In this document: piece after piece, positions 1 to 64,000 of the stretch
Layout of the letters: each line of letters begins with the position of its first letter
Position numbering within the stretch: the first letter of the stretch is position 1
NCBI RefSeq assembly: GCF_056712565.1
Contig: NZ_JBWXXM010000003.1
Origin: a plasmid
Reading direction: 5' to 3' (one strand)
DNA length: 64,000 bases
The notes under the pieces: generated by a model
The model's database searches: none
The model's input: the letters and a program-made list of their open reading frames with translations, nothing else
What the model was told of the DNA's origin: nothing
Position numbers and translations under genes: made by a program

Positions 1-690
1 CGAGTCGCCTGTACTTCCTGTTGATGCCAGTAATCCGGCTTCCTTAAGCCGCTGTGTGTAGGCCAGCGATACATACTGAGAACCTTTATCACTGTGATGG
101 ACTGTGCCGGACGGTCGACGGGCCCATAACGCCTGCTCCAGAGCATCCAGCACAAATGTCGTTTCCATAGACGATGAGACCCGCCACCCCACGATGTATC
201 CGGCAAACACATCAATGATGAACGCCACATAGACGACCCCCTGCCATGTGCTGACGTAAGTAGAATCAGCCACCCACAACTGGTCAGGACGTTCTGCCAC
301 GAACTGACGGTTTACGCGGTCGCCTGCGACAACGGCTTTCCGGCTGATGGTCGTACGGACCTTTTTACCACGGAGAACACCGGCAAGTCCCATAACCGCC
401 ATGAGACGTGCCACAGTGCATCTGGCCACTCTGATACCTTCCCGTAACAACTGACGCCAGACTTTACGCACACCGTATACCTTGTGATTTTCATCGTATA
501 CGCGCTGTATCTCTTTCTTCAGCCAGTCATCGCGCTGCGCACGGGCACTGCGTTTATCCGGATGATGTCGCTGTTGCTGACAGTGGTAATACGTTGACGG
601 GGCAATATGCAGTTCGCTGCATAGCGGTCCGACCCCGTACTGCTCACGCAGCTTATCCAGCAGTGGCATCATTTTTTCCAGAGGCGGTCG
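1..690 (-). CDS. IS3-family transposase OrfB (integrase core), partial
   Basis: Minus-strand translation gives ...[45 protein letters not shown]...[69 protein letters not shown]..., DDE transposase core; runs off window start. Confidence 0.75.
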
Positions 691-995
691 AACTCCGCCT
701 TCGCAAAATAAGCGGAAGCCTGGCGAAGGATATCGTTACTGCGGCGCAGTTCACGATTTTCACGTTCCAGCTCTTTCAGACGCTGACGTTCAGCGGTGGT
801 GAGCCCGCCATCACCGCCTCCGGTATCCCGCTCATGCTGGCGTACCCAGACACGCAGAGTCTCCGGTGTACAGCCAATCTTTGGGGCAATGGAACAAATT
901 GCCGCCCACTGTGAGTCATATTCGCCCTGACTTTCCAGAACCATACGAATCGCCCTCTGACGGACTTCGGGGGAAAAACGAGTATTTTTAGTCAT
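669..995 (-). CDS. IS3-family transposase OrfA (helix-turn-helix, leucine zipper)
   Basis: 108 aa [61 protein letters not shown]... recognised as IS3/IS629-type OrfA. Confidence 0.85.
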
Positions 996-1149
996 CCTGT
1001 TTACCTCTTTCTCAGGGAGTTTAGTCTCCAGGATTCCCGGGGCGGTTCAAGGATTGCGGAAAACCATGTCTATCCAGCTATGATTCGCATAGATTATGGC
1101 CAGGATTTTTTTTATCCAACACGGACGTAATGCGCAGAAAAACATGTAG

Positions 1150-1340
1150 TAAAACTGGAGATTACCCAATCAGGTAAGTTGGCGCAGAACGCTTTTATCG
1201 AGAGTTTTAACCGGACATACCGAACAAAAATACTCGGTTTTTGTCTGTTCAGAACGCTGGATGAAAAGCGGGAACTGGCGGCAAACTGGTTGTCAGAATA
1301 TAACAGTGAACGCCATATCAACTACTTAACCATATGACAC
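1150..1340 (+). pseudogene. C-terminal fragment of an IS3-family transposase (integrase core tail), remnant disrupted by the adjacent IS
   Basis: Plus-strand translation ...GKLAQNAFIESFNRTYRTKILGFCLFRTLDEKRELAANWLSEYNSERHINYLTI* matches conserved transposase C-terminal motif (NAxIESFNgxxRxEcL...YNxeRxHxxLgyltP); no N-terminal part present. Confidence 0.5.
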
Positions 1341-2116
1341 TGGAAGAACATCACTAACGCCATTATTTGGTCACGATCTCAAAAGGTGCATGGAACTAAA
1401 ACGAGTCTGTTTACAACGCAAGATGGGTTATGTTATAAAGTAACATAAATGAGTTGGTAAGCATAAAGTAAAGAGGATAACTTATAGTGCTCCCCTTATT
1501 TAAAGCATTTTGTTTTTTTTGTATTCTATTGTTAGGCTCAGTATTAATTCGGGGTAATAATAATCTTATTTCACCAGTGGTTAGACAAGAATTTTTTTTA
1601 TCGAAAAAAACAACCCCATCCTTTTATCAGAAAATTGATGCGTGCTTTAGCAACGTTAATCTTGACTTTACATACAAGTCTGTTGATTACTCAGCATCTA
1701 CCATTTTGCAATACATTAGAAGATTAATAAGAAAGCTTTACATTAAATAAAAGAGATGCAATTATCAATAAAATAAGAATATCTCGTTAAGAAATATAGC
1801 AATATATATGATATTTCAGGAAATAAGTAATCATACATCTATTGATTTATAAAGTATTATTGGAAGGAAGTGTTACATGAACGATTTACGCACTCCCCTC
1901 CATTACACTAATAAACACCACCGACTTGGTATTTATAAATTTTCTAATAAAAGCATCATTTTCACTGAAACAAAATAAATATCAATCACTAAGATAATTA
2001 ACTTATCTGAACAAGTAATCACACTCATATGTTATTAGTTTTCTTATTAATCAGAAAGGAGGGATTTATAAACCAGCAACTTTTTTTGTAGGTGGAGCCA
2101 CGGTTGATTTCTGATA

Positions 2117-2515
2117 TCAACCACCTGAGTTTATTTTCGTCGAATGGTAATGTCTTGTCGCACAAACGCTATCTGAATAATTAACTGTAATGGCGTTATT
2201 GGTATATTTGCCGACATTAACGCTAATAAAGACCCTGATTGCTTCATAATCGCAGGATTTGGCCATTTTGTCTCCCTTTAGATAAGAGTTAACAAAATAA
2301 CCCCAGGAAGAAGGTACCGGTTTCCACGTTACAGACGTTCCCGGCATAAAGTGTCCGACCAGGGCCTTATTCGCAGTTACCAGCGCCCTGTATGCCCTGA
2401 TATTTTCTGGAACATGGATGACCGGGGCAGTAATCATACCGGGTTTGACTGACTCCCCTGATATTCTGACATAAAAGGGAATAAATAAAGCGACATGTGG
2501 CCACATTGTAAACAA
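2117..2515 (-). CDS. hypothetical protein (132 aa), not recognised
   Basis: Intact ORF in intergenic space upstream of ompT; no family recognised from sequence. Confidence 0.3.
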   Translation of the reverse strand: MFTMWPHVALFIPFYVRISGESVKPGMITAPVIHVPENIRAYRALVTANKALVGHFMPGTSVTWKPVPSSWGYFVNSYLKGDKMAKSCDYEAIRVFISVNVGKYTNNAITVNYSDSVCATRHYHSTKINSGG

Positions 2516-2609
2516 ACGTTAAACAAAACAGCATTTTTCAGTTGACTACTACGAGTAAATAAAAAAATATTTATCAAAAACAAACGAGTGGAATGGAGTT
2601 AACTTGTCT

Positions 2610-3563
2610 ATGTACTTAAAGATTCTTGCTACTGCACTCTCAGCTCCTGTAGCGTTTGCTGCACTGGCTTCTGATACTGGGCTTTCTTTTACACCGGAGA
2701 AAATCAGTACGGAGATTGATTTTGGCACTTTAAGTGGCAAGGCCAAAGAACGGGTTTATCTGCCTGAAGAAAAAGGGCGCAAAGCCAGCCAGCTGGACTG
2801 GAAATACAGTAATGCGCCAATTGTCAAGGGGGCATTTAACTGGGATCTGTTACCCAGAGTATCTGTCGGTGCCTCAGGGTGGACAACATTAGCTGGTCGT
2901 GGAGGCAATATGGTGGACAGGGACTGGCTGGATACGAGCAATCCCGGAACCTGGACTGATGAGAGTAAACATCCGAATACCCGTCTAAATTTTGCTAATG
3001 AATTCGACCTGAATATTAAGGGATGGCTCCTGAATCAACCAGACTATCAGTTAGGTCTTATGGCTGGTTACCAGGAAAATCGTTATAGCTTTACAGCAAA
3101 AGGAGGCTCTTATATCTATAGTAGTGAGGGAGGCTTCCGGGATGAAACGGGATCATTTCCAGATGGTGAAAGAGCTATAGGCTACAAACAACACTTTAAA
3201 ATGCCCTATATAGGGTTAACCGGTAATTATCGGTATGATAGCTTTGAGTTCGGGGGGAGTTTCAAATATAGCGGATGGGTGAAGGCATCGGATAATGATG
3301 AGCATTACAACCCTGAGAAAAGGATCACCTATCGTAGCGATGTAAATAATCAGAACTATTACTCTGTCTCACTACATGCTGGTTATTATATTACACCTGC
3401 AGCTAAAGTTTATGTCGAAGGAACATGGAACCGTATTACTAATAAGAAAGGTGATACTTCTCTGTACTCCAGAAATTTGAATATATCTGATCACACCAAA
3501 AATGGTGCAGGCATTGAAAGCTATAACTTTATGACCACAGCTGGTCTGAAGTATTATTTTTAA
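2610..3563 (+). CDS. ompT: omptin-family outer membrane protease (plasmid OmpT)
   Basis: Track ORF 2604-3563; ATG at 2610 preceded by GGAG; signal peptide MYLKILATALSAPVAFA; omptin-like beta-barrel sequence with C-terminal ...TTAGLKYYF. Confidence 0.85.
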   Translation: MYLKILATALSAPVAFAALASDTGLSFTPEKISTEIDFGTLSGKAKERVYLPEEKGRKASQLDWKYSNAPIVKGAFNWDLLPRVSVGASGWTTLAGRGGNMVDRDWLDTSNPGTWTDESKHPNTRLNFANEFDLNIKGWLLNQPDYQLGLMAGYQENRYSFTAKGGSYIYSSEGGFRDETGSFPDGERAIGYKQHFKMPYIGLTGNYRYDSFEFGGSFKYSGWVKASDNDEHYNPEKRITYRSDVNNQNYYSVSLHAGYYITPAAKVYVEGTWNRITNKKGDTSLYSRNLNISDHTKNGAGIESYNFMTTAGLKYYF

Positions 3564-3995
3564 CCTGAAGCATGCCTGTTTTTAACTTTTTCATGACACT
3601 TTAAATATGATAAACAAAAGGCCAGCACTTCTGATGGTGGTCTTTTGATTTTTTATAATATGTGGAGGGTATATGTGCTCAACGATAAAAGTGTTTCTGT
3701 TAACTCTTGTATTTTTAAAGATGCTGCCCTGCCACTCTTCATGCATAACGACACAGTGTTATCGACATAAAAATAATTGATAAGCGATGTTAACAATATG
3801 AACTTTATTATAATTCTATTACTCGTCAATAATAAGAAGACCATCCAATAAAAACACACGCAATAACCTGAAGGATTCTGCCGTATAAAAATAAACATTG
3901 TTTTTACATTTAATCTCTCTTGATTTTGTTTAATCATTGTTTATGTAAGATAATTTATTTTTATAATGATCACATGAAAACAAAAGAGGTTAGAT

Positions 3996-5105
3996 ATGAA
4001 ATTATTATTACTTACAGGTGCAACAGGATTTCTTGGTGGCGCGGTCCTGGATAAGCTGCTGGATAACTGTAATAATATAAATTTGCTACTTTTAGTACGA
4101 GCACCTACTCCACAAGCGGGACTGGAAAGAATTAAAGAAAATATGCGTAAATTTAATGTTTGTGAGGAAAGGTTGCATGCATTAACTAATGATAACATCT
4201 TGCCTGGGGATCTAAATAATCCGGAAGCCTTTCTCATGGATCCTCGTCTTGATGAAGTCACTCATGTTATAAACTGTGCGGCTATAGCTTCTTTTGGTAA
4301 TAATCCTTTTATATGGAATGTGAATGTTACAGGTACACTTGCTTTTGCAAGAAGAATGGCAAAAGTGGCAGGACTGAAACGCTTCCTTCATGTTGGTACT
4401 GCTATGTCTTGTACACCTCATACGGGGTCGCTAGTTAAGGAAGAGTCTGCTTCATCAGAAACAGGTGAACATTTAGTGGAGTATACGCATTCAAAAGCAA
4501 CAATAGAATATCTGATGCGTAAGCAGTGTCCTGATTTACCTTTGTTGGTTGCCCGACCATCAATTATTGTTGGCCACAGTCGTTTAGGGTGCTTACCTTC
4601 AACCAGTATTTTCTGGGTATTCAGAATGGGGTTAATGTTGCAAAAATTTATGTGCTCTCTGGATGATAAAATAGATGTTATCCCTGTAGATTATTGTGCT
4701 GATGCATTGCTAATGTTGCTTGAAAGCTCGTTAATTAATGGTGAGATTGTTCATATATCAGCAGGTAAAGAAAGTAGTGTGACGTTCTCTGCTATTGACG
4801 AAGCTGTAGCCCGTGCTTTGAACTGTGATCCTGTTGGAGACAGATATACTAAAGTCAGTTATGACATACTGGCAATGAGCCGTCATGATTTTAAAAATAT
4901 TTTTGGTCCCTGTAACGAACGCCTTATGTTAAAAGCCATTCGTTTATATGGAGCGTTCAGTATGCTCAATGTTTGTTTCAGTAACGACAAGCTACTGAGT
5001 ATCGGAATGCCTAAACCGCCAAAGTTTACTGATTATATTAAATACTGTATAGAAACGACAAAACACCTTTCAATTCAACAACAAATGGAAGTTGATTTTA
5101 AATAA
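3996..5105 (+). CDS. hlyF: HlyF, NAD(P)-dependent epimerase/dehydratase (SDR) family protein
   Basis: N-terminal Rossmann motif LLLTGATGFLGGAV; 369 aa; gene order ompT-hlyF-mig-14 as on ColV-type plasmids; AT-rich. Confidence 0.8.
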   Translation: MKLLLLTGATGFLGGAVLDKLLDNCNNINLLLLVRAPTPQAGLERIKENMRKFNVCEERLHALTNDNILPGDLNNPEAFLMDPRLDEVTHVINCAAIASFGNNPFIWNVNVTGTLAFARRMAKVAGLKRFLHVGTAMSCTPHTGSLVKEESASSETGEHLVEYTHSKATIEYLMRKQCPDLPLLVARPSIIVGHSRLGCLPSTSIFWVFRMGLMLQKFMCSLDDKIDVIPVDYCADALLMLLESSLINGEIVHISAGKESSVTFSAIDEAVARALNCDPVGDRYTKVSYDILAMSRHDFKNIFGPCNERLMLKAIRLYGAFSMLNVCFSNDKLLSIGMPKPPKFTDYIKYCIETTKHLSIQQQMEVDFK

Positions 5106-5167
5106 TATTTATCATAATCAGAATTATTGTTGGTGTTGCACTCATAATATATAAAAACGCCGAGGAT

Positions 5168-6076
5168 ATGACTTTGTCAATTAAAAATATAAAGCGCATT
5201 ATTACGGCCTGGAAACCATCTACATTCGAAACGTACAAAAAAACTTTTGAAAAATACGGTGGTAGTGTAAACATGCATCCGGATGTTGTTTCATACTTTA
5301 TGATACATCATGACTGGAAGTTTGATTTTTTTCACTATGAAAAAGATGGTGATATCAAAGGCTCATATTTTCTGTGCAATGGAAAACAAATTGGGATAAT
5401 GGCAAGAAGGTCTTATCCTCTTTCATCTGATGAGGTATTAATTCCTTTTTCCCCACATGCAAGATGTTTTTTTCCGGATAAAACTAATAAATTATCAATT
5501 ATAAATAAACAAAATATTATCAATGCAACATGGAAAATAGCCAGAAAAAAACAAAATTGTATTATAAAGGAATCTTTTTCACCTAAATTTGAAAAAACTC
5601 GCCGAAATGAAATCCAGCGATTTATCAGGAATGGCGGAGAGATTAAGTGTATAAGCAAGTTATCCGATAAAGAAATATCCAGCTCTTATATATCACTTTT
5701 TCATTCCCGGTTTGGAGGTACCCTACCTTGCTACGAATATGATAATCTGTTAATGTTTATTTCTCACTTACGAGAACTTATGTTTGGCCATGTGCTATTC
5801 TGGGATAATAAACCGTGTGCTATTGATATAGTACTGAAATCTGAAAGCTCATGTAATGTTTATTATGACGTTCCAAATGGTGCAGTTCTGAATGATGAGA
5901 ATTGCATGAAACTAAGTCCGGGAAGTGTCCTTATGTGGCTGAATATAGATAAAGCGCGAAGGTATTGTCAGGATAATAATAAAAAGATGATATATTCTAT
6001 CGGTGCATTCAGACCTGAATGGAAATATAAACTACTATGGTCTGTTCCCTGTAAGGTTGGTAAATGCTTATGTTAG
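5168..6076 (+). CDS. mig-14: Mig-14 family protein (antimicrobial peptide resistance associated)
   Basis: 302 aa AT-rich ORF immediately downstream of hlyF; recognised by position and sequence. Confidence 0.7.
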   Translation: MTLSIKNIKRIITAWKPSTFETYKKTFEKYGGSVNMHPDVVSYFMIHHDWKFDFFHYEKDGDIKGSYFLCNGKQIGIMARRSYPLSSDEVLIPFSPHARCFFPDKTNKLSIINKQNIINATWKIARKKQNCIIKESFSPKFEKTRRNEIQRFIRNGGEIKCISKLSDKEISSSYISLFHSRFGGTLPCYEYDNLLMFISHLRELMFGHVLFWDNKPCAIDIVLKSESSCNVYYDVPNGAVLNDENCMKLSPGSVLMWLNIDKARRYCQDNNKKMIYSIGAFRPEWKYKLLWSVPCKVGKCLC

Positions 6077-6758
6077 AATATGTATAAAGGTAAGTAACTA
6101 TATAAGAGCGTCCAGTCTGCAAATACTCCTCTAAACATGGAGGAGTAGATTTATAATATCATAACATTTACTAAATCGTTTTACATTAATTTCAAATTTG
6201 AAATTAATGTATTTTGATAACTATATATTTTTGATTCCGAAAACAGACATTTCTTTCTTTGAGTCAGGGCTTACACTCAAAATATTAATATTGTTTGTGT
6301 GAAGACATATTATTCAATAACGATGGTGAGAAATATCTGTACTTTTTCGCATAATCTAACCATTTACTTAATTGTTCATTCTGTGAACAGAATCTGTTTG
6401 TTATGTATCAGGTTGATGATGTGATTAAGCAGTCTGAAACCAGAGGAATATGGAGTCAGAAATTTTCAGTTGTCTTTTAAGGGCGTCTGCAGGATTTTTT
6501 CTCCGTTTCTGCCTGTCCTGGCATTACCCCAATTCTCCCAAAAACAGTAAACCAGCCCTCAGCCCGCACCATGACTGGCTTAAGACGGGATCCCAGCGGC
6601 AAAATGCGCCTTTACGTATTTGGTTTTACCCGCAATAATGCGTGATAATCAAACAAAAGGATCCGCGCGCTGCGATTTATTGTCGTGGAAGGATCCGGGC
6701 GTTCAGGTCAGAATACCTGTATCCATAAACAGTGCGTGTGCTACGTGAAAAATAACTC

Positions 6759-7499
6759 ATGAACAATGTCATTCCCCTGCAGAATTCACCAGAACGCGTC
6801 TCCCTGTTACCCATTGCGCCGGGGGTGGATTTTGCAACAGCGCTCTCCCTGAGAAGAATGGCCACTTCCACGGGGGCCACACCGGCCTACCTGCTGGCCC
6901 CGGAAGTGAGTGCCCTTCTTTTCTATATGCCGGATCAGCGTCACCATATGCTGTTCGCCACCCTCTGGAATACCGGAATGCGTATTGGCGAAGCCCGGAT
7001 GCTGACGCCGGAATCATTTGACCTGAATGGAGTAAGACCGTTTGTGCGGATCCTGTCCGAAAAAGTGCGTGCGCGACGCGGACGCCCGCCAAAAGATGAA
7101 GTGCGCCTGGTTCCGCTGACAGATATAAGCTATGTCAGGCAGATGGAAAGCTGGATGATCACCACCCGGCCCCGTCGTCGTGAACCATTATGGGCCGTGA
7201 CCGACGAAACCATGCGCAACTGGCTGAAGCAGGCTGTCAGACGGGCCGAAGCTGACGGAGTACACTTTTCGATTCCGGTCACACCACACACCTTCCGGCA
7301 CAGCTATATCATGCACATGCTCTATCACCGCCAGCCCCGGAAAGTCATCCAGGCACTGGCTGGTCACAGGGATCCACGTTCGATGGAGGTTTATACCAGA
7401 GTGTTTGCACTGGATATGGCTGCCACGCTGGCAGTGCCTTTCACAGGTGACGGGCGGGATGCTGCGGAGATCCTGCGTACACTGCCTCCCCTGAGGTGA
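6759..7499 (+). CDS. int: tyrosine site-specific recombinase/integrase adjacent to RepFIB replicon
   Basis: 246 aa with C-terminal catalytic region ...[14 protein letters not shown]...[14 protein letters not shown] (R..H..R..Y signature of tyrosine recombinases). Confidence 0.75.
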
Positions 7500-7790
7500 C
7501 GGCATACGCGCTTCCTTATATAAGCTGTGGTCAGCAGAACAGACATAACATAAGCTGGAGCATGTATATAAGCTGTAGTGAGTAAGTCATGTTTTATGAA
7601 GGGAGCAATGCCTCAGCATCAGGTTACGGGATCACTTACGTAAGGGACAGGCAGATGGCAGCTCAGCTACAGACAGCACTGCAGGAAACAGAATATAAAC
7701 TGCAGTGAGCAGACCACTCACTGCACCGGTTAATATAAGCTGTAGTCAGTAAAGGAGCGCTCTTCACTGACTACAGTTTATGTTCAGCGG
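7500..7790. repeat. RepFIB iterons (direct repeats of ~ATATAAGCTGTAGTCAG) plus terminal palindrome
   Basis: Repeated ATAAGCTGTGGTCAGC / ATATAAGCTGTAGTGAGT / ATATAAACTGCAGTGAGC / ATATAAGCTGTAGTCAGT copies; palindrome CTGTAGTCAGTAAAGGAGCGCTCTTCACTGACTACAG at ~7741-7780. Confidence 0.65.
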
Positions 7791-8761
7791 GATTTGAAGA
7801 GTTTTTCCAGGTCATCCAGCGTGATGCCCAGTTTCTCAAGCAGGGCAAGCTTCTCCGCCATCTCCGGACTGACTTTTTCCGCAGGTGAAGGTTGCAACGG
7901 ATTTTCCTTACTCTCGTCATTCGGCGCTTTTAACCGGGGACGCCGGTAGTGAATACAGAAGAATTTTGTCCGCCCCCGCTGGATCTCCGTGTAATCAAGA
8001 TATCCAATCTCGCGCAACTGCTCCATTGCCCGTCTGACCGTCTGGTTCTGGGAAAATACAGGAGACTTCAGATTGAGGCGTGCACGCAGCCGCGCCAGCG
8101 ATATCGGTGCCGGATCCCGGGGCAGGCTCTCTATAAAGGTGTAGAGTGCCTGGGCGGACTCCCGTCGCTTCAGGGCATTAATCGCCTTAAGCTGGAGAAG
8201 GACTTTTCTGTCAAACTGGTACAGTTCAAACAGGCGGGGATCGGCCTGTAACTGCACAATATCCCGCTCAGTATCGTAGTAAGCTGACTGTACCAGATGG
8301 GTGATATATTCCCGGGTGTGCTTCTCATCGGTACGGGAAAACGAAATCACGGTACCGGCAATGCGCTTCAGGGAAGGGCTGATGCGCTCACGCAGCCTGC
8401 GGGATGACTGGCTTGAAGGTATACCACACAGTTTTGCAAACTCAACAAAAGGCAGTTCAACTTTGTCACCAATCACGTTATGGCGGGCAAAGGAATGAAT
8501 GATCCCCACCCAGGTCTTGAAATCATTATCCATATCCAGGCGGGGGCCGGTGATCTCAACCTTATCGAATCCCTCAGCACGGGCCAGGGAAAGACGTGTC
8601 AGCTCTTCCGTGGCATCAGTACGTGACAGTGTATTTTTTTTACTGTTCTTCAGTGATTTAAGGGTCGGTACAAAAACGCCCAGACGCATCAGCGCCACAG
8701 GTTGTACGGTGTTGTTATTGTTTGGTGTCAGTGTCACCAGCTCACCGGAGGACTTATCCAC
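7784..8761 (-). CDS. repA: RepFIB replication initiator RepA (iteron-binding Rep)
   Basis: 325 aa; iteron arrays on both flanks; sequence recognised as RepFIB RepA; start appears to be GTG. Confidence 0.85.
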
Positions 8762-8869
8762 CTCGCCGAACAGTTTTTTGATGTTTGAATTTTCGTTTTC
8801 CAGAAAGCCTCCAGCCTGTGGACAGTAAAAGAATAAACAGAAAATCGTGTGTCAGAACTCCGCTAACTG

Positions 8870-9030
8870 ACTGAAGAAAAACCTGCAGCCTGTATTTAAC
8901 AACTGAGTCTGGCATACTGACCATAGTTTATGTCATTAACTTACTTCAGTATATGGATTACTGAATACAGCTTATCATTAGCATGTTACAGTTTATCAGT
9001 AACATGCCACAGCTTATGTGATCGTGGTCC
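8870..9030. repeat. RepFIB iterons, distal set in inverted orientation
   Basis: Repeated ACAGCTTAT / ACAGTTTATC motifs (reverse complement of ATAAGCTGT) in AT-rich region. Confidence 0.5.
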
Positions 9031-9506
9031 CGGCCCATGAGTGACAAGGTTTGCAGCGATATGGGGATCTTTAATGGATCCTTTGTTGATCATTCATGGA
9101 TCTGTTTACTGGATCGGGCCTCCGGATATGTGGATAAATCATTCCAGAAGGACAGCGCACACAACCGTTTTATGAAAGGGCTTCAGGGCGTACCTGCTCC
9201 CTGTAACTACAGATACATTGCGCTTCCTCGCCGGTTCGCGGGCTTCGCCCGGTCACCGGTCTGCGGCGAGCACTGTTTTTTCTGATGTCTGTCTTTACAG
9301 GTAATTTTTGACGGAATCTGCCGTACTTCCTGAGCGTACGGTCATATCCGAAGTACACTTCATATGTGTGTTTCAATGCCAGGGATTGTGTATACAAACT
9401 ACAGGTGTCAGCGCCAGTGATATAAGACGGTAATTCACCATTTGGATTGTCCGCTCCACCCAACATGTTGTTTCCTTAAGGTTCTCACACCAGAAAGGAC
9501 ATCAAC

Positions 9507-9863
9507 ATGCTGAGCAGAGAGGACTTTTACATGATAAAGCAAATGCGCCAGCAGGGCGCGTACATTGTCGATATTGCGGCTCAGATTGGTTGCTCTGAAC
9601 GGACGGTCAGACGCTACCTCAAATACCCTGAACCGCCAGCCAGAAAGACCCGCCACAAAATGGTTAAGCTGAAACCGTTTATGGATTACATCGACATGCG
9701 CCTGGCAGAGAATGTCTGGAATAGCGAGGTTATCTTCGCGGAGATTAAGGCAATGGGTTATACGGGCGGACGTTCCATGCTGCGTTACTACATCCAGCCC
9801 AAACGTAAAATGCGTCCGTCAAAAAGAACAAGGAGAGAGTTACCGGTTAAAAGAGAAACGTAA
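9507..9863 (+). pseudogene. istA: IS21-family transposase IstA, N-terminal fragment only
   Basis: 118 aa MLSREDFYMIKQMRQQGAYIVDIAAQIGCSERTVRRYLKYPEPP... HTH N-terminus of IstA; ORF ends far short of full-length IstA. Confidence 0.6.
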
Positions 9864-9989
9864 AGCTGGAGTGCTGACCAAAAACACAACGCCAATCAGT
9901 GATGATGAAATGGTGCAAAGCGGACAGCATCAGTAACGAAAGTATTTAGCGGGCATGAAAATGGCAAATAACGGTCAAACATCGTGGCG

Positions 9990-10510
9990 TTGACATAGTC
10001 GCAGTTTTGGTGAACGAATCACAGACAAAGATGCCATGCACCAGGCTGTTGTTCAGTATGCAGAGCGGGCCGCAGAGAAACTACGTGGGGAGCGTCAGTA
10101 TTGCCGGCAGGTGACGACATTTGTACGGACATCCCCCTGAACCCTGTTACAGCAATGCCGCTGTGGAAAAGCTTTCATTACCCACACAGGACAGCCGGGA
10201 CATTATTGCCGCCGCATGCAGAGCCTTAAACCATGTCTGGCGTGAAGGGTACCGCTATATGAAGGCAGGAGTCATGCTGGCTGATTTCACACCATCGGGT
10301 ATAGCGCAGCCGGGATTATTTGATGAAATCCAGCCCCGTAAAAACAGTGAAAAGTTAATGAAAACACTCGATGAACTGAACCAGTCGGGAAAAGGGAAAG
10401 TGTGGTTTGCGGGGCGAGGAACCGCCCCTGAATGGCAAATGAAACGGGAAATGTTGAGTCAGTGTTATACAACTAAATGGCGAGATATTCCCCTGGCCAG
10501 GCTGGGTTAG
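9990..10510 (+). pseudogene. umuC: umuC/mucB/impB-family (error-prone polymerase Pol V subunit) 3' fragment, frameshifted
   Basis: Frame 1 ...AVVQYAERAAEKLRGERQYCRQVTTFVRTSP* then shifted frame ...PTQDSRDIIAAACRALNHVWREGYRYMKAGVMLADF...WQMKREMLSQCYTTKWRDIP, matching the conserved UmuC C-terminus; 5' part missing next to IS21 remnant. Confidence 0.6.
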
Positions 10511-10689
10511 TTCAGTCATCTCCGAACATATTTTCAGCGTTTCTTCTGGTCTGGTCTTCACCGTCATTTCTCGACAGACTCTGCTCTGTAAGGGGAGTAC
10601 TGCAATCCACAGACGTATGGAGACCAGATTGTTTTTCCAGTAATTCAATCAATTTCTTTTCAACCGAAAAAGCAGGTAATGACTCCAAC

Positions 10690-11193
10690 TTATTGATAGT
10701 GTTTTATGTTCAGATAATGCCCGATGACTTTGTCATGCAGCTCCACCGATTTTGAGAACGACAGCGACTTCCGTCCCAGCCGTGCCAGGTGCTGCCTCAG
10801 ATTCAGGTTATGCCGCTCAATTCGCTGCGTATATCGCTTGCTGATTACGTGCAGCTTTCCCTTCAGGCGGGATTCATACAGCGGCCAGCCATCCGTCATC
10901 CATATCACCACGTCAAAGGGTGACAGCAGGCTCATAAGACGCCCCAGCGTCGCCATAGTGCGTTCACCGAATACGTGCGCAACAACCGTCTTCCGGAGAC
11001 TGTCATACGCGTAAAACAGCCAGCGCTGGCGCGATTTAGCCCCGACATAGCCCCACTGTTCGTCCATTTCAGCGCAGACAATCACATCACTGCCCGGCTG
11101 TATGCGCGAGGTTACCGACTGCGGCCTGAGTTTTTTAAGTGACGTAAAATCGTGTTGAGGCCAACGCCCATAATGCGGGCAGTTACCCGGCAT
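10690..11193 (-). CDS. insB: IS1 InsB
   Basis: 167 aa [64 protein letters not shown]... Confidence 0.95.
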
Positions 11194-11387
11194 CCAACGC
11201 CATTCATGGCCATATCAATGATTTTCTGGTGCGTACCGGGTTGAGAAGCGGTGTAAGTGAACTGCAGTTGCCATGTTTTACGGCAGTGAGAGCAGAGATA
11301 GCGCTGATGTCCGGCGGTGCTTTTGCCGTTACGCACCACCCCGTCAGTAGCTGAACAGGAGGGACAGCTGATAGAAACAGAAGCCAC
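11112..11387 (-). CDS. insA: IS1 InsA
   Basis: 91 aa [43 protein letters not shown]... Confidence 0.95.
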
Positions 11388-11649
11388 TGGAGCACCTCAA
11401 AAACACCATCATACACTAAATCAGTAAGTTGGCAGCATCACCGATCCCTTCATTTAGTGACTGCCCCTGGGTTTTTCATGCTCTCCTGCGTCCTAGAGAA
11501 CTTGCCAATAACCTACATTATTTTTGCTTTGCCATTACCAATCGTCCTGAACAAGTTCATTTTAAAGCCAAAGCGCTGCCCAACTTTTATCCTCAATACC
11601 ACATCGTCAGCAGGAAATAACCTAATCCCTGTGTTGGGATCTTATAATC

Positions 11650-11710
11650 GCTAATGATAATTATTTACATTTTATAGCTTCTGCTATAAAACATAGTAGT
11701 TGCTATGTTT
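11650..11710. promoter_or_regulatory. sitA promoter region with Fur-box-like and MntR-box-like palindromes
   Basis: GCTAATGATAATTATTTAC (Fur-box-like) and AAACATAGTAGTTGCTATGTTT (palindrome resembling MntR operator) directly upstream of sitA. Confidence 0.5.
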
Positions 11711-11742
11711 ATTCTAATTTTGCTCACTATAGGTACTAAATC

Positions 11743-12657
11743 ATGCTCTCAATAAAAAAAGTAACCATGCTCTTGGGGTGCCTAGTCCTCACCTGCTCGA
11801 TAGCATTTCAGGCGAGTGCAGCTGAAAAATTCAAGGTCATTACAACTTTTACCATCATCGCAGATATGGCCAAAAACGTGGCGGGAGATGCTGCAGAAGT
11901 CTCATCCATAACCAAGCCTGGTGCAGAAATTCATGAGTATCAGCCTACCCCTGGCGATATTAAACGTGCGCAGGGGGCACAACTGATTCTCGCCAATGGT
12001 ATGAATCTGGAATTGTGGTTCCAACGCTTTTACCAGCATCTCAATGGGGTTCCAGAAGTAATTGTCTCTTCGGGTGTGACGCCAGTAGGGATCACCGAAG
12101 GGCCCTATGAGGGCAAACCTAACCCCCATGCCTGGATGTCGCCAGATAATGCTCTGATTTACGTCGATAATATTCGTGATGCGTTTATAAAATACGATCC
12201 GGCAAATGCACAAACCTACCAACGTAATGCCGATACTTATAAAGCCAAGATTACCCAAACCCTTGCCCCCCTGCGTAAGCAGATTGCGGAACTCCCTGAG
12301 AATCAGCGATGGATGGTCACCAGTGAAGGGGCTTTTTCTTATCTCGCACGCGATTTGGGGCTAAAAGAGCTTTATCTGTGGCCGATTAATGCCGATCAAC
12401 AAGGAACACCGCAGCAGGTACGTAAGGTTGTTGATATAGTTAAGAAAAATCATATCCCGGCAGTCTTTAGCGAGAGTACGATTTCCGATAAACCAGCGCG
12501 TCAGGTTGCGCGTGAAACCGGCGCGCACTACGGTGGTGTGCTCTATGTCGATTCCCTGAGCACAGAAAACGGCCCGGTACCTACGTATATCGACCTTCTG
12601 AAGGTTACTACCAGTACGCTGGTACAGGGAATTAAAGCCGGAAAAAGGGAGAAATAA
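11743..12657 (+). CDS. sitA: SitA, periplasmic Mn/Fe-binding protein of ABC transporter
   Basis: 304 aa with signal peptide; first gene of four-gene sit operon with overlapping stop/start codons. Confidence 0.9.
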
Positions 12658-13484
12658 TGATGCAATCTGCAGGCATTGTCGTTAATGATGTTACTGTCAC
12701 CTGGCGTAACGGGCACACAGCACTGCGCGATGCATCCTTCACAGTACCAGGCGGATCTATTGCCGCTCTGGTTGGGGTAAACGGTTCCGGAAAATCGACG
12801 TTGTTTAAAGCGATTATGGGATTTGTGCGTCTGACCAGCGGGAAGATATCTGTTCTGGGTATTCCCACACGACAGGCGCTACAGAAAAACCTGGTTGCCT
12901 ACGTCCCTCAGTCAGAAGAGGTTGACTGGTCATTTCCTGTACTGGTGGAAGATGTGGTGATGATGGGCCGCTATGGGCATATGGGTATGTTGCGTATCGC
13001 CAAAAAGAGGGATCGTCAGATTGTCACCGATGCGCTGGAACGTGTCGATATGGTGGATTTTCGCCATCGACAAATCGGCGAGCTTTCCGGTGGACAAAAG
13101 AAACGCGTCTTTCTGGCGAGAGCGATTGCACAGCAGGGTGATGTGATCCTGCTGGATGAACCTTTTACCGGCGTTGATGTGAAAACCGAAGCGAAAATCA
13201 TCAGCCTGTTGAGGGAGTTACGCGCGGAAGGCAAAACGATGCTTGTCTCAACGCACAATCTCGGATCCGTCACGACATTTTGCGATTATACGGTCATGGT
13301 CAAAGGCACCGTCCTGGCAAGCGGGCCGACAGACACCACTTTTACAGCCGAGAACCTGGAGCTGGCTTTTAGCGGCGTACTGCGCCATGTCACACTTAAC
13401 GGCTCGGAAGAAAGCATTATTACTGACGATGAACGCCCTTTTGTGGCACATCGACCGTCAGCGGTGCAGAGGGAAGAAAGATGA
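12657..13484 (+). CDS. sitB: SitB, ABC transporter ATP-binding protein
   Basis: Walker [13 protein letters not shown] signature LSGGQKKR, Walker B ILLDEP. Confidence 0.9.
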
Positions 13485-14338
13485 ACGCGCTACTGGAACC
13501 CTTCAGCTATGAATATATGCTCAATGCGATGTGGGTCTCGGCGATGGTCGGCGGTCTCTGCGCTTTCCTGTCATGCTATCTGATGCTAAAAGGCTGGTCG
13601 CTGATTGGCGATGCGCTGTCGCACTCTATTGTCCCGGGTGTTGCGGGGGCATATATGCTGGGGCTTCCGTTTTCTCTGGGAGCCTTCTTTTCCGGCGGAC
13701 TGGCAGCGGGCAGCATGCTGTTTCTTAACCAACTCACTCGCTTAAAAGAAGATGCCATCATCGGCCTGATCTTCTCGTCCTTTTTTGGCCTGGGGCTGTT
13801 TATGGTGTCATTGAACCCGACATCCGTGAACATTCAGACCATCGTCCTGGGCAATATTCTGGCAATCGATCCGGCGGATATCCTGCAACTCACTATCATT
13901 GGCATTCTCTCGATCATCGTGCTTTTTTTCAAATGGAAAGATCTTATGGTGACCTTTTTCGACGAGAATCACGCCCGTGCTATTGGATTGCATCCGGGCA
14001 GATTAAAAATCCTCTTCTTCACCCTGCTGTCGGTTTCGACCGTTGCGGCGCTGCAAACGGTTGGTGCCTTTCTGGTGATCTGTCTGGTGGTGACTCCCGG
14101 TGCAACAGCATGGTTGTTAACCGATCGTTTTCCCCGCCTGCTCATGATTGCTGTAACTATTGGCAGTGTGACCAGTTTCCTCGGCGCGTGGGTCAGTTAC
14201 TTTCTGGACGGCGCGACAGGTGGAATCATCGTGGTGGCGCAGACACTGCTGTTTCTTTTAGCATTTGTCTTTGCGCCCACCCATGGGCTTTTGGCAAATC
14301 GTCGGCGTGCGCATAAAGCGCTGGAGGATCGCTCATGA
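13481..14338 (+). CDS. sitC: SitC, ABC transporter permease
   Basis: 285 aa polytopic membrane protein; start overlaps sitB stop. Confidence 0.9.
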
Positions 14339-15192
14339 TGGCATTATTACTGGAGCCACTGCAGTTCACCTTTATGAGTCACGCACTGCTGATTTCACTG
14401 GTAGTTTCCATACCCTGTGCGCTGCTGTCGGTCTTTCTGGTCCTGAAAAGTTGGGCACTGATGGGTGACGCGATGAGTCATGCGGTTTTTCCTGGCATCG
14501 TGCTTGCCTGGATTCTGGGGTTACCTCTGGCTACAGGGGCATTCGTCGCCGGAGTATTCTGTGCGGTGGCGACGGGATACCTGAAAGACAACAGCCGAAT
14601 CAAGCAAGATACAGTGATGGGGATTGTTTTTTCTGGCATGTTTGCCGCAGGTCTGATCTTGTATATTGCAGTCAAACCAGACGTACATCTTGATCATATT
14701 CTTTTCGGCGACATGCTCGGGATAACCATCGGCGATATAATCCAGACGGTGATTATTGCCGGACTGGTTACACTTGTTATTAGCGTAAAATGGCGGGATT
14801 TTTTGCTGTTCAGCTTTGATTATCAACAGGCGCAGGCAAGCGGTTTGCATACGAGATGGCTGCATTATGGGCTGCTGTGCATGGTCTCCCTGACCATTGT
14901 GGCGACGCTGAAAGCGGTAGGTATCATTCTCTCTATTTCTCTTCTCATTGCGCCTGGTGCCATTGCGGTACTCCTGACACAACGCTTTCATATTGCGCTC
15001 CTGCTGGCGACTGGCATATCGATATTGGTCTCAATGACTGGTGTCTGGCTGTCCTTTTTTATCGACAGCGCGCCAGCTCCGACAATTGTTGTCTTATTCG
15101 CGGTCATGTTCATCATGACGTTTACCGTTACCAGCATCAACGCACGCACAAAGGAAAATGCCGAACCACGGGATTTGTTATCATCCGATTAG
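14335..15192 (+). CDS. sitD: SitD, ABC transporter permease
   Basis: 285 aa polytopic membrane protein paralogous to SitC; start overlaps sitC stop. Confidence 0.9.
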   Translation: MMALLLEPLQFTFMSHALLISLVVSIPCALLSVFLVLKSWALMGDAMSHAVFPGIVLAWILGLPLATGAFVAGVFCAVATGYLKDNSRIKQDTVMGIVFSGMFAAGLILYIAVKPDVHLDHILFGDMLGITIGDIIQTVIIAGLVTLVISVKWRDFLLFSFDYQQAQASGLHTRWLHYGLLCMVSLTIVATLKAVGIILSISLLIAPGAIAVLLTQRFHIALLLATGISILVSMTGVWLSFFIDSAPAPTIVVLFAVMFIMTFTVTSINARTKENAEPRDLLSSD

Positions 15193-15659
15193 CAGAACAC
15201 TCGGCCAGCAACATCCGCTTATTGGCGATGCGCTTGAACGAATAATGCACAGACTTATGATTCTGATAAGTTTTGTTGCCAGAGAGTTGCTGCGGACTGG
15301 ATAGCAAGTAATGTCGATTCTCAGGGGTAGCAAACAGCGCAGTAAAATGAGGGAAGTAGTGGCAAAACATAGAGAAAATTGGGGGGCGAGGGCCAGTGAT
15401 GTAAAAAACCACGCTAAGAGTTTAATTAATTGTTTGTATTGAAGTTTAATGATCTTAACTCACCCTTAAGAATATCTTCCGGTAACGAAGACGTATAATG
15501 CCCCAGCATATTTATATGGCTATGTATCAGCAGCGATAATCTTGCCGGATGCTACTCCTCAGGAGTTTCTCCCGATTTGCGAAGATGTGACAACGCCTCC
15601 TGCATGTAAAGTGTGTTTCACAGCACAACCGCATTGGTCACCAGCCCCAGAGCACCTAG

Positions 15660-16094
15660 TTGATCTTCCTGCCCTTAACGGTAGCTGAAGATGACTGGGC
15701 TGGATGGAAAATCCTGCATGGTGCATTGGGAGAGCAGATAGAATTGGTTGGCGACGATCTGTTTGTGACCAACGTAAAGTATATTCAGCGCGGCATTGAC
15801 GAAAACCTTGCCAATTCAGCATTGATTAAACTCAACCAGATTGGTTCCCTGAGTGAAACCTTTGATGCGGTACAACTTTGCCATGACAACAACTGGGGCA
15901 CCTTTATCTCACACCGCAGTGGTGAGACAGTGGACAGCTTTATCGCCGATATGACAGTTGCAATGCGCGCAGGTCATCTCAAAACGGGAGCTCCATGCCG
16001 GGGTGAGCGTATTGAAAAATATAACCAGCTTATGAGAATTGAGGATGAACTGGGTTCATCGGCGCAATTTGCCGGAAAGTCTGCCTTTAAATGA
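15660..16094 (+). pseudogene. eno: enolase (eno) 3' fragment
   Basis: ...[104 protein letters not shown]... matches enolase C-terminal third; N-terminal two thirds absent. Confidence 0.8.
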
Positions 16095-16144
16095 CATTAT
16101 TGTGCCAATCCCCCAGGCTTACACGTCGGGGTTATTCTGGAGGA

Positions 16145-16363
16145 ATGATGAAAGCTCACGTTTTTGTTATTTCTATGCTTACTGGCATTGTCGTCACCTA
16201 TGCCGTGTTACTTCTTGGTTGCTTGTTCATCGATAAAACGCTCCCCACTGTAGATGTTGTCATTCTGTCACTTGTCGTGGGGGCTTCTGCTCAGCAATTG
16301 TCGAGGGTATTAATGTCAATAAATAGAACCTTCCCTTATCTTGCATGTAGTCAAAGGATATAA
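16145..16363 (+). CDS. hypothetical small membrane protein (~72 aa) upstream of crcB
   Basis: MMKAHVFVISMLTGIVVTYAVLLLGCLFIDKTLPTVDVVILSLVVGASAQQL...; two predicted TM helices; start chosen inside track ORF 16091-16363. Confidence 0.3.
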   Translation: MMKAHVFVISMLTGIVVTYAVLLLGCLFIDKTLPTVDVVILSLVVGASAQQLSRVLMSINRTFPYLACSQRI

Positions 16364-16434
16364 ATTAACAATATCAGTCAAATGAGAACATATTCTGATA
16401 TTGTTACGATAAAAAATTATTTTATGAGGGGTAC

Positions 16435-16815
16435 ATGATTAAATCACTTTTTGCCGTCATTATCGGCGGTTCTGTTGGATGTACTCTGCGCTGGTTACTG
16501 TCCACACGCTTTAACAGTCTTTTTCCAAATCTACCTCCAGGTACACTGGTGGTGAACCTCCTTGCCGGGTTAATTATTGGTACTGCGTTGGCGTACTTTT
16601 TACGACAACCACACCTTGATCCTTTTTGGAAATTAATGATAACAACGGGACTTTGTGGAGGTCTGAGTACTTTCTCTACATTTTCTGTTGAAGTATTCGC
16701 ATTACTCCAGGCGGGAAATTATATATGGGCTTTGACGTCTGTACTTGTTCACGTCATTGGCTCCCTCATCATGACAGCTTTAGGCTTTTTTATCATAACC
16801 ATACTTTTCGCATGA
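16435..16815 (+). CDS. crcB: CrcB/FluC fluoride channel family protein
   Basis: 126 aa, four TM segments, motifs GGxxGxxxR and GxCGGLSTFSTFS characteristic of CrcB/Fluc. Confidence 0.85.
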   Translation: MIKSLFAVIIGGSVGCTLRWLLSTRFNSLFPNLPPGTLVVNLLAGLIIGTALAYFLRQPHLDPFWKLMITTGLCGGLSTFSTFSVEVFALLQAGNYIWALTSVLVHVIGSLIMTALGFFIITILFA

Positions 16816-16877
16816 GAATTCATTAACGTTACAGGTTTATCAACTAATGTGACGCTTAGGATAGAATTTCGCTCCAT

Positions 16878-16938
16878 GGTATGCGTTTGCAGTCATTACA
16901 GTCTCCATGACGACTGTAATGACTGCAAACGCATTACC
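16878..16938. repeat. long near-perfect inverted repeat (~26-bp arms, 7-nt spacer)
   Basis: GGTATGCGTTTGCAGTCATTACAGTC-TCCATGA-CGACTGTAATGACTGCAAACGCATTACC downstream of crcB. Confidence 0.7.
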
Positions 16939-17194
16939 TGACATATCAGTATAAACAATGAATTAACCTCTTGGCGTATTTTTTACATCACTGGCCCTCA
17001 CCCCCCAAAATTCTCTCTGAAAAATTGTTGCGGTTAACGTTGCCAATGTATCCACCCATTTCAGAAGACGATCTGGCATCCTGGTGGCATGCTGCGATGT
17101 GCTTCAGGTGAGTGCACTGGGCGGTCAGCACAGGCGGTTTCGACAGCGAAATTGCACAGGACGTTATGCCGGCTGTGAGTACAACATCATAGCC

Positions 17195-18388
17195 TTACTT
17201 GATTGTACGGTAATGCCAAATACATGCAGACACTATGGTAAATAATACAGCGGCAAATAATGCCGTCACAATCAGCGCGATTGAGACACCTGTTTTCGAC
17301 GCCAGTGGCACCAACAATGCGCACAGCCCATAGCCAAGTGTGTGACTGGCCGCAAGCCAGCCCGCGCCTGCGCCGTCGGCCAGCTTATCATTCAGTAAAA
17401 GTTGATAAGCGGGTGTTGCCAGAGCGGCCCCAAATGACAGCACTGCACAGCCCAGGTAAAACAACCATAGCTGTTCAGTGAGCATGATAGCCAGACCACT
17501 ACTCATCAACACCCCGGCACTCAGGAGCAGAGCCACTGGAGTCAGGCGCTGTGGACGGAGTACCACGAACTGCGCGATAAGCGCAGCTATTGCGGACAGC
17601 CCCAACAACCACGCCACCTGTTGGCTAATAGTGGTGGTATCAGTATCGAACTGGCGAGTAAGGGCTGGCGAAAGTCCAAGCTGCATCATGCTCATTGCCG
17701 CAGCCAGTAACATTGCGCAAAGCAGATAAGGCAGGCAATCCCGCTTCAGGCTGACGCTCTTGCGCTCCGGTGTGGGCTGTGGTGGTGTGCCGGGCAACCG
17801 CAGAAGCATCACCACAGCCCACACCGGAGCTGCCATCAGCATCCACACTGGCGCCAGAGGGTGAATGACCAACATTGCCGCCGCGCACAGCGGCCCGAAT
17901 AGCCTGCCGCAGCTCAGGCCGGAGCTGATGGTTGCCAGAGCGGCCATGCGATTCCCTTCTCCCGCTCTCTGCAATGCCCAGACCTGACAGGCTGGCACCA
18001 TTGCTGACACGGTCAGACCGTAGACGATCCGGGCGATGATTAATATTCCCAACCCCACCGCTGTTGTTACGGCACCGGTAGCCATCAGCACGCTTCCCAG
18101 CCCAAGCAGGGTAAAGCTTACGCCATATCCTCCCAGAGCCCACAGCACCACAGTCTTACTGCCAGTAAGGGAAATTTGCTTTCCCCACCATGGGGAAGAT
18201 GGCAGAAACAGCATTGAGCCCAGCATCAGCAGGGCAGCCCATACAGACAGACTCAGATTTGTCTGTATGACCAGAACAGGGAGTACAACCAGCAGACCGT
18301 TCTGTCCGATACCGAGAAGACCGGCACTGAACGCCAGTGGCCAGCAGGACAGGGTTTTTTGGGGCGTATCTTCGATCTTAGATGACAT
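17195..18388 (-). CDS. shiF: ShiF-like MFS transporter, divergent from aerobactin operon
   Basis: 397 aa polytopic membrane protein immediately upstream of and divergent from iucA. Confidence 0.75.
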   Translation of the reverse strand: MSSKIEDTPQKTLSCWPLAFSAGLLGIGQNGLLVVLPVLVIQTNLSLSVWAALLMLGSMLFLPSSPWWGKQISLTGSKTVVLWALGGYGVSFTLLGLGSVLMATGAVTTAVGLGILIIARIVYGLTVSAMVPACQVWALQRAGEGNRMAALATISSGLSCGRLFGPLCAAAMLVIHPLAPVWMLMAAPVWAVVMLLRLPGTPPQPTPERKSVSLKRDCLPYLLCAMLLAAAMSMMQLGLSPALTRQFDTDTTTISQQVAWLLGLSAIAALIAQFVVLRPQRLTPVALLLSAGVLMSSGLAIMLTEQLWLFYLGCAVLSFGAALATPAYQLLLNDKLADGAGAGWLAASHTLGYGLCALLVPLASKTGVSIALIVTALFAAVLFTIVSACIWHYRTIK

Positions 18389-18459
18389 TGTAATGTTTCA
18401 ACACCATGTATTAATTGTGTTTATTTGTAAAATTAATTTTTCTGACAATAACATTTCTC

Positions 18460-18500
18460 ATTGATAATGAGAATCATTATTGACATAATTGTTATTATTT
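18460..18500. promoter_or_regulatory. aerobactin (iucA) promoter with Fur boxes
   Basis: CATTGATAATGAGAATCATTATTGACATAATTGTTATTATTTTAC matches Fur consensus GATAATGATAATCATTATC; just upstream of iucA RBS AGGAG. Confidence 0.85.
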
Positions 18501-18523
18501 TACTGTGTAGGAGCTGTTTGATT

Positions 18524-20248
18524 ATGATCCTGCCCTCTGAAAAATCCGCCACAGATGTGGCTGCGCAGTGCTTCCTGAATGCCTTGATTCGTGAAACCAA
18601 AGACTGGCAACTGGCGGAATACCCGCCAGACGAATTGATTATCCCGCTGGACGAACAGAAGTCGCTCCATTTCAGAGTGGCTTATTTCTCCCCAACCCAG
18701 CATCACCGCTTTGCATTTCCTGCTCATCTGGTCACGGCATCAGGCAGTTATCCTGTCGACTTTACCACTCTCTCCCGGCTTATTATTGATAAGCTCCGGC
18801 ATCAACTTTTTCTGCCAGTTCCCCTCTGCGAAACTTTCCACCAACGCGTGCTGGAAAGCTACGCCCATACGCAACAGACAATTGATGCCCGCCATGACTG
18901 GGCCATCCTGCGTGAAAAAGCGTTGAATTTTGGCGAGGCTGAGCAGGCACTGCTGACAGGACACGCTTTCCACCCTGCACCTAAGTCTCATGAACCGTTT
19001 AACCGCCAGGAAGCTGAACGATACCTGCCTGACATGGCACCTCACTTCCCGCTGCGGTGGTTTTCGGTGGATAAAACGCAAATCGCTGGTGAAAGTCTGC
19101 ATCTTAACCTTCAACAGCGGTTGACGCGATTTGCCGCAGAAAATGCGCCCCAGTTACTCAACGAATTAAGTGACAATCAATGGCTGTTCCCGCTGCACCC
19201 GTGGCAGGGAGAATATCTTTTGCAGCAAGTGTGGTGCCAGGCACTTTTTGCTAAAGGACTTATCAGAGACTTAGGCGAGGCCGGCACGTCGTGGCTGCCG
19301 ACCACCTCTTCCCGCTCCCTCTACTGTGCTACCAGCCGCGATATGATCAAGTTCTCCCTGAGCGTTCGGCTGACCAACTCCGTCCGTACTCTGTCTGTGA
19401 AAGAGGTGGAGCGAGGAATGCGCCTGGCACGTCTGGCGCAAACCGACGGCTGGCAGATGCTACAGGCCCGCTTCCCTACTTTCCGGGTAATGCAGGAGGA
19501 CGGCTGGGCCGGGCTGCGCGATCTTAACGGCAACATCATGCAGGAAAGTTTGTTTTCCCTGCGTGAAAACCTGCTGCTGGAGCAGCCGCAAAGCCAGACC
19601 AACGTTCTGGTTTCCCTGACTCAGGCCGCACCGGATGGCGGTGATTCGCTGCTGGTTTCGGCGGTAAAACGCCTGAGCGATCGCCTCGGTATCACTGTGC
19701 AACAGGCCGCCCACGCATGGGTCGATGCTTACTGTCAGCAGGTGCTGAAGCCTCTGTTTACGGCTGAAGCGGATTACGGCCTGGTGCTGCTGGCGCATCA
19801 GCAAAATATTCTTGTGCAGATGCTTGGGGATCTGCCGGTCGGATTTATTTACCGTGACTGCCAGGGCAGCGCGTTTATGCCTCACGCGACAGAGTGGCTC
19901 GATACCATTGACGAGGCGCAGGCGGAAAATATTTTCACCCGTGAGCAGTTGCTGCGCTATTTCCCTTATTACCTGCTGGTTAACTCCACTTTTGCCGTAA
20001 CTGCTGCGCTGGGTGCTGCCGGGCTGGACAGCGAAGCGAATCTGATGGCTCGTGTACGAACATTGCTGGCTGAAGTGCGTGACCAGGTGACTCATAAAAC
20101 CTGTCTCAACTATGTTCTGGAAAGTCCGTACTGGAACGTAAAAGGTAACTTTTTCTGTTATCTGAACGATCATAACGAGAACACCATCGTTGACCCTTCG
20201 GTGATCTATTTTGATTTCGCTAACCCGCTGCAGGCTCAGGAGGTCTGA
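18524..20248 (+). CDS. iucA: IucA, aerobactin synthetase (NIS synthetase)
   Basis: Start MILPSEKSATDVAAQCFLNALIRETKDW inside track ORF 18461-20248, preceded by AGGAG; IucA/IucC family. Confidence 0.9.
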   Translation: MILPSEKSATDVAAQCFLNALIRETKDWQLAEYPPDELIIPLDEQKSLHFRVAYFSPTQHHRFAFPAHLVTASGSYPVDFTTLSRLIIDKLRHQLFLPVPLCETFHQRVLESYAHTQQTIDARHDWAILREKALNFGEAEQALLTGHAFHPAPKSHEPFNRQEAERYLPDMAPHFPLRWFSVDKTQIAGESLHLNLQQRLTRFAAENAPQLLNELSDNQWLFPLHPWQGEYLLQQVWCQALFAKGLIRDLGEAGTSWLPTTSSRSLYCATSRDMIKFSLSVRLTNSVRTLSVKEVERGMRLARLAQTDGWQMLQARFPTFRVMQEDGWAGLRDLNGNIMQESLFSLRENLLLEQPQSQTNVLVSLTQAAPDGGDSLLVSAVKRLSDRLGITVQQAAHAWVDAYCQQVLKPLFTAEADYGLVLLAHQQNILVQMLGDLPVGFIYRDCQGSAFMPHATEWLDTIDEAQAENIFTREQLLRYFPYYLLVNSTFAVTAALGAAGLDSEANLMARVRTLLAEVRDQVTHKTCLNYVLESPYWNVKGNFFCYLNDHNENTIVDPSVIYFDFANPLQAQEV

Positions 20249-21196
20249 ATGTCTGGGGCAAACATTGTTCACAGCGGATATGGACTGCGCTGTGAAAAAC
20301 TCGACAAGCCTCTGAATCTTGGCTGGGGGCTGGACAATAGCGCGGTGTTGCACTGGCCCGGGGAGCTGCCAACAGGGTGGCTGTGCGACGCGCTGGATCA
20401 GATATTTATCGCCGCACCACAACTTTCAGCAGTGGTTCTTCCCTGGTCCGAATGGTATGAGGAGCCACAGGCGCTGACGCTTTTCGGACAGGTACAAAGC
20501 GACATTATCCATCGTTCCGCTTTCTGGCAGTTACCGTTATGGCTGAGTTCTCCGGCAAACCGGGCCTCCGGTGAAATGGTTTTTGATGCAGAGCGTGAGA
20601 TTTATTTCCCGCAGCGCCCCCCCCGTCCGCAGGGTGAAGTTTATCGTCGTTACGATCCACGCATTCGCAGGATGCTGAGTTTCCGCATTGCCGATCCCGT
20701 TTCTGATGCAGAACGTTTCACTCGCTGGATGAACGATCCGCGCGTTGAGTATTTCTGGGAGCAAAGTGGCTCACTGGAGGTACAGATCGCCTATCTGGAA
20801 CGCCAGCTCACCAGTAAACATGCATTCCCGCTGATTGGTTGTTTCGACGATCGGCCGTTCAGTTATTTCGAAATCTACTGGGCGGCGGAAGACCGCATTG
20901 GTCGCCACTATTCGTGGCAGCCCTTTGACCGTGGCCTGCATCTGCTGGTTGGTGAACAGCAATGGCGCGGAGCCCACTATGTGCAAAGCTGGCTGCGCGG
21001 GGTGACACATTACCTGCTGCTGAATGAGCCACGTACGCAGCGCACAGTACTGGAGCCACGCATCGATAACCAGCGCCTGTTCCGCCATCTTGAGCCTGCG
21101 GGATACCGGACAATTAAAGAGTTCGACTTCCCACATAAACGCTCGCGCATGGTGATGGCGGATCGTCATCACTTCTTCACGGAGGTCGGTCTGTAA
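20249..21196 (+). CDS. iucB: IucB, N6-hydroxylysine acetyltransferase
   Basis: 315 aa between iucA and iucC; operon position and sequence. Confidence 0.9.
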   Translation: MSGANIVHSGYGLRCEKLDKPLNLGWGLDNSAVLHWPGELPTGWLCDALDQIFIAAPQLSAVVLPWSEWYEEPQALTLFGQVQSDIIHRSAFWQLPLWLSSPANRASGEMVFDAEREIYFPQRPPRPQGEVYRRYDPRIRRMLSFRIADPVSDAERFTRWMNDPRVEYFWEQSGSLEVQIAYLERQLTSKHAFPLIGCFDDRPFSYFEIYWAAEDRIGRHYSWQPFDRGLHLLVGEQQWRGAHYVQSWLRGVTHYLLLNEPRTQRTVLEPRIDNQRLFRHLEPAGYRTIKEFDFPHKRSRMVMADRHHFFTEVGL

Positions 21197-22938
21197 TGAA
21201 TCACAAAGACTGGGATTTGGTCAACCGCCGCCTGGTGGCAAAAATGTTGTCTGAGCTGGAGTATGAGCAGGTTTTCCACGCGGAATCTCAGGGCGATGAC
21301 CGCTACTGCATTAACCTGCCGGGAGCACAATGGCGCTTCATCGCTGAACGTGGTATCTGGGGCTGGCTCTGGATTGATGCTCAAACTCTGCGCTGCGCGG
21401 ACGAGCCAGTACTGGCTCAGACGCTGCTGATGCAGCTAAAGCAGGTACTGTCAATGAGCGATGCAACCGTTGCTGAGCATATGCAGGATTTGTATGCCAC
21501 GCTGCTGGGCGACCTGCAACTACTGAAAGCCCGTCGCGGGCTGAGCGCCAGTGACCTGATTAATCTTAATGCCGACCGCCTGCAATGCCTGCTGAGCGGT
21601 CATCCTAAATTCGTTTTTAATAAAGGTCGCCGTGGCTGGGGTAAAGAGGCGCTGGAACGATATGCGCCAGAGTATGCCAACACCTTCAGACTGCACTGGC
21701 TGGCGGTAAAACGTGAACATATGATCTGGCGCTGTGATAACGAGATGGATATTCATCAGTTGTTGACGGCCGCAATGGATCCGCAGGAGTTTGCCCGCTT
21801 CAGTCAGGTCTGGCAGGAAAACGGACTGGATCATAACTGGCTGCCGCTGCCGGTACATCCGTGGCAGTGGCAGCAAAAAATCGCTACCGACTTCATCGCT
21901 GATTTTGCCGAAGGCAGGATGGTGTCTCTCGGCGAGTTTGGCGACCAGTGGCTCGCCCAGCAGTCGCTGCGTACCCTGACCAACGCCAGTCGCCGGGGCG
22001 GGCTGGATATCAAGCTGCCGCTGACCATCTACAACACCTCATGCTACCGGGGGATCCCTGGCAGATACATCGCTGCCGGACCACTGGCTTCACGCTGGCT
22101 ACAACAGGTTTTTGCGACCGACGCCACCCTAGTGCAAAGCGGCGCAGTGATACTTGGTGAACCGGCTGCAGGCTATGTCTCCCATGAAGGCTATGCCGCG
22201 CTTGCCCGGGCTCCCTATCGCTACCAGGAAATGCTTGGTGTTATCTGGCGGGAGAATCCGTGCCGCTGGCTGAAACCGGATGAAAGTCCGGTTCTGATGG
22301 CAACACTGATGGAGTGCGACGAAAACAATCAGCCGCTGGCAGGCGCATATATAGACCGCTCCGGGCTGGACGCTGAAACCTGGCTTACGCAACTGTTCCG
22401 GGTGGTCGTGGTTCCTCTGTATCACCTGCTTTGCCGCTACGGTGTCGCGCTTATTGCACATGGACAAAATATAACTCTCGCCATGAAAGAGGGGGTTCCA
22501 CAGCGTGTTCTGCTGAAAGACTTCCAGGGCGATATGCGACTGGTGAAAGAAGAGTTCCCCGAAATGGACTCTTTGCCTCAGGAGGTTCGTGATGTTACAT
22601 CCCGCCTGAGTGCGGACTACTTAATCCATGATTTGCAGACGGGTCACTTCGTGACAGTACTGCGTTTTATTTCGCCACTGATGGTTCGTCTTGGCGTACC
22701 TGAAAGGCGATTTTATCAACTGCTGGCAGCAGTGTTGAGTGATTACATGAAAAAACATCCACAAATGTCAGAGCGTTTTGCGCTTTTCTCACTTTTCAGG
22801 CCACAAATCATTCGCGTGGTGCTGAACCCGGTAAAACTGACCTGGCCTGATCTGGATGGCGGCAGCCGCATGCTGCCGAATTACCTTGAGGATCTGCAAA
22901 ATCCGCTGTGGCTGGTAACTCAGGAATATGAATCATGA
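21196..22938 (+). CDS. iucC: IucC, aerobactin synthetase
   Basis: 580 aa IucA/IucC family paralog. Confidence 0.9.
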   Translation: MNHKDWDLVNRRLVAKMLSELEYEQVFHAESQGDDRYCINLPGAQWRFIAERGIWGWLWIDAQTLRCADEPVLAQTLLMQLKQVLSMSDATVAEHMQDLYATLLGDLQLLKARRGLSASDLINLNADRLQCLLSGHPKFVFNKGRRGWGKEALERYAPEYANTFRLHWLAVKREHMIWRCDNEMDIHQLLTAAMDPQEFARFSQVWQENGLDHNWLPLPVHPWQWQQKIATDFIADFAEGRMVSLGEFGDQWLAQQSLRTLTNASRRGGLDIKLPLTIYNTSCYRGIPGRYIAAGPLASRWLQQVFATDATLVQSGAVILGEPAAGYVSHEGYAALARAPYRYQEMLGVIWRENPCRWLKPDESPVLMATLMECDENNQPLAGAYIDRSGLDAETWLTQLFRVVVVPLYHLLCRYGVALIAHGQNITLAMKEGVPQRVLLKDFQGDMRLVKEEFPEMDSLPQEVRDVTSRLSADYLIHDLQTGHFVTVLRFISPLMVRLGVPERRFYQLLAAVLSDYMKKHPQMSERFALFSLFRPQIIRVVLNPVKLTWPDLDGGSRMLPNYLEDLQNPLWLVTQEYES

Positions 22939-24212
22939 AAAAAAGTGTCGATTTTATTGGTGTAGGGACAGGGCCATTTAATCTCAGCATTGCTGCGTTG
23001 TCACATCAGATCGAAGAACTGGACTGTCTCTTCTTTGATGAACATCCTCATTTTTCCTGGCATCCGGGTATGCTGGTACCGGATTGTCATATGCAGACCG
23101 TCTTTCTGAAAGATCTGGTCAGTGCTGTTGCACCTACAAATCCCTACAGTTTTGTTAACTATCTGGTGAAGCACAAAAAGTTCTATCGCTTCCTTACAAG
23201 CAGACTACGTACAGTATCCCGTGAAGAGTTTTCTGACTACCTCCGCTGGGCTGCTGAAGATATGAATAACCTGTATTTCAGTCATACCGTTGAAAACATT
23301 GATTTCGATAAAAAACGTCGATTGTTTCTGGTGCAAACCAGCCAGGGAGAATATTTTGCCCGCAATATCTGCCTTGGTACAGGAAAACAACCTTATTTAC
23401 CACCCTGTGTGAAGCATATGACACAATCCTGTTTCCATGCCAGTGAAATGAATCTTCGTCGGCCGGACCTTAGTGGAAAACGGATAACCGTGGTTGGTGG
23501 AGGACAGAGTGGTGCAGACCTGTTCCTTAATGCATTACGCGGGGAATGGGGAGAAGCGGCGGAAATAAACTGGGTCTCCCGGCGTAATAATTTTAACGCA
23601 CTGGATGAGGCTGCTTTTGCTGATGAGTATTTTACACCTGAATATATTTCAGGCTTCTCCGGACTGGAGGAAGATATTCGCCATCAGTTACTGGATGAGC
23701 AGAAAATGACATCGGATGGCATCACTGCCGATTCTTTACTGACCATTTATCGTGAGTTGTACCACCGTTTTGAAGTTCTGAGAAAACCAAGAAATATCCG
23801 TCTGCTACCCAGCCGCTCGGTAACAACTCTGGAAAGTAGTGGTCCTGGCTGGAAGTTGCTGATGGAGCATCATCTGGATCAGGGCAGGGAGAGCCTGGAA
23901 AGTGATGTGGTGATTTTCGCCACAGGTTACCGTTCTGCGTTGCCACAAATACTTCCCTCACTGATGCCCCTGATCACCATGCACGATAAGAACACCTTTA
24001 AAGTGCGTGATGACTTCACTCTGGAATGGAGTGGCCCGAAAGAGAACAACATCTTCGTGGTCAACGCCAGTATGCAAACCCATGGCATCGCCGAACCCCA
24101 GCTCAGCCTGATGGCATGGAGATCTGCACGTATTCTTAATCGCGTAATGGGACGTGATTTATTCGATCTCAGTATGCCGCCCGCCCTGATTCAGTGGCGC
24201 AGCGGCACCTAG
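22935..24212 (+). CDS. iucD: IucD, L-lysine N6-monooxygenase
   Basis: FAD-binding GxGxxN (IGVGTGPFNLS) and second dinucleotide motif VVGGGQSGAD; exact start not resolved. Confidence 0.9.
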   Translation: MKKSVDFIGVGTGPFNLSIAALSHQIEELDCLFFDEHPHFSWHPGMLVPDCHMQTVFLKDLVSAVAPTNPYSFVNYLVKHKKFYRFLTSRLRTVSREEFSDYLRWAAEDMNNLYFSHTVENIDFDKKRRLFLVQTSQGEYFARNICLGTGKQPYLPPCVKHMTQSCFHASEMNLRRPDLSGKRITVVGGGQSGADLFLNALRGEWGEAAEINWVSRRNNFNALDEAAFADEYFTPEYISGFSGLEEDIRHQLLDEQKMTSDGITADSLLTIYRELYHRFEVLRKPRNIRLLPSRSVTTLESSGPGWKLLMEHHLDQGRESLESDVVIFATGYRSALPQILPSLMPLITMHDKNTFKVRDDFTLEWSGPKENNIFVVNASMQTHGIAEPQLSLMAWRSARILNRVMGRDLFDLSMPPALIQWRSGT

Positions 24213-24293
24213 GGAAAACGCAGCCGGAGGCTGCTTCTTTAACTCGCTACACAGCATCTTTGGGCTGATTTTTTCCGCCCGTATGGAGGAATA

Positions 24294-26495
24294 ATGATGA
24301 TAAGCAAAAAGTATACGCTTTGGGCTCTCAACCCACTGCTTCTTACCATGATGGCGCCAGCAGTCGCTCAACAAACCGATGATGAAACGTTCGTGGTGTC
24401 TGCCAACCGCAGCAATCGCACCGTAGCGGAGATGGCGCAAACCACCTGGGTTATCGAAAACGCCGAACTGGAACAGCAGATTCAGGGCGGCAAAGAGCTT
24501 AAAGACGCACTGGCTCAGCTGATCCCTGGCCTTGACGTCAGCAGCCGGAGCCGCACCAACTACGGTATGAATGTGCGTGGCCGCCCGCTGGTCGTGCTGG
24601 TTGACGGCGTGCGTCTCAACTCTTCACGTACCGACAGCCGACAACTGGACTCTATAGATCCTTTTAATATCGACCATATTGAAGTGATCTCCGGTGCGAC
24701 GTCCCTGTACGGCGGCGGCAGTACCGGTGGCCTGATCAACATCGTGACCAAAAAAGGCCAGCCGGAAACCATGATGGAGTTTGAGGCTGGCACCAAAAGT
24801 GGCTTTAGCAGCAGTAAAGATCACGATGAACGCATTGCCGGAGCTGTCTCCGGCGGAAATGAGCATATCTCCGGACGTCTTTCCGTGGCATATCAGAAAT
24901 TTGGCGGCTGGTTTGACGGTAACGGCGATGCCACCTTGCTTGATAACACCCAGACCGGCCTGCAGTACTCCGATCGGCTGGACATCATGGGAACTGGTAC
25001 GCTGAACATCGATGAATCCCGGCAGCTTCAGTTGATCACACAGTACTATAAAAGCCAGGGCGACGACGATTACGGGCTTAATCTCGGGAAAGGCTTCTCT
25101 GCCATCAGAGGGACCAGCACGCCATTCGTCAGTAACGGGCTGAATTCCGACCGTATTCCCGGCACTGAGCGGCATTTGATCAGCCTGCAGTACTCTGACA
25201 GCGCTTTTCTGGGACAGGAGCTGGTCGGTCAGGTTTACTACCGCGATGAGTCGTTGCGATTCTACCCGTTCCCGACGGTAAATGCGAACAAACAGGTGAC
25301 GGCTTTCTCTTCGTCACAGCAGGACACCGACCAGTACGGCATGAAACTGACTCTGAACAGCAAACCGATGGACGGCTGGCAAATCACCTGGGGGCTGGAT
25401 GCTGATCATGAGCGCTTTACCTCCAACCAGATGTTCTTCGACCTGGCTCAGGCAAGCGCTTCCGGAGGGCTGAACAACAAGAAGATTTACACCACCGGGC
25501 GCTATCCGTCGTATGACATCACCAACCTGGCGGCCTTCCTGCAATCAGGCTATGACATCAATAATCTCTTTACCCTCAACGGTGGCGTACGCTATCAGTA
25601 CACTGAAAACAAGATTGATGATTTCATCGGCTACGCGCAGCAACGGCAGATTGCCGCCGGGAAGGCTACATCCGCCGACGCCATTCCTGGCGGCTCAGTC
25701 GATTACGACAACTTCCTGTTCAACGCCGGTCTGCTGATGCACATCACCGAACGCCAGCAGGCATGGCTCAACTTCTCCCAGGGCGTGGAGCTGCCGGACC
25801 CGGGTAAATACTATGGTCGCGGCATCTATGGTGCTGCAGTGAACGGCCATCTTCCTCTAACAAAGAGTGTGAACGTCAGCGACAGCAAGCTGGAAGGCGT
25901 GAAAGTCGATTCTTATGAGCTGGGCTGGCGCTTTACTGGCAATAATCTGCGTACCCAAATCGCGGCCTACTATTCGATTTCTGATAAGAGCGTGGTGGCG
26001 AATAAAGATCTGACCATCAGCGTGGTGGACGACAAACGCCGTATTTACGGCGTGGAAGGTGCGGTGGACTACCTGATTCCTGATACTGACTGGAGTACCG
26101 GAGTGAACTTCAACGTGCTGAAAACTGAGTCGAAAGTGAACGGTACCTGGCAGAAATACGATGTGAAGACAGCAAGCCCATCAAAAGCGACAGCCTACAT
26201 TGGCTGGGCACCGGACCCGTGGAGTCTGCGCGTGCAGAGCACCACCTCCTTTGACGTGAGCGACGCGCAGGGCTACAAGGTCGATGGCTATACCACCGCG
26301 GATCTGCTCGGCAGTTATCAGCTTCCGGTGGGTACACTCAGCTTCAGCATTGAAAACCTCTTCGACCGTGACTACACCACTGTCTGGGGGCAGCGTGCAC
26401 CACTGTACTACAGCCCGGGTTACGGCCCAGCGTCACTGTACGACTACAAAGGCAGGGGCCGAACCTTTGGTCTGAACTACTCTGTGCTGTTCTGA
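24294..26495 (+). CDS. iutA: IutA, TonB-dependent ferric aerobactin receptor
   Basis: 733 aa with signal peptide, TonB box region, C-terminal ...NYSVLF typical of TonB-dependent receptors. Confidence 0.9.
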   Translation: MMISKKYTLWALNPLLLTMMAPAVAQQTDDETFVVSANRSNRTVAEMAQTTWVIENAELEQQIQGGKELKDALAQLIPGLDVSSRSRTNYGMNVRGRPLVVLVDGVRLNSSRTDSRQLDSIDPFNIDHIEVISGATSLYGGGSTGGLINIVTKKGQPETMMEFEAGTKSGFSSSKDHDERIAGAVSGGNEHISGRLSVAYQKFGGWFDGNGDATLLDNTQTGLQYSDRLDIMGTGTLNIDESRQLQLITQYYKSQGDDDYGLNLGKGFSAIRGTSTPFVSNGLNSDRIPGTERHLISLQYSDSAFLGQELVGQVYYRDESLRFYPFPTVNANKQVTAFSSSQQDTDQYGMKLTLNSKPMDGWQITWGLDADHERFTSNQMFFDLAQASASGGLNNKKIYTTGRYPSYDITNLAAFLQSGYDINNLFTLNGGVRYQYTENKIDDFIGYAQQRQIAAGKATSADAIPGGSVDYDNFLFNAGLLMHITERQQAWLNFSQGVELPDPGKYYGRGIYGAAVNGHLPLTKSVNVSDSKLEGVKVDSYELGWRFTGNNLRTQIAAYYSISDKSVVANKDLTISVVDDKRRIYGVEGAVDYLIPDTDWSTGVNFNVLKTESKVNGTWQKYDVKTASPSKATAYIGWAPDPWSLRVQSTTSFDVSDAQGYKVDGYTTADLLGSYQLPVGTLSFSIENLFDRDYTTVWGQRAPLYYSPGYGPASLYDYKGRGRTFGLNYSVLF

Positions 26496-26564
26496 CCGGT
26501 ATTCCTTTACAACAAAGGTACGCTGATATCAACATGGCCGCTGACAGCCAAGTTGATATCATAT

Positions 26565-26632
26565 AATACACGACATAATCTGTAGTCAGGGAGGATAGAC
26601 TCTTTACTGACTACAGATTATGTCGTGTTCCG
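26565..26632. repeat. palindrome downstream of iutA resembling the RepFIB iteron-proximal palindrome
   Basis: ACACGACATAATCTGTAGTCAGGGAGGATAGACTCTTTACTGACTACAGATTATGTCGTGT; compare 7738-7785 CTGTAGTCAGTAAAGGAGCGCTCTTCACTGACTACAG. Confidence 0.6.
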
Positions 26633-27019
26633 TGCTCATTTCCTCAAAAAATACAAGAAAAGAATTAGTATTCTAACAAAAAGTGAAATAAATTGTATCA
26701 AACTCCCTCTTTTAATCCTGTTGAGTAAATCAGCTTTTGCAATAGGATTGAAAGAGTGTAAGTGGAATCTCTTCCGGATACTCGTTACCACCGTGGCTAG
26801 AATATCTACGGCTGCGGGCCAGTAATAGATTAAGTGATAACAGCTGTCTGGAAATGTAGGGGCGTATCCACTAATCATAATCATTGTGAGATAAATATTA
26901 CGGGGCATTTTATAATGAATAAAATATACTCTCTAAAATATTGTCATATTACCAATACCATGAAGGTGATGCTGCCAACTTACTGATTTAGTGTATGATG
27001 GTGTTTTTGAGGTGCTCCA

Positions 27020-27295
27020 GTGGCTTCTGTTTCTATCAGCTGTCCCTCCTGTTCAGCTACTGACGGGGTGGTGCGTAACGGCAAAAGCACCGCCGGACAT
27101 CAGCGCTATCTCTGCTCTCACTGCCGTAAAACATGGCAACTGCAGTTCACTTACACCGCTTCTCAACCCGGTACGCACCAGAAAATCATTGATATGGCCA
27201 TGAATGGCGTTGGATGCCGGGTAACTGCCCGCATTATGGGCGTTGGCCTCAACACGATTTTACGTCACTTAAAAAACTCAGGCCGCAGTCGGTAA
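27020..27295 (+). CDS. insA: IS1 InsA
   Basis: 91 aa identical to copy 1 InsA. Confidence 0.95.
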
Positions 27296-27717
27296 CCTCG
27301 CGCATACAGCCGGGCAGTGATGTGATTGTCTGCGCTGAAATGGACGAACAGTGGGGCTATGTCGGGGCTAAATCGCGCCAGCGCTGGCTGTTTTACGCGT
27401 ATGACAGTCTCCGGAAGACGGTTGTTGCGCACGTATTCGGTGAACGCACTATGGCGACGCTGGGGCGTCTTATGAGCCTGCTGTCACCCTTTGACGTGGT
27501 GATATGGATGACGGATGGCTGGCCGCTGTATGAATCCCGCCTGAAGGGAAAGCTGCACGTAATCAGCAAGCGATATACGCAGCGAATTGAGCGGCATAAC
27601 CTGAATCTGAGGCAGCACCTGGCACGGCTGGGACGGAAGTCGCTGTCGTTCTCAAAATCGGTGGAGCTGCATGACAAAGTCATCGGGCATTATCTGAACA
27701 TAAAACACTATCAATAA
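27214..27717 (+). CDS. insB: IS1 InsB
   Basis: 167 aa identical to copy 1 InsB. Confidence 0.95.
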
Positions 27718-27727
27718 GTTGGAGTCA

Positions 27728-28402
27728 TTACCGTGCACGGTAACGGGCCATATCAATGAGCAGTTCCTCTCCAATTTTATTTGCCCCTAGAGAGCGGCGA
27801 GTTTTCTTCACTTCAATGACAATCTTCTCTTTCTTCAGAAGAAAATCCTGTCTGGATGATGAACCTGCGAAGCTAGGTGAATTTTCTTCAGGTCTGACAT
27901 CATTAAAATGCAGCAGCAGAAGAGCATGAACAAGATCCTGTACATCATACTCGTCATTAATTTCAAGCGGCGTTCTGTCATTGTATCGTTGCTTTAATTG
28001 ACGACAAAAAGCTGGAAATTTATTGAGTATATTTATAATCAAATCCAGTTCGGCATGTTTTGTTGCTATAGTCGATGCCGTGCCGGAGTAAGTTAAATCG
28101 TCTCTGGCTGCATCAAAAATAGGTTTGTAATGTCTAACCAATCCCTGATAATTACTAGACCAAGCAATCCTTTGTGTATCATTAAAATCTTTGTAGTAAT
28201 CAGATTCCTTTCCATAACTGTCTTCAAGTAACTTTTTTGCTCTTGCAATCCAGTTATTACCTTTAGCCGAATCAATATATTCCTGGCTTCTGTGACTAAA
28301 TGCACTTGTTCCCATATATTTTGTCGACATGACAGAATTGTACTCTTGTTCAAGCACTTCAAATCTTTCAGCTAAGGTCTTCTTCGTCATAGCGCAATCC
28401 AA
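27728..28402 (-). CDS. hypothetical protein with PD-(D/E)xK-like motif; C-terminus and stop codon supplied by IS1 end (probably 3'-truncated)
   Basis: 224 aa; C-terminal region ...LLLLHFNDVRPEE...(25 aa)...KIVIEVKK fits hhhD...hhhExK pattern; stop TAA lies inside IS1 terminal GGTAATGA. Confidence 0.5.
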   Translation of the reverse strand: MDCAMTKKTLAERFEVLEQEYNSVMSTKYMGTSAFSHRSQEYIDSAKGNNWIARAKKLLEDSYGKESDYYKDFNDTQRIAWSSNYQGLVRHYKPIFDAARDDLTYSGTASTIATKHAELDLIINILNKFPAFCRQLKQRYNDRTPLEINDEYDVQDLVHALLLLHFNDVRPEENSPSFAGSSSRQDFLLKKEKIVIEVKKTRRSLGANKIGEELLIDMARYRAR

Positions 28403-28559
28403 ATTATATGCTAATAATACCTGTGAATTTTAATATTCTACCATATCTGGCTTTCTTCCGTTCACATTGGACATTCAGGTAATTTCGTCCAGTTCTGCTG
28501 GCTGTGCTGGAGCTAGCCTGGTATAATTTAACCAGCCATTTCAACAGCGGTGGTGTCTT

Positions 28560-28754
28560 ATGAACGTCAAGAACATGTTTTACGGTGCCATTCTGGTAAG
28601 TGCTGTATGGGCGGTTATTTTGCTCTCATGGTTTGAATCCAGCCTTACCTTAAGCGATTACCTCAGGTACGAATCGGTAATCCTGATCCCATGCCTGCTG
28701 TGGGTTGCTGTTTATGGGTTAGGTAAACGTTACCTCCAAAGAACATCAAACTAG
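28560..28754 (+). CDS. hypothetical small membrane protein (64 aa, two predicted TM helices)
   Basis: MNVKNMFYGAILVSAVWAVILLSWFESSLTLSDYLRYESVILIPCLLWVAVYGLGKRY...; preceded by extended -10-like TGGTATAAT (~28521) and followed by hairpin TCCCTGGCT-CACCTGGAC-AGCCAGGGA. Confidence 0.4.
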   Translation: MNVKNMFYGAILVSAVWAVILLSWFESSLTLSDYLRYESVILIPCLLWVAVYGLGKRYLQRTSN

Positions 28755-28829
28755 CCGCGCCAGCGACTTTTTTTACACCTTCGTTTAATTCCCTGGCTCA
28801 CCTGGACAGCCAGGGAATTCTGCCCAGCG

Positions 28830-29309
28830 CTACTGGCTTGCTGTGCCAAACTTTCCGTTGCAGATTTCCTCATTCACAATGGCCTGAAACATGGAAACAG
28901 AATTTCTAGCCTTATCCCTCAGTGCATTAATGAGTTCTGTGTCGTGTATTTTGTTGTAGAAAATGAAAGTAGAAACATCAAACTGGAGTTTAAATGCTGC
29001 TTTCCTTATGGCTAAACCTGACGTGATCGTTATCTCATTATGTATGCGAAGATAGGCAAGATAATCATCGTTATTTGCTTCACACTGCTCATATAAATAT
29101 TTTTGCATGAGAGATTGAGACAAGGCCAGAAATTCCACATATCGTTTGGTTTTTATTTCTTTATCTTTTAATCCCTGTACTGCCGCTTCTTTTTTTAATT
29201 CGTGCTTTTGTGTTAGCTTAAGAGTCAGCCACCCCCCTAAAATAGTCAGCAACGACCCCAAACCTATTTTTACGGCATTATCAGCCACATCCACCCACTC
29301 AGTCGCCAT
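28830..29309 (-). CDS. hypothetical protein (159 aa) with N-terminal TM segment
   Basis: AT-rich ORF, N-terminal hydrophobic helix IGLGSLLTILGGWLTL; divergent from 29427-29876. Confidence 0.45.
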   Translation of the reverse strand: MATEWVDVADNAVKIGLGSLLTILGGWLTLKLTQKHELKKEAAVQGLKDKEIKTKRYVEFLALSQSLMQKYLYEQCEANNDDYLAYLRIHNEITITSGLAIRKAAFKLQFDVSTFIFYNKIHDTELINALRDKARNSVSMFQAIVNEEICNGKFGTASQ

Positions 29310-29426
29310 CTGTTACTCGTTCTTCCTGTGATGATCATGGTTGCCAGTATAATTCCAGCACAGACTGGACGTACAGCATTTTCTGTCCAGTAGACAGACT
29401 GTTACACTCAGGATAGGATAGCTTCT

Positions 29427-29876
29427 ATGGTTAAATTTCCAGGTGAAGTTATGAGTTCGTCCGCTGCTGTAACCGTTATAACTGGTGTTCTTGTTTTTGT
29501 TGGTGGTCAGCTCATTGTAAAGAGCGCGATTGAACCTTATATAGAATTCAAGAAACAATTGGGAAAAATATCAAATCTGCTATTAGCTAACCAAGCTAAA
29601 TTAGCTAATCCTTGTGCTGTTGAAATGTCTGAGATCATCCATGAGTTGAAAGATGCCGCAGCTCAGTTAATGTCGAAGCATTCAGCTTTGCCTTTCTATA
29701 TCAAAAAATTCCATATCGGATTCCGCTTTGTTCCATCAACGCCTGAAATTATTAGTTCGGCGCAAAAATTGAATTTGATAGCATCAATACATGAAGGTAA
29801 AAGCAAGGAAAGTACATATGAGCACATAGCCGAGATTGGACGTATGCTCAAAATCCCAACCACCTATTCTCTTTAA
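29427..29876 (+). CDS. hypothetical protein (149 aa) with N-terminal TM segment
   Basis: AT-rich ORF, hydrophobic VTVITGVLVFVGGQLIV; followed by hairpin plus T-tract terminator at ~29926-29957. Confidence 0.45.
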   Translation: MVKFPGEVMSSSAAVTVITGVLVFVGGQLIVKSAIEPYIEFKKQLGKISNLLLANQAKLANPCAVEMSEIIHELKDAAAQLMSKHSALPFYIKKFHIGFRFVPSTPEIISSAQKLNLIASIHEGKSKESTYEHIAEIGRMLKIPTTYSL

Positions 29877-30049
29877 TCTTCACGCCGATCAGATTACATA
29901 ATCCACGCGCCACCTGGACATTCAGGTAAAAAAGTCCAACTGGTGAGGTTGGGCTTTTTGGCTTTCCGGTTCTGTTGGTGGCTATGACCGGAGAAAATTG
30001 CTCTACACCTAACGCTTACATTTTATTTACAGCGTTTGATATCTTCCTC

Positions 30050-30094
30050 GCCTTTAACGCCTTTAACGCCTTTAACGCCTTTAACGCCTTTAAG
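30050..30094. repeat. 9-bp tandem repeat (GCCTTTAAC)x5
   Basis: GCCTTTAACGCCTTTAACGCCTTTAACGCCTTTAACGCCTTTAAG read directly. Confidence 0.9.
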
Positions 30095-30501
30095 GGGGGA
30101 AGATAGAGCAACTCACCGATGATGAATAAAGTGGACGAAGAGACGATAACTACACTCCCATCCAGGGGGGGGCTTTTTTTGTGGTACTGTAGTGTGGGAG
30201 TAAGTTCGGGTCTCATATTGAATGAGGCGATTGCGAGCTGCCTTTCATCGAAAACTAATGTCCATTGTCATTGTATTGTCTGACTCTATCTCGTAACAAG
30301 TCTTTGACACAAAGTTTTATATTTTTATCAAAGTGGACATGAGGGGAATTAAATTTGTGATCTTTTTCAAATAATGTGTTCTTGATAGTAGATTCTGGTT
30401 AGTGATATCTATTAACAATATATTAAATTTCTTTTGTATTATCGCTGATAAAACTACTGTATTGGTATACTATATATTATTGAGTAACAGGAGATATCAC
30501 T

Positions 30502-32004
30502 ATGAAGAAATTTTATCAATTTAGGGATGAACAGCGAAAGGAGCTTGAACAACATGATTTTTATAGTTTGATTTCTTCAGATTGTATAGCGTTGAAAGAT
30601 AAACTATTATTTGCTCCTGTTATGGCTCATTTCATAATGAACTTCAGAGACATGAATAAATGGGTTATCAGGTTTGATAACAATGATAATGAATATAAAT
30701 CTGTTATAAACGGTGGAACAATCGAGGATGAAACACATTCAAGATTGTTTCTGGAAGACTGGAGGAAACTATATATAGATGACAAACTTAACTGGAAAGC
30801 AAGTGATGTTATATACTGGTTGTTTATTAGTCGAGAAATGGAGTGTTTCCGAAAATTTGGTATTGATTTTATGAGACTTTGTGTAGATGATGGAGGAGAC
30901 CCAATACTTCGATATTCTCACTCCGAGTCAGGAGAAACTTGCGGTAATATATTCTTTTCAAGAATTAGTCCTATTGCTGATCAAGTTGCCAATCATTTGG
31001 GAATATCACTCCGTTATTTTGGAACATTTCACCTTAATCTTGAAAATGGACATGTATGGAAGTCAGAAGGTGTTTTTGAAAATATAGAGTTGTCACCAGA
31101 TTCTTATAAGAAAATGGCTACTCTATCAAAGAGAATGTTTGATATATTTGAAGGAATTCATGACTCTTTTTATAATTACCTGTCCAGTTATGTTCTTAAT
31201 GGAAGTCATCCGTCATTTTTTGAATCATTACCTGTAGGGAAAAATGTTGCACCTATATACCCTGAATTTGTGATAGAAAACAAAAGCCATAACGATGGTA
31301 GACATATTGAACATATAAACAATTACCTGGAAAAAATATCGAGTCATGAGTTCTTTAAATGGCTGGTTAACACCTCAATAGACCCTCAATTGAAATTGAA
31401 AAGTTTCATACCTCTTTGGATTGTTGATATTATGGGGTATAGAGATATTAATAAATATGTTTTTACATATGAACAGCCTGAATCAGAAAGTGAAAAGATT
31501 ATAAATGATTATGCATTACACTTGTCAGAGCATAGCCGTTTATTTTATCATGACTGGAAGTCACTTCAACTTGATGATATGTTACGTTGGAGTGCCAGTG
31601 ATACTCTTGAGTTTATTTTTCTTAATTCAGATATGGATATGCATAGAGAAAATATAGTTAAGTTTTCTTTGTTCGGATTAAAACACAGAGATCCTGTTAT
31701 CAGGTTCTGGTTTATGATGATACTGGAGTTAAGTGGAAAAGAATTTTTCTCTCATGTTGGAGATATAGCTTTACAGGTGGAAAGTAAATATAATATTTAT
31801 CTCCCATATTTATGTGGACGCCATGCAACAGAAAATGAGCATGAAGCATATAATAATATGTATGAGCATTTTATGGTAAAGGAACTTAGCCCTGAACAAA
31901 GTGATCTAATAATACAAATTACAGACATGGTTATGCGGTCATTATTGAATAATTTGGATATCTCATATCGATATGTAGTAAATAATTTATTGGCAGCTCG
32001 TTAG
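30502..32004 (+). CDS. hypothetical 500-aa protein with internal duplication, AT-rich
   Basis: ATG at 30502 with AGGAG RBS; internal repeats HSRLFLEDWRKLYIDDKLNWKASDVIYWLFISREMECF and HSRLFYHDWKSLQLDDMLRWSASDTLEFIFLNSDMDMH; terminator hairpin AAATCCCACTT-TTCA-GAGTGGGATTTGTTT at ~32040-32070. Confidence 0.6.
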   Translation: MKKFYQFRDEQRKELEQHDFYSLISSDCIALKDKLLFAPVMAHFIMNFRDMNKWVIRFDNNDNEYKSVINGGTIEDETHSRLFLEDWRKLYIDDKLNWKASDVIYWLFISREMECFRKFGIDFMRLCVDDGGDPILRYSHSESGETCGNIFFSRISPIADQVANHLGISLRYFGTFHLNLENGHVWKSEGVFENIELSPDSYKKMATLSKRMFDIFEGIHDSFYNYLSSYVLNGSHPSFFESLPVGKNVAPIYPEFVIENKSHNDGRHIEHINNYLEKISSHEFFKWLVNTSIDPQLKLKSFIPLWIVDIMGYRDINKYVFTYEQPESESEKIINDYALHLSEHSRLFYHDWKSLQLDDMLRWSASDTLEFIFLNSDMDMHRENIVKFSLFGLKHRDPVIRFWFMMILELSGKEFFSHVGDIALQVESKYNIYLPYLCGRHATENEHEAYNNMYEHFMVKELSPEQSDLIIQITDMVMRSLLNNLDISYRYVVNNLLAAR

Positions 32005-32789
32005 AAGAACAGCATTGGTATGACTCTGATGCTCCTTAAAATCCCACTTTTCAGAGTGGGATTTGTTTAATGCCCAGAACAGGGGGAATTTCCATTCATG
32101 CCCAAAAAATATTTTGATGTCCTCTCGCCAATTCTCGCGCTCAGTCCTTCCTGAAAAACCTCAGAATTCACGTAGCGCATCGCCGCTACTGCATCCATCA
32201 AAAAAAATGACAGCTTTTTTAATCATCTTGTGTTACTCAACTTACTGAAAAATGTGATTTATGAAAATGCCGCCGTCGGCATCAAGCAGTTGGCCAGCGC
32301 AACCGGCTGCATCGACCGCAACAAAAAAACTGAAAGAGAAAGCCCCTCAAATGAGGGAGAAAAAAAGGAAGTGCAGTCAACGAGAGGCGTAAAAAACCCG
32401 ACTGGTGAGGTCGGGTTTTAATACGGTTCCGGTTCTGAGTTGGTGGCTCTGACCGGAGGAAGTCACTCTACACCTAACGTTTACATTTTATGCACTCAGC
32501 CGCAGTATTGCAACTAACTGTGGTTAAGGCACCACATTTAGTTGTGTATCGTGGGTTTTATATACCTTATAATCATGAAGTTAGCCGTGTGGTGTGGCTT
32601 CTTCCTCTGCCCTTCCCGTTTATGCAGGTATGAACGATTTTAAAGTCCTGGCTGAACAAACAGGTGGTGCTGTGTTTAGTGCTCTGGCAGGAGGAAGTCA
32701 CTCTGCACCTAACAATGCGAGAGAACCGTTGTGACAGGCAGTGTAAGAGCAAGCAACGGTGATTTCCTCCAGTTTTACTGGAGAAACGG

Positions 32790-32885
32790 ATGATTAATCT
32801 GTTAATCATCGTTCTCAGGGCTGTGGTCGCCGTTGCAAACGCGCTGATTGCAATTCTGGAACTGATTCGCCAGTTCATCGACTGA
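32790..32885 (+). CDS. putative small hydrophobic toxin peptide (31 aa), DinQ/TisB-like, copy 1
   Basis: MINLLIIVLRAVVAVANALIAILELIRQFID; GGAG RBS; start codon inside perfect inverted repeat GATGATTAA-TCTG-TTAATCATC; coordinates approximate. Confidence 0.45.
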   Translation: MINLLIIVLRAVVAVANALIAILELIRQFID

Positions 32886-33707
32886 TGACAGCGGAAACGT
32901 AACTAAGGACAGGAAGTGAACCGCTTCCTGCCCTTTAACGTACTGTGATATTTTTCAAAAAAACTCACCAATATTCTCCTCGGCAGAAATGACATAACTC
33001 ACTGTAAAATAACAAATCATCTAAACGCCAGCTTTGTATTGAGCGCGTTGGCCAACGCCTTTATCAGCTGCGACCGCACCAGATAATTTGAATAAGATTT
33101 CCCGCATCACCTGGACATACAGGTTATTCTGTCCATACCTCATTAGTTACAACATTCACGCGTTCTGTTCCTTTATCCGGTGCCCTGTTCCAGTATATGT
33201 GCCCATATCCTGGGTTATTCAGGATAACCGCTTCCTTTTCGCCCTGTCCTGTCGTTCATATCCCCCTGGACAAAAATGCATTATCGGAAAAAATGTCCAA
33301 AATTTTTTTGGTGATCGGAATTTTTGTTGTCGGACGCACCTCTTCTTCAGGTCATAATTGCTGACACATCCCAAAAAACAGGAGCGGAGATTTAAAAATT
33401 GAGTCACTTACCCGCCAAAATTTTCCAGATTTCACGTAGCGTACCGTCGATACTGTATCCATCAACAAATGACTATTTTTTGAATGTGTCATTTCCTGTA
33501 ACCTACTGAAAAATATCAGTGAATGACAATATCGGCGACAGCATCGGAGCTGATAGCCAGTTTCCTGAATGCATATGGCCAGAACAGTAAATTTGAACCA
33601 GGTTCTCACGTCACCAGGCGACGTGTCTGGGAAACTGGTGAACAACAGGCACAGAAAAGCCCAACTTTATGGGGGTCAGTTCAGTGAGGTTGGGCTAAGA
33701 GAAACGA

Positions 33708-33803
33708 ATGATTAACCTGTTAATCATCATTCTCAGGGATGTGGTCGCCGTTGCAAACGCGCGGATTGCAGTTCTGGAACTGATTCGCCAGTTCATCGTT
33801 TGA
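33708..33803 (+). CDS. putative small hydrophobic toxin peptide (31 aa), DinQ/TisB-like, copy 2
   Basis: MINLLIIILRDVVAVANARIAVLELIRQFIV; same start-codon inverted repeat ATGATTAA-CCTG-TTAATCAT; coordinates approximate. Confidence 0.4.
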   Translation: MINLLIIILRDVVAVANARIAVLELIRQFIV

Positions 33804-34028
33804 TGACAGCGGAAACGTAACTCAGGACAGGAAGTTCCAAATAGCTCCCAGCCAGCATATGTAATTTTCAAAGGGGCAGTTGTTAACTCTGTAATAACGC
33901 CATGTAAAGTATTCCTGCCCCCTCCATGATCCTCCATAGTATTTCTTGAGTTAATTTTCAAAAAGCTTCTGATGGTGATGCTGCCAACTTACTGATTTAG
34001 TGTATGATGGTGTTTTTGAGGTGCTCCA

Positions 34029-34304
34029 GTGGCTTCTGTTTCTATCAGCTGTCCCTCCTGTTCAGCTACTGACGGGGTGGTGCGTAACGACAAAAGCACC
34101 ACCGGACATCAGCGCTATCTCTGCTCTCACTGCCGTAAAACATGGCAACTGCAGTTCACTTACACCGCTTCTCAACCCGGTACGCACCAGAAAATCATTG
34201 ATATGGCCATGAATGGCGTTGGATGCCGGGCAACTGCCCGCATTATGGGCGTTGGCCTCAACACGATTTTACGTCACTTAAAAAACTCAGGCCGCAGTCG
34301 GTAA
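34029..34304 (+). CDS. insA: IS1 InsA
   Basis: 91 aa. Confidence 0.95.
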
Positions 34305-34726
34305 CCTCGCGCATACAGCCGGGCAGTGACGTCATCGTCTGCGCGGAAATGGACGAACAGTGGGGCTATGTCGGGGCTAAATCGCGCCAGCGCTGGCTGT
34401 TTTACGCGTATGACAGTCTCCGGAAGACGGTTGTTGCGCACGTATTCGGTGAACGCACTATGGCGACGCTGGGGCGTCTTATGAGCCTGCTGTCACCCTT
34501 TGACGTGGTGATATGGATGACGGATGGCTGGCCGCTGTATGAATCCCGCCTGAAGGGAAAGCTGCACGTAATCAGCAAGCGATATACGCAGCGAATTGAG
34601 CGGCATAACCTGAATCTGAGGCAGCACCTGGCACGGCTGGGACGGAAGTCGCTGTCGTTTTCAAAATCGGTGGAGCTGCATGACAAAGTCATCGGGCATT
34701 ATCTGAACATAAAACACTATCAATAA
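34223..34726 (+). CDS. insB: IS1 InsB
   Basis: 167 aa. Confidence 0.95.
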
Positions 34727-34929
34727 GTTGGAGTCATTACCGCCTTGACCATCAGATAGTTATTTTGGTGCTAGGGATACTGAGTGTGAACAGTTAGCGC
34801 GCGTCCTCGCCAGTTAGCTCGCTACGCTCGGTTACACGACGGCTACGAGTACTAGTGATAATTATTGACTGAGGTATGTGCTCTTCCTGTTTCCTTTTTT
34901 GATGTGTTGCTCTCATTTTAAACAACTTT

Positions 34930-35016
34930 GCGGTTTTTTGACTACTTTGCAATTTTGTTGTTGCTTTGCAATAAAATGCAAGATTAAATGAAAATATGCA
35001 AAGCAATGATTAAAGG
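34930..35016. promoter_or_regulatory. sopAB promoter/operator region
   Basis: Repeated TTTGCAA/TTGCAA motifs (CTTTGCAATTTTGTTGTTGCTTTGCAATAAAATGCAAG...ATGCAAAGCAATG) immediately upstream of sopA. Confidence 0.55.
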
Positions 35017-36192
35017 ATGTTCAGAATGAGACTCATGGAAACACTTAACCAGTGCATAAACGCTGGTCATGAAATGACGAAGGCTATCGCCATTGCACAG
35101 TTTAATGATGACAGCCCGGAAGCGAGGAAAATCACCCGACGCTGGAGAATAGGTGAAGCAGCGGATTTAGTTGGAGTATCTTCTCAGGCTATCAGGGATG
35201 CCGAGAAAGCAGGCCGGCTACCGCACCCGGATATGGAAATACGAGGACGGGTTGAGCAACGTGTTGGTTATACAATTGAACAAATTAATCATATGCGTGA
35301 CGTGTTTGGTACGAGACTACGACGTGCTGAAGACGTATTTCCGCCGGTGATTGGAGTTGCTGCTCATAAAGGGGGCGTTTACAAAACCTCTGTTTCTGTT
35401 CATCTTGCTCAGGATCTGGCTCTGAAGGGATTACGTGTTCTGCTCGTGGAAGGTAACGACCCCCAGGGAACAGCATCGATGTATCACGGCTGGGTGCCAG
35501 ATCTTCATATTCATGCAGAGGATACTCTCCTTCCCTTCTATCTTGGGGAAAAGGACGATGTCACTTATGCAATAAAGCCTACTTGCTGGCCTGGGCTTGA
35601 CATTATTCCTTCCTGTTTGGCTCTGCACCGCATTGAAACTGAGCTAATGGGCAAATTTGATGAAGGTAAATTGCCCACCGATCCACACCTGATGCTCCGA
35701 CTGGCCATTGAAACCGTCGCTCATGACTATGATGTCATTGTCATTGACAGCGCGCCTAACCTAGGTATCGGCACGATTAATGTTGTATGTGCTGCTGATG
35801 TGTTGATTGTCCCCACGCCTGCTGAGTTGTTCGACTACACTTCCGCTCTGCAGTTTTTCGATATGCTTCGTGATCTGCTCAAAAACGTAGATCTTAAAGG
35901 ATTCGAGCCTGATGTACGTATTTTGCTTACCAAATACAGTAATAGTAATGGTTCTCAGTCCCCGTGGATGGAGGAGCAAATTCGGGACGCCTGGGGAAGC
36001 ATGGTCCTAAAAAATGTTGTGCGTGAAACGGATGAAGTTGGTAAAGGTCAGATCCGGATGAGAACTGTTTTTGAACAGGCTATTGATCAACGCTCTTCAA
36101 CAGGTGCCTGGAGAAATGCCCTTTCTATTTGGGAACCTGTCTGCAATGAAATTTTCGATCGTTTGATTAAACCACGCTGGGAGATTAGATAA
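35017..36192 (+). CDS. sopA: SopA, ParA-type partition ATPase
   Basis: Deviant Walker [12 protein letters not shown]-plasmid SopA-like sequence; start may be a few codons downstream. Confidence 0.9.
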
Positions 36193-37163
36193 TGAAGCGT
36201 GCGCCTGTCATTCCAAAACATACGATTAAGACTCAACCGCTTGAAGATACTCCGTCATCGGCACCAGCTGCACCGATGGTGGATTCGTTAATTGCGCGCG
36301 TAGGAGCTATGGCTCGTGGCAATGCTATTACTTTGCCTGTATGTGGTAGGGACGTGAAATTTACCCTTGAGGTGCTCCGGGGAGATAGTGTTGAGAAGAC
36401 CTCTCGGGTATGGTCAGGTAATGAACGTGACCAGGAACTGCTTACCGAAGACGCCCTGGATGATCTTATCCCTTCTTTTCTACTGACAGGTCAGCAGACA
36501 CCAGCATTCGGTCGAAGAGTGTCTGGGGTCATAGAAATTGCCGATGGGAGCCGCCGTCGTAAAGCTGCTGCACTTACAGAAAGTGATTATCGAGTTCTGG
36601 TTGGTGAGCTGGATGATGAGCAGATGGCTGCATTGTCCAGATTGGGTAACGATTATAGGCCAACAAGTGCTTATGAACGTGGTCAGCGTTATGCAAGCCG
36701 ATTGCAGAATGAATTTGCTGGAAATATTTCTGCGCTGGCTGATGCAGAAAATATTTCACGTAAGATTATTACCCGCTGTATCAACACAGCTAAACTGCCT
36801 AAATCAGTTGTTGCTCTTTTTTCTCATCCCGGTGAACTATCTGCCCGGTCAGGTGATGCACTTCAAAGAGCTTTTACAGATAAAGAAGAATTACTTAAGC
36901 AGCAGGCATCTAACCTTCACGAGCAGAAAAAAGCAGGAGTGATATTTGAAGCTGAAGAAGTCATCACTCTTTTAACGTCTGTGCTTAAAACGTCATCTGC
37001 CTCAAGAACTAGCTTAAGCTCACGACATCAGTTTGCTCCTGGAGCGACAGTGTTGTACAAGGGCGATAAAATGGTGTTAAACCTAGATAGATCTCGTATT
37101 CCAACTGAGTGTATAGAGAGAATTGAAGCCATTCTTAAGGAACTTGAAAAAGCGGCACTTTGA
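36192..37163 (+). CDS. sopB: SopB, ParB-type centromere-binding protein
   Basis: 323 aa directly downstream of sopA and upstream of sopC repeats. Confidence 0.9.
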
Positions 37164-37242
37164 TGCGGCACGTTTTAGTCTACATTTATCTGTCTTTACT
37201 TAATTTCCTTTAGCACAGGCTAGAAAACATAACTAACTGGCC

Positions 37243-37760
37243 TGAATATTATATCTGGGACCACGGTCCCAGTTGTATTGTCGGTCTGATAATCAGTCTG
37301 GGACCACGGTCCCACTCATATTGTCGGTCTGATAATCAGTCTGGGACCACGGTCCCACTCATATTGTCGGTCTGATTATCGGTCTGGGACCACGGGCCCA
37401 CTCATATTGTTAGTCTGCTAATCAGTCTGGGACCGCGGTCCCACTCGTATTGTTGGTCTGCTAATCAGTCTGGGACCACGGTCCCACTCATATTGTCGGT
37501 CTGCTAATCAGTCTGGGACCACGGTCCCACTCATATTGTCGGTCTGCTAATCAGTCTGGGACCACGGTCCCACTCATATTGTCGGTCTGCTAATCAGTCT
37601 GGGACCACGGTCCCACTCATATTGTTGGTCTGATTATCGGTCTGGGACCACGGTCCCACTCATATTGTTAGTCTGATAATCAGTCTGGGACCGCGGTCCC
37701 ACTCGTATTGTTGGTCTGCTAATCAGTCTGGGACCACGGTCTCACTTGTATTGTCGATCT
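37243..37760. repeat. sopC: sopC centromere, ~12 tandem 43-bp repeats
   Basis: Repeating CTGGGACCACGGTCCCACTCATATTGTCGGTCTGATAATCAGT units, each with inverted repeat GGGACCACGGTCCC. Confidence 0.95.
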
Positions 37761-38375
37761 GATTATCAGCGTGAGACTACGATTCCATTAATGCCTGCCA
37801 GTGAGTGTGTGGAACATATCTTGGCCAGTGGCTTGGTCTGTGATGTGCTGCGTATACCGGGTGAACCGCCCCGCCGCTTGTTTGACCGCTATATTCTGCG
37901 GGAGTTTTCTTGGAGGCACGGGATGAAATCCGCAGCATGGCGGATGCCCTGGCAAAAATCCGGAAATGATGACGATGGCGGGGAAAATCCCCGCCTTTTT
38001 CCTGCCGGTCCCCGGACAGAGCACAAAGGAAGTCGCCGCCGGCTCCGCTTTACCCGGCCATGCGGAGCATGGCCTTGTGGGGGTTCAGTTATGTGGACGT
38101 CGAGTCGTGTGCGGGCTGTGCCGTGCCTCCATCTTAGCCGGGCTGGCGTTGATGCAAGCAACTGTCTTAATGGGAGGCGGTTATCTGAAAAAAGTACGGG
38201 ATAATATTATGGAATCGCCCATCTCAAGCAAAAAACTGACTCGCTTCGATACTACGCTGACAGGCTGTTTTGAGCGAGATATCTCTCGTGTCGGGCATCG
38301 ACATTTTAAATGATTCTAAATAATATGAGCAGGGTCAGTCTTATTAAAGATTAAAACACCGGATAACAAGTTTTA

Positions 38376-38957
38376 TTGATTATGGATGAAGAGAAAACTC
38401 GTGCTGAAGTGGCACACATAGAATTTATTTCATATGGTACGTCTCGAATTTTTGATAGGCGTATGAGATCCTTAGACTGGAAGCGTAAGGTTGTCACCTT
38501 CCTTGGGGTCTTTGTTCCACTGATGATAGGTTGTGCAGTTTTATCATTCGGACTTGAAGCTCCATTTCTGCCGCTTTGCATCACAATTGCCGGTGTGGCA
38601 AGTATCATGCAATTGGGGTTCTCGCTGTGGTCTTTGGTTTCCGGATGGGATCGCTCATATAGTGATTGCATGGCTTCCGTTAAGGAAAATACAGCCATTT
38701 ATAACCTAGCTGGTAGTGTTCGCAAGAAAATAGGTAAGCTTGACGAAGCCAAATTGGAAATTTTGATAGACGATTTGACGGAAAAATTTGAGCGAAGGGA
38801 GCAGGAAGACTTAACTTTGTGTGTGAGTGATAAAGAACTTCGTTATGCAAACCGTATGTCCTGTTTCTACTTCAAAAAAAAATGCCATATTTGTAATGTC
38901 GTTCCCCTAACTTTGAAACCGGGAAAATGTGTTTGTGATGGTTGTGGGAAATTTTAA
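38376..38957 (+). CDS. hypothetical membrane protein (193 aa): two TM helices, C-terminal Cys cluster
   Basis: TM segments VVTFLGVFVPLMIGCAVLSFGL and LPLCITIAGVASIMQLGFSLWSLV; C-terminal CHICN...KCVCDGCG; AT-rich. Confidence 0.5.
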   Translation: MIMDEEKTRAEVAHIEFISYGTSRIFDRRMRSLDWKRKVVTFLGVFVPLMIGCAVLSFGLEAPFLPLCITIAGVASIMQLGFSLWSLVSGWDRSYSDCMASVKENTAIYNLAGSVRKKIGKLDEAKLEILIDDLTEKFERREQEDLTLCVSDKELRYANRMSCFYFKKKCHICNVVPLTLKPGKCVCDGCGKF

Positions 38958-38969
38958 CAAGGAGAACAT

Positions 38970-39182
38970 ATGAGTAGTGCAAAAATTCTTAACGCTTACT
39001 TCGAGGCTTCTGAAGAAGATCGAAAGGAGTTCCTACGGGTTCTTAGTCATTTTTATAAGGATAACCGAAGAGTACCTCTGCAAGAGGGCATGGAGAGCTT
39101 TGCCGTCAATGAAAGCATCCGTAAATCGCAGTCAATTAACTTTGCCCCTATGCAAGGTGGGTGTCCACTCTGCGGCAAGTAA
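38970..39182 (+). CDS. hypothetical small protein (70 aa) with C-terminal CPLCGK
   Basis: Strong RBS AAGGAGAACATATG 12 nt after upstream stop, suggesting translational coupling with 38376-38957. Confidence 0.5.
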   Translation: MSSAKILNAYFEASEEDRKEFLRVLSHFYKDNRRVPLQEGMESFAVNESIRKSQSINFAPMQGGCPLCGK

Positions 39183-39379
39183 CGACCAAAGCCGCTTGAC
39201 TAGCGGCTTGATAGATTTCTTTATATTGTAACTAGCATCTTTACATCCTGTTAAAAAAGTGGCTATTGCCCGCTATCTTGCAATTCTCCGTATTTGGTAC
39301 AAAAACAGCCGAAAGCTGCACTATCAGCAGCTATGAGCAGCGGCCCCACTGACATCGCGGATGCTTTGTCCGTGGGAGG

Positions 39380-40650
<1,271 letters not shown>

Positions 40651-40815
40651 TTTACCCGCTCAGATTTCGCGGTCTCACCCTCCAACTCCCGCCAGCCGTG
40701 TGTGTCAGGCTGCGGCTTCCCTTGCGCCCTTTGCATCCCCGCCTTATCGCCCGGCTTTTATGGAGGCACGGCACAGCCCGGTGTCGCGGAATATGTGAAC
40801 AACGGAGGAAATCCC

Positions 40816-41241
40816 ATGCAGTATGCGAAACCTGTCACTCTGAATGTTGAAGAGTGCGACCGTCTGTCTTTTCTGCCTTACCTGTTTGGCAACGATTTTC
40901 TGTATGCCGAAGCATATGTGTACGCGCTGGCGCAAAAAATGATGCCGGAATATCAGGGAGGCTTCTGGCACTTCATCCGCCTGCCGGACGGTGGCGGTTA
41001 CATGATGCCGGATGGCGACCGTTTTCATCTGGTTAACGGTGAAAACTGGTTTGACCGCACGGTCAGTGCCGATGCCGCAGGCATCATTCTGACTTCCCTT
41101 GTGATTAACCGCCAGTTGTGGCTGTACCACGACAGCGGTAACGCAGGGCTGACACACCTGTACCGGATGCGTGATGCGCAGTTGTGGAGCCACATCGAAT
41201 TTCACCCCGAATGTAACGCGATTTACGCGGCGCTGGACTGA
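40816..41241 (+). CDS. klcA: KlcA/ArdB-family antirestriction protein
   Basis: 141 aa; pattern [13 protein letters not shown]...[22 protein letters not shown]...[10 protein letters not shown] matches KlcA/ArdB family; RBS GGAGG. Confidence 0.7.
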
Positions 41242-41330
41242 TTAACGGACGGGGCGGCAATGCCGCCCCTGTAAAGGAGACGAGAACATGTACTGTTAAA
41301 GAAATTATCCGCGATGTACTGGATACAGAC

Positions 41331-41702
41331 GTGCCGGACAGTGAATGCGTTTTTGCCGTGGTGCTGACCCGTGGGAATGTGCGCCATATGGCTCAGGACT
41401 GGAACCTGTCAGACGATGAGCTGGAAACCGTCATGCAGCGGCTGGACGATGCTTTTGTATATGGCGCATGTGACAGAGTTGTTTCCGATATTGTCAATGA
41501 ACTGATGGAGGAAAAGCGCGTAAACCGCCTTGTAACAGTCCCTGCGGTGCTGCTGGAAAAAGTGATGGTGATGGCTGGTAGTGAAATTTATCGCCTCCAT
41601 GCTGTCGGGAGCGAGAACGGGGGCGACGGTGACGCATTTGTCAGGGAAGAACGTGAGATTATGCGGGTGATGCGTCAGGCGCTGGACGGGGAGAACGGGT
41701 AA
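41331..41702 (+). CDS. hypothetical leading-region protein
   Basis: 123 aa ORF; start uncertain (GTG at 41331 or internal ATG). Confidence 0.4.
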   Translation: MPDSECVFAVVLTRGNVRHMAQDWNLSDDELETVMQRLDDAFVYGACDRVVSDIVNELMEEKRVNRLVTVPAVLLEKVMVMAGSEIYRLHAVGSENGGDGDAFVREEREIMRVMRQALDGENG

Positions 41703-41884
41703 TGAATATCAGCACGGAAACCCGCGAAATTCTGCGTAATTACAAAACCGTGATTAATGCGCGGCGTCGTGAGATGGGGCAGAAACCGCTCACCACCGCG
41801 CAGATTGTTGATGAAATCTGCGATTTTGTGACGAATCAGCAGGCGGTTTTCCTCGGTGGTCACTATATCCTTCAGGGCAGCTGA
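41702..41884 (+). CDS. hypothetical small leading-region protein (60 aa)
   Basis: Start overlaps upstream stop (coupled). Confidence 0.35.
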   Translation: MNISTETREILRNYKTVINARRREMGQKPLTTAQIVDEICDFVTNQQAVFLGGHYILQGS

Positions 41885-42094
41885 AACAGGTGATACAGGG
41901 CAGGCGGTGGAGGCCGCCTGTCAGCCCGCGCGAACCCCCTGGCAGGCTGACGCCTGCCGGAAGGGAAGCGGGCCACGCTGACGCGTCGCCCGTTACCCTT
42001 CCCGTTAGTGATGTGTCCGGAATGTTTTTTCTGATGTTATTTTTCTGTGGTTACCGTGTTTGTTATTGTTCTTCTTCTTTTTCCTCTTCCTCTT

Positions 42095-42650
42095 CTTTCC
42101 GTTCCTCTCCTGTTTATGGCTTTTCCGGGCGTCCCCCTGGCGGGGCGGGCTGTCGTGAACGGAGCCAGCGGAGCTGTCTCCGCCCTGGCGGGCTTCCATC
42201 CCTGACGCGAAACCATGGCTTGCAGCGACCGTTCCGGTCGCGCCGCCTCTGTCGCGCCGTGGCCTGCGCTCCCGGCATCCCGGCAAAAGGCGCCGGAATG
42301 TAAGGAGCAACGCCGTTTCGCAAACCGCGCTTCACGTCGTTGCGGCGGGTCCCTGCTCATTGCCTGCCAAGTGCCACACACCCGTATGAGTCCCTGTCGC
42401 CGGGGGCTGAGACAGCCACAACCTGCCGCACTGACTGTCCAGGGTAAATGAACAGCCCACAAAATTTTTTACCCAGAACCCGGTAAAAAATTTTGCGTTC
42501 TGCCCAGGACAGGTGCGTCAGGCCGTGGCAGTGATGCCCCTTGCGGCGAAGGTTCTCAAACGGGTGAAGTTCATACCACAGGGAATACAGCAGCAGGTTC
42601 CCGCGAAACGTCAAAACCGCGGCTCCCGAAACTCAACGGGTGATGTTCTT
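42095..42650. repeat. Frpo-like leading-region repeat (single-strand promoter/ssi-like element), copy 1
   Basis: ~550-bp GC-rich block CCTTTTCCGGGCGTCCCCCTGGCGGGGCGGGCTGTCGTGAACGGAGCCAGCGGAGCTGTCTCCGCCCTGGCGGGCTTCC... ending ...CAAAACCGCGGCTCCCGAAACTCAA, recurring 3 times, each upstream of a leading-region gene and preceded by a polypyrimidine tract. Confidence 0.65.
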
Positions 42651-42876
42651 TAAAAATCAGGATTTATTTCAGGCTCCGGCAATACGCATTTATTTGTTCT
42701 GTCAGTCATCCGGCTGGCAGGTAATGAGAACGCAGGAACAGAAGGAGGAAAACACCGGAAAGCGTCAGATGCAGATATGAAAAAAGCAGGTCAGGGACCT
42801 GCTTAATCCACGCCGTAGAAATCGCCGCAATCGATTTTCACGGCTTCACTAACCTGTGTCATAAGGAGTTTCATTT

Positions 42877-43107
42877 ATGACAGTAAGTATTGTTTCACCT
42901 TCCGCAGCGGCTGTAAAGCCCCGCCGTCATCCCCGTTTCAGACGCGAAGACATCCCCGCGCCGGAAATTGACCCCGTGCTGAAAGCATTCGGGCGACACA
43001 TAGCCCGGAGTTTTCACCGGGGACGTGGTGTACACATCCCCGCCATGAAAAACACGGCTTTCGGGCAGGTGCTCCGCACACTTGAACTGAAACGCGCTTT
43101 TAACTGA
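42877..43107 (+). CDS. hypothetical leading-region protein (76 aa)
   Basis: ORF immediately downstream of Frpo-like repeat 1. Confidence 0.45.
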   Translation: MTVSIVSPSAAAVKPRRHPRFRREDIPAPEIDPVLKAFGRHIARSFHRGRGVHIPAMKNTAFGQVLRTLELKRAFN

Positions 43108-43158
43108 TGAGGTGAGCCGCCCCGCGAGGGGCGGCAACAGACGGAAGGAGAACATTTT

Positions 43159-44520
43159 ATGACATTAGCAGCAATCACCATGACCGCCCCGGAAGCCGCC
43201 AGCCCTGTGCAGATGTACCGCGCGACCTACTCACCGGATGACAACAAACTGCGCCTGTATGCTGCGTCACGTCTTGACCCGGAGACGTATAAAAAAGTGC
43301 ATGATGCCGGTTTTCGCTGGGCACCAAAACAGGCGCTGTTTGTGGCTCCAGCCTGGACACCGGGCCGGGAAGACGTGCTCCTCTCACTTGCCGGAGAGAT
43401 TGAGGATGAAGACAGCACGCTCGCTGAACGTCAGGAAGCACGGGCGGAGCGGTTTACCGGATACAGCGGAAAGCGGGCCAGTGAATCCGCACAGGCACTT
43501 GATGAAGTGGAAAGACTGGCCGCGATGATCCCGCCCGGTCAGCCCATTCTTGTGGGGCATCACAGCGAACGCCGCGCCCGTCGTGATGCGCAGCGTATTG
43601 AAAACGGCATGAAACGTGCCGTGATGCTCGTTGAACGTGCGGAATACTGGGAAGAGCGGGCGCGGTCGGCACTGCTTCACGCGAAGTATAAAGAACGTCC
43701 GGACGTTCGCTGGCGTCGTATCAAAAAAATCGAAGCTGATTTGCGCAAGGCTGAAAAGACCATCGCGCAGTCGCAGAAATATCTGACGATATGGCGGGCT
43801 GAATCGCTGGATCTGAATATGGCAAAACTCATCAGTAGTCATGACCGTATCAGTGCCTGTTTCCCGCTGGATACGTATCCGCGCCCGGCAGAAAAAAGCC
43901 AGTATGAAGGAAGTCGATCGTTATGGTCGGCCCTGGATGATGACATCATCACCACGGAGCAGGCCCGCGAAATTGCGATCCGCTGTCATAAACGGCAGAT
44001 TCAGCATCAGCAACGCTGGGTTAACCACTATCAGAACCGCCTGATCTATGAGCGTGCCATGCTGGACGAAAGCGGCGGCGTGGTTACCCGGACACAGGAT
44101 TTTGAGCCGGGCGGACAGGTTTTCAGCCGGGGCGAGTGGCTGACCATCATCCGCGTGAACAAAAGCAACGGGACGGTGAGTTCAGTCACAACGCCGAATT
44201 ACAGTTTTCTCGGGTACAGTGGCACGATGAAAGTGACGCCCGATCGCATTACGGACTACAAAGCACCATCGGCAGAAGAGGCTGCCGTCGCCAGTCAGGC
44301 CGCTAAGCGTCCGCCTGTTGTCAACTATCCGGGAGAAGGTTTCCGGGAAATGACAAAGGCACAGTGGGCTGCCCTGCCCCGGGACTGTAAGGCCGTGCGC
44401 AGTGTGGCAGAGGCAGAAGACCACGGGGCATATCGTTACCGCCGCACAATGGACAATAATTTCCGCCTGGTGAATGTGTATATCACCGACATGAAGATTA
44501 CGGAAATCCCACAGAAATAA
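43159..44520 (+). CDS. conserved leading-region protein of unknown function (453 aa)
   Basis: Long ORF with strong RBS GGAGAACATTTTATG; no domain recognised. Confidence 0.6.
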   Translation: MTLAAITMTAPEAASPVQMYRATYSPDDNKLRLYAASRLDPETYKKVHDAGFRWAPKQALFVAPAWTPGREDVLLSLAGEIEDEDSTLAERQEARAERFTGYSGKRASESAQALDEVERLAAMIPPGQPILVGHHSERRARRDAQRIENGMKRAVMLVERAEYWEERARSALLHAKYKERPDVRWRRIKKIEADLRKAEKTIAQSQKYLTIWRAESLDLNMAKLISSHDRISACFPLDTYPRPAEKSQYEGSRSLWSALDDDIITTEQAREIAIRCHKRQIQHQQRWVNHYQNRLIYERAMLDESGGVVTRTQDFEPGGQVFSRGEWLTIIRVNKSNGTVSSVTTPNYSFLGYSGTMKVTPDRITDYKAPSAEEAAVASQAAKRPPVVNYPGEGFREMTKAQWAALPRDCKAVRSVAEAEDHGAYRYRRTMDNNFRLVNVYITDMKITEIPQK

Positions 44521-44567
44521 GGTATATCCTCCCGGGAAAATCCCCGGGGGATGACGGAGATAATGAC

Positions 44568-45131
44568 ATGTACAGTCAGTTAAGAGAACGTATCCGGCTG
44601 ATGCGCGCAAGGCTGGATAACGCCGCGCCGGTTGCTGAAATCCGGGCTGAATCTCAGCTTTTTGTGACTCCTGCCCCGGTCTGTGATCGCCTGGTGACGC
44701 TGGCGGGGATCAGCAACCGTGATCACATTCTGGAACCCTCTGCCGGCACCGGGGCCATACTGCGGGCGATTAGGGATACCGCGCCGGTAGCCATGTGTGA
44801 TGCGGTGGAAATCAACAGCGGGCTGGTCCGGTATCTGCGGGAAAATTTTAACGGTGTCAGGGTTCAGTGTGGCGACTTCATGGAATGGCAGCCGGTGCAG
44901 TATTACAGCCGGGTTATCATGAATCCGCCGTTCAGCCACGGGCAGGATATCCGGCATATCCTGCGGGCCTTTTCCCTGTTGCGTCCGGGTGGCGTGCTGG
45001 TCGCCGTCTGTCTCAACGGGCCACGCCAGCAGGAGAAGCTGTTACCGTTTTCTGACGTCCGCGAGGAGCTGCCGCGCGGCACATTTGCTTATACCGATGT
45101 CCCGACGATGATTATTCGTCTGCGTGCCTGA
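44568..45131 (+). CDS. putative orphan DNA adenine methyltransferase
   Basis: SAM-binding LEPSAGTGAIL and catalytic NPPF motif; no adjacent restriction endonuclease gene. Confidence 0.65.
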   Translation: MYSQLRERIRLMRARLDNAAPVAEIRAESQLFVTPAPVCDRLVTLAGISNRDHILEPSAGTGAILRAIRDTAPVAMCDAVEINSGLVRYLRENFNGVRVQCGDFMEWQPVQYYSRVIMNPPFSHGQDIRHILRAFSLLRPGGVLVAVCLNGPRQQEKLLPFSDVREELPRGTFAYTDVPTMIIRLRA

Positions 45132-45354
45132 AGACTCCGGGCAGGCGGGAGGATAAATGCTCGTCTGCCCGCGCCGGGAAAAGACCGCGCGCCGGTGGCG
45201 CTGAAAGGGGCCGCGCTCACGCGCCGCCCCTTTCATTACGCGGAAATTCTGCTGTGGGCTTCTGTCTTTTCAGATCTGTCATTTGTCTGTTACTGATGAT
45301 GTTCCTGCTACTGCTACTGTTTTTCTTTTTTCTGCTGCTCTGATTACTGTCTGT

Positions 45355-45900
45355 CTTGTTCTTCTTCTGCCTGTGCCTTTTCCGGGCGTCCCCCTGGCGG
45401 GGCGGGCTGTCGTGAACGGAGCCAGCGGAGCTGTCTCCGCCCTGGCGGGCTTCCATCCCTGACGCAAAACCCCTGGCTTGCAGCGACTGTTCCGGTCGCG
45501 CGCCTCTGTCGCGCCGTGGCCTGCGCTCCTGGCATCCCGGCAAAAGGCCGCCGGGATGTAAGGCGCAACGCCGTTTCGCAAACCGCGCTTCACGTCGTTG
45601 CGGCGGGTCCCTGCCCGTTGTTATGTCCGGTGCCATTCACCTGTTTAAGCCCCTGTCGCCGGGGGCAAAGACAGCCACAACCGTCTCCGCCAGTCCAGGG
45701 GTGAAATGCACATCCCGCAAAACTTTTTGCCCAAAAGCAGGCAAAAACTTTTGCGGTCTGCCCCCGGACAGTCGTTTCCTGCCGTGGCAGTGATGCCCCT
45801 TGCGGCGAAGGTTTTCAAAAAGGTGATGGTGAATACCGGAGGGAACAAAAGGCAGGTCCCCGCAAAACGTCAAAACCGCGGCTCCCGAAACTCAAAAGAT
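45355..45900. repeat. Frpo-like leading-region repeat, copy 2
   Basis: Same repeat family as 42095-42650; immediately upstream of ssb. Confidence 0.65.
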
Positions 45901-45936
45901 GATGGGGCTGAAAACATCAACAGAAGGAGACACATC

Positions 45937-46765
<829 letters not shown>

Positions 46766-46828
46766 GAGAGGTGCCGGACGGGAATGCGTCCGGCAGACAT
46801 ACAACCATCCCGGTCAAAGGAGAAATAT

Positions 46829-48787
46829 ATGTCGGTTACAGAGTCTAAGACAAAAACGGAGCGTAAATCCAGCCGTAAACCGTCAAAAGAGCAGGAGACT
46901 GCCCTGTCTGCCCTGCTGGCGCAGACGGCGGAAGTGAGCGTGCCGCTGGCCTCACTGATTAAATCACCACTGAATGTGCGCACGGTGCCGTATTCTGCGG
47001 AGTCTGTCAGCGAACTGGCGGAGTCCATTAAGGGCGTTGGCCTGTTGCAGAATCTGGTCGTGCATACCCTGCCTGGTGACCGTTACGGTGTCGCCGCAGG
47101 TGGTCGCCGACTGGCTGCACTCAACATGCTGGCAGAGCGTGGCATCATTCCGGCTGACTGGCCTGTCCGTGTGAAGGTCATTCCGCAGGAGCTGGCGACG
47201 GCGGCATCAATGACTGAAAACGGTCATCGTCGGGATATGCACCCTGCTGAACAGATTGCCGGATTCCGCGCAATGGCGCAGGAAGGCAAAACACCTGCAC
47301 AAATCGGTGATTTGCTGGGCTATTCACCCCGCTATGTCCAGCGAATGCTGAAACTGGCTGACCTTGCGCCTGTCATCCTCGATGCGCTGGCAGAAGACCG
47401 CATCACTACCGAACACTGTCAGGCGCTGGCGCTGGAGAACGACACCGCGCGTCAGGTACAGGTGTTTGAAGCCGCCTGTCAGTCGGGATGGGGCGGAAAA
47501 CCGGATGTGCGGGTTATCCGCAATCTGATTACGGAAAGTGAAGTGGCGGTGGCGGGGAACAGTAAATTCCGCTTCGTGGGGGCTGATGCTTTCTCACCTG
47601 ACGAACTGCGTACTGATTTGTTCAGCGATGACGGGGACGGTTATGTCGACCGCGTGGCGCTCGATGCTGCCCTGCTGGAAAAACTCCAGGCTGTCGCTGA
47701 ACACCTTCGGGAAGCCGAAGGCTGGGAATGGTGCGCCGGACGCATGGAGCCTGTCGGTGAGTGCCGTGAGGATGCCGGAACATACCGCTGTCTGCCGGAG
47801 CCGGACGCGGTGCTGACGGAGGCGGAAGAAGAACGCCTGAACGAACTGATGACGCGTTACGACGCGCTGGAAAACCAGTGTGAGGAATCCGACCTGCTGG
47901 AAGCAGAAATGAAGCTGATGCGCTGCATGGCGAAGGTCAGAGCGTGGACGCCGGAGATGCGTACCGGAAGCGGTGTGGTGGTGTCCTGGCGTTACGGTAA
48001 TGTGTGTGTCCAGCGTGGTGTGCAGTTGCGCAGCGAGGATGACGCGGCTGACGACGCTGACCGCACGGAACAGGTGCAGGAGAAAGCATCAGTGGAGGAA
48101 ATCAGTCTGCCACTGCTGACGAAAATGTCTTCCGAACGCACGCTGGCAGTCCAGGCGGCACTCATGCAGCAACCGGACAAATCCCTGGCACTGCTGGCAT
48201 GGACGCTCTGCCTGAATGTGTTTGGCAGCGGAGCGTACAGTAAACCAGCACAAATCAGCCTGGAATGTAAACATTATTCGCTGACCAGCGATGCGCCGTC
48301 AGGGAAGGAAGGTGCCGCGTTCATGGCGATGATGGCAGAAAAAGCCCGTCTTGCGGCCCTGTTACCGGAGGGATGGTCACGGGACATGACGACGTTCCTG
48401 TCACTCAGTCAGGAGGTGCTGTTATCCCTGCTCAGTTTCTGCACCGCGTGCAGCATCCACGGCGTTCAGACCCGCGAGTGTGGTCACACGTCACGCAGCC
48501 CGCTGGACACGCTGGAGAGCGCCATCGGTTTTCACATGCGTGACTGGTGGCAGCCGACAAAAGCAAACTTCTTCGGACACCTGAAAAAGCCGCAGATTAT
48601 CGCAGCTCTGAATGATGCCGGACTGTCCGGTGCCGCACGGGATGCAGAGAAGATGAAGAAAGGTGATGCGGCTGAACATGCAGAGCACCATATGAAAGAC
48701 AACCGCTGGGTGCCTGGCTGGATGTGTGCACCACATCCACAGACGGATACCACTGAACGCACCGATAACCTGGCTGATGCCGCCTGA
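46829..48787 (+). CDS. ParB/Srx-like nuclease domain protein (leading region)
   Basis: N-terminal ParB-like region (…LLQNLVVHTLPGDRYGVAAGGRRLAAL…); start MSVTESK with AAGGAG RBS inside track ORF 46784-48787. Confidence 0.7.
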   Translation: MSVTESKTKTERKSSRKPSKEQETALSALLAQTAEVSVPLASLIKSPLNVRTVPYSAESVSELAESIKGVGLLQNLVVHTLPGDRYGVAAGGRRLAALNMLAERGIIPADWPVRVKVIPQELATAASMTENGHRRDMHPAEQIAGFRAMAQEGKTPAQIGDLLGYSPRYVQRMLKLADLAPVILDALAEDRITTEHCQALALENDTARQVQVFEAACQSGWGGKPDVRVIRNLITESEVAVAGNSKFRFVGADAFSPDELRTDLFSDDGDGYVDRVALDAALLEKLQAVAEHLREAEGWEWCAGRMEPVGECREDAGTYRCLPEPDAVLTEAEEERLNELMTRYDALENQCEESDLLEAEMKLMRCMAKVRAWTPEMRTGSGVVVSWRYGNVCVQRGVQLRSEDDAADDADRTEQVQEKASVEEISLPLLTKMSSERTLAVQAALMQQPDKSLALLAWTLCLNVFGSGAYSKPAQISLECKHYSLTSDAPSGKEGAAFMAMMAEKARLAALLPEGWSRDMTTFLSLSQEVLLSLLSFCTACSIHGVQTRECGHTSRSPLDTLESAIGFHMRDWWQPTKANFFGHLKKPQIIAALNDAGLSGAARDAEKMKKGDAAEHAEHHMKDNRWVPGWMCAPHPQTDTTERTDNLADAA

Positions 48788-48838
48788 TGAACAACCACAC
48801 CGCCCCGCCGGAGACGGGGCAGCAGCAAGGGAGATACC

Positions 48839-49276
48839 GTGATGAAAACTGAACTGACCCTGAATGTATTACAGACCATGAACGCACAGGAATATGAAGA
48901 TATCAGGGCTGCCGGAAGTGATGAACGCCGTGAGCTGACACACGCCGTGATGCGGGAACTGGATGCGCCGGACAACTGGACGATGAATGGCGAGTACGGC
49001 AGCGAGTTCGGCGGCTTTTTCCCCGTCCAGGTCCGTTTCACGCCTGCCCACGAACGTTTTCACCTGGCGTTATGTTCACCGGGTGATGTCTCCCAGGTCT
49101 GGGTGCTGGTTCTGGTGAATGCCGGTGGTGAGCCGTTTGCGGTGGTTCAGGTACAGCGGCGGTTTGCACCGGAAGCAGTCAGCCATTCACTGGCACTGGC
49201 GGCGTCACTGGATGCGCAGGGGTACAGCGTTAACGACATCATCCATATCCTGATGGCGGAAGGAGGTCAGGTATGA
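48839..49276 (+). CDS. psiB: PsiB, plasmid SOS inhibition protein B
   Basis: [53 protein letters not shown]... recognised as PsiB. Confidence 0.9.
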
Positions 49277-49992
49277 ACGCACGTTCACGGGCACTGGTTC
49301 CCCTCAGCACAGAGCAACAGGCCGCATGGCGGGCGGTGGCGGAGACGGAAAAACGCCGCCATCAGGGAAACACGCTGGCGGAATATCCGTATGCGGGAGC
49401 ATTTTTCCGCTGTCTGAACGGAAGCCGCCGGATTTCGCTGTCTGACCTGCGATTTTTCATGCCGTCCCTGACCGCAGAAGAACTGCACGGCAACCGTCTT
49501 CAGTGGCTGTGTGCCATCGATGTGCTGATTGAAACACAGGGCGAGGTCTGCCTCCTTCCCCTTCCCGGCGATGCAGCAGAACGCTTGTTCCCGTCGGTGC
49601 GGTTTCGTGTCAGGGAACGCAGTCGCCATAAATCCGCGCTGGTCATGCAGAAGTACAGCCGCCAGCAAGCGAGGGAGGCAGAGCAGAAAGCCCGTGCGTA
49701 CCAGGTGCTGGTTGCTCAGGCTGAAATCGAACTGGCATTTCATTCACCGGAAACAGTCGGAAGCTGGCATGCACGCTGGAGTGACCGGGTGGCAGAGCAT
49801 GACCTGGAACCCCTGTTCTGGCAGTGGGGCGAGCGTTTTCCGTCACTGGCCGGAATGGAACGCTGGCAGTGGCAGGATATGCCATTCTGGCAGGTTATCG
49901 CGGAAGCCAGTCTGGCAGCCAGAGAGGCCGGTCATGCTGTCCGTGAGATGGAGCGGTGGATGGTGCCGAACAAACTCCGGGAGGCAGCGTGA
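49273..49992 (+). CDS. psiA: PsiA, plasmid SOS inhibition protein A
   Basis: 239 aa translationally coupled to psiB, F-like order psiB-psiA. Confidence 0.85.
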
Positions 49993-50267
49993 TGCGGCAA
50001 TAATCACACGGATTACCCGTGAACTGGTTGAACGACCAGATTATTTTCAGGGAAAGTGAGTGTGGTCAGCGTGCAGGGATATGAGCTATGATGTGCCCGG
50101 CGCTTGAGGCTTTCTGCCTCATGACGTGAAGGTGGTTTGTTACCGTGTTGTGTGGCAGAAGGCAGAAAGCCCCGTAGTTAATTTTTCATTAACCCACGAG
50201 GCCCCCTGTATGTCTGATCAACAACAGTATGGCCTCTTACCGTGCTTAATGCAAGGAGGAGTAAACC

Positions 50268-50429
50268 ATGAAACTACCGGGAAACGCCCTTATCTGGTGC
50301 GTATTAATCGTGTGCTGCACGTTGTTAATATTCACACTCCTGACCCGGAATCGTCTGTGCGAAGTCCGGCTGAAGGACGGATACAGGGAGGTTACGGCAA
50401 GTTTGGCTTACGAATCCAGCGGTAAGTAG
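50268..50429 (+). CDS. hok: Hok/Gef-family type I toxin (flmA/hok-like)
   Basis: [53 protein letters not shown]; overlapping upstream ORF in another frame (50126-50425) consistent with mok. Confidence 0.8.
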
Positions 50430-50744
50430 CAACCTGGAGGCGGGCGCAGGCCCGCCTTTTCAGGGCTGATGCTGGTCTGACTGCACTGAAGCGCCTTTAT
50501 AAAGGGGCTGCTGGTTCGCCGGTGGCCCCTTTCTCCTTGCTGGCATTGTGCGGGCATGAACAACCAGACTGCCAGGAAGGCCGTTTCCCTCCGGGAACGG
50601 GGATGAACGTGCGCCTGCGGCGCCCGTTCTTTTCCCCCGCCTTCTCTGTTTATGACCTGTCAGAAATCACATCACCTTCCCTTTGATTATTCTCTTTTTC
50701 CTCCTGTTCTGACTCTGATTACTGCTGCCCTGATTATTGTCTGT

Positions 50745-51300
50745 TTTGTTGTTCTCCTGCTTATGCCTTTTCCGGGCGTCCCCCTGGCGGGGCGGGCTGT
50801 CGTGAACGGAGCCAGCGGAGCTGTCTCCGCCCTGGCGGGCTTCCATCCCTGACGCGAAACCCCGGGCTTGCAGCGACCGTTCCGGTCGCGCCGCCTCTGT
50901 CGCGCCGTGGCCTGCGCTCCCGGCATCCCGGCAAAAGGCCGCCGGGATGTAAGGGGCAACGCCGTTTCGCAAACCGCGCTTCACGTCGTTGCGGCGGGTT
51001 CCTGCCCGTTGTTGTGTCCGGTGCCATTCACCTGTTTAAGCCCCTGTCGCCGGGAGCTGATACAGCCACAACCTGCCGCACTGACTGTCCAGGGTAAATG
51101 AACAGCCCACAAAATTTTTTACCCAAAACCCGGTAAAAAATTTTGCGTTCTGCCCAGGACAGGTGCGTCAGGCCGTGGCAGTGATGCCCCTTGCGGCGAA
51201 GGTTCTCAAACAGGTGATGGTGAATACCGGAGGGAACAAACGGCAGGTCCCCGCAAAACGTCAAAACCGCGGCTCCCGAAACTCAACAGATGATGGGGGC
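50745..51300. repeat. Frpo-like leading-region repeat, copy 3
   Basis: Third copy of the repeat seen at 42095 and 45355. Confidence 0.65.
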
Positions 51301-51327
51301 TGAAAACCAGAGAGAGGAGAAAGCAGG

Positions 51328-51615
51328 ATGAGTACCCGAAATATCCACGTTAACATCGCGTCGTACACGCTTCTTGTTGCCGGGAAGAAAAAATACACCG
51401 GGGAAGAGTGGGACGTCCTGGAATTCAGCAGCCTGACTGAGCTGAAAAAATATCGCAAAAGCCACCCGGAAAAGATGGCCTTCAGCTATAGCTATGCGCT
51501 CAGCCGGGGTGTGGATACGCAGTTCCGCCATATCAACATTGCGGAAGCCGATCACTTCAAACAGTTCCTGCGTCAGATTAAGCGTACCGGCCTCGATATC
51601 CGGGCTATCTGCTGA
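51328..51615 (+). CDS. hypothetical leading-region protein (95 aa)
   Basis: ORF immediately downstream of repeat copy 3, RBS GAGAGGAG. Confidence 0.5.
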   Translation: MSTRNIHVNIASYTLLVAGKKKYTGEEWDVLEFSSLTELKKYRKSHPEKMAFSYSYALSRGVDTQFRHINIAEADHFKQFLRQIKRTGLDIRAIC

Positions 51616-51733
51616 CCGGATGTGATGAATATCCCTCCTGATTGTTGCAATCTTGTTAATGGAGATCGGGAGGGATGATATTAAGCGGAAAAATTTTTTA
51701 TTAAATTTATTCTTTCATAAAGGAGTAGCTGTT

Positions 51734-52555
51734 ATGCGATTAGCTTCCCGTTTTGGTCGGTATAATTCCATCCGCCGTGAACGTCCTTTAACGGATGATG
51801 AATTAATGCAGTTTGTGCCTTCGGTGTTTTCCGGTGATAAACATGAGTCCCGGAGTGAACGTTATACGTATATTTCAACAATCAATATCATCAATAAGTT
51901 ACGTGATGAAGGTTTCCAGCCATTCTTTGCCTGTCAGAGTCGGGTTCGTGATTTGGGACGTCGCGAATACAGTAAACATATGTTACGTCTTCGCAGGGAA
52001 GGGCATATTAACGGGCAGGAAGTTCCTGAAATTATCCTGCTTAATTCACATGATGGTTCATCCAGTTATCAGATGATCCCCGGAATTTTTCGTTTTGTCT
52101 GCACAAATGGCCTGGTGTGCGGAAATAATTTTGGCGAAATCCGCGTTCCACATAAAGGTGATATTGTCGGGCAGGTTATCGAGGGAGCGTATGAAGTGCT
52201 CGGTGTCTTTGATAAGGTCACTGATAATATGGAGGCGATGAAAGAAATTCATCTTAACAGTGACGAGCAACATTTATTTGGCAGAGCTGCACTGATGGTC
52301 AGGTATGAAGATGAAAATAAAACGCCGGTGACGCCTGAACAGATAATTACTCCCCGTCGTCGGGAGGATAAACAGAACGATCTCTGGACAACCTGGCAGC
52401 GGGTTCAGGAGAATATGATAAAAGGTGGATTATCGGGGCGAAGTGCCTCCGGGAAAAATACCAGGACAAGAGCCATTACAGGTATTGATGGTGATATAAG
52501 AATCAACAAAGCATTATGGATGATTGCCGAACAGTTCAGGGAGTGGAAGTCGTGA
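51734..52555 (+). CDS. conserved leading-region protein of unknown function (~273 aa; possibly DUF932-like)
   Basis: MRLASRFGRYNSIRRERPLTDDELMQFVPSVF...LLNSHDGSSSYQMIPGIFRFVCTNGLVCG...; family assignment from memory only. Confidence 0.5.
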   Translation: MRLASRFGRYNSIRRERPLTDDELMQFVPSVFSGDKHESRSERYTYISTINIINKLRDEGFQPFFACQSRVRDLGRREYSKHMLRLRREGHINGQEVPEIILLNSHDGSSSYQMIPGIFRFVCTNGLVCGNNFGEIRVPHKGDIVGQVIEGAYEVLGVFDKVTDNMEAMKEIHLNSDEQHLFGRAALMVRYEDENKTPVTPEQIITPRRREDKQNDLWTTWQRVQENMIKGGLSGRSASGKNTRTRAITGIDGDIRINKALWMIAEQFREWKS

Positions 52556-52850
52556 TAATATAGGTAAAGCCCCGAAAAATTTTCGGGGCTTTACTTATAT
52601 TGTCATCCTTCGGCATTGCTATGTCGTCTGATATGCCTCAATTTCATCAACTGGCTTTTCGGTAGTCTGTAAATATTGTGCCCGCGAAAAATGGTCTGGC
52701 AGGAGGCTACGCAGTTACCGGATATATATAATATGGGTTCCCGCTTTGCGGGGCTTCGGCCAGTCAGCATTATCACTCATATGATATTTTTGTGTGTGGC
52801 CTTCCATGCCGCTGTCGCGGCATAACCGGTATTTGACAATGTATACAATA

Positions 52851-53360
52851 TTAATTGTTCTGCACACTGTTCATTTGGGAAAGTGATTTCTTCGTGGTCG
52901 GAACCCGGATACCTTTACTGCTTTTTATCCCGGTATAAATCCGGTAAACATCTGATGCGTAGGCAAGACGCCTCTGGTTCTGGCGTTCGGTTTTCCTGAA
53001 TCCGGCATTGTATGCACCAACGGCCTCCCAGGTGACGCCCCATTTTTTAAATGCTATTGCCAGATAATAAGCACCGGTATAAATGTTCATGCAGGGATCT
53101 GTTGTCATATGTTCCGGCTTAATTCCGTAGCGGGCCAGTTCGTTAAAATGCTGGGAATCTACCTGCATCAGTCCGCTGCCATATCCCGTTACCGGGTTAA
53201 TACCGATGGCATTAACCCGGTAACGGGATTCTTGCCATGATATTGCTCTCAGTAAATCAGGATCTATTTTGTAATCCCTGCCTGCAAGATCAAAGCAATC
53301 AGTGGCCAGACAGATCTCATTTATAAACATCAGGCAGATGGCTAACATCCATTTTTTCAT
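52851..53360 (-). CDS. lytic transglycosylase (F orf169/gene X-like)
   Basis: Signal peptide then ...[12 protein letters not shown]...GLMQV...AYNAG lytic transglycosylase motifs; adjacent to oriT. Confidence 0.8.
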
Positions 53361-53399
53361 TTTTCCACCTCTGGTGACTTTATCCGTAAATAATTTAAC

Positions 53400-53770
53400 T
53401 CACTCCACAAAAAGGCTCAACAGGTTGGTGGTTCTCACCACCAAAAGCACCACACCCCACGCAAAAACAAGTTTTTGCTGATTTTTCTTTATAAATAGAG
53501 TGTTATGAAAAATTAGTTTCTCTTACTCTCTTTATGATATTTAAAAAAGCGGTATCGGCGCGGCTACAACAACGCGCCGACACCGTTTTGTAGGGGTGGT
53601 ACTGACTATTTTTATAAAAAACATTATTTTATATTAGGGGGGGCTGCTAGCGGCGCGGTGTGTTTTTTTATAGGATACCGCTAGGGGCGCTGCTAGCGGT
53701 GCGTCCCTGTTTGCATTATGAATTTTAGTGTTTCGAAATTAACTTTATTTTATGTTCAAAAAAGGTAATC
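53400..53770. other. oriT: origin of transfer (oriT), F-like, with nic region
   Basis: AAAAGCACCACACCCCAC (complement GTGGGGTGTGGTGCTTTT, F-type nic motif) at ~53443-53460; AT-rich tracts and inverted repeats (GCTGCTAGCGGCGCGGTG / CGCTGCTAGCGGTGCG) between gene X and traM. Confidence 0.8.
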
Positions 53771-53774
53771 TCTA

Positions 53775-54158
53775 ATGGCTAAGGTGAACCTGTATATCAG
53801 CAATGATGCCTATGAAAAAATAAATGCGATTATTGAGAAGCGTCGACAGGAAGGGGCAAGGGAAAAAGATGTCAGTTTTTCAGCAACAGCTTCAATGCTT
53901 CTTGAACTGGGGCTTCGTGTACATGAGGCTCAGATGGAGCGTAAAGAGTCTGCATTTAATCAGACTGAGTTTAATAAATTGCTTCTTGAATGCGTTGTAA
54001 AAACACAATCATCAGTAGCGAAAATTTTGGGTATTGAGTCTCTCAGTCCTCATGTCTCCGGAAATCCAAAGTTTGAATATGCCAATATGGTTGAAGATAT
54101 CAGGGAGAAGGTATCATCTGAGATGGAACGATTTTTTCCAAAAAATGATGATGAATAA
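53775..54158 (+). CDS. traM: TraM, relaxosome accessory protein
   Basis: 127 aa MAKVNLYISNDAYEKINAIIEKRRQEGAREKDVSFSATASMLLELGLRV... Confidence 0.9.
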   Translation: MAKVNLYISNDAYEKINAIIEKRRQEGAREKDVSFSATASMLLELGLRVHEAQMERKESAFNQTEFNKLLLECVVKTQSSVAKILGIESLSPHVSGNPKFEYANMVEDIREKVSSEMERFFPKNDDE

Positions 54159-54279
54159 AAGAAATTTGACTTCGTTCAAATATCAGAGTTTTTATGATTT
54201 AAAAAGGTGACAGTACGAAAGATAATTAGTATATTAATTACGTGGTTAATGCCACGTTAAAATTTGAAATTAAAAATCG

Positions 54280-54360
54280 CCGATGCAGGGAGACGTGAAC
54301 TCCCTGCATCGACTGTCCATAGAATCCTTTGTGAGGAGGTTCCTATGTATCCGATGGATC
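54280..54360 (-). ncRNA. finP: FinP antisense RNA (approximate position, antisense to traJ leader/start)
   Basis: By F-like organisation FinP is antisense to traJ 5' UTR and start codon (traJ ATG ~54345); not verified by structure. Confidence 0.35.
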
Positions 54361-55034
54361 GTATTCAACAAAAACATGCTCGTCAAATAGATCTGCTGGA
54401 AAATCTGACGGCAGTTATTCAGGATTATCCAAATCCAGCCTGTATCAGGGACGAAACTGGAAAATTTATTTTTTGCAATACGCTGTTTCATGAGTCATTT
54501 CTTACACAAGATCAAAGTGCTGAAAAATGGCTTCTGTCGCAGAGAGATTTTTGTGAATTGATCTCTGTCACAGAGATGGAAGCATATAGGAATGAGCATA
54601 CGCATCTTAATCTTGTAGAGGATGTTTTTATTCAGAACAGATTCTGGACAATATCTGTCCAGTCATTTCTTAATGGACACAGAAATATTATTCTGTGGCA
54701 ATTTTATGATGCTGCTCATGTTCGTCATAAAGACAGTTATAATCAAAAAACGATTGTCAGTGATGATATCAGAAATATAATCAGAAGAATGAGTGATGAT
54801 TCTTCTGTATCATCATATGTAAATGATGTCTTTTACTTATATAGCACCGGAATCAGTCATAATGCTATAGCAAGAATATTAAATATATCCATCTCCACAT
54901 CAAAGAAACACGCATCTCTGATATGCGACTACTTCTCTGTTTCTAATAAAGATGAGTTAATTATCTTACTCTACAATAAAAAGTTTATTTATTATTTATA
55001 CGAGAAAGCTATGTGTATCATAAATACGCGTTAA
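54345..55034 (+). CDS. traJ: TraJ, transfer operon activator
   Basis: 229 aa from MYPMDRIQQKHARQIDLLENL inside track ORF 54264-55034; AT-rich; position between traM and traY. Confidence 0.85.
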   Translation: MYPMDRIQQKHARQIDLLENLTAVIQDYPNPACIRDETGKFIFCNTLFHESFLTQDQSAEKWLLSQRDFCELISVTEMEAYRNEHTHLNLVEDVFIQNRFWTISVQSFLNGHRNIILWQFYDAAHVRHKDSYNQKTIVSDDIRNIIRRMSDDSSVSSYVNDVFYLYSTGISHNAIARILNISISTSKKHASLICDYFSVSNKDELIILLYNKKFIYYLYEKAMCIINTR

Positions 55035-55126
55035 TAAGGTGTTAATAAAATATAGACTTTCCGTCTATTTACCTTTTCTGATTATTCTGCAAACATAAGT
55101 GGTAACCAGAAGATAAACAGCGGGAG

Positions 55127-55528
55127 GTGTTATTGAAAAGATTTGGTACACGTTCTGCAACAGGTAAGATGGTAAAACTAAAATTACCTGTAGATGTGGA
55201 AAGTCTATTAATTGAGGCAAGTAACAGAAGCGGAAGAAGTCGATCGTTTGAGGCAGTAATAAGACTTAAAGATCATCTTCACCGCTATCCAAAGTTTAAC
55301 AGGGCAGGGAATATCTATGGTAAGTCGCTGGTTAAGTATCTGACAATGCGTCTGGATGATGAAACTAACCAGCTACTTATTGCAGCCAAAAATCGTAGTG
55401 GATGGTGTAAAACAGATGAGGCTGCAGACAGAGTTATTGATCATTTGATCAAGTTTCCTGATTTTTATAACTCGGAGATATTCAGGGAGGCAGATAAAGA
55501 GGAAGATATAACATTTAATACACTCTAG
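55127..55528 (+). CDS. traY: TraY, relaxosome accessory protein (ribbon-helix-helix)
   Basis: ...KRFGTRSATGKMVKLKLPVDVESLLIEASNRSGRSRSFEAVIRLKDHL... duplicated RHH modules; non-ATG start likely. Confidence 0.85.
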   Translation: MLLKRFGTRSATGKMVKLKLPVDVESLLIEASNRSGRSRSFEAVIRLKDHLHRYPKFNRAGNIYGKSLVKYLTMRLDDETNQLLIAAKNRSGWCKTDEAADRVIDHLIKFPDFYNSEIFREADKEEDITFNTL

Positions 55529-55560
55529 TTTTATTCATTTATCCGAAATTGAGGTAACTT

Positions 55561-55926
55561 ATGAATGCTGTTTTAAGTGTTCAGGGTGCTTCTGCGCCCG
55601 TCAAAAAGAAGTCGTTTTTTTCCAAATTCACTCGTCTGAATATGCTTCGCCTGGCTCGCGCAGTGATCCCGGCTGCTGTTCTGATGATGTTCTTCCCGCA
55701 GCTGGCGATGGCCGCCGGCAGCAGTGGTCAGGACCTGATGGCAAGCGGTAACACCACGGTTAAGGCGACCTTCGGTAAGGACTCCAGTGTTGTTAAATGG
55801 GTTGTTCTGGCTGAAGTTCTGGTCGGTGCTGTCATGTACATGATGACCAAAAACGTCAAGTTCCTGGCCGGTTTTGCCATCATCTCTGTATTTATTGCTG
55901 TGGGTATGGCCGTCGTTGGCCTCTGA
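55561..55926 (+). CDS. traA: TraA, F-pilin precursor (propilin)
   Basis: 121 aa with long leader and mature pilin [70 protein letters not shown]. Confidence 0.95.
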
Positions 55927-55940
55927 CAGGAAATAAAACG

Positions 55941-56252
55941 ATGTCGGGAGACGAGAATAAACTTAAGAAATATCGTTTCCCGGAAACACTGACCAACCAG
56001 AGCCGCTGGTTTGGCCTGCCACTGGATGAACTGATCCCCGCAGCAATCTGTATTGGCTGGGGTATCACAACATCGAAATATCTGTTCGGTATTGGTGCAG
56101 CGGTTCTGGTTTATTTCGGGATTAAAAAACTGAAAAAAGGGCGGGGCAGTTCCTGGTTACGTGACCTGATTTACTGGTATATGCCAACAGCCCTGCTGCG
56201 CGGTATTTTTCATAATGTTCCCGATTCGTGTTTCCGGCAGTGGATTAAATAG
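55941..56252 (+). CDS. traL: TraL, pilus assembly protein
   Basis: 103 aa membrane protein in F-like order after traA. Confidence 0.85.
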
Positions 56253-56273
56253 AACTGATACCAGGATTGTTAT

Positions 56274-56840
56274 ATGGAACACGGTGCCCGTTTAAGTACC
56301 AGTCGTGTAATGGCCATCGCCTTTATATTTATGTCAGTGCTTATTGTTCTCAGCCTCTCTGTTAACGTCATTCAGGGGATGAATAACTACCGTCTTCAGA
56401 ATGAGCAACGCACTGCCGTGACGCCAATGGCATTTAATGCCCCCTTTGCCGTGTCACAGAACAGTGCCGACGCCTCTTATTTACAGCAGATGGCGCTGTC
56501 ATTTATTGCCCTCCGTCTGAATGTTTCATCAGAAACCGTCGATGCCTCACATCAGGCGCTTCTGCAATATATCCGCCCGGGCGCACAGAACCAGATGAAA
56601 GTTATTCTGGCTGAAGAAGCGAAGCGTATTAAAAACGATAACGTGAACTCAGCCTTTTTCCAGACCAGTGTTCGTGTCTGGCCTCAGTATGGCCGTGTGG
56701 AAATTCGAGGTGTGCTTAAAACCTGGATTGGTGATTCAAAACCTTTCACTGATATCAAACATTACATCCTTATTCTGAAGCGGGAAAACGGGGTGACCTG
56801 GCTGGATAATTTCGGGGAAACAGACGATGAGAAAAAATAA
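56274..56840 (+). CDS. traE: TraE, pilus assembly protein
   Basis: 188 aa with N-terminal TM anchor. Confidence 0.85.
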
Positions 56841-57555
56841 TACGGCAATAATATTCGGCAGCCTGTTTTTTTCCTGCAGCGTGATGGCCGCAAACGGTAC
56901 GCTGGCCCCCACCGTGGTGCCAATGGTGAACGGTGGTCAGGCCAGTATTGCCATCAGCAATACCAGCCCGAATCTGTTTACCGTTCCCGGTGATCGGATT
57001 ATCGCCGTGAACAGTCTGGATGGTGCCCTGACCAATAATGAGCAGACCGCCTCCGGCGGTGTGGTGGTTGCCACCGTCAACAAAAAGCCCTTTACGTTCA
57101 TTCTGGAAACAGAACGTGGTCTGAATCTTTCCATTCAGGCCGTTCCCCGTGAAGGCGCGGGGCGTACCATTCAGCTGGTCAGTGACCTGCGCGGAACCGG
57201 AGAAGAAGCCGGTGCGTGGGAAACGTCCACGCCTTACGAATCCCTGCTTGTGACCATCAGCCAGGCCGTCCGTGGCGGAAAATTACCCGCAGGCTGGTAT
57301 CAGGTCCCAGTGACAAAGGAAACCCTGCAGGCCCCGGCGGGGCTGTCTTCAGTGGCAGATGCCGTATGGACGGGGAATCACCTGAAGATGGTCCGCTTTG
57401 CCGTGGAAAATAAAACGCTGTCTGCCCTGAATATCCGGGAAAGTGACTTCTGGCAGCCGGGAACCCGTGCCGTGATGTTCAGCCAGCCTGCCAGCCAGTT
57501 ACTGGCAGGTGCGCGCATGGATGTGTATGTCATCCGTGACGGGGAGGGCAACTGA
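56827..57555 (+). CDS. traK: TraK, secretin-like T4SS protein
   Basis: 242 aa with signal peptide; overlaps traE end. Confidence 0.85.
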
Positions 57556-58982
57556 TGGCCAGTATCAATACCATTGTGAAACGCAAGCAGTACCTGTGGC
57601 TGGGGATTGTGGTTGTCGGTACAGCCTCCGCGATTGGTGGGGCACTGTATCTGTCTGATGTGGACATGTCCGGTAACGGTGAAACCGTGGCTGAACAGGA
57701 GCCTGTGCCGGATATGACCGGTGTGGTGGATACGACCTTTGATGACAAGGTGCGTCAGCATGCCACCACCGAGATGCAGGTGACGGCAGCGCAGATGCAG
57801 AAGCAGTATGAGGAAATCCGTCGTGAGCTGGATGTTCTGAACAAACAGCGCGGTGATGACCAGCGTCGTATTGAAAAGTTGGGACAGGACAATGCCGCCC
57901 TGGCAGAGCAGGTAAAAGCCCTGGGTGCTAATCCCGTCACGGCGACCGGTGAGCCTGTACCGCAGATGCCTGCCTCACCGCCCGGCCCGGAAGGCGAACC
58001 ACAGCCAGGAAACACCCCCGTATCCTTCCCGCCGCAGGGCAGCGTTGCTGTTCCACCGCCGACGGCGTTTTATCCCGGGAATGGTGTCACGCCACCACCA
58101 CAGGTGACGTACCAGTCTGTGCCGGTGCCTAACCGGATACAGCGTAAGGTGTTTACCCGTAATGAGGGAAAACAGGGACCATCACTGCCGTACATTCCGT
58201 CAGGAAGTTTTGCGAAAGCCATGCTGATTGAAGGGGCGGATGCCAATGCCTCTGTCACCGGTAATGAATCCACGGTGCCGATGCAGCTGCGTATCACCGG
58301 CCTGGTGGAAATGCCGAACAGCAAGACGTATGACGCAACGGGATGTTTTGTGGGTCTGGAAGCCTGGGGGGATGTGTCCAGTGAGCGTGCCATTGTACGC
58401 ACCCGCAATATCAGTTGCCTGAAGGACGGCAAAACTATTGATATGCCGATTAAGGGGCATGTCAGCTTCCGGGGTAAAAACGGTATCAAGGGCGAAGTGG
58501 TGATGCGTAACGGCAAAATCCTCGGCTGGGCATGGGGCGCGGGATTTGTTGACGGTATTGGTCAGGGAATGGAGCGCGCCTCCCAGCCGGCTGTCGGGCT
58601 GGGTGCCACAGCCGCTTACGGGGCTGGTGATGTCCTGAAAATGGGTATCGGTGGCGGCGCATCGAAAGCCGCACAGACGCTCAGTGACTACTACATCAAA
58701 CGTGCCGAACAGTATCACCCGGTGATACCGATTGGTGCGGGCAACGAAGTGACCGTGGTGTTCCAGGACGGCTTCCAGCTGAAAACCGTGGAAGAGATGG
58801 CGCTGGAACGCACGCAGAGCAGAGCGGAAGAAGACAATCCGGAAAGTCCGGTTCCTGTTCCGCCATCGGCTGAAAGTCATCTTAACGGCTTTAATACTGA
58901 CCAGATGCTGAAGCAGCTGGGCAACCTGAATCCGCAGCAGTTTATGTCCGGCAGCCAGGGAGGGGGCAACGATGGCAAATAA
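57555..58982 (+). CDS. traB: TraB, T4SS inner-membrane protein (VirB10-like)
   Basis: 475 aa, N-terminal TM, proline-rich linker, VirB10-like C-terminal domain. Confidence 0.9.
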   Translation: MASINTIVKRKQYLWLGIVVVGTASAIGGALYLSDVDMSGNGETVAEQEPVPDMTGVVDTTFDDKVRQHATTEMQVTAAQMQKQYEEIRRELDVLNKQRGDDQRRIEKLGQDNAALAEQVKALGANPVTATGEPVPQMPASPPGPEGEPQPGNTPVSFPPQGSVAVPPPTAFYPGNGVTPPPQVTYQSVPVPNRIQRKVFTRNEGKQGPSLPYIPSGSFAKAMLIEGADANASVTGNESTVPMQLRITGLVEMPNSKTYDATGCFVGLEAWGDVSSERAIVRTRNISCLKDGKTIDMPIKGHVSFRGKNGIKGEVVMRNGKILGWAWGAGFVDGIGQGMERASQPAVGLGATAAYGAGDVLKMGIGGGASKAAQTLSDYYIKRAEQYHPVIPIGAGNEVTVVFQDGFQLKTVEEMALERTQSRAEEDNPESPVPVPPSAESHLNGFNTDQMLKQLGNLNPQQFMSGSQGGGNDGK

Positions 58983-59562
58983 TATGTCGTCCCGTCAGGC
59001 GTGCCATGCCGCCCGGTATGTTGTCGCCCGGGTTCTGCGAGGACTGTTCTGGTGTCTGAAGTACACCGTCATTCTGCCACTGGCCACAATGGCCCTGATG
59101 GCTCTGTTTGTTTTATGGAAGGACAACACCACGCCGGGGAAATTACTGGTTAAGGAGATTAACTTCGTAAGACAAACAGCACCTGCCGGACAGTTCCCGG
59201 TCAGTGAATGCTGGTTTTCTTCCTCTGATTCTTCAGGCAGATCAGAAATACAGGGTATCTGCCATTACCGCGCGGCTGATGCTGCAGATTATGTCAGGGA
59301 GACTGACCGGTCACTGATGCAACTGGTCACCGCATTATGGGCAACACTGGCACTGATGTATGTCTCGCTGGCAGCGATCACCGGGAAATATCCGGTGCGA
59401 CCCGGAAAAATGAAATGTATCCGGGTGGTAACCGCAGATGAACATCTGAAGGAAGTTTATACGGAAGACGCTTCCCTGCCGGGAAAAATCAGGAAATGCC
59501 CTGTTTATCTTCCTGATGACAGAACAAACAGAAACAACGGAGATAAAAATGAACATGCGTAA
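58972..59562 (+). CDS. traP: TraP
   Basis: 196 aa membrane protein following traB. Confidence 0.75.
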   Translation: MANNMSSRQACHAARYVVARVLRGLFWCLKYTVILPLATMALMALFVLWKDNTTPGKLLVKEINFVRQTAPAGQFPVSECWFSSSDSSGRSEIQGICHYRAADAADYVRETDRSLMQLVTALWATLALMYVSLAAITGKYPVRPGKMKCIRVVTADEHLKEVYTEDASLPGKIRKCPVYLPDDRTNRNNGDKNEHA

Positions 59563-59746
59563 TATTAATGTTATTACAGCCCTCTCTGTGCCGGGTAAAA
59601 CCGTGTCAGATGATTTTATGCATGCTGTTCTCAGTAACTGCGCCACAAGAATCGTACTTCCTGCACCGGAGAAATTCGGTTCTGAGTCATTGCCGGACAA
59701 TTTTAATATGACTGCTGTCGGTGTGATGAAGAATTCAGAAATATAA
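59549..59746 (+). CDS. trbD: TrbD
   Basis: 65 aa MNMRNINVITALSVPGKTVSDDF... inside track ORF 59516-59746. Confidence 0.7.
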   Translation: MNMRNINVITALSVPGKTVSDDFMHAVLSNCATRIVLPAPEKFGSESLPDNFNMTAVGVMKNSEI

Positions 59747-59757
59747 GGAACCCTTCG

Positions 59758-60009
59758 ATGAATAAGCTGGTTTCTGATGGCAGCGTCAAAAAAATAAATT
59801 ATCCGGTGCTGTATGAGTCCGGAATAACACCTCCGTTATGTGAAGTCAGTGCACCAGAACCTGATGCGGGTGGGAAACGCATTGTGGCATATGTTTATAA
59901 ATCATCACGGAGTACGGTTTTTGAAAATCCTGACATTGTAAAAACCTGTACGGTCAGGGATTTGAAGAAGGATTTTGTGAACTGCGATGAGAAAGGTGAG
60001 GGACAATGA
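59758..60009 (+). CDS. trbG: TrbG
   Basis: 83 aa ORF between trbD and traV. Confidence 0.7.
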   Translation: MNKLVSDGSVKKINYPVLYESGITPPLCEVSAPEPDAGGKRIVAYVYKSSRSTVFENPDIVKTCTVRDLKKDFVNCDEKGEGQ

Positions 60010-60521
60010 AACAGATTTCTTTCTTTATTCCTCTGCTGGGGACCTTATTACTTTCCGGCTGTGCCGGAACCAGTACGGAATTTGAGTGTAACGCCACCAC
60101 ATCCGATACCTGTATGACGATGGAGCAGGCCAATGAGAAGGCCAAAAAACTGGAGCGGTCCTCAGAAGCAAAGCCGGTTGCGGCATCACTGCCGCGCCTG
60201 GCTGAAGGGAACTTCCGGACAATGCCGGTGCAGACCGTCACCGCGACCACTCCGTCCGGCAGCAGACCTGCGGTGACAGCACATCCGGAGCAGAAACTGC
60301 TGGCACCTCGCCCGCTGTTTACCGCTGCCCGGGAAGTGAAAACGGTTGTTCCGGTCAGTTCAGTTACGCCGGTAACACCTCCTCGTCCGCTAAGAACGGG
60401 TGAGCAGACGGCAGCATTATGGATAGCGCCTTATATTGATAACCAGGATGTTTATCATCAGCCATCCAGCGTGTTTTTTGTTATTAAACCGTCTGCGTGG
60501 GGAAAACCACGTATTAATTAA
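60006..60521 (+). CDS. traV: TraV, outer-membrane lipoprotein of T4SS core
   Basis: Lipobox LLSGCAGT; 171 aa. Confidence 0.85.
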   Translation: MKQISFFIPLLGTLLLSGCAGTSTEFECNATTSDTCMTMEQANEKAKKLERSSEAKPVAASLPRLAEGNFRTMPVQTVTATTPSGSRPAVTAHPEQKLLAPRPLFTAAREVKTVVPVSSVTPVTPPRPLRTGEQTAALWIAPYIDNQDVYHQPSSVFFVIKPSAWGKPRIN

Positions 60522-60655
60522 CTGGCCCTGAAGTTGTATATCAGCCGGCAATGCCGGCGGGCTTTCTGTATTCAAAATCTGCCTGTAAAACGAGTGCCCT
60601 GTGCGTGAAAAGGGATGGGCGGTAGCGTGTCAGAATATGTCGGGAGGAATATTCC

Positions 60656-60877
60656 GTGAGTGATGAAGCCGATGAAGCATATTCAGTGACAGAACAACTG
60701 ACCATGACAGGAATAAACCGGATACGCCAGAAAATAAATGCTCATGGTATTCCTGTTTATCTCTGTGAAGCATGCGGAAATCCTATTCCGGAAGCCCGGC
60801 GGAAAATATTTCCCGGTGTGACGTTGTGCGTTGAATGTCAGGCGTATCAGGAAAGACAGAGAAAACATTATGCATAA
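60656..60877 (+). CDS. traR: TraR, DksA/TraR-family C4 zinc finger protein
   Basis: 73 aa with CEACGNPIPEARRKIFPGVTLCVEC (CxxC...CxxC). Confidence 0.9.
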   Translation: MSDEADEAYSVTEQLTMTGINRIRQKINAHGIPVYLCEACGNPIPEARRKIFPGVTLCVECQAYQERQRKHYA

Positions 60878-61036
60878 GTCAGTCGCAGAACATAGTGATT
60901 TAATTCCGGATGAACATGAGTGGATATTCAGAAAACAGAAATCTTTGTATATGCGCCGGGAAATGGCGCGTTAATTACAGGTATTCCCTTCATGGCTACC
61001 GCATTTCTCGCTTTATTTTTCAACTAAGGAATTCAT

Positions 61037-63664
61037 GTGAATAACCCACTTGAGGCCGTCACTCAGGCGGTTAACTCCCTCGTCACAGCACTGAAACTGC
61101 CTGACGAATCCGCAAAGGCCAATGAAGTTCTGGGCGAAATGAGCTTCCCGCAGTTCAGCCGTCTGCTGCCGTACCGTGATTACAACCAGGAATCCGGTCT
61201 GTTCATGAATGACACCACGATGGGCTTTATGCTGGAAGCCATTCCCATCAATGGGGCGAATGAGTCCATTGTGGAGGCCCTCGATCACATGCTGCGCACC
61301 AAACTGCCGCGCGGTATTCCGTTGTGTATCCATCTGATGTCCAGTCAGCTGGTTGGTGACAGGATTGAATACGGGCTGCGTGAGTTCTCCTGGTCAGGTG
61401 AACAGGCTGAACGGTTTAACGCCATTACCCGGGCCTATTATATGAAAGCGGCAGCGACACAGTTTCCGCTGCCGGAGGGGATGAATCTGCCCCTGACCCT
61501 GCGCCATTACCGGGTGTTTATCTCGTACTGTTCTCCTTCGAAGAAAAAAAGCCGGGCCGACATTCTGGAAATGGAAAACCTGGTGAAAATCATCCGGGCG
61601 TCGTTACAGGGGGCCAGTATCACCACACAGACGGTGGATGCACAGGCCTTTATCGATATTGTCGGGGAGATGATTAACCATAACCCGGACTCCCTGTACC
61701 CGAAAAGACGCCAGCTGGACCCGTATTCTGATCTGAATTATCAGTGTGTGGAGGACAGTTTTGACCTGAAAGTCCGGGCTGATTACCTGACGCTGGGCCT
61801 GCGTGAGAGCGGCAGGAACAGTACGGCCCGCATCCTGAATTTCCATCTGGCCCGTAACCCGGAAATCGCTTTTTTGTGGAACATGGCCGACAACTACAGC
61901 AACCTGCTGAACCCGGAGTTGTCCATCTCCTGCCCGTTCATCCTGACGCTGACTCTGGTGGTGGAAGACCAGGTGAAAACCCACAGCGAAGCCAACCTGA
62001 AGTACATGGACCTGGAGAAAAAGTCGAAGACCTCCTATGCCAAATGGTTTCCGTCCGTGGAGAAAGAAGCGAAGGAGTGGGGGGAACTGCGTCAGCGGCT
62101 GGGCTCCGGTCAGTCCTCTGTCGTGTCCTACTTCCTCAACATCACAGCCTTCTGCAAGGACAATAATGAAACGGCACTGGAAGTGGAGCAGGACATCCTG
62201 AACAGCTTCCGTAAAAACGGTTTTGAGCTGATTTCACCGCGCTTTAACCACATGCGCAATTTCCTGACCTGTCTGCCCTTTATGGCCGGGAAAGGGTTGT
62301 TTAAACAGCTGAAAGAGGCCGGAGTGGTACAGCGCGCAGAGAGCTTTAATGTGGCCAACCTGATGCCGTTAGTGGCGGATAACCCCCTGACACCGGCAGG
62401 TCTGCTGGCACCCACCTACCGTAACCAGCTGGCGTTTATCGATATTTTCTTCCGGGGGATGAATAACACCAACTATAACATGGCGGTCTGTGGCACCTCC
62501 GGGGCCGGTAAAACCGGGCTGATACAGCCACTTATCCGCAGCGTGCTGGACTCCGGAGGCTTTGCCGTGGTGTTCGACATGGGGGATGGATACAAGTCCC
62601 TGTGTGAGAACATGGGCGGGGTGTATCTGGACGGTGAAACCCTGCGCTTTAACCCGTTTGCGAACATCACCGATATTGACCAGTCAGCGGAGCGTGTCCG
62701 TGACCAGCTGTCGGTGATGGCCAGCCCCAACGGTAACCTGGATGAAGTGCATGAAGGTCTGCTGCTGCAGGCAGTCAGGGCATCATGGCTGGCCAAAGAG
62801 AACAGGGCACGTATTGATGACGTGGTGGATTTCCTGAAAAACGCCAGTGACAGCGAGCAGTATGCCGAGTCACCGACCATCCGCAGCCGTCTGGACGAAA
62901 TGATTGTGCTGCTTGACCAGTACACTGCTAACGGCACTTATGGCCAGTATTTCAACTCCGATGAGCCGTCCCTGCGGGATGATGCGAAAATGGTGGTGCT
63001 GGAGCTGGGCGGACTGGAAGACCGTCCGTCCCTGCTGGTTGCGGTGATGTTCAGCCTTATCATTTACATTGAGAACCGGATGTACCGCACGCCGCGTAAC
63101 CTCAAGAAACTGAACGTCATTGATGAAGGCTGGCGTCTGCTGGACTTCAAAAATCACAAGGTCGGTGAATTTATTGAGAAAGGCTACCGTACCGCCCGCC
63201 GTCATACCGGTGCCTATATCACCATCACCCAGAACATCGTCGACTTTGACTCTGACAAGGCCTCCAGTGCGGCCCGTGCAGCATGGGGTAACTCCTCCTA
63301 CAAAATTATCCTCAAACAGAGTGCGAAGGAGTTCGCGAAATACAACCAGCTGTATCCGGACCAGTTCCTGCCACTGCAGCGTGACATGATTGGTAAGTTC
63401 GGTGCGGCCAAAGATCAGTGGTTCAGTTCCTTCCTGCTGCAGGTGGAAAACCATTCCTCCTGGCACCGCCTGTTTGTGGACCCGTTAAGCCGCGCCATGT
63501 ACAGCTCTGACGGCCCGGATTTTGAGTTTGTGCAGCAGAAACGTAAAGAGGGGCTGAGTATTCATGAGGCAGTGTGGCAGCTGGCGTGGAAGAAGTCAGG
63601 GCCGGAGATGGCTTCGCTGGAAGCCTGGCTGGAAGAACATGAGAAATACAGGAGTGTTGCATGA
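61037..63664 (+). CDS. traC: TraC, T4SS ATPase (VirB4-like)
   Basis: 875 aa, Walker A GTSGAGKT, VirB4-like architecture. Confidence 0.9.
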   Translation: MNNPLEAVTQAVNSLVTALKLPDESAKANEVLGEMSFPQFSRLLPYRDYNQESGLFMNDTTMGFMLEAIPINGANESIVEALDHMLRTKLPRGIPLCIHLMSSQLVGDRIEYGLREFSWSGEQAERFNAITRAYYMKAAATQFPLPEGMNLPLTLRHYRVFISYCSPSKKKSRADILEMENLVKIIRASLQGASITTQTVDAQAFIDIVGEMINHNPDSLYPKRRQLDPYSDLNYQCVEDSFDLKVRADYLTLGLRESGRNSTARILNFHLARNPEIAFLWNMADNYSNLLNPELSISCPFILTLTLVVEDQVKTHSEANLKYMDLEKKSKTSYAKWFPSVEKEAKEWGELRQRLGSGQSSVVSYFLNITAFCKDNNETALEVEQDILNSFRKNGFELISPRFNHMRNFLTCLPFMAGKGLFKQLKEAGVVQRAESFNVANLMPLVADNPLTPAGLLAPTYRNQLAFIDIFFRGMNNTNYNMAVCGTSGAGKTGLIQPLIRSVLDSGGFAVVFDMGDGYKSLCENMGGVYLDGETLRFNPFANITDIDQSAERVRDQLSVMASPNGNLDEVHEGLLLQAVRASWLAKENRARIDDVVDFLKNASDSEQYAESPTIRSRLDEMIVLLDQYTANGTYGQYFNSDEPSLRDDAKMVVLELGGLEDRPSLLVAVMFSLIIYIENRMYRTPRNLKKLNVIDEGWRLLDFKNHKVGEFIEKGYRTARRHTGAYITITQNIVDFDSDKASSAARAAWGNSSYKIILKQSAKEFAKYNQLYPDQFLPLQRDMIGKFGAAKDQWFSSFLLQVENHSSWHRLFVDPLSRAMYSSDGPDFEFVQQKRKEGLSIHEAVWQLAWKKSGPEMASLEAWLEEHEKYRSVA

Positions 63665-64000
63665 CCACAACGCAAAAAACGACTGACGTTACAGCCCCCC
63701 GACGCAGCCACTGGTGGTGGACGGTGCCGGGATGCCTGGCAATGGTGTTACTGAACGCAGCCATCAGTTACGGCATTGTCAGACTGAACGCACCGGTGAC
63801 TGCCGCCTTCAACATGAAACAGACCGTGGATGCGTTTTTTGACAGCGCCAGTCAGAAACAACTGTCAGAAGCACAGTCAAAAGCCCTTTCAGCGCGTTTT
63901 AACACGGCACTGGAAGCCAGCCTGCAGGCATGGCAGCAGAAACACCACGCGGTCATTCTGGTGTCGCCTGCCGTGGTACAGGGGGCTCCGGATATCACCC
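63661..64000 (+). CDS. trbI: TrbI, partial (runs off window end)
   Basis: MTTTQKTTDVTAPRRSHWWWTVPGCLAMVLLNAAISYGIVRLN... start overlaps traC stop. Confidence 0.75.
   Translation, partial: MTTTQKTTDVTAPRRSHWWWTVPGCLAMVLLNAAISYGIVRLNAPVTAAFNMKQTVDAFFDSASQKQLSEAQSKALSARFNTALEASLQAWQQKHHAVILVSPAVVQGAPDIT

Follow-up and report, generated by a model that had tools for sequence, protein, structure and literature searches.

The closest described systems are the PI-6 (arl) locus of AIEC NRG857c and its equivalent, the conserved virulence region of ColV plasmids (pS88, pAPEC-O2-ColV). Within this locus, arlA (mig-14) and arlC (ompTp) confer resistance to antimicrobial peptides (PMC7279240, PMC6854850), and hlyF and mig-14 form a PhoP-activated operon, with ompTp as a separate transcription unit (PMC5913352). 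Homologues of hlyF also occur on the chromosomes of Klebsiella, Raoultella, Phytobacter, Kosakonia and Enterobacter, with 66–69% amino-acid identity over the full length of HlyF. The K. pneumoniae gene (L026), which is GC-rich, is a solitary one between queE and eno; neither mig-14 nor an omptin gene adjoins it.

Here, we analysed a 64,000-nucleotide stretch of plasmid DNA (contig NZ_JBWXXM010000003.1, hereafter the window). Positions 1417–6260 are the known ompTp(arlC)–hlyF–mig-14(arlA) island of ColV/IncFIB plasmids, which is mosaic in make-up. Gene order is identical to that of PI-6/arl-type plasmids, many of which are 100% identical to it, and there is no difference in the genes proper. 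To the known island, the analysis adds the nature of two open reading frames upstream of ompTp (ORF87 and ORF132), a second PhoP box and an alternative synteny in E. albertii. We consider it very probable that the joint reading is right, namely that the island is a mosaic in which ORF132 is an accident of an IS110 relic and the ORF87 segment belonged ancestrally with hlyF–mig-14.

Composition, genes and regulatory sites of the island

The original prediction of an AT-rich ompT–hlyF–mig-14 block with IS fragments on its left was borne out. The block 1417–6260 is 35.8% GC, compared with 48.8% for the whole window and ∼50% for both flanks, and all three genes were assigned by Pfam and NCBIfam profiles.

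669–1416, no strand assigned: IS3-family debris, left boundary of the island (Pfam, PGAP, homology limit)
669–995, minus strand: IS3-family orfA (Pfam HTH_Tnp_1)
1179–1337, plus strand: rve_3 fragment (Pfam rve_3)
2509–2525, minus strand: exact match to the PhoP-box consensus TGTTTA-ACGTT-TGTTTA
2542–2571, plus strand: candidate sigma-70-like promoter for ompTp, TTGACT, 18 nt, AATATT (consensus scan only)
2610–3563, plus strand: ompTp/arlC, plasmid omptin protease (Omptin PF01278, E = 6e-120)
3927–3943, plus strand: PhoP box in the promoter of hlyF, −69 to −53 relative to the start ATG (consensus match; published, PMC5913352)
3996–5105, plus strand: hlyF, SDR/NAD_binding_4 oxidoreductase (NAD_binding_4, E = 2e-37)
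5174–6076, plus strand: mig-14 (arlA) (PF07395, E = 9e-84; NF011840, 602 bits against a cut-off of 515)
6124–6147, plus strand: terminator-like hairpin past mig-14 (sequence scan)

PGAP labels the debris on the left as 'IS3 family transposase' and 'integrase core domain-containing protein' pseudogenes. The IS3-type terminal sequence runs to ∼1416, where likeness to other IS3-family ends stops. For ompTp, the mechanical ORF starts at a TTG (2604) and the PGAP call at an ATG (2610); for mig-14, PGAP starts at a TTG (5174), and the ATG at 5168 reads ATA in other variants. The dN/dS ratio is 0.19 for ompTp (against the sister lineage L020), 0.10–0.14 for hlyF in lineage comparisons and ∼0.1 for mig-14.

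Exact PhoP boxes occur only twice in the 64 kb window, where 0.01 are expected by chance. The box in the hlyF promoter was published by Zhuge et al. 2018 (PMC5913352). The other, predicted from its sequence and an addition by the present analysis to the known island, lies upstream of ompTp, between the IS110 relic and the candidate promoter, and shares bases with the TTG at which ORF132 starts. Both of its half-sites are kept in the sister lineages L020 and L021, and the flanks are variable.

Across 5.7 kb, the island is 100% identical to pMS7163A and many other ColV plasmids in DNA comparison, at least 644 plasmid records hold at least 80% of it, and its left part is present in 719 of 5,426 complete E. 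coli genomes. Both upstream ORFs lie where they had been predicted, on the plus (ORF87) and minus (ORF132) strands. Their absence or disruption in most related plasmids had been proposed as grounds for discarding them; instead, ∼650 plasmids carry both at ≥98% identity. Since these carriers reflect recent common descent, presence or absence is uninformative, and the informative comparisons for both ORFs are those with the few divergent lineages.

ORF132 and the IS110-family relic

2100–2266, minus strand: remnant of an IS110-family DEDD transposase N-terminus (tblastn, alignments, PHROG match)
2267–2500, minus strand: degenerate remnant of an IS110-family left non-coding end (75% identity to the ISEc20 left end)
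2117–2515, minus strand: ORF132, 132 aa (129 aa as WP_001332050.1, 2117–2506), read here as an accidental frame over the relic

Judged by sequence comparison, positions 2100–2500 are a dead stump, the 5′ remnant of an IS110-family element whose relatives include ISEc20/ISSfl4. Positions 2110–2454 share 74–75% DNA identity with the 5′ end of these elements (E = 9e-53), whose transposase genes sit on the strand matching the relic. In tblastn searches, transposase residues 1–31 align to 2266–2174 (52% identity) and residues 34–56 to 2168–2100 in another frame (65% identity; E = 3e-10). Neither upstream ORF matches anything in Pfam, NCBIfam or PADLOC, and the sole PHROGs match is that of profile positions 1–32 to ORF132 residues 84–115. 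The earlier description of both ORFs as having no recognisable function thus stands for profile libraries, but for ORF132 DNA comparison reveals insertion-sequence homology. ORF132 had also been proposed to be a decayed remnant, which is right, but its source is an IS110-family insertion sequence and not a gene of the cluster.

The relic resembles ISEc20/ISSfl4 (IS110 group; compare bridge-RNA recombinase elements such as IS621) in order and orientation, keeping the left end and the first ∼56 codons. ISEc20 measures 1455 bp, of which 232 bp form the left end and 26 bp the right; such a layout, with a long end on the left and a short one on the right, is that of bridge-RNA-bearing IS110-group elements, in which the left end encodes the bridge RNA (PMC11208160). 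Unlike ISEc20/ISSfl4, the relic is frameshifted, lacks the C-terminal domain of the transposase and the right end, and cannot transpose: ∼340 of 398 transposase codons are gone, and only ∼400 of 1455 bp are left. The transposase motif GVDVGK reads SVNVGK, with loss of the motif aspartate. Relative to L020 and L021, which keep 83 bp more of the transposase gene, the window has an 83-bp deletion at 2109/2110, flanked by TCTGA repeats.

Conservation of this type of left end extends from E. coli to Ralstonia, Rhodococcus and Streptomyces, and in intact relatives the left end has a bridge-RNA-like consensus fold of 64 pairs, of which 18 show compensatory changes. The relic keeps 37 of the 64 pairs and more divergent intact members keep 51–57, counts that are biased toward intact members because the consensus structure was built largely from ISEc20-like sequences. 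At columns invariant in intact members, the relic is changed in 34 of 95, with 23 changes from GC to AT and 3 from AT to GC; the decay is AT-biased. A search for a closer intact copy found none, and some of the 25% difference from ISEc20 may be older than the inactivation. ColV variants differ from one another at 4.2 sites per 100 bp in the relic, compared with 1.3–2.3 in the three genes.

From this sequence evidence, we read ORF132 not as a gene but as an accidental open frame across the stump. Its final 50 codons (residues 83–132) start from what was the transposase ATG and follow codons 1–31 before the frameshift, and residues 1–82 read through the former left non-coding (RNA) region. Several observations could be taken to favour a real protein gene, whether a truncated omptin, a GlcNAc transferase or a novel protein. 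Some RefSeq/GenBank records name it 'outer membrane protease' (WP_001332050.1), 'GlcNAc transferase' or 'hypothetical protein', and Desloges et al. 2019 described a truncated plasmid ompT adjacent to arlC (PMC6854850). Almost all ColV plasmids keep the frame open (784 of 873 matches cover ≥80%), and a qRT-PCR transcript was reported for pS88154, a hypothetical ORF adjoining ompT in pS88 (PMC3438092), although strand-specificity is not stated and the identity of pS88154 with ORF132 is not established. Against this, the entire ORF lies on IS110-derived DNA, in intact ISEc20 two in-frame stop codons shut the frame upstream of the transposase ATG, and in L020 and L021 stops and frameshifts break it while the adjoining ompTp is intact (dN/dS 0.19). 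Substitution density is at the intergenic level (7 non-synonymous and 4 synonymous changes among ColV variants), only near-identical proteins match among 5.8 billion sequences, and PGAP calls have been dropped, with no gene in the current annotation. A protein gene here is scarcely credible and largely refuted. Database labels like 'outer membrane protease' lack support; neither the Pfam and NCBIfam Omptin profiles nor tblastn with OmpTp found any OmpT similarity in the region.

It could also be proposed that the stump was kept for a functional orphan bridge or small RNA, acting in trans for ISEc20-type recombinases or regulating ompTp. The left-end homologue is complete (2267–2500) with blocks such as GTAACGTGG and CGCTGGTAAC still recognisable, an exact PhoP box lies directly upstream on the same strand, and the region may be transcribed, given the pS88154 transcript. 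Yet two blocks shared without variation from E. coli to Streptomyces have been lost, the terminal CCCCCGTTA and CCGGGGGGTG.TGTCACCGGG, the latter with a 6-nt deletion. Just 58% of consensus pairs survive, the fold is no better than that of shuffled sequence (z-score −1.2), an Rfam search returned nothing, and the relic evolves at intergenic rates. The natural promoter requires the right end (PMC11208160), which is absent, and at the expected spacing from the PhoP box the sequence has no good −10 element. We regard a functional RNA as highly improbable. With the catalytic bulk of the recombinase and the right end (source of the junction-promoter −35) gone and the RNA degenerate, our main reading is that the stump is inactive as a mobile element and serves only as spacer DNA upstream of ompTp.

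ORF87 and its leader

1417–1486, plus strand: conserved 70-bp ORF87 leader (homology to the E. albertii-type lineage L024, conservation in L019–L021)
1487–1750, plus strand: ORF87, 87 codons, GTG start (ORF list and comparisons)
1751–2099, no strand assigned: AT-rich spacer, 27.8% GC (composition and homology search)

The leader holds an inverted repeat, ATGTTATAAAGTAACAT, a −10-like TATAAA and a Shine-Dalgarno sequence, AAGAGGA. It is conserved in L019–L021, and homology with L024 begins exactly at 1416. A possible promoter would combine the TATAAA with a −35 element, TTTACA (1410–1415), in the IS3 end. The predicted product of ORF87 is hydrophobic at its N-terminus and basic and amphipathic at its C-terminus. 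Protein searches, suggested earlier as a check on both ORFs, found for ORF132 nothing but near-identical proteins and for ORF87, in an exhaustive profile search of 1.84 billion representative proteins, only its own family. There is no ORF87-like ORF in the chromosomal hlyF loci, and the spacer downstream has no detectable homologue outside ColV-type plasmids, and its conservation does not extend to the E. albertii lineage.

ORF87 may be a real, lineage-restricted small gene, and we put the chance that it codes for protein at about even. Alternatively, 1417–1752 is an untranslated promoter-leader, operator or small-RNA region, or slowly diverging AT-rich DNA, with a fortuitous frame, a reading to which we give a little under an even chance. 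Variable sites among ColV-type lineages are spread evenly over codon positions in ORF87 (22/23/28), as opposed to hlyF (40/17/125) and mig-14 (34/18/92), and its dN/dS is 0.4–0.75 in closer comparisons. In the deep comparison, this falls to 0.2–0.37, with codon-position differences of 23/28/41. The frame survives at 49% amino-acid and 67% nucleotide identity, and when the 92 observed substitutions were placed at random with their spectrum kept, it stayed open in only 1% of trials. The majority of the divergent copies came from a protein search, which can return intact ORFs only. The copy in E. albertii pEA29_1 was retrieved as DNA, and its sole indel in ORF87 is in frame (3 nt), compared with 16 gap columns in the neighbouring intergenic region.

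Translation is favoured by the intact frame of every E. albertii copy examined, by a conserved start codon and Shine-Dalgarno sequence, and by the end of the homology to L024 at the ORF87 stop codon. On the other side, frameshifts occur at the T8 and A7 tracts in p1ColV5155, pAPEC-O2-211A and many database entries, divergence is slightly below that of the flanking spacer and equal to intergenic within E. albertii, and homologues elsewhere are lacking. The structure prediction is of low confidence (pLDDT 56), and PGAP does not annotate the ORF.

Alternative synteny in E. albertii and a probable history of the island

Whether translated or not, ORF87 belongs with the cluster, as the original prediction had allowed; the alternative offered there, a decayed remnant, fits ORF132 instead. 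In L024, a 90-aa homologue (P0045, 49% identical to ORF87) lies 375 bp upstream of hlyF–mig-14 on the same strand, and a homologue is likewise upstream of these genes in pEA29_1 and three further E. albertii contigs (L038–L040). Homology between the window and L024 covers 1416–1752 at 67% identity, resumes at 3923, at the PhoP box, and ends at 6164. The ORF87 segment with its 70-bp leader is the only left-hand sequence common to the ColV and the divergent E. albertii hlyF–mig-14 lineages.

As the E. albertii copy is upstream of hlyF with neither ompT nor the IS110 relic between them, sequence comparison suggests an ancestral orf87–hlyF–mig-14 unit. In the most likely history, the IS110 element and ompTp would have been inserted or recombined into this unit in the ColV lineage, and an IS3-family element would have landed just upstream of orf87. 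That ompTp and IS110 sequence were gained in ColV, as opposed to lost in E. albertii, is inferred; no breakpoint could be mapped, as the flanking intergenic sequences of the window and L024 have diverged too far. Directly observed are the homologies, the decay of the relic, the disruption of ORF132 in sister lineages and the different gene order in E. albertii.

The E. albertii locus shares the RepFIB/int backbone with the island, and its hlyF and mig-14 products are 86% and 85% identical in amino-acid sequence to those of the window. On its upstream side it has pliG and a gene for an S6 (SPATE) peptidase, where the island has IS3 debris.

The ompTp-hlyF-mig-14 block

The block is markedly AT-rich (35.8% GC across 1417-6260, against 48.8% for the window and ~50% on either side) and is bounded on the left by IS fragments, both as originally predicted. 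The two ORFs that the prediction singled out as lacking a recognisable function, ORF87 and ORF132, were also recovered. The features of the region are as follows.

669-995, IS3-family orfA, an IS3-family fragment left of the block
1179-1337, rve_3 piece, an IS3-family fragment left of the block
reaching ~1416, IS3-type end, left of the block
1487-1750 (+), ORF87, an 87-aa GTG-initiated ORF
2117-2515 (-), ORF132, a 132-aa ORF
2509-2525 (-), candidate second PhoP box, exact match TGTTTAACGTTTGTTTA
2604/2610-3563, ompTp/arlC, full-length Omptin match (PF01278, E=6e-120, 399.9 bits)
3927-3943, published PhlyF PhoP box, exact consensus
3996-5105, hlyF, NAD_binding_4 match (E=2e-37)
5168/5174-6076, mig-14/arlA, PF07395 match (E=9e-84, 281 bits)

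The ompT, hlyF and mig-14 genes are firmly identified by Pfam and NCBIfam profile matches, with ompTp scoring 651.7 bits against the curated Omptin cut-off of 537 (NF008222) and mig-14 scoring 602.5 bits against the equivalog cut-off of 515 (NF011840). The block is already known: in the literature it appears as the arlC(ompTp)-hlyF-arlA(mig-14) island, PI-6 or the conserved virulence region, where PhoP activates hlyF and mig-14 as one operon and ompTp is transcribed as a unit of its own (PMC5913352; PMC7279240; PMC6854850). Plasmid pMS7163A and many other ColV/IncFIB plasmids are 100% identical across a 5.7-kb stretch, at least 80% of which is held in at least 644 plasmid records, and the left part of the block is present in 719 of 5,426 complete E. 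coli genomes. As the block is a well-studied ExPEC/APEC/AIEC virulence marker, three points are of practical concern, namely misannotation, the history of the island and the regulation of ompTp; none of our findings overturns current understanding.

The longest mig-14 ORF opens with an ATG at 5168, a codon that is ATA in other plasmid variants; PGAP places the start at TTG 5174, and the expression constructs of Zhuge et al. begin at the ATG. In a ~95.6% identical lineage (L021-L023), the ompTp homologue (9205-10119) is broken into fragments of 80 and 167 aa while hlyF and mig-14 are still intact, so ompTp is dispensable in some plasmids. Between mig-14 and int lies a 62-aa ORF (6450-6638, +), labelled either 'hypothetical protein' or 'serine/threonine protein kinase'. 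It has no Pfam or NCBIfam support, its changes among variants are all non-synonymous (3 vs 0), and the kinase name is probably another annotation error.

ORF132: a spurious frame over a dead IS110 stump

Searches of Pfam, NCBIfam and PADLOC gave no match for ORF132, and a search of 5.8 billion proteins returned near-identical copies only, with no remote homologues. Its records carry the names 'outer membrane protease' (WP_001332050.1, window 2117-2506), 'GlcNAc transferase' and 'hypothetical protein'. We rejected the reading of ORF132 as an omptin fragment, with omptin membership defined by the PF01278 or NCBIfam PRK10993 models or by sequence similarity to OmpT: ORF132 has no similarity to OmpT and no Omptin match in Pfam at E<0.01 or in NCBIfam at E<0.1, and a tblastn search of window 1000-2700 with OmpTp found only its own start. 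The lead that gave the identity came from tblastn matches of ORF132 below 60% identity, which are IS110 elements.

At the DNA level, the 5' ends of the intact IS110-family elements ISEc20 and ISSfl4 match window 2110-2454 with 74-75% identity (E=9e-53), their transposase genes lying on the strand that matches this alignment. By comparing the two IS copies in their differing contexts, we set the limits of a 1455-bp element, with 232 bp of non-coding left end, 1197 bp of coding sequence and 26 bp of right end. Residues 1-31 of the ISEc20 transposase align by tblastn to window 2266-2174 (-) (MAKSCDYEAIRVFISVNVGK...), and residues 34-56 follow at 2168-2100 (-) after a frameshift (overall E=3e-10); independently of tblastn, positions 1-32 of a PHROG profile match ORF132 residues 84-115. 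Since transposase residue 1 aligns at 2266, ORF132 residues 83-132 begin at the old transposase start codon, while residues 1-82 come from reading across what was once the left end. Two stop codons close this upstream frame in intact ISEc20, so the long ORF132 is a by-product of decay. A second IS110-family transposase gene at ~39473-40318 (-) is apparently full-length; it shares 24% identity with residues 42-394 of the ISEc20 transposase, which places it in a different subgroup, and it is unrelated to the relic beside ompTp.

The relic (2100-2500, -) keeps ~56 of 398 transposase codons, frameshifted, and the first motif, GVDVGK, has become SVNVGK. Transposase homology ends at residue 56 in the window and at ~86 in L020/L021, sister lineages of the block that are 5-11% divergent, and none of these copies has the C-terminal Tnp domain (PF02371) that carries the conserved serine. 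The corrected 56-aa peptide has no Pfam match, being too short and too decayed. The element is truncated and is thus a relic rather than a function-capable IS110 member. The left-end homologue is full-length (2267-2500, 75% identity) and the right end is absent.

ISEc20-type elements, with a long left end and a short right end, fit the IS110 group, in which the left end encodes a bridge RNA whose promoter is rebuilt over the right-end/left-end junction in the circular form (PMC11208160). The left end of this IS lineage is conserved in E. coli, Ralstonia, Rhodococcus and Streptomyces, and its consensus fold has 64 pairs, 18 with compensatory changes. The relic retains 37 of the 64 pairs, compared with 51-57 in more divergent intact members, a count that leans against the relic because the consensus structure comes mainly from ISEc20-like sequences. 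Among the 95 columns invariant in those intact members, 34 are altered in the relic, with 23 GC->AT changes against 3 AT->GC, and this loss of phylum-invariant bases is independent of the ISEc20-consensus bias. Minimum free energy folds (z=-1.2 for the relic, z=-1.8 for the ISEc20 left end) are not decisive alone, and an Rfam scan of 1000-7000 gave only a chance-level match to CbSR1 (E=0.53).

Variable sites per 100 bp among ColV variants number 4.2 in the relic, 5.6-7.6 in intergenic DNA and 1.3-2.3 in the three genes, and the changes in ORF132 (seven non-synonymous, four synonymous) are not distinguishable from neutral evolution. L020/L021 hold 83 bp more of the transposase gene than the window, where a deletion at 2109/2110 is flanked by TCTGA repeats, and in both sister lineages the ORF132 frame contains stops and frameshifts; in L020 the ompTp next to this broken frame is intact, with a dN/dS of 0.19. 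The IS110 relic is dead.

The original prediction had offered that the two ORFs were either part of the acquired cluster or decayed remnants. By its IS110 homology, ORF132 is a remnant, whereas the E. albertii synteny described below makes ORF87 an ancestrally hlyF-adjacent element. The stump gives rise to ORF132 as an artefact, and the names that databases attach to this ORF should be abandoned; the current PGAP calls no gene here, and Zhuge et al. labelled the ORF upstream of ompTp 'Transposase' in their primer table (PMC5913352). The 'truncated ompT next to arlC' of the literature (Desloges et al. 2019, PMC6854850) is probably the same ORF. A qRT-PCR transcript has been reported for pS88154, a hypothetical ORF adjoining ompT in pS88 and a candidate equivalent of ORF132 (PMC3438092); transcription of a promoter-adjacent region does not make it a gene. 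The wrong names 'outer membrane protease' and 'GlcNAc transferase' are widely propagated, and they affect both omptin gene counts and the reading of qPCR results.

A candidate second PhoP box upstream of ompTp

The 64-kb window contains two exact copies of the PhoP-box consensus TGTTTA-N5-TGTTTA, against 0.01 expected by chance: one in PhlyF and one at 2509-2525. The latter candidate lies 85-101 bp 5' of the ompTp ATG, between the end of the relic and a -35-like TTGACT (2542-2547), and overlaps the TTG 'start' of ORF132. Both of its half-sites are conserved in L020/L021 while the surrounding bases vary. A comparison of ompTp with chromosomal ompT and ompP found no shared upstream DNA, the homology beginning inside the coding sequence. 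Zhuge et al. (2018) found that phoP deletion was without effect on ompTp mRNA (PMC5913352). For their EMSA, the figure legend names an OmpTp-promoter control and the primer table lists a hlyF-coding control only (PMC5913352), so the published binding test appears not to cover 2509-2525. A perfect candidate box in this position suggests that PhoPQ regulation of ompTp is worth a direct test.

ORF87 and the history of the island

When ORF87 was used in an exhaustive profile search across 1.84 billion representative proteins, its own family was all that was found. One member, P0045 on the E. albertii-type locus L024, is 90 aa long and 49% identical to ORF87. It is encoded on the strand of hlyF-mig-14 and 375 bp upstream of that pair, with neither an omptin nor IS110 sequence between P0045 and hlyF. 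This arrangement belongs to an Escherichia albertii plasmid lineage (pEA29_1, L038-L040) that has a RepFIB/int backbone as in the window. Homology between the window and L024 falls into two segments. The first (1416-1752, 67% identity) begins where the IS3 end stops and terminates at the ORF87 stop codon, and the second (81% identity) runs from 3923, at the hlyF PhoP box, to 6164; the conserved units are thus a 70-bp leader with ORF87, and PhlyF-hlyF-mig-14.

ORF87 is a lineage-restricted element whose ancestral place was beside hlyF. In the simplest history, the ancestral arrangement would be orf87-hlyF-mig-14, into which the IS110 element and ompTp, which is richer in GC (42.9%), would have inserted or recombined in the ColV lineage. 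An attempt to map the breakpoint of this rearrangement failed, as the intergenic DNA is too diverged. Together, the relic and the E. albertii synteny indicate an island that was pieced together, with ompTp, in the direction of rearrangement that we infer, joining hlyF-mig-14 secondarily, and they also mark a candidate third, unstudied small gene beside hlyF.

A third arrangement is present in a mosaic plasmid (L019, Logan SRR15529087, 4400-8500), in which an E. albertii-type hlyF-mig-14 (94% identity to L024) adjoins an inverted ColV-type segment of IS3 fragment and ORF87 (78% identity to the window), and ompTp is absent. We take this mosaic as evidence of repeated IS-mediated reshuffling around hlyF. 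A 5.9-kb Firmicutes-assigned contig (DEQI01000184.1, from the MAG 'Planococcaceae bacterium UBA3370') carries an ORF87 copy and a hlyF whose protein is 100% identical to that of the window; there is little doubt that this contig is a mis-binned fragment of an Enterobacteriaceae plasmid. On the chromosome, homologues of hlyF (66-69% amino-acid identity) are found in Klebsiella, Raoultella, Phytobacter, Kosakonia, Enterobacter and Kluyvera, so HlyF-type enzymes also exist outside the virulence plasmid. The homologue of K. pneumoniae ATCC 13883 (L026, 4001-5110) sits by itself between queE and eno, without mig-14 beside it, and we looked for ORF87-like ORFs near the chromosomal homologues and found none.

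Does ORF87 encode a protein?

Several observations point to coding. The ORF87 frame survives at 49% amino-acid identity, and when the 92 observed substitutions were placed at random with their spectrum preserved, it stayed open in only ~1% of trials. The deep comparison gives a dN/dS of 0.2-0.37 with codon-position differences of 23/28/41, and conservation extends to the start codon and the Shine-Dalgarno sequence. Every E. albertii copy examined is intact; 78-aa variants that might be taken for frameshift alleles were rejected as such, the DNA being intact and the gene caller having chosen Met13. In-frame indels are circular evidence for most of the divergent loci, which were retrieved by a protein search that returns intact ORFs only. 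The exception is pEA29_1, retrieved by DNA search, where the sole indel in ORF87 is in frame, against 16 gap columns in the intergenic DNA beside it.

Other observations point against coding. Among ColV-type lineages, the variable sites of ORF87 are evenly spread over codon positions (22/23/28), compared with 40/17/125 for hlyF and 34/18/92 for mig-14; closer comparisons give a dN/dS of 0.4-0.75, and divergence is about equal to that of the flanks. Frameshifts at T8/A7 tracts are present in p1ColV5155, pAPEC-O2-211A and many deposited sequences. The sample of divergent copies is also biased towards open frames, as most of them came from the protein search. On balance, ORF87 may be a small gene, and we put the chance that it encodes a protein at about even.

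The tracts concerned are a T8 at 1509-1516 and T8-ATCG-A7 at 1592-1612, whose lengths differ by one nucleotide either way in several plasmid records and many database proteins, through either slippage or assembly error. The T8 tract is also present, in the corresponding place, in the homologue from E. albertii.

Searches of Pfam, PHROGs, PADLOC and PDB sequences with ORF87 returned nothing above noise, the matches being to TraE (16 bits), Cmr7 (E=0.008) and gp41 coiled-coils. The AlphaFold model of ORF87 is of low confidence (pLDDT 56), a further point against coding, and too poor for a fold search; it is all-helical, with a hydrophobic N-terminal helix and a basic C-terminal helix. A fuller reading, which we hold only tentatively and consider rather unlikely as a whole, would have ORF87 encode a genuine small protein of the envelope that evolves fast, with a signal or membrane helix at its N-terminus and, at its C-terminus, a helix that is basic and amphipathic. 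Ancestrally, orf87 would have stood first in a module with hlyF and mig-14 that served antimicrobial-peptide resistance and the production of outer-membrane vesicles. In ColV it would have been cut off from hlyF by the IS110-associated capture of an ompTp with its own candidate PhoP box, and T8/A7 length may act as an on-off switch.

An inverted repeat, ATGTTATAAAGTAACAT, lies at window 1431-1447, ~45 bp ahead of the first codon of ORF87, and has an E. albertii counterpart, TGTTATAGCATAACA, at L024 274-290. Conserved in both lineages, the repeat may be an operator or part of a promoter, for which the matching -35 (TTTACA, 1410-1415) would be supplied in the window by the IS3 end.

Follow-up and report, generated by a model that had tools for sequence, protein, structure and literature searches.

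The conserved virulence region of ColV/ColBM plasmids (pS88, pAPEC-O1-ColBM, pAPEC-O2-ColV and relatives) has been described previously, with ORFs reported as 'putative fragment of ImpB', 'putative enolase', 'CrcB-like protein' and sitABCD; the enolase fragment (eno') was taken to code for an enzyme with a potential role in metabolism or virulence, and crcB was read as a gene of camphor resistance and plasmid condensation (PMC3438092, PMC4723317). The source of the fluoride channel Fluc-Ec2 is stated as an 'E. coli virulence plasmid' (PMC3755343). In Enterobacter cloacae FRM, the fluoride-resistance operon is arranged as riboswitch-ppaC-uspA-eno-gpmA-crcB-orf5249 (Liu et al. 2017; PMC5533749). 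Among Tn3-family transposons with divergent tnpA/tnpR and passengers, the nearest to the present locus is the intact element of the Klebsiella plasmid pWP7-S18-CRE-03_1. The impCAB operon of IncI/K and F-type plasmids is a umuDC analogue with a dinI-like impC, and IS21 carries the transposase gene istA and the helper gene istB.

The DNA analysed here, a window of 64,000 nucleotides, comes from an E. coli ColV virulence plasmid of the pS88/pAPEC type, a very common kind. Its sequence is no different from the conserved ColV/ColBM region and is 99.9% identical to the complete 131-kb pS88-like ColV-Ia plasmid NZ_CP033091.2. The region is a known patchwork of broken ISs and gene fragments around an intact metal-uptake operon, sitABCD (four intact ORFs, 11743-15192). 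All boundaries and the identity of each fragment were observed directly (Table 1), as were both deletions, the inverted repeats and the lack of impA/impC. The features listed in the original prediction all exist at or near the positions given there, in agreement with profile matches, ORFs and PGAP; stbB', the Tn3-family tnpA fragment and the inverted repeats bracketing eno'-crcB had been overlooked.

Table 1. Features of the analysed region, with positions in the window.
Feature	Position	Strand	Remarks
IS21	9406-9995	+	Both termini intact (TGTCAG... / ...TTGACA); 1,540-bp internal deletion
istA'	9507-9836	+	First ~108 codons of IS21 transposase gene
'istB	9829-9936	+	Last ~35 codons of IS21 helper ATPase gene; matches full IS21 copy
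impB' (umuC homologue, plasmid impCAB operon)	9996-10510	+	Codons ~251-424 of 424, 3' 41%
stbB'	10512-10674	-	3' ~54 codons of plasmid stability gene; cut by IS1
IS1 (IS1A type)	10675-11442	-	768 bp; insA/insB intact
IS3-family debris	11445-11485		~41 bp between IS1 and sit promoter region; matches annotated IS3-family transposase DNA at 95%
sit module (promoter region and operon)	11528-15219	+	Outer homology limits to chromosomal E. coli sit loci, 96.7-97.1%
sitA	11743-12657	+	Intact ORF
sitB	12657-13484	+	Intact ORF
sitC	13481-14338	+	Intact ORF
sitD	14335-15192	+	Intact ORF
AAAATT, left direct-repeat copy	15375-15380		Abuts transposon end; candidate target-site duplication
Defective Tn3-family transposon	15381-17006		1,626 bp left; remains of fluoride-resistance operon
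Left terminal inverted repeat (GGGGGGCGAGGGCCAGTGATGTAAAAAACCACGCTAAG)	15381-15418	+	38-bp length assumed by family analogy
tnpA'	15426-15685	-	3' end of Tn3-family transposase gene; three in-frame stop codons
eno'	15684-16094	+	Codons 279-414 of fluoride-operon enolase paralogue; C-terminal ~32%
90-codon ORF (pS88016 'conserved hypothetical protein', PMC3438092)	16091-16363	+	In 340-bp eno-crcB spacer; status doubtful
crcB	16435-16815	+	Intact, 126 aa; fluoride channel Fluc-Ec2; NF010792, 175.8 bits
Hairpin	16881-16934		Perfect 23 bp, 8-nt loop; downstream of crcB, before right inverted repeat; not followed by T-run
Right terminal inverted repeat, Tn3-family	16969-17006	-	Matches left repeat
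AAAATT, right direct-repeat copy	17007-17012		Abuts transposon right end
IS debris between transposon and shiF	17052-17172		~57 bp ISEc12 istA-like (88%); ~60 bp IS2/IS3-family-like (82-83%)
shiF (MFS transporter)	17195-18388	-	Start of aerobactin module
IS1, inverted copy	26965-27732	+	100% identical to copy at 10675

The eno' fragment and crcB are what is left of a wrecked fluoride-resistance transposon rather than chromosomal DNA that came with sit; this origin differs from the published readings of both genes. The pair lies between two Tn3-family terminal inverted repeats, one of which stands between it and sitD; the repeats fall in inverted arms (15368-15408 and 16979-17019) of 41 nt that are 90% complementary. 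At its left end, the transposon aligns with the GGGG... terminus of the pWP7-S18-CRE-03_1 element, and tnpA' corresponds to residues ~914-990 of 1002, with 91% identity to the TnpA of that element. GGGG-initiated terminal repeats are shared with this group, as is the layout, in which tnpA runs outward to inward from the left end and is followed by the resolvase gene, with the cargo between tnpR and the right repeat; however, the window keeps only ~86 tnpA codons and has neither res nor tnpR. The AAAATT copies at both ends, for which base composition gives a chance estimate of roughly 3e-4 to 1e-3, are a candidate target-site duplication. Tn3-family elements normally duplicate 5 bp, whereas this repeat is 6 bp long, and the outer 13 bp on each side are partly inverted-symmetric; the repeat could therefore reflect a palindromic target or chance.

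The eno' ORF ending at 16094 matches Enolase_C at positions 158-293 of 296 (E 7.7e-59) and TIGR01060 at positions 287-422 of 425, and is thus the C-terminal third of enolase, as originally predicted; the start then proposed (15660) takes in 8 codons of antisense tnpA, and the real enolase begins at 15684-15686. The plasmid Eno is 74-78% identical to the Eno of riboswitch-ppaC-usp-eno-(gpmA)-(crcB) loci in Serratia, Edwardsiella, Pantoea, Citrobacter and a soil MAG, and the fluoride riboswitch (RF01734) lies upstream in all four of them that were scanned with Rfam (Serratia, Edwardsiella, Pantoea and the soil MAG). The ColV lineage shares about 70% DNA identity with the plasmid relatives found (Eno 75-76%, CrcB 69-72%, PpaC and Usp 45-50% at the protein level). 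The ORF in the eno-crcB spacer has no family match, and related operons are without a comparable spacer. CrcB is identical at 125 of 126 positions to PDB chains 7KKR, 5A43, 6B24 and others, and the sole difference in the aligned chain 7KKR, R25K, lies in the crystallised construct; the product is the structurally solved channel Fluc-Ec2.

The missing part of the cargo is kept in a rarer sister plasmid, pVTB074v-1, in a long form, tnpA'-tnpR'-fluoride riboswitch-ppaC-usp-eno-crcB, of which the window is a version minus 4,241 bp. The long form comprises 1.7 kb of tnpA', a C-terminal resolvase fragment (Pfam Resolvase), the riboswitch (RF01734, 43.8 bits against a gathering score of 34), a DHH/DHHA2 pyrophosphatase, Usp, eno and crcB. 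The deletion junction lies at 15684/15685 with GC microhomology; no mismatches separate the two sequences over 15193-15685, and right of the junction there are 3 in 3,317 bp. The sit region of pVTB074v-1 differs from the window by 1.4%, so the plasmid as a whole is not the direct ancestor. In PLSDB, the long form occurs in 16-18 records, as against about 970 for the short form. The long-form tnpR fragment is only 57% identical to tnpR of the pWP7-S18-CRE-03_1 element, against 91% for tnpA, and the transposon may thus be a hybrid. With the E. cloacae FRM operon, the long form shares the order of riboswitch, family II pyrophosphatase, Usp, enolase paralogue and CrcB, and the logic of combining an exporter with spare copies of fluoride-sensitive enzymes; transposases flank the FRM operon too. 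In contrast, the ColV lineage is without gpmA, of which the spacer holds no trace, and the window retains only eno codons 279-414 and crcB, the riboswitch being gone. A fully intact transposon with cargo was found neither in PLSDB nor in E. coli genomes, and the only match in one exact-pattern metagenome scan was the same long-form plasmid. Our literature search found no report of a fluoride operon as Tn3-family cargo and no discussion of the Fluc-Ec2 gene context as riboswitch-stripped transposon cargo.

Three other explanations can be considered. Eno'-crcB might belong to the aerobactin (shiF-iuc-iutA) island and have moved with it, the two inverted repeats being unrelated leftovers. The crcB-shiF-iuc adjacency is constant on ColV plasmids and occurs in 16 chromosomal places, and an empty site, in which the sequence downstream of sitD joins the shiF-side flank directly, was not found in PLSDB or complete E. 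coli genomes. However, the right inverted repeat and further IS debris intervene between crcB and shiF (iucA starts at about 18461-18524), the two repeats are a matching pair that encloses precisely the tnpA...crcB stretch, each with an AAAATT copy on its outer side, and the single chromosomal copy examined, within a prophage, derives from the plasmid arrangement by IS1 truncation; we regard this origin as improbable.

Still less probable is the view of the original prediction that sit arrived with chromosomal flanking DNA; an enterobacterial chromosome would then have supplied eno' and crcB, as housekeeping-type genes, along with sitABCD, and truncation would have come afterwards. Both are what they seem, the fragment a true enolase C-terminus and crcB a true CrcB gene, and many E. 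coli chromosomes do have sit; however, what 1,682 sit loci on E. coli chromosomes share with the plasmid copy is limited to window positions ~11528/11608 to 15199/15219, i.e., promoter and operon, ending 7-27 bp past the sitD stop. A transposon inverted repeat and the tnpA fragment stand between sitD and eno', and in the long form eno is preceded by a fluoride riboswitch, ppaC and usp. Moreover, identity to the chromosomally encoded counterparts of E. coli K-12 is only 53% for the plasmid Eno and likewise for CrcB, and the K-12 genes are not adjacent but far apart; the crcB predicted as chromosome-like is present and intact, yet diverges to this extent and lies inside Tn3-family repeats. This reading is thus already contradicted by the evidence. 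That the truncations and frameshift are assembly or sequencing artefacts of a single record, a general possibility with nothing further in its favour, is refuted to a negligible residue by recurrence, since about 900-1,100 sequenced plasmids contain the region at 99.9-100% identity (at least 80% of 9300-16900 is present in 916 PLSDB plasmids, and 1,019 of 5,426 complete E. coli genomes contain 15193-17200), PGAP annotates the same pseudogenes in RefSeq, and the umuC-like and eno frames recur truncated rather than full-length in hundreds of independently sequenced plasmids of E. coli, Salmonella and Klebsiella.

Left of sit, the predicted IS21 remnant proved to be IS21 itself, in which sequence matching positions 1-425 of a full IS21 copy (99.3% identity) runs directly into sequence matching positions 1965-2130 (99.4%). 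Correct termini are retained, in contrast to the interior; with positions 426-1964 missing, neither IstA nor IstB can be made. Also unlike an ordinary IS21 copy, the element is not flanked by a target-site duplication (..ACAGG on the left, TAGTC.. on the right). IS100 was ruled out as its identity (36% aa identity, no DNA match). The istA' ORF (9507-9863; NF033546, E 1.3e-16) crosses the deletion junction, and its first 108 codons are 99.3% identical to IS21 istA; PGAP lists istA' as a pseudogene, 'IS21 family transposase, missing C-terminus', and 'istB as 'AAA family ATPase, missing N-terminus'. Both istA' and the umuC-like fragment exist as predicted; however, they do not abut, as the istB 3' end and the IS21 right terminus (9830-9995) lie in between.

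The predicted umuC/mucB-family 3' fragment with an internal frameshift is borne out by UmuC model NF002955, which matches 9997-10137 at positions 250-296 (E 3.6e-23), ending '...VRTSP*', and 10121-10510 at positions 301-422 in another frame (E 3.4e-62). Compared with intact impB, 11 bp (TTGCAGTAAAA) are missing between 10138 and 10139, which accounts for the frameshift. This fragment, annotated as pS88006 'putative fragment of ImpB' (PMC3438092), contains the DUF4113 and IMS_C domains and is 97.7% identical in DNA to intact impB of pB15 (positions 4001-4526 of its segment). Since an undeleted copy aligns at only 97.7%, the 1,176 plasmids that match 9996-10674 at 99% or more must carry the deleted allele. 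In intact backbones, stbB (Pfam Plasmid_stab_B) is convergent after impB and is followed by parM; stbB' is collinear with 4528-4690 of the pB15 segment, and impB'-stbB' with its impCAB-stbB-parM (4001-4690), with the single 11-bp gap. One F-type plasmid carries impC-impA-impB::IS21-stbB-parM, which shows that the segment belongs to F-type backbones and that impB is hit by IS21 independently. In tblastn searches with ImpC, ImpA and ImpB, only ImpB residues 251-424 were found in the window and in complete NZ_CP033091.2, whose PGAP annotation lists no other Y-family polymerase or umuD. The window thus lacks impC, impA and impB codons 1-250, and the predicted loss of a functional plasmid Pol V is supported.

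IS1 follows the umuC-like fragment as predicted, with stbB' between them. With the inverted copy at 26965, it brackets the 15.5-kb sit-Tn-shiF-iuc-iutA segment; a further inverted copy (99%) lies at 33974-34746. A 9-bp target duplication was absent for IS1 at 10675, alone or paired with 26965-27732. Assembly of the mosaic by successive IS-mediated events is upheld for the IS and transposon events, with no IS copy showing a target-site duplication.

The order of events that we infer would start from an impCAB-stbBA backbone segment, intact in IncI/K and some F-type plasmids, into which IS21 inserted at impB codon ~250. Subsequently, a deletion or recombination associated with IS21 would have removed impC, impA and 5' impB, joining the IS21 left end upstream of RepFIB repA; IS21 would next have lost 1,540 bp internally, impB' its 11 bp, and IS1 would have cut stbB and removed parM. 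The sit module consists of no more than promoter and operon and lies between IS debris. A Tn3-family transposon of putative layout IR-tnpA<-res->tnpR-[fluoride riboswitch-ppaC-usp-eno-crcB]-IR would then have inserted about 190 bp downstream of sitD. A first deletion across 5' tnpA, res and 5' tnpR would have given the long form surviving in few plasmids, and a second, of 4,241 bp from inside tnpA to eno codon 279, would have taken out the riboswitch together with ppaC, usp and two-thirds of eno, leaving the short form of the window and about 97% of carriers.

In this scheme, crcB (Fluc-Ec2) would persist without its own riboswitch or promoter. No fluoride riboswitch was found in the window, and the stretch from sitD to crcB contains no predicted terminator-like site; 40 bp upstream of crcB there is a promoter-like hexamer pair, the count of such sites being that expected from shuffling. 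In pS88 qRT-PCR, induction in urine ex vivo and in vivo decreases monotonically from sitA (84x/776x) through sitD (26x/140x), eno' (8x/19x) and ORF16 (4x/10x) to crcB (4x/6x) (PMC3438092). On the basis of these qRT-PCR fold changes from another laboratory, the probable source of crcB transcripts is read-through from the iron/manganese-regulated sit promoter. Overall, the region is ordinary and largely known, and the origin of eno' and crcB is a modest new annotation point. The full decay scheme very likely holds, making this part of the pS88/pAPEC-type ColV plasmid a mobile-element graveyard in which sitABCD and crcB are the only intact cargo left.

The stretch from 9300 to 16900 recurs at 100% identity in ColV-type plasmids of E. 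coli and Salmonella, with at least 80% of it covered in 916 PLSDB records, and the 131-kb ColV-Ia plasmid NZ_CP033091.2 of E. coli ATCC 11775 matches the entire 64-kb window at 99.9% identity. The ORF map places a RepFIB repA, sitABCD, shiF, and iucA along the window (see the table). Every feature listed in the original prediction was found in the sequence with strong profile statistics, and both the IS21 transposase model and the CrcB models gave matches. The fragment forms recur in these 916 records and, for the segment 9996-10674, in 1,176 PLSDB plasmids that match at 99% or more, which marks them as real rather than artefactual. RefSeq lists an IS21 transposase, an AAA ATPase fragment, a frameshifted DUF4113 protein, and a Tn3-family transposase fragment as pseudogenes on NZ_CP033091.2, and also names IS1, sitABCD, a partial phosphopyruvate hydratase, and crcB. 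The sequence, the pseudogenes, and their names are already known from RefSeq and from the papers on pS88 (PMC3438092) and on the NMEC plasmid (PMC4723317).

Coordinates of the features in the window
Feature	Coordinates	Description
RepFIB repA	7784-8761	minus strand
IS21, left block	9406-9830	IS21 positions 1-425; 422/425 identical to a full copy (L003, 2501-4630)
IS21, right block	9830-9995	IS21 positions 1965-2130; 165/166 identical to the same copy
impB' and stbB' (3' fragments)	9996-10674	97.7% identical to pB15 (L005) 4001-4690, with a single 11-bp gap
IS1	10675-11442	inverted copies at 26965-27732 (100%) and 33974-34746 (99%)
IS3-family scrap	11445-11485	41 bp; between IS1 and the sit promoter
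Transposon relic	15381-17006	IR-tnpA'-eno'-ORF-crcB-IR (well supported)
tnpA remnant	15426-15685	minus strand; 86 codons
ORF in the eno-crcB spacer	16091-16363	90 codons; overlaps the eno stop (ATGA)
Inverted repeat	16881-16934	perfect, 23 bp, 8-nt loop; flanked by crcB and the right end of the transposon; no T-run after it
ISEc12-like and IS2-like scraps	17052-17172	right of the transposon repeat, before shiF
iucD	22935-24212	open 425-codon ORF
Tandem array	37168-37898	about 12 in-register copies, 43-bp period, 62-100% identical to the reference copy
GC-rich repeat, three dispersed copies of about 600 bp	42037-42660, 45294-45919, 50684-51310	68-96% identical; spaced by 3.26 and 5.39 kb

All four sit genes are intact, with ORFs of 304, 275, 285, and 285 aa that PGAP likewise calls intact, and SitA matches the ZnuA profile (E 9.5e-86); by its gene content (a binding protein, an ATPase, and two permeases), SitABCD is predicted to be an Mn/Fe ABC importer. 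The proposal that this locus arrived together with chromosomal eno and crcB as its flank is contradicted by the chromosomal sit loci themselves, which number 1,682 in E. coli and are 96.7-97.1% identical to the plasmid copy. Their homology is limited to the interval between window 11528-11608 and 15199-15219, so that the unit common to plasmid and chromosome is the promoter plus the operon, with nothing more than 27 bp past sitD. The flank that carries crcB and the 3' fragment of eno (eno') forms part of another mobile element, distinct from sit and of a different functional class. Nor is a chromosome-like character of the two genes supported, since the plasmid Eno and CrcB are each 53% identical to their K-12 counterparts, the genes for which lie far apart on the K-12 chromosome. 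The IS-driven mosaicism that formed the other part of the proposal is supported. A composite transposon made of the IS1 at 10675 and its inverted copy at 26965 was rejected for want of common 9-bp target duplications, and no such duplication was found around any single IS1.

The element to the right of sitD is delimited by inverted arms at 15368-15408 and 16979-17019 that are 90% complementary and that surfaced in the same alignment as the comparison of the window with plasmid pVTB074v-1 (L006). The terminal repeats themselves, with an assumed length of ~38 bp, start with GGGG, and the first 28 nt are identical at 27 positions. The left arm aligns to the GGGG-initiated end of an intact Tn3-family element in the Klebsiella plasmid pWP7-S18-CRE-03_1, which encodes a TnpA of 1,002 aa and a divergent tnpR. 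The tnpA fragment in the window corresponds to residues ~914-990 of this functional relative at 91% identity and contains three in-frame stops, which suggests that its function was lost some time ago. Neither the full TnpA of ~1000 aa nor a resolvase gene or res site is present in the window. Tn3-family target duplications are usually 5 bp long; a 6-bp repeat, AAAATT, adjoins both ends of the element and is suggestive of a target duplication, which fits at 5 bp only with one terminal base reassigned. The hypothetical empty site, i.e., 15193-15380 joined to 17013-17200, was spanned neither in PLSDB (distant mode) nor in the complete E. coli genomes. No intact copy of the transposon was found in PLSDB, and a single scan for an exact 36-mer across metagenome contigs yielded pVTB074v-1 only and no intact transposon.

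A longer version of the element is displayed by pVTB074v-1, which was matched from window 15684 rightward only and yet is annotated with a full eno. In this long form, sitD is followed by a 1.7-kb remnant of a Tn3-family tnpA on the minus strand, a resolvase remnant, a fluoride riboswitch (Rfam RF01734, 43.8 bits; gathering score, 34), the genes for a Mn-dependent pyrophosphatase (ppaC) and a universal stress protein (usp), eno, crcB, shiF, and iuc; the corresponding Pfam families are Resolvase, DHH/DHHA2, and Usp. Window 10925-15685 corresponds to L006 1-4761 and window 15684-19000 to L006 9001-12317; mismatches are absent from 15193-15685 and number three over the 3,317 bp on the right, and the deletion junction has GC microhomology. 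Relative to the long form, the window lacks 4,241 bp, a loss that comprises the remaining tnpA, the tnpR remnant, the riboswitch, ppaC, usp, and eno codons 1-278. RF01734 gave no match within 8500-18500 even at E ≤ 1, and what is left of eno (codons 279-414) is, as predicted, only a C-terminal part (Enolase_C, E 7.7e-59, profile positions 158-293 of 296); the N-terminal domain is absent and the C-terminal TIM barrel is incomplete. The long form keeps TnpA residues ~430-990 and a C-terminal resolvase fragment (Pfam Resolvase, E 2.1e-7), and the res region was not found in it. Its unit, IR-tnpA'-tnpR'-riboswitch-ppaC-usp-eno-crcB-IR, is a classic Tn3-family layout with a fluoride operon as the passenger. 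Among PLSDB records, the long form is rare (16-18) and the short form of the window common (~970).

Two further observations concern pVTB074v-1. Its eno contains an in-frame TGA at codon 11 (ATG AGC TTT GTT CTT GAG AAA ATC GTT GCC TGA GAG ATT..., L006 8131-8170), where other enolases have Arg, and PGAP starts the gene downstream at the ATT; thus, even the long-form enolase may be impaired. In the IS1-sit region, window 10925-15000 differs from L006 1-4076 by 67 substitutions (1.4%), and rightward of the sitD stop codon the two are identical or almost so, a distribution that points to probable recombination within sit between plasmid lineages.

The passenger genes belong to a recognizable operon lineage. 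The plasmid Eno is 75-76% and CrcB 69-72% identical to the products of Citrobacter and Pantoea plasmid operons of the type ppaC-usp-eno-(gpmA)-crcB. When the full plasmid Eno was searched against the GTDB species genomes, the best identities were 74-78%, found in Serratia bockelmannii, a soil MAG, Edwardsiella hoshinae, and Pantoea, and all four of these best loci have ppaC and usp upstream together with an RF01734 riboswitch; no closer, immediate donor was found in this set. The fluoride operon of E. cloacae FRM is riboswitch-induced and has transposases on its flanks (PMC5533749); the window shares with it the fluoride exporter gene crcB, but lacks the riboswitch, ppaC, usp, and a full eno. 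The 340-bp spacer between eno and crcB, as compared with only 105-155 bp or gpmA in the related operons, is mostly filled by an ORF that corresponds to the "conserved hypothetical" pS88016, has hydrophobic stretches, and gave no Pfam or NCBIfam match. The spacer shows no similarity to gpmA, and its derivation from that gene was discarded. The inverted repeat located downstream of crcB could be a terminator-like or a recombination element.

The CrcB protein of 126 aa is intact, matches Pfam CRCB (E 9e-27), and is identical at 125 of 126 positions to the PDB chains of Fluc-Ec2 (5A43, 6B24, 7KKR, and others), the source of which was given as an "E. coli virulence plasmid" (PMC3755343). By this identity, the crcB product is Fluc-Ec2, a demonstrated fluoride channel according to published activity and structure. 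The gene has lost its riboswitch and promoter in the window and is co-oriented with sitABCD, and no terminator is predicted between sitD and crcB; promoter and terminator scans gave counts not above those of shuffled sequence, and no positive promoter claim is made. Published qRT-PCR on pS88 provides fold-induction values in urine ex vivo and in vivo, respectively, of 84 and 776 for sitA, 26 and 140 for sitD, 8 and 19 for eno' (ORF17), 4 and 10 for ORF16, and 4 and 6 for crcB (PMC3438092). This monotonic fall from sitA to crcB is the pattern expected from read-through, and we infer that crcB is probably transcribed from the sit promoter in this way, which offers a simpler reading of the "urine-induced putative enolase" of that study. 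Deletion of the riboswitch, ppaC, usp, and most of eno would thereby have led to the capture of crcB by the sit promoter. That ColV plasmids carry the relic of an unnamed Tn3-family fluoride-resistance transposon is well supported. The complete proposal, in which crcB is in addition governed by read-through from the iron/manganese-responsive sit promoter and is kept for fluoride tolerance in iron-poor fluids such as urine, is tentative and rather unlikely to hold in all its parts.

To the left of sit, a search with 9380-10000 returned two blocks, both of which are IS21 proper. Aligned to full IS21, the left terminus (TGTCAGCGCC...) lies at 9406 and the right terminus (...GGCGTTGACA) at 9995, and the terminal inverted repeats beginning with TGT are kept; the 1,540 bp missing between them comprise most of istA and istB, of which istA codons 1-108 and the last ~35 istB codons are left, and neither gene is intact. 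The istA fragment had been described as abutting the umuC fragment; both fragments exist, and their direct contact is refuted by the istB tail and the IS21 right terminus that lie between them. No 4-5 bp target-site duplication was found around IS21, as the flanks (..CAGG / TAGT..) differ, and the sequences on its two sides thus did not adjoin each other at the time of insertion; a deletion, or recombination between IS21 copies, would have come afterwards. IS100 was rejected as the identity of this element, since the pPCP1 IS100 gave no DNA match and only 36% amino acid identity.

The adjoining segment is related to pB15, an IncI-gamma/K plasmid on which impC (dinI-like), impA (umuD), and impB (the umuC homologue, 424 codons) are followed by a convergent Plasmid_stab_B gene (stbB) and parM. 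The window retains impB codons ~251-424 and the last ~54 codons of stbB, which is cut by IS1 at 10675. The frameshift reported for the umuC-like piece is borne out by its two matches to the UmuC model NF002955 (E 3.6e-23 at 9997-10137 and E 3.4e-62 at 10121-10510) and stems from the deletion of 11 bp, TTGCAGTAAAA, between 10138 and 10139, which breaks the impB reading frame. Since an undeleted copy aligns at only 97.7%, each of the matches at 99% or more requires the deleted allele. The Y-family catalytic core (the N-terminal IMS domain) is missing, and residues 251-424 represent only the IMS_C tail and DUF4113. Searches by tblastn with ImpC, ImpA, ImpB, StbB, and ParM found nothing further in the window or in the complete NZ_CP033091.2, on which no umuD or other Y-family polymerase is annotated either. 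A umuD partner is thus not found elsewhere on that plasmid, and the loss of plasmid Pol V, as originally proposed, is supported.

The F-type plasmid NZ_CP085620.1 of E. coli (L097, IncFIA/FIB/FIC) carries impC-impA-impB-stbB-parM with a full-length IS21 inserted in impB (L097 4701-7303) and with impC and impA still present, an arrangement found in at least 122 PLSDB records; this shows that the segment is native to F-type backbones. Its IS21 was rejected as the ancestor of the window remnant, since it lies 273 bp further 3' than the window junction and has its own 4-bp duplication, which makes it an independent event.

The ISEc12-like, IS2-like, and IS3-family scraps, 41-60 bp long, lie at the outer edges of the sit and aerobactin modules. 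The segment 15193-17200 is present in 1,019 of 5,426 complete E. coli genomes, nearly always plasmid-borne. Chromosomal copies of crcB-shiF-iuc are few and appear secondary; the one inspected, in E. coli GTEN_23 (L095, NZ_CP113486.1 3534-18289), consists of plasmid-type crcB-shiF-iucABCD among prophage genes and begins at an IS1 by which crcB is truncated at its 5' end. This arrangement is evidence that IS1 mediated a transfer of the aerobactin module from a plasmid to the chromosome. PGAP labels iucD as "frameshifted" in NZ_CP033091.2 and pVTB074v-1; the flag probably reflects a C-terminal length difference from the reference model and not inactivation.

Both the fluoride operon type (PMC5533749) and Fluc-Ec2 (PMC3755343) are well characterized, and in the searchable literature no link was found that identifies ColV eno'/crcB as the remnant of a riboswitch-controlled fluoride operon on a Tn3-family transposon. 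The link is an annotation-level insight and no new type of system; the analysis supplies correct boundaries and names for a pseudogene block in about one-fifth of complete E. coli genomes, and its value is mostly housekeeping. Two published readings are corrected: the urine-induced "putative enolase" is a dead fragment, most likely carried by sit read-through, and the plasmid crcB, treated in the NMEC paper as a camphor-resistance and plasmid-condensation gene (PMC4723317), is a fluoride channel gene left from a fluoride-resistance operon and not a plasmid-condensation factor. Fluc-Ec2, a widely used structural model protein, thereby gains a genomic history, and fluoride operons under riboswitch control are shown to be able to reach clinical plasmids on Tn3-family transposons. 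Should the sit promoter drive crcB expression, this would constitute a small, tidy case of regulatory capture after operon decay.

Follow-up and report, generated by a model that had tools for sequence, protein, structure and literature searches.

A perfect hairpin in a Tn3-type crcB element of ColV plasmids and its probable origin by quasipalindrome template switching

Template switching that perfects quasipalindromes (QP) is an established mutational mechanism in Escherichia coli (PMC7202029, reviewing Ripley 1982, Dutra and Lovett 2006), and comparative work has put it forward as a way in which inverted repeats become perfect and RNA hairpins arise in genomes (PMC5941160, PMC8794818). A second described system that bears on the locus presented here is the mobile fluoride-resistance operon ppaC-uspA-eno-gpmA-crcB, which is known from GI3 of Enterobacter cloacae FRM (PMC5533749) and from Pantoea plasmids (PMC5971314). 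The third is the Tn3 family of transposons with its non-autonomous derivatives, the TIMEs and the mobile insertion cassettes.

We analysed a stretch of 64,000 nucleotides of plasmid DNA (contig NZ_JBWXXM010000003.1 of assembly GCF_056712565.1), which as a whole is called the window below. Downstream of crcB it contains a long hairpin (Table 1). A repeat search has shown two arms, 16881-16903 and 16912-16934, of 23 nt each, which are 100% complementary and lie 8 nt apart; past a 1-nt bulge, three extra pairs (GGT/ACC) extend them to arms of 26 bp, so that the hairpin spans 16878-16938. The inverted repeat with 26-bp arms that a first-pass annotation had described at this place is thus real, and the loop it gave, TCCATGA, turned out to be one base short of the actual TCCATGAC. 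The same annotation called the structure exceptionally stable, far longer than a typical intrinsic terminator and without a T-run. These points were borne out. Folded as RNA, the hairpin has a free energy of -44.5 kcal/mol, compared with -17.7 +/- 2.9 kcal/mol for shuffled sequences (z = -9.4; 0 of 200 shuffles as good). The minus strand is equally stable (-46.7 kcal/mol), and as DNA the hairpin reaches -28.5 kcal/mol (z = -10.4). No T-run is found on either strand, and a terminator scan of 16816-17194 was empty. The hairpin starts 62 nt past the stop codon of crcB (16813-16815), and it is the sole strong structure of the 379-nt spacer that separates the convergent genes crcB and shiF.

About 770 ColV-type IncF plasmids carry an identical hairpin, and the surrounding region is 99.9-100% identical in roughly 800 such plasmids from E. 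coli, Salmonella and Klebsiella. One ColV plasmid, OR902841, has lost 2 nt of the left arm. An assembly artefact was considered and ruled out, the hairpin being present in hundreds of independent complete plasmids. Unlike the dispersed REP, BIME and ERIC repeats, the locus was single-copy wherever it was searched for, in the window as well as in plasmids and E. coli genomes, and a scan of viral contigs for either variant of the hairpin gave 0 matches. A second copy of the arm, allowing for up to 3 mismatches, is absent from the 64-kb window, where shuffled arms gave no match either. At the hairpin, Rfam returned only sub-threshold matches to microRNA precursors, that is, to generic long hairpins.

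Judging from the comparisons described below, we hold with a probability of roughly 85% that the perfect hairpin is the product of a quasipalindrome template switch within a Tn3-type element, and that it has no role as a designed site.

Table 1. Features of the crcB element and its surroundings in the window
Feature	Position	Strand	Remarks
Left flanking direct repeat AAAATT	15375..15380	.	abuts the IRL tip
Tn3-family non-autonomous element, 1,626 bp	15381..17006	+	carries truncated eno, ORF and crcB; sole IR pair in the window
IRL GGGGGGCGAGGGCCAGTGATGTAAAAAACCACGCTAAG	15381..15418	+	left terminal inverted repeat
TnpA remnant	15453..15683	-	residues 897-973 of a 985-aa TnpA; protein 90% identical to a Pantoea plasmid TnpA
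Enolase gene, 3' part	15684..16094	+	homology to full-length eno of relatives starts exactly at 15684
crcB (fluoride exporter, 126 aa)	16435..16815	+	
Probable inner part of a degenerate second right-end IR (IR-c)	16855..16876	+	tip TTGACCTCAAACCCG in L038/L041, lost here
Right-end module with hairpin	16877..17006	+	from a Tn3-family transposon related to the SIR2-HerA transposon
Hairpin left arm	16878..16903	.	26 nt; 23 perfect pairs 16881-16903, GGT outside the bulge
Patch GCAGTCATTA	16889..16898	.	seen in the ColV lineage only; reverse complement of 16917-16926 in full; replaces ancestral CATTGGCACT
Loop TCCATGAC	16904..16911	.	conserved among all relatives; the parental transposon end has it too (CCATGAC)
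Hairpin right arm	16912..16938	.	native subterminal Tn3-family right end; about 85% identity to the SIR2-HerA transposon end
IRR, 37 nt	16970..17006	-	similarity to IRL extends inward to about 16947
Right flanking direct repeat AAAATT	17007..17012	.	abuts the IRR tip
ISEc12-like fragment (88%, 17052-17108) and IS2-like fragment (82%, 17113-17172)	17052..17172		between element and shiF
shiF (MFS transporter)	17195..18388	-	convergent with crcB; chromosomal shiF homology from about 17187

The element in which the hairpin lies can be delimited directly. In a pattern search of the 64 kb, copies of a Tn3-type inverted repeat (IR) were found only at 15381-15408 (+) and 16979-17006 (-), that is, in inverted orientation. 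IRL and IRR align with each other across about 60 nt, and the inverted copy of the terminal repeat is seen at 15381-15442. The tip is GGGG and the inner motif is ...ACGCTAAG (in IRR: ACGCCAAG), which agrees with the Tn3-family pattern of about 38 bp running from GGGG to ...ACGYTAAG. From left to right the element consists of IRL, the tnpA remnant, truncated eno, an ORF, crcB, a composite right end and IRR, and its true boundary on the side of shiF is 17006/17007. Since the transposase is represented only by a C-terminal remnant of 77 residues, the element is non-autonomous.

The direct repeat AAAATT, which is present at both tips, is 6 bp long, whereas Tn3-family elements canonically make target-site duplications of 5 bp. 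We searched plasmids for the empty site, in which the flanks would be joined over a single AAAATT (cf. ...GAGAAAATTCTCTCTG...), and found no uninterrupted site among them. Over 15684-17006, a span that takes in crcB, the hairpin region and IRR, three Logan contigs with a full-length eno (L038-L040) show 91% identity with the window. The contig L041 carries the same eno-crcB-IRR unit, 89% identical, at another insertion site. The closest relative is L042 (94.6% identical), the sequence of which stops one base before the ten-base patch listed in Table 1. Past the common IRR tip, the flank is AAAATT in the window and TAGCAT and ATCTTA in L038 and L041. Because the three share the right tip and then diverge completely, the copies lie at different sites.

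The spacer between crcB and shiF is, according to a sensitive search, a patchwork of mobile-element pieces, and the ISEc12 and IS2 fragments are further scars at the sit/iuc junction. In this respect the setting proposed by the first-pass annotation, a junction between mosaic blocks, was partly right: the hairpin does lie in mobile DNA near a mosaic boundary, but that boundary is found 68 nt to the right of it, at the tip of the element.

The right end itself may be composite. The 21 nt that are missing in the window between 16876 and 16877, directly to the left of the hairpin, include CCTCAAACCC, which matches the tip of a Tn3-type IR (shuffle p of about 0.02); the window and L042 share this deletion. 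Together with 16855-16876 the lost tip is suggestive, but only suggestive, of a degenerate second right-end repeat, in which case an older crcB transposon would have inserted 138 nt from the end of a SIR2-HerA-type transposon.

In NZ_CP058880, an IS1A (551-1248) is inserted just upstream of crcB within the Tn3-derived unit, and the hairpin is intact. The same IS1A feature is listed under the match in NZ_CP058749 and in NZ_LR890289.

As for the cargo, the nearest named relative of crcB is that of Rahnella variigena (90% identity at the amino acid level), where the gene ends a DHH/ppaC-usp-eno-ORF-crcB cluster. At the nucleotide level (87% identity) the homology begins at 15684, midway through eno, and stops at 16821, 6 nt after the crcB stop codon; beyond it, the Tn3-family remnant in Rahnella variigena is a different one. 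A search of 14500-18500 for a fluoride riboswitch gave nothing, and crcB therefore probably relies on read-through from sitABCD or on an internal promoter. Taken by their homologies, the genes known as the "truncated enolase + crcB" core genes of ColV/ExPEC plasmids appear to have come as a 1.6-kb Tn3-family element from the mobile fluoride-resistance operon. In the literature searched, we found no statement of a Tn3-element origin of the ColV crcB and eno genes.

The right half of the hairpin belongs to a transposon end. From 16905, which lies within the loop, to about 17009 the window is 84-85% identical to a sequence found in many unrelated plasmids. In the Salmonella IncHI1 plasmid NZ_CP039559 (L004) this sequence forms the right end of a Tn3-family transposon that is complete, with its genes arranged as tnpA-tnpR-SIR2-DUF87/HerA and its terminal repeats at 4589 and 12104; the loop, the right arm and the next 70 nt align with it up to the terminal ...GGCCCTCA..CCCC tip. 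The same right end is present in 19 metagenome contigs, in a Rahnella genome and in several plasmids, with three different upstream contexts, and a scan of genome contigs with CTGCAAACGCAKTACCTRAC gave one true match (Rahnella, the same SIR2-HerA transposon) and one chance match. The perfect left arm is absent from L004 and from 21 other copies of this Tn3-family right end. On the left, a search with the flank (16816-16882, given as 56 nt) at E<=10 found no match outside ColV plasmids.

Note that the complete transposon (L004, 4589-12104) carries as its cargo the SIR2 and DUF87/HerA anti-phage defence pair. It is also found in L007 and in 13 metagenome contigs, and it has spread among plasmids and genomes of Salmonella, E. 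coli, Citrobacter and Rahnella. In some variants, a Tn21-like IR or an IS-like end is inserted near the same subterminal spot.

These homologies bear on the origin that the first-pass annotation had suggested, namely that the two arms were the terminal inverted repeats, now side by side, of a very small or decayed mobile element (MITE-like), or a site-specific recombination site at the crcB/shiF junction. A hairpin in mobile-element DNA near a block boundary is what one would expect from such an origin, and the inner arm bears a likeness to what we take to be the IS1 terminal repeat (about 13 of 15 nt), which would count in the same direction. This likeness to an IS1 end was seen by eye only, and we set it aside as redundant given the homology to the Tn3 end. 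The terminal inverted repeats of the element are IRL and IRR, and the one beyond the crcB block has its tip at 17006 and does not coincide with either arm. The right arm is ordinary subterminal sequence of the Tn3 family, which runs on into the transposon end and which occurs elsewhere without a matching left arm. A search for the arm at other mosaic junctions, the check named by the first-pass annotation, found it at this one locus only. In shuffle tests, the flank to the left of the hairpin had no significant similarity to the Tn3 IR in inverted orientation. Neither do the relatives look as if a site had been recombined there: diverged copies continue through the spot, only ten inner bases of the left arm differ, and the sequence is essentially unique within a conserved and uninterrupted context, which is what the first-pass annotation itself had said would refute its proposal. 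We therefore give this origin next to no credence. A related candidate, a MITE or TIME with a degenerate inverted Tn3 IR to the left of the hairpin, was also rejected, as the shuffle tests were negative and the IR-like sequence there is in direct orientation and suggestive only. Likewise, the arms do not behave as terminal inverted repeats that end an element, recur as copies and are flanked by target-site duplications; they belong to a single locus with a left flank that is not IR-like.

What does distinguish the window from its relatives is the patch. In the window, the left side of the hairpin reads TGGTATGCGTTT-GCAGTCATTA-CAGTC-TCCATGAC and the right side GACTG-TAATGACTGC-AAACGCATTACC. The left side of L038 (91%) and L041 (89%) reads TGGTATGCGTTT-CATTGGCACT-CAGTC-TCCATGAC; the right side of L038 is GACTG-TAATGACAGT-AAACGCACTACC, and L041 has a 9-nt deletion here. 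In the parental transposon ends, of which we distinguish types C and A, the left side is TTGGTGTTGCGTT-C(C)(G/A)TTGTCCCT-.... Between the window and L038/L041, 10 of 10 consecutive bases differ at 16889-16898, whereas elsewhere the sequences are 91-93% identical, that is, with a background of 7-9%. All ten patch bases are the reverse complement of the right arm of the window itself, and the change is length-neutral, ten bases for ten.

Everything around the patch pre-exists in the relatives: in the left arm these are the outer 12 and the inner 5 nt, and the loop and the right arm are there as well. At the hairpin site an imperfect inverted repeat is seen in L038-L040 and L041 and likewise in the parental ends L004 and L021; in the relatives this quasipalindrome pairs over about 11 bp in its outer stem and over 5 bp in its inner one, with a mismatched interior of 10 x 10 nt. 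RNA folding at the site is correspondingly weaker, with -22 kcal/mol for L038 and between -16 and -18 kcal/mol for the parental ends, against the value given above for the window. The ten bases of L038 match parental types C and A at 7/10 and 8/10 positions, and those of L038/L041 match their own opposite arm at 1/10, while the window patch matches the parental sequence at 0/10 in the alignment register. Since L038 and L041 are parental-like and the window is not, the imperfect state is ancestral and the perfect state derived. Furthermore, the arms of the window are 23/23 identical amid a divergence of 9-15% from the relatives, which points to a recent event. None of the relatives compared shows an intermediate lineage with the state just before the change of the patch.

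The same comparison bears on two other histories. One is a fold-back inverted duplication, in which the transposon end was cut at CCATGAC and an inverted copy of 24-31 nt was added, together with the 7-bp direct repeat CTCCATG. Such a history would explain why CTCCATG brackets the left arm (at 16872-16878 and at 16903-16909), why the plasmid relatives found by BLAST match only from 16905 rightward, and why the alignments to L004 to the left of 16905 are not significant alone. It is refuted by L038 and L041, which already have the outer TGGTATGCGTTT and the inner CAGTC, and for both the parental transposon has homologous sequence. The novelty is confined to ten bases, and CTCCAT is already found at both places in L038. 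We regard this history as highly improbable.

The other history would have the perfect hairpin as the ancestral and functional state, for example as a terminator after the cargo genes, which then decayed in every other lineage. The parental end does retain an 11-bp stem at the same position (with two G-U pairs as RNA), and perfect inverted repeats tend to be preserved in proteobacteria (PMC5941160). On the other hand, the same ten-base decay would be needed in L038, in L041 and in both parental types, which resemble one another at 7-8 of the ten positions and the window at none; the arms of the window are perfect while their surroundings have diverged; and the fold of L004 is no better than that of shuffled sequences (z = -0.5). 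An ancestral perfect hairpin is therefore very unlikely.

The spot looks generally unstable, as the sister lineages have deletions and indels there too: the deletion in the right arm of L041 lies between GTAA repeats, the 21-nt deletion of the window and L042 directly adjoins the hairpin, and an indel within the mismatched interior separates parental type A from type C.

This leads back to the template switch. The change is clustered in one arm, is the complement of the other arm, is neutral in length and is bounded by stems, and these properties together make up the signature of quasipalindrome template switching. From this signature we infer the mechanism, and the order of events would be as follows. 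A Tn3-family right end that natively held an imperfect inverted repeat some 70-130 nt inside its terminal repeat would have become the right end of a small non-autonomous Tn3-type element with the remains of the fluoride operon (truncated eno, ORF and crcB). Transposition would then have brought this element into an ancestral ColV plasmid, within its sit-iuc region. In the ColV lineage, the nascent strand may have been templated briefly on the opposite arm during replication, with the register held by the two existing stems. In this way the ten mismatched bases of the left arm would have been rewritten, giving the perfect 23-bp (26-bp) hairpin without a change in length.

Does the hairpin do anything today? 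Most likely it has no dedicated role. We found no evidence of a dedicated site: it is not an intrinsic terminator, it has no Rfam match and it is not repeated. Nevertheless, any transcript that crosses it, in either direction, is predicted to form a very stable stem-loop of 23-26 bp, which may incidentally block 3' exonucleases, impede read-through or act as a substrate of RNase III. The plasmid pS88 expresses the eno fragment, the ORF and crcB as RNA, at levels that increase along with those of the sit genes, and iron limitation strongly induces its shiF (PMC3438092). Given that the stem would form in any crossing transcript and that crcB and shiF are transcribed in pS88, an incidental role as a barrier is plausible.

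Potentially, the hairpin arose by the same template switch and was then kept as a useful bidirectional RNA barrier, be it as a 3'-end stabiliser, as a block to read-through or as an RNase III site. It would then stand between crcB, which is reached by read-through from the sit operon with its regulation by iron and manganese, and the Fur-regulated shiF. The expression pattern in pS88, the fact that the hairpin is the sole strong structure in a spacer with no canonical terminator, and the proposal that template switching is a source of new RNA hairpins (PMC8794818) all argue in this direction. However, the hairpin has no U-tract, OR902841 has the 2-nt deletion in its left arm, and the sister lineages lack the perfect hairpin. 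Conservation across about 770 plasmids cannot tell neutrality from selection because the whole region is near-clonal (at least 99.9% identical). We consider retention as a barrier unlikely. The stricter version, that the template switch created a functional RNA element which insulates the crcB and shiF-iuc units or stabilises their 3' ends and which was retained for that, seems to us more doubtful still; if true, it would be a natural, dated case of the birth of an RNA hairpin through template switching in ColV virulence plasmids.

Several other inverted repeats were seen in the window. Two long hairpins (7726-7790 and 26568-26628) are copies of a palindromic element of about 45 nt with the core ATAATCTGTAGTCAG...CTGACTACAGATTAT; one copy lies about 70 nt downstream of a 733-aa ORF (24294-26495, presumed iutA). 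Relatives of this element (84-88%) are found unannotated elsewhere on many IncF plasmids, and in complete E. coli genomes they occupy 2,248 places on plasmids versus 28 on chromosomes. Inside the coding sequence of shiF (17764-17830) there is a 24-nt inverted repeat, 96% complementary, which Rfam matches as microRNA-like below threshold. Finally, identical inverted repeats with 21-nt arms are found at 42453-42502 and 51103-51152, 8.65 kb apart, which points to a large direct duplication or a repeated element in that part of the window.

In summary, the hairpin would be a further example of a known mutational event, in a Tn3-derived crcB cassette that has previously gone unremarked. The odd structure of a widespread virulence-plasmid backbone is thereby explained without invoking a new element, and a Tn3-element origin with identifiable ends and flanking repeats helps to annotate ColV plasmids. 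As a natural QP template switch the case would be unusually clean, with its ten-base tract, the ancestral state in sister copies and a polarity given by an outgroup, and it could be used in studies of mutation signatures.

With the Tn3 family, including TIMEs and mobile insertion cassettes, the unit shares inverted repeats of 38 and 37 bp, the GGGG tip, the inner motif and a C-terminal TnpA remnant that reads into IRL; the direct repeats at its flanks are AT-rich, and its copies have inserted at different places. Unlike an autonomous Tn3 element it has no intact transposase or resolvase, and its flanking repeat is one of 6 bp rather than the canonical 5 bp. It carries cargo genes and is therefore larger than a TIME. 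The composite-looking right end, in which a degenerate inner IR is followed by 130 nt of the end of another transposon, also departs from the norm, and a hairpin is not among the defining parts of the family. The cargo is the tail of the mobile fluoride-resistance operon, the closest version found being that of Rahnella variigena. Compared with the full operon, the ColV version is truncated within eno and lacks ppaC, uspA and the fluoride riboswitch. Like an intrinsic terminator or a REP-type stabiliser, the hairpin is a stable stem-loop just past a gene and between convergent units; it differs from the former by the missing U-tract and by a far longer stem, and from REP and BIME by being single-copy.

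The closest likeness is to QP mutations. As in the model of Ripley, at the thyA hotspot of E. coli and in the lacZ QP reporters of the Lovett laboratory (PMC7202029), an imperfect repeat would have become perfect in one step. The substitutions are likewise clustered in one arm, form the reverse complement of the other, are length-neutral and are bounded by prior pairing. Typical QP reporters show changes of a few bases, and the converted tract here is longer (10 nt). Unlike the events in reporters, the present one is deduced from a comparison of natural sequences, and it concerns noncoding transposon DNA on a plasmid.

Follow-up and report, generated by a model that had tools for sequence, protein, structure and literature searches.

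FIB replicons carry repA between two groups of iterons, the upstream origin iterons BCDD'D'' and the downstream control iterons E-J or E-K (PMC11983097). The downstream block alone, carried on a P15A replicon, displaces the FIB replicon, and extra iterons are therefore not necessarily inert (PMC11983097). Together with F incC and P1 incA, the RepFIB EFGHIJ block (PMC11983097) belongs to the control iteron clusters, extra-origin initiator sites that restrain replication by titration or handcuffing, which comprise 5-9 direct repeats beside the rep gene and have a phenotype. We analysed one 64,000-nucleotide stretch (hereafter the window) of a ColV/pS88-type IncFIB virulence plasmid. The site studied here and its surroundings (2 kb) are 100% identical to pECOS88 (NC_011747.1) and many relatives. 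Annotation transferred from a matching plasmid places sitABCD and iucABCD in the window. The resident RepFIB replicon and its neighborhood are laid out as follows.

6760-7500, plus strand: tyrosine recombinase gene (annotation transferred from the matching plasmid)
7518-7752, plus strand: resident downstream (control) iterons F-J (role from PMC11983097)
7733-7783, no strand assigned: E/F inverted iteron pair of the resident RepFIB, immediately past the repA stop (repeats and consensus)
7785-8762, minus strand: RepFIB repA, initiator of the RepB family / Rep_3 (annotation of the matching plasmid)
8917-9019, minus strand: resident upstream (origin) iterons (consensus and matrix scans)

In the resident palindrome, iteron F (7733-7749, plus strand) is paired with iteron E (7767-7783, minus strand) in inverted orientation, and the end of the palindrome abuts the repA stop. 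Iteron F is also the first of the direct array F-J, which runs to 7518. RepA-repressible promoters reportedly lie at the RepFIB repeats, one of them at E/F, according to work by Saul in 1989 and Spiers in 1993. We also considered distant RepFIB-like replicons from Salmonella, Hafnia and three others, whose RepA proteins are 79-91% identical to the query, that of a divergent RepFIB-like replicon on a metagenome contig (ERZ773245 NODE_2258, hereafter L030). Each of them has an inverted pair directly after repA, made of its own iteron variant, which suggests that E/F is an integral, co-evolving part of the replicon. It follows that a copy found elsewhere, such as the one described below, would derive from E/F and not the reverse. 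None of these distant replicons is closer to that copy.

The copy in question lies downstream of iutA, in the following surroundings.

24294-26495, plus strand: iutA, ferric aerobactin receptor gene
26522-26563, plus strand: hairpin directly after the iutA stop, common to chromosomal and E. fergusonii aerobactin loci
26568-26628, no strand assigned: perfect palindrome (arms 22 nt, loop 17 nt), putative E/F inverted iteron pair of RepFIB in the form of an orphan copy
26573-26589, plus strand: left iteron-like 17-mer ACATAATCTGTAGTCAG, E-equivalent, 21.5 bits
26590-26606, plus strand: asymmetric 17-nt spacer GGAGGATAGACTCTTTA, the 3' part of which, AGACTCTTTA, equals the loop of the L002 / E. 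albertii RepFIB allele
26607-26623, minus strand: right iteron-like 17-mer, F-equivalent, same sequence as the left one (matrix and consensus matches)
26648-26760, plus strand: frameshifted 5' fragment of a Tn3-family tnpA
26786-26872, plus strand: right-end remnant of an IS2-like (IS3-family) element
26916-26965, plus strand: start of a vat-like SPATE autotransporter gene, ATG and about 17 codons (MNKIYSLKYCHITNTMK), truncated by IS1 at 26966
26966-27733, plus strand: IS1, with the left end read directly and the right end inferred from the 768-bp length of IS1

The palindrome starts 73 nt past the iutA stop on the sense strand, and a repeat search returned its arms (26568-26589 and 26607-26628) as 100% complementary, with 17 nt between them. 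The earlier note had called it a near-copy of the palindrome at the RepFIB boundary, which is confirmed by the shared core, by alignment against shuffled sequences and by an independent BLAST pairing. The core CTGTAGTCAG has exactly 4 copies in the 64-kb window, at 7740/7767 and 26580/26607, all of which are inner arms of these two palindromes and of no other. Local alignment of 26540-26660 with 7700-7820 gave scores of 56 for the repA-sense strand and 51 for the opposite one, compared with a mean of 15.9 (sd 2.4, maximum 34) among 500 shuffles. When the spacer between iutA and IS1 was searched by BLAST against PLSDB (72,556 plasmids) and 5,426 E. coli genomes, independently of the resident replicon, a 49-bp part of the palindrome matched at 87.8% identity (E = 5e-7 in PLSDB and 2e-6 in the E. 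coli genomes). The matching partner was the palindrome that other RepFIB plasmids carry immediately behind their repA stop. The sequence had been quoted correctly in the earlier note; its exact span is now 26568-26628, and the best alignment is on the repA-sense (minus) strand. The likeness is confined to about 49-51 bp, with the BLAST matches within query positions 18-68 of 90, and no homology was found past the palindrome edges when the flanks of the iutA-side and RepFIB palindromes were aligned. The left flank is the tail of iutA, with no repA-like sequence, and the copy is not located at a repA stop, unlike E/F. The similarity is indeed limited to the core, which the earlier note had named as one sign against its reading, but this core is the complete E/F unit.

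The two arms also qualify as iterons when scored. Each has zero mismatches to the consensus AYATAANCTGTAGTSAG, and the left 17-mer shares 16 of its 17 positions with resident iteron E. With up to 3 mismatches allowed, the IUPAC iteron consensus has 9 sites in the 64 kb, namely 7 resident iterons and both arms, where 0.97 would be expected by chance. We then scanned both strands of the window with a weight matrix derived solely from the ten resident RepFIB iterons, leaving out the two arms. The arms rank 5th and 6th, at 21.5 bits each, well within the range of the real iterons (16.6-25.1 bits), and the best non-iteron site reaches 13.2. Apart from the two arms, the consensus and matrix scans found no iteron-like site in the window outside 7100-9020. 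The spacer is 17 nt long both in the iutA-side copy and in 11 aligned RepFIB copies; the pattern used on metagenomes had the spacer fixed at 17 nt, and the matches listed include about 15 loop alleles.

Judged by its arms, geometry and loop, the iutA-side palindrome is homologous to the E/F iteron pair of RepFIB replicons (IncFIB, of the P307 / F / pO157 type). The two have in common the 10-bp inner core, the consensus 17-mer, the inverted orientation, the 17-nt spacer and part of the loop (AGACTCTTTA, as in L002 / E. albertii). They differ in that the iutA-side pair stands alone, 17.8-19 kb from repA, with neither repA nor an iteron array adjacent to it and without being part of a repeat array. 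Its arms are identical, carry T at iteron position 7 and have their symmetry extended by ACACG/CGTGT. The resemblance is real and specific, and its most probable explanation is an ordinary one, a known element preserved as a fossil at a new location.

We next asked which RepFIB allele the copy resembles. It is identical to the resident allele at 39/49 positions (41/51 by hand count) and to the L002 / E. albertii type allele at 42/49 (44/51 by hand count). The hand count against L030 is 45/51, with GATAGA shared in the loop and TTATGT in the right tail. The greater closeness to non-resident RepFIB alleles argues against a recent duplication inside this plasmid, and these counts show that the copy is not from the resident allele. 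The earlier proposal of a duplicated iteron-like site therefore stands as far as an iteron-like, RepFIB-related site is concerned, given the arm scores and the same 17-nt spacer; it does not stand as a duplicate of the resident pair. Three features of the copy are each present in 0 of the roughly 15 alleles sampled: a T at position 7 of the iteron in each arm, GGAGGAT as one half of the loop, and the symmetric outward extension ACACG/CGTGT. The ten resident iterons have G or A at position 7, never T. The E and F arms differ from each other in all RepFIB alleles but L030, and are identical in the iutA-side copy. A donor allele combining T at position 7 with the loop GGAGGATAGACTCTTTA was not found among the plasmid, genome and metagenome matches listed. 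Taken as a whole, we consider it very probable that the iutA-side palindrome is derived from an E/F pair.

The surroundings of the palindrome are of mixed origin. The hairpin at 26522-26563 shows three pairs that have changed on both sides between lineages (AU<->UA) with pairing kept, and one Salmonella aerobactin locus has a different, G+C-rich hairpin in the same place. Chromosomal aerobactin loci of the sat type and of the O145 type (95.6% and 83.7% identity in the iutA 3' end, respectively) stop matching at about 26555-26571, the value of ~26571 being a reading by eye, and the aerobactin locus of an E. fergusonii plasmid diverges at the same point. On the other side, the tnpA fragment is 93-95% identical over about 40-45 bp to the tnpA start in E. 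coli NZ_CP166875.1 and C. freundii NZ_OM982652.1, and the SPATE fragment is 88% identical to the 5' end of vat. The RepFIB-like stretch, about 50 bp long, therefore stands isolated, with the end of the aerobactin module on one side and mobile-element debris on the other. As placed by these breakpoints, the palindrome is outside the conserved aerobactin module, a few bases past the point where plasmid and chromosomal loci part, and at a mosaic junction. This agrees with the recombination junction suggested in the earlier note, since chromosomal homology ends there and is followed by pieces of tnpA, an IS2-like element, a SPATE gene and IS1.

Several minor features of this region were recorded. 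An open reading frame at 26625-26825 starts inside the right palindrome arm. The SPATE fragment echoes the iutA-sat arrangement of chromosomal islands (L004), where sat is downstream of iutA. In the chromosomal aerobactin tail of L004, the segment ACTGAATAACATTATGTCTGTT at 3458-3480 resembles the right arm and lies at a similar distance from the hairpin. Homology between this ACTGAATAACATTATGTCTGTT and ACTGACTACAGATTATGTCGTGTT of the right half of the palindrome was considered and is marginal, with 1.7% of 1000 shuffles reaching the score, and it may be due to chance; no iteron-matrix match was found in the chromosomal aerobactin tail. A near-consensus CTGACA-N15-TATAAT at 26541-26567, within and just past the iutA 3' hairpin, is aimed into the palindrome; its spacer is 15 nt and it was not called by the promoter scan. 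Neither inspection by eye nor the promoter scan revealed a convincing -35/-10 pair within the palindrome.

The distribution of the palindrome was searched in 72,556 PLSDB plasmids, 5,426 E. coli genomes, one genome each of 100,044 species, and metagenomes. Among the matches listed, palindromes of this type are confined to two settings, the 3' side of repA and that of iutA, unlike dispersed palindromic repeats (REP / ERIC / MITE-like), which are scattered in many copies over varied surroundings. No chromosomal copy is among the matches listed from PLSDB, genomes and metagenomes. The iutA-side site is present in at least 1,440 PLSDB records, of E. coli ColV-type and Klebsiella hypervirulence plasmids, and aerobactin loci on other plasmids are without the palindrome. 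Apart from Escherichia RepFIB contigs, the scan of species genomes returned nothing but two mis-binned MAGs and unrelated palindromes, the metagenome scan returned RepFIB alleles and at least 15 iutA-linked copies, and the scan of a phage collection gave no match. On one metagenome contig (OHKX01006816.1, L055, positions 1-50), the iutA-side palindrome lies at the contig end with its loop flipped relative to the flank, which is probably an assembly artefact at the palindrome, though it may be loop inversion. A full-text literature search, to which the classical RepFIB papers were out of reach, returned no paper on an iteron-like site downstream of iutA.

In Klebsiella pneumoniae hypervirulence plasmids the full spacer is present as far as 26882, with about 98% identity, and homology with the Klebsiella iuc plasmids stops at 26882, just past the IS2-like remnant. 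Because these plasmids share the spacer mosaic, the mosaic predates the split between the E. coli and Klebsiella plasmid lineages. The Klebsiella virulence plasmids listed have 2 matching places (the iutA site only), compared with 4 in ColV plasmids. Their right arm is damaged by a 6-bp AGATTA duplication and variable substitutions. Among Klebsiella-type variants, 3 of about 6 events in about 220 bp fall within the 61-bp palindrome (hand count), and from these comparisons we see no sign of purifying selection on the palindrome in Klebsiella plasmids. Among themselves, the E. coli copies are 99-100% identical across the entire spacer, with the 22-nt arms perfectly symmetric in all copies listed, and this near-clonality means that constraint cannot be judged within E. 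coli.

How the palindrome came to resemble an E/F pair, and what it does after iutA, can be explained in several ways. Chance has in its favor only that the match is short; it is refuted by the core counts, the shuffles, the consensus and matrix scans and the BLAST E-values, and we regard it as having practically no likelihood. Convergence within a Tn3-family fragment, with the palindrome as part of a resolution or regulatory site upstream of tnpA, draws on the fact that the palindrome stops about 20 nt short of tnpA-homologous sequence, but the asymmetric loop common to the palindrome and RepFIB E/F favors shared descent of the two, as does the BLAST E-value (5e-7), and convergence seems very improbable to us. 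As a candidate source, two related transposons were inspected and rejected, as they have an ordinary tnpR-tnpA intergenic region with no likeness to the palindrome. A role at the RNA level, in which the palindrome would serve iutA as a terminator or as a 3' stem-loop governing mRNA stability, is suggested by its position shortly after the iutA stop on the sense strand and by the fold of 26490-26660 (-66.3 kcal/mol in total, z = -8.6), in which it forms a stem of 22 perfect pairs. It shares with Rho-independent terminators a stem-loop downstream of a gene, and differs from them by its AT-rich 22-bp stem, by the lack of a U-tract (the tail after the stem reads UCCGUGCUC) and by being missing from orthologous loci. 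The terminator scan of 26300-27100 found no terminator, and there is no U-run after either hairpin. Moreover, the chromosomal, E. fergusonii, Salmonella and other Klebsiella aerobactin loci are without the palindrome, while three of four lineages have in common the covarying hairpin after iutA. A perfect 22-bp RNA duplex is a target of RNase III more likely than a stabilizer, which also counts against such a role. An Rfam search gave only matches to miRNA-precursor hairpins, at 20-23 bits against gathering scores of 74-171. A role at the RNA level thus appears improbable. The hairpin at 26522-26563 is probably the likelier 3' element of iutA, and the palindrome is most likely neither needed for iutA nor its terminator. 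The earlier suggestion that it acts as the iutA terminator is therefore not upheld, and the palindrome should not be annotated as such.

A more serious alternative is that the palindrome works as an auxiliary RepA site, in which the arms would bind the resident RepA and titrate the initiator or handcuff with the origin iterons, and the site would be kept for that purpose. Copy number would then be slightly lower, or incompatibility would be exerted against incoming RepFIB plasmids. Since both arms are still good iterons, they could bind RepA and would then add a minor sink of 2 sites to about 11 resident ones. Consistent with this are the scores of both arms within the range of real iterons and the E/F geometry, as well as the fact that the palindrome is perfect in E. 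coli copies co-resident with RepFIB (4 matching places per ColV record listed) and damaged in those Klebsiella plasmids in which no E. coli-type E/F pair is seen. The downstream FIB iterons are, in addition, control and incompatibility determinants that displace the FIB replicon from a P15A vector (PMC11983097). If RepA binds, the site would be like the control iteron clusters in restraining replication from outside the origin; it differs from them in being one isolated inverted pair. Against this alternative, T at position 7 is found in none of the ten resident iterons, two single-copy cis sites would add little to about 11 resident ones, and aerobactin loci on other plasmids do without the palindrome. 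The adjacent junk fragments are also conserved equally with the palindrome, so that its conservation can be explained by recent common descent. We therefore look on an auxiliary RepA site, with its effects on copy number or incompatibility, as unlikely. It is likewise doubtful that a live RepA site has been kept on ColV-type plasmids for copy-number control or for incompatibility against rival RepFIB plasmids. If this were true, the site would physically tie the aerobactin module to the control circuit of the replicon, and its decay in Klebsiella would reflect loss of the matching RepA. RepA binding would make it an overlooked cis element for copy number or incompatibility of major virulence plasmids, and would give it a bearing on plasmid-curing designs based on FIB iterons (PMC11983097).

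Our preferred explanation, which we consider reasonably probable in its full form, is that the palindrome is a passive, E/F-derived relic of an old rearrangement. The donor would have been a replicon of the RepFIB clade with an allele other than that of the present resident. Rearrangements may have joined the end of the aerobactin module to transposon and IS fragments and stranded an E/F unit beside iutA, at a time preceding the split between the ColV-type plasmids of E. coli and the iuc plasmids of Klebsiella. During or after capture, the arms would have been made perfectly symmetric, probably by template switching between them, and rearrangement end-points may have gathered at the base of the palindrome. 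Today the palindrome is most likely carried passively.

Template-switch mutagenesis is known from E. coli in the form of quasi-palindrome correction and of palindrome-associated deletion end-points. The palindrome after iutA is like these in its perfect arm symmetry and in having boundaries at the stem base, and like quasi-palindrome correction in that its symmetric part reaches into sequence not homologous to RepFIB. It differs from the correction observed in E. coli in being a pattern read from the finished sequence, with no intermediate forms found. Instead of homogenization of the arms, the donor may have been an unsampled RepFIB allele. Perfect arms, and the trimming of RepFIB-homologous sequence almost exactly to both palindrome edges, could also reflect selection to keep the site, which would count against a relic. 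As a relic, the site would be a historical marker, indicating that the plasmid aerobactin module once adjoined a different replicon of the RepFIB clade, and that the sequence beside iutA had become a mosaic by the time the E. coli and Klebsiella lineages parted.

Two further observations concern the replicons themselves. The top iteron-like site outside the recognized repeats (13.2 bits) is ATATAAGCTATGTCAGG at 7123-7139, in the recombinase gene, and may be the extra 'K' repeat mentioned in PMC11983097. In L030 (8360-8420), the usual TGA stop of repA has been lost and translation stops at a TAA within iteron E; the identical E and F arms of this replicon read AACATAAGCTGTAGTCAG.

Follow-up and report, generated by a model that had tools for sequence, protein, structure and literature searches.

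An IS1-bracketed segment beside sopABC in a ColV plasmid: a probable IncX-type cargo fragment composed of palindrome-ended modules

The window analyzed here is a 64,000-nucleotide stretch of a plasmid (contig NZ_JBWXXM010000003.1), within which two direct copies of IS1, each 768 bp long, bracket an AT-rich segment of 6,241 bp. The left copy, IS1a (26965-27732, + strand), has the IS1 terminal repeats and the InsA and InsB ORFs; the right copy, IS1b (33974-34741, + strand), differs from it at 8 positions; and a third copy, at 10675-11442 and in the opposite orientation, has the same sequence as IS1a. An initial annotation, made from the sequence alone, had described this same-orientation pair as well as the AT-rich DNA, ORFs and repeats that it encloses; all of these are real, and the interpretation placed upon them was right only in part. 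The segment was said, for example, to be far more AT-rich than its neighbors, which is strongly so relative to the aerobactin genes (39.5% GC, versus 53.2% for iuc-iutA), and only modestly so relative to the sop locus (46.5% for sopAB); the GC content of ORF E alone is 32.3%.

From left to right the segment consists of eight modules: (1) a gene for a PD-(D/E)xK nuclease, truncated by IS1, (2) a peptide with two transmembrane segments, (3) a pair of small proteins anchored at their N termini, (4) an AgrB-like RNA gene, orphaned, together with a variable 9-bp repeat, (5) a tandem, putative AetD-like diiron oxidase, (6) an agrB/dqlB pair, apparently intact, (7) a non-coding block and (8) a decayed second dqlB. 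The nuclease gene, ORF A (27728-28390, - strand), was correctly suspected of encoding a PD-(D/E)xK-like protein: it matches the DpnII/MboI-type restriction endonuclease fold (Pfam PF18742, 3e-33, spanning model positions 3-106 of 150). IS1a has removed its 3' end, so that residues 1-219 of 263 remain and the reading frame stops within IS1a; over these residues it is 100% identical to an intact IncX4 gene. PADLOC matches ORF A to Aga_Helical-REase (4e-23), and this partial match of a truncated nuclease to a pAgo-associated endonuclease, the partner of which is absent, is all that PADLOC offers toward the defence function that had been proposed.

ORFs B, C and D are the three 'small membrane proteins' of the initial annotation, and all three are indeed small and hydrophobic, although the N-terminal segment of ORF C falls under the hydropathy cut-off. 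ORF B (28560-28754, + strand) encodes a 64-aa peptide with two segments that are hydrophobic by hydropathy analysis; its module is delimited by the first two copies of a palindrome (pal1 and pal2, described below), and this pal-to-pal block recurs in three different contexts. ORF C (28830-29309, - strand) encodes a 159-aa, N-terminally anchored helical protein belonging, with the homologues found, to an orphan Enterobacterales family. A Pfam search with ORF C returned no match; its AF2 model (pLDDT 82.5) resembles the fold of a DUF4760 protein (Foldseek, 1.4e-8). The database name 'peptidase M14' for ORF C is unsupported. ORF D (29427-29876, + strand) encodes a 149-aa protein, likewise of an orphan family with homologues (phrog_7512, 4e-60), for which hydropathy indicates an N-terminal transmembrane helix. 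ORF F (32230-32421, + strand), annotated as a 55-63-aa protein, overlaps the terminator of the second AgrB-like gene, has no family match and is listed in databases merely as 'hypothetical'; that it is a real gene is doubtful.

ORF E (30502-32004, + strand) encodes the 500-aa protein in which an internal duplication had been noticed, and its halves do align with each other (32% identity, E = 3e-25). On profile and structural-model evidence it is a tandem putative AetD-like member of the heme-oxygenase-like diiron oxidases: a profile comparison with AetD in the PDB yields 4e-38, and its AF2 model (pLDDT 93) matches AetD with Foldseek TM scores of 0.87-0.91. The metal site is complete in the N-terminal half, where the invariant ligands D76, H79, E145, H177, E181 and H184 correspond to D76, H79, E140, H172, E176 and H179 of AetD, and is degenerate in the C-terminal half, where L341 takes the place of an aspartate. 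Thus ORF E shares fold, sequence and six of six iron ligands with AetD and SktA, which act upon tryptophan, but unlike these it fuses two domains, the second with an incomplete metal site, and is plasmid-borne, with no halogenase, P450 or other biosynthetic gene as a neighbor. In Comamonas, a homologue of ORF E shares its operon with genes for a P450 and an MFS transporter.

The assertions that the segment is made only of uncharacterised genes and that none has a known plasmid function fail on account of dqlB and agrB, which belong to a known family, shown experimentally in 2025 to be a type I toxin-antitoxin (addiction) system causing post-segregational killing (PMC12365149, PMC12317039). The two small-toxin-like ORFs noted earlier both encode DqlB (31 aa) and are 918 bp apart, while the supposed ~105-bp 'hairpin element' is a genuine repeat of about 100 bp (29926-30026 versus 32389-32491) that corresponds to two AgrB-like antisense RNA genes. 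dqlB-1 (32790-32885, + strand), also annotated by RefSeq, encodes a DinQ-like type I toxin (NCBIfam NF041473, 72.4 bits versus a cut-off of 35); its promoter region yielded no strong sigma-70 consensus. AgrB-like gene 2 (32389-32513, - strand, with the gene itself at 32389-32477; Rfam RF02891, 64 bits), the promoter of which is TTGCAA-17-TAAAAT at 32485-32513, is the putative antitoxin of dqlB-1: its 5' end is Watson-Crick complementary, at 28 of 31 positions, to a target within the dqlB-1 5' UTR (32682-32712, + strand). Judged by sequence, these two form an apparently intact type I pair, in which the AgrB-2 RNA would pair with the dqlB-1 leader and block toxin synthesis; plasmid-free cells would then die, as has been demonstrated for the relatives on pOXA-48 and pOXA-484. 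To this extent the suggestion of an addiction function is sustained, and no other function can be assigned to the segment. The other two genes are decayed or orphaned. dqlB-2 (33708-33803, + strand; NF041473, 58 bits) has the substitutions A11D and L19R in its hydrophobic helix, and module alignment and a search for AgrB complementarity indicate that its own promoter, UTR and AgrB target are all absent; the orphan AgrB-like gene 1 (29926-30012, - strand; RF02891, 46 bits, gathering score 40) agrees with the dqlB-1 target at only 23 of 31 positions, and a promoter scan at a 9-of-12 cut-off found no promoter for it.

In its 31-aa hydrophobic toxin (NF041473) and its divergent AgrB RNA (RF02891), which has about 31 nt of complementarity to the toxin leader, this module resembles agrB/dqlB of pOXA-48 (IncL) and pOXA-484 (IncX3) and the chromosomal dinQ-agrAB locus; and its two AgrB-type genes recall the agrA and agrB of the chromosomal locus. 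Unlike those systems, it has no LexA box, its second AgrB gene lies 2.4 kb off with ORF E intervening, and its second toxin has charged substitutions and neither leader nor antitoxin. The 9-bp tandem repeat reported by the initial annotation, GCCTTTAAC (30050-30094, no strand assigned), varies in copy number between plasmids: pS88 has 3 copies, the present plasmid 4, one IncX4 plasmid 5, and pZJ3920-1 has 6.

The recurring palindrome TGGAC-N14-GTCCA (termed here pal) is likewise real: five copies--four exact and one with a single mismatch--all lie inside the segment, and a relaxed matcher that finds these 5 copies expects 0.17 in shuffled sequences. The site spans about 40 bp around a core of TGGACA-N12-TGTCCA, its repeats extending over ~37-40 bp, and every copy is intergenic and in a single orientation. 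The earlier description of 'structured DNA' applies less well: the copies recur, but their single strands, pal2 excepted, fold weakly (-3 to -5 kcal/mol, z about -1). The exact copy pal1 (28468-28491, + strand) lies at the ORF A/ORF B junction, where homology to pNE92-2 and pGXEC3 begins; pal2 with its conserved left arm (28788-28826, + strand) lies at the ORF B/ORF C junction, where homology to the IncX4 plasmid NZ_CP022051.2 begins, at 28788; pal3, a motif match (29366-29389, + strand), lies at the ORF C/ORF D junction; pal4 (29915-29938, + strand) overlaps the end of the AgrB-like 1 terminator; and pal5, the consensus copy (33112-33135, + strand), follows different left-hand modules in other plasmids.

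In composition the segment is a mosaic, its independent modules being common to the IncX4 and IncX1 cargo region, that is, to the stretch from hns/topB to the resolvase-parA genes. Positions 28788-33441 are 94% identical to NZ_CP022051.2, where they lie between an SprT-like gene and a recombinase gene; 27733-29390 are 99.8% identical to the IncX4 plasmid pSW071620; and 33111-33469 have a match in IncX1. The conserved non-coding block 'Ra' (33136-33441, no strand assigned), also present in IncX1, leads in IncX4 into the recombinase gene, the first 14 codons of which correspond to 33399-33441. Elsewhere these modules assort independently: ORF B is found by itself ahead of the recombinase, ORF E by itself in chromosomes, and ORFs A, B and C together without D, E or dqlB.

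Homology breakpoints, moreover, coincide with pal. In 15 comparisons pal lies at the ends of homology blocks; the flank on the recombinase side has at least five different left flanks as partners; and pairs of empty and occupied sites exist. In pSW071620 homology stops at 29390 and restarts at 33099 with one pal in between. To the left of this pal is the sequence that precedes pal3, and to its right the sequence that follows pal5; the 3.7 kb spanning ORF D through dqlB-1 thus represents DNA inserted or deleted between two pals. Complete plasmids of the IncX4 and IncX1 types contain 3 to 6 clear sites, in the cargo region only and on one strand (shuffles, ~0.1-0.2). One more match, with 6 mismatches and located inside the gene for the IncX1 resolvase, appears to be fortuitous. 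Arrays of pal are distributed through the Enterobacterales, in many cases close to a ResD-like tyrosine recombinase; in Serratia pals bracket an ORF A homologue (68% amino acid identity), and a five-pal array in Pantoea holds homologues of ORF C, ORF D and dqlB. The best explanation, assigned a probability of about 0.72, is that the segment is a fragment of IncX-type variable cargo, composed of pal-ended modules and now located in ColV/IncFIB plasmids beside sopABC. Here pal would serve as a site-specific recombination site for module gain and loss. Two observations count against such a role for pal: gene orientation relative to pal varies (dqlB is inverted in Pantoea), and the apparent crossover--placed at the right edge of pal rather than in the central spacer because the pal variant goes with the left flank--is atypical of a tyrosine recombinase core.

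The enzyme acting on pal is probably the ResD-like tyrosine recombinase that adjoins it in several lineages, IncX4 among them: a homologue lies within ~1.3 kb of pal in IncX4, a 65% relative, Buttiauxella, Hafnia, Erwinia and Klebsiella. This tie is a co-occurrence and not a rule, because IncX1 plasmids have pal sites yet only a serine resolvase, and because no pal occurs within 3.5 kb of the ~45%-identity recombinase homologues in the IncI, IncR and IncL/M plasmids sampled. Since the recombinase gene is absent from the ColV plasmid, the array there may be a fossil. ResD-type recombinases lie beside partition genes, and their rfsF site, a recombination hot spot in IncI1, IncR and IncF plasmids, marks gene-set switching between related plasmids (PMC8004404, PMC9412624). 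The pal arrangement is similar in that a small plasmid tyrosine recombinase (~41-47% identical, for IncX4, to the rfsF/ResD-type integrases of IncI1, IncR and IncF) adjoins partition genes, with a site marking gene-set switches; it differs in that as many as six sites form an array and each of them ends a small module, whereas the rfsF systems have a single site in each plasmid. As with the pdif modules of Acinetobacter plasmids and with integron cassettes, short recombination-type sites bound small modules in many combinations, and, as in integrons, the sites share one direction and the array abuts the recombinase-side flank. Unlike those sites, however, pal lacks XerC/XerD-type half-sites and attC-type R/L boxes, as judged against consensus sequences; there is no IntI, the enzyme is a candidate, and the genes face either way with apparently their own promoters.

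Alternatively, pal may be a protein-binding operator or centromere-like site--for example, for a small-ParA partner or a plasmid global regulator--coinciding with junctions because it is a conserved island amid unrelated genes. It is an inverted repeat typical of a dimer-binding site and folds poorly as a single strand, in Pantoea as in IncX4 and IncX1 the arrays have a ParA gene beside them, and pal is kept in IncX1 without a tyrosine recombinase. This is nevertheless unlikely, given that the pals are uniformly oriented though genes face both directions, that many pairs are homologous for kilobases on one side of pal and unrelated on the other, that an exact empty-site/occupied-site pair is known, and that pal2 is situated where the ends of two genes converge and not at a promoter. 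Ordinary homologous or replication-slippage recombination over short repeats, requiring no dedicated enzyme, is decidedly improbable: the length of the repeats and the ColV and IncX1 versions lacking a tyrosine recombinase are in its favor, but the pal copies are only 64-83% identical over 24-39 bp, and such short, diverged repeats are poor substrates for RecA-dependent recombination. Moreover, pal is conserved across genera in which the module proteins compared retain 56-68% identity (DqlB, at 87%, excepted).

Still less credence is given to the initial suggestion that dense shared motifs co-regulate genes cooperating as a defence, exclusion or addiction island. It accords with the intergenic location of five out of five pals (two in divergent promoter regions), with the match of ORF A to a defence-associated endonuclease model, with the membership of ORF D in a phage protein family and with an AAA ATPase that adjoins ORF C homologues in IncX1 and IncX4. 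The shared motifs, however, are AgrB RNA genes and their mRNA target, or else module-junction sites; the modules are found apart and in varied combinations; ORF A is truncated; and PADLOC shows no complete system. In addition, transcripts of pS88027-031 were quantified by qRT-PCR, and expression was unresponsive under the conditions tried (PMC3438092).

Least probable of all is that an IS1 composite transposon moved whole into the ColV plasmid: the direct IS1 pair does keep intact ends and transposase ORFs, but no 9-bp target duplication surrounds either IS1 or the whole unit (outer and inner ends checked), no second location was found (sopA adjoins the unit in every record inspected, the left neighbor alone changing between iutA and the sit operon), the inner junction on the left is worn back differently between plasmids (nested, at query positions 1, 255, 432 and 916), and at least 575 PLSDB records have a single IS1 between exactly these outer flanks. 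The transposon-like movement envisaged in the initial annotation is thus unsupported, and a history of cointegration or recombination, with later deletions next to IS1, accounts better for the bracket: the IncX-type fragment would have entered via IS1, through a cointegrate or homologous recombination, to be trimmed by IS1-adjacent deletions and, in some plasmids, lost by recombination between IS1a and IS1b. Such loss, which had also been predicted, is supported by those single-IS1 loci and by the one typical example inspected, plasmid 134q, the IS1 of which is chimeric (IS1a-type on the left, IS1b-type on the right). Gene conversion is an alternative source of that chimera. Other IS1-flanked units include the aerobactin region of pColV-K30 and Tn9, which the present segment resembles as accessory DNA bracketed by IS1 and rearranged by IS1-IS1 recombination, but from which it differs in showing no sign of transposition as a unit. 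The sit-aerobactin block is itself inverted in orientation between plasmids.

The 6,241-bp AT-rich segment at 27733-33973 lies within a portion of a ColV/IncFIB-type E. coli virulence plasmid, in which the gene order is sitABCD, iucABCD-iutA, IS1, segment, IS1 and sopAB. Its G+C content is 39.5% (as compared with 53.2% for iuc-iutA, 46.5% for sopAB and 32.3% for the segment's ORF E alone), and it is bracketed by two plus-strand IS1 copies of 768 bp each, IS1a (26965-27732) and IS1b (33974-34741), that differ at 8 positions; a third IS1 (10675-11442), identical in sequence to IS1a, is inverted. Both bracketing copies and all of the ORFs and repeats listed in the initial annotation are present in the window. 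The feature is confirmed as real, and names can be given to most of its parts: it is ordinary mobile-element debris with a known addiction module, it is not a co-operating island, and it shows no sign of moving as a composite transposon. Two results were unexpected, namely a modular organization bounded by a recurring palindrome and a family of tandem AetD-like oxidases.

The segment is 99.6-100% identical across about 20 ColV plasmids (including pS88, pECCH138-1 and pMRY16-002_1), and at least 80% of it is present in 34 of 2,983 matching PLSDB records and in 49 of 5,426 complete E. coli genomes; 2,000 of the 2,032 places that match it in E. coli genomes are located on plasmids. The other matches mostly span only about 300 bp around the toxin gene dqlB. 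Positions 28788-33441 are 94% identical to the IncX4 plasmid NZ_CP022051.2, where the counterpart sits between backbone genes (topB and a SprT-like gene) and the tyrosine recombinase and parA genes; 27733-29390 is 99.8% identical to the IncX4 plasmid pSW071620; and IncX1 plasmids resemble the segment at 33111-33469 and in the arrangement of its second toxin gene, dqlB-2. Positions 33399-33441 correspond to the initial 14 codons of the IncX4 recombinase gene, the remainder of which is missing. Together, the IncX4 and IncX1 matches indicate that the whole interval is IncX cargo-region DNA; the segment also shows that IncF virulence plasmids acquire IncX cargo.

Distributed along this DNA is a site of about 40 bp, termed here pal, with the core TGGACA-N12-TGTCCA. 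The motif TGGAC-N14-GTCCA occurs in four exact copies and one copy with a single mismatch, all within the segment, and a relaxed matcher finds 5 copies as against 0.17 expected from shuffles. Complete IncX4 and IncX1 plasmids carry 3 to 6 pal sites, which occur in the cargo region only, on one strand and between genes (an additional match with 6 mismatches, inside the IncX1 resolvase gene, seems fortuitous). Blocks of homology between plasmids begin or end at pal. The block between pal1 and pal2, which contains ORF B (28560..28754, + strand), is found in three contexts: in the window, beside higBA in pNE92-2, and immediately before the recombinase in pGXEC3. In pSW071620 the left flank of pal3 and the right flank of pal5 are joined by one pal, which implies that the 3.7-kb stretch running from ORF D to dqlB-1 was inserted or deleted between two pals; p4_4.3 has a single pal and no modules at all. 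As in a site-bounded array, then, a site stands at each module boundary, and both empty and occupied forms exist. Among 23 distinct copies of pal, the recombinase-side flank is paired with at least five different left flanks, and the sequence variant of pal goes with the left flank; the motif TTAATTCC lies about 10 nt upstream. The earlier suggestion that dense shared motifs mean that the genes work together is not borne out, inasmuch as the segment consists of pal-bounded modules that occur in mixed contexts.

When one genome of each species was scanned for the motif pattern, arrays of pal turned up in E. albertii, Hafnia, Serratia, Buttiauxella, Citrobacter, Erwinia, Pantoea, Intestinirhabdus and Klebsiella. 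In Serratia, pals bracket a homologue of ORF A (68% amino acid identity), and a Pantoea plasmid contig contains (at 9529-12180) a five-pal array with dqlB, a gene for a 269-aa protein, and homologues of ORFs C and D. The chromosome of Pantoea sp. SOD02 also has a pal array (locus 808-3422) that includes a homologue of ORF A.

A tentative reading, to which a probability of roughly one in three is given, is that pal belongs to a previously undescribed module-exchange system of Enterobacterales plasmids, in which self-contained modules closed by ~40-bp sites are exchanged beside a ResD-like tyrosine recombinase; this would constitute an integron- or pdif-like platform that has spread with IncX DNA into IncF virulence plasmids. 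The modules of such an array would include toxin-antitoxins, nucleases, membrane proteins and an oxidase. A search of the available literature for an IncX recombination site or palindrome returned no relevant match, which does not in itself prove that the system is undescribed.

The part of this reading that assigns the exchange to a recombinase draws upon gene neighborhoods. Homologues of the IncX4 recombinase are encoded within about 1.3 kb of pal (a relative with 65% identity and those of Buttiauxella, 55%, Klebsiella, 46%, Hafnia, 45%, and Erwinia, 42%); the recombinase adjoins pal in six lineages, and none is found beside pal in IncX1 or in the window. A tyrosine recombinase as the only explanation is rejected, because IncX1 carries pal yet has only a serine resolvase, as is the notion that pal is the site of all ResD-like recombinases, since the IncI, IncR and IncL/M homologues (~45% identity) have no pal nearby. 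The window itself encodes (at 6759-7499, + strand) a 246-aa ResD-like tyrosine recombinase, 41% identical to that of IncX4 and located 20 kb from the segment; no pal was found near this gene. Given co-occurrence in some lineages and exceptions in others, the link between pal and the recombinase is plausible though unproven, and a ResD-like tyrosine recombinase plausibly acts at pal. ResD/rfsF sites are known switching points in IncI1, IncR and IncF plasmids (PMC8004404, PMC9412624), and a multi-site pal array would be a variant of this theme; if the recombinase acts at pal, it would offer plasmid families with mcr-1, NDM and OXA genes a means of shuffling cargo. At one Hafnia paralvei locus (3240-5664), the recombinase gene is followed by three pals with small ORFs and then by a duplicate of the recombinase 3' end (the last ~70 codons of the gene); here it looks as if the modules had been inserted along with a copy of the flank.

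An integron proper fares less well: IntI is absent, the genes in the segment face both ways, the IncX4 recombinase scores 54 bits against integron integrase models with a cut-off of 265, and, judged against the attC consensus sequences, pal lacks attC features. That pal acts as a stable hairpin or terminator is rejected due to its weak single-strand folding energies, which fit a duplex protein-binding site instead (pal5 alone scored as a marginal terminator-like site).

The bracketing IS1 pair had been taken for a composite-transposon-like unit that could move or be deleted, and only the second possibility holds up. Although the pair flanks cargo, there is neither a target duplication nor a second location: no 8-9-bp duplication flanks the IS1-segment-IS1 unit (its outer flanks read TACCATGAA and GCCTTGACC), the inner IS1 flanks are unlike each other, and neither IS1 is bordered by a 9-bp duplication. 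Composite transposition was rejected after all IS1 flanks had been compared, including reverse-complement pairings with the third IS1, with no duplication seen; and the unit was found at no other genomic location, all of the inspected records having sopA as one neighbour of the unit and either iutA or the sit operon as its second neighbour. The left inner junction varies by plasmid, with the match beginning at query position 1, 255, 432 or 916, which is the pattern that IS1-adjacent deletions would give.

Loss of the segment by IS1-IS1 recombination, by contrast with its mobility, is supported by single-IS1 records having the same outer flanks. When the iutA-side flank, a single IS1 and the sopA-side flank were concatenated into a synthetic query, at least 575 records contained 80% or more of it at one place, and the top matches listed covered it fully as one piece. 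In plasmid 134q, the single IS1 is of the IS1a type at positions 117 and 128 and of the IS1b type at 258-687, a mosaic that corresponds to the chimera predicted for a deletion between IS1a and IS1b; gene conversion could be an alternative source of this pattern. The single IS1 of another plasmid is of the IS1a type along its whole length. Compared with the window, pS88 and pECCH138-1 carry the sit-aerobactin block, which lies between the inverted IS1 copies, the other way round, and this opposite orientation indicates an IS1-mediated inversion. The third IS1 and IS1a enclose sitABCD plus the aerobactin block (11743-26495), and in pS88 and pECCH138-1 the segment is faced by sitA, not iutA. Just downstream of iutA, in the AT-rich DNA between that gene and IS1a, there is a perfect inverted repeat of 22 bp whose arms are 17 nt apart (26568-26628).

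The only function assignable to the segment from these analyses would be that of a known addiction system, DqlB/AgrB. Both 31-aa toxin ORFs, dqlB-1 (32790-32885, + strand) and dqlB-2 (33708-33803, + strand), are annotated as dqlB in RefSeq and score 72.4 and 58.2 bits, respectively, against the DqlB model NCBIfam NF041473 (cut-off 35), and the repeated ~100-bp 'hairpin element' corresponds to two minus-strand genes for AgrB-like antisense RNAs, AgrB-2 (32389-32477) and AgrB-1 (29926-30012), which score 64 and 46 bits against Rfam RF02891 (gathering score 40). With these scores above the NCBIfam and Rfam thresholds, the statement in the initial annotation that none of the genes could be assigned to a known plasmid function does not stand. 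The promoter of AgrB-2, TTGCAA-17-TAAAAT, ends 8 nt ahead of the RNA start, and the 5' 31 nt of this RNA are complementary to the dqlB-1 leader (32682-32712) at 28 of 31 positions; for AgrB-1 the corresponding count is 23 of 31. Aligned to the dqlB-1 module, dqlB-2 is without the 5' part of AgrB, the promoters and the target-bearing leader; no complementarity of dqlB-2 to either RNA was found, its hydrophobic helix carries the substitutions A11D and L19R, and it is a deletion derivative. AgrB-1 is an orphan: no promoter reached the scan threshold, and a toxin ORF in its module was rejected when alignment to the dqlB modules revealed no DqlB-like ORF downstream.

Control by the SOS response, as for chromosomal dinQ proper, was ruled out: no LexA box (CTGY-N8-RCAG) occurs within the segment, which argues for a DqlB-type toxin rather than dinQ proper, and the score against the dinQ model NF041472 is 25, under the cut-off of 30. 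The AgrB-2/dqlB-1 pair has the same architecture as the experimentally proven agrB/dqlB of pOXA-48, for which the toxin produces ghost cells, agrB in trans rescues, compensatory mutations restore rescue, and curing of the plasmid leads to killing (PMC12365149); the pair of the IncX3 plasmid pOXA-484 has likewise been demonstrated, plasmid stabilization included (PMC12317039). Toxicity, AgrB rescue and post-segregational killing have been demonstrated only for relatives of the segment's pair (PMC12365149, PMC12317039), and the module may aid the persistence of ColV virulence plasmids. Of the proposed defence, exclusion or addiction island, therefore, the addiction component is retained for AgrB-2/dqlB-1; defence is not, no complete PADLOC system being found, and neither is the idea of a co-operating island. 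A 44-bp repeat (32162-32205 and 33426-33469; 84% identical), within which there is a short GTAGCG/CGCTAC inverted repeat, is located at the end of the IncX4 homology (33441) as well as upstream of both dqlB modules, and may be another recurrent junction.

ORF A (27728..28390, - strand) matches the Pfam DpnII-MboI restriction endonuclease family (PD-(D/E)xK) at 3e-33, over model positions 3-106 of 150 only. It corresponds to residues 1-219 of an intact 263-aa IncX4 gene, the final 44 codons being replaced by IS1a, so that a complete nuclease domain in an intact frame is lacking. It is also the sole PADLOC model match, to the pAgo-associated Helical-REase; the known anti-phage system is incomplete, with no Argonaute or other partner of ORF A. 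In ORF B (64 aa), two segments are hydrophobic, and neither this ORF nor ORF F (32230..32421, + strand) has any match in Pfam, NCBIfam, PADLOC or PHROG searches. ORF C (28830..29309, - strand; 159 aa) has no Pfam match and only weak profile matches across these four collections (E about 0.01-0.05, far under the cut-off); its predicted structure (pLDDT 82.5) would consist of a long N-terminal helix followed by a DUF4760-like helical bundle. ORF D (29427..29876, + strand; 149 aa) carries a transmembrane helix at its N terminus and is a member of phrog_7512. Both the ORF C and ORF D families are orphan, with all named homologues from Enterobacterales, and the database names 'peptidase M14', 'malate dehydrogenase' and 'phosphopyruvate hydratase' were rejected for lack of domain support. 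In the IncX4 and IncX1 cargo regions, a 169-aa ORF C homologue, a 112-aa protein and a 633-aa AAA ATPase form a conserved trio (pNE92-2, 5823-8761; IncX1, 1951-4889), which may be a separate functional unit. The 9-bp repeat GCCTTTAAC (30050-30094), just upstream of the AgrB-1 gene, is present in 3 copies in pS88, 4 in the window, 5 in an IncX4 plasmid and 6 in pZJ3920-1, these plasmids being otherwise near-identical; the NAF-repeat peptide that some annotations translate from it is probably spurious. Transcripts of pS88027-031 in pS88 have been measured by qRT-PCR and showed no significant response to serum, urine or iron depletion (PMC3438092); since they were quantified, these genes are not silent.

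ORF E (30502..32004, + strand; 500 aa) is, from alignment and structure prediction, a putative tandem AetD-like member of the heme-oxygenase-like diiron oxidases. Searches of Pfam, NCBIfam, PADLOC and PHROGs returned no match for it; a profile built from 46 homologues matches the structurally solved nitrile synthase AetD at 4e-38, and the model of ORF E (pLDDT 93) is predicted to have the heme-oxygenase-like helical fold, with Foldseek TM scores of 0.87-0.91 to AetD chains. The internal duplication noted initially is confirmed, in that the two halves align with 32% identity. The iron ligands of AetD are D76, H79, E140, H172, E176 and H179 (PMC10654658), and their counterparts in the N-terminal half of ORF E are D76, H79, E145, H177, E181 and H184, of which H184 is conserved in 43 of the 46 homologues and each of the other five in all 46; this half has the three histidine plus three carboxylate ligands. 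In the C-terminal half, an invariant Leu (L341) stands in place of the Asp ligand, and no conservation is seen at the positions equivalent to E181 and H184. The family extends over enterobacterial plasmids, Yersinia, Piscirickettsia, Comamonas, myxobacteria and actinomycetes, typically as a lone gene close to mobile elements, and the only relatives to have been characterized act on tryptophan derivatives, yielding a nitrile or else skatole plus cyanide (PMC11869266). As a family of ~500-aa tandem AetD-like proteins with neither a Pfam model nor a known product, it is of wider interest. At a Comamonas locus (6001-10217), the genes for the ORF E homologue and for a cytochrome P450 overlap, and an MFS transporter gene comes next after the P450 gene; no other context hints at small-molecule biosynthesis for the family.
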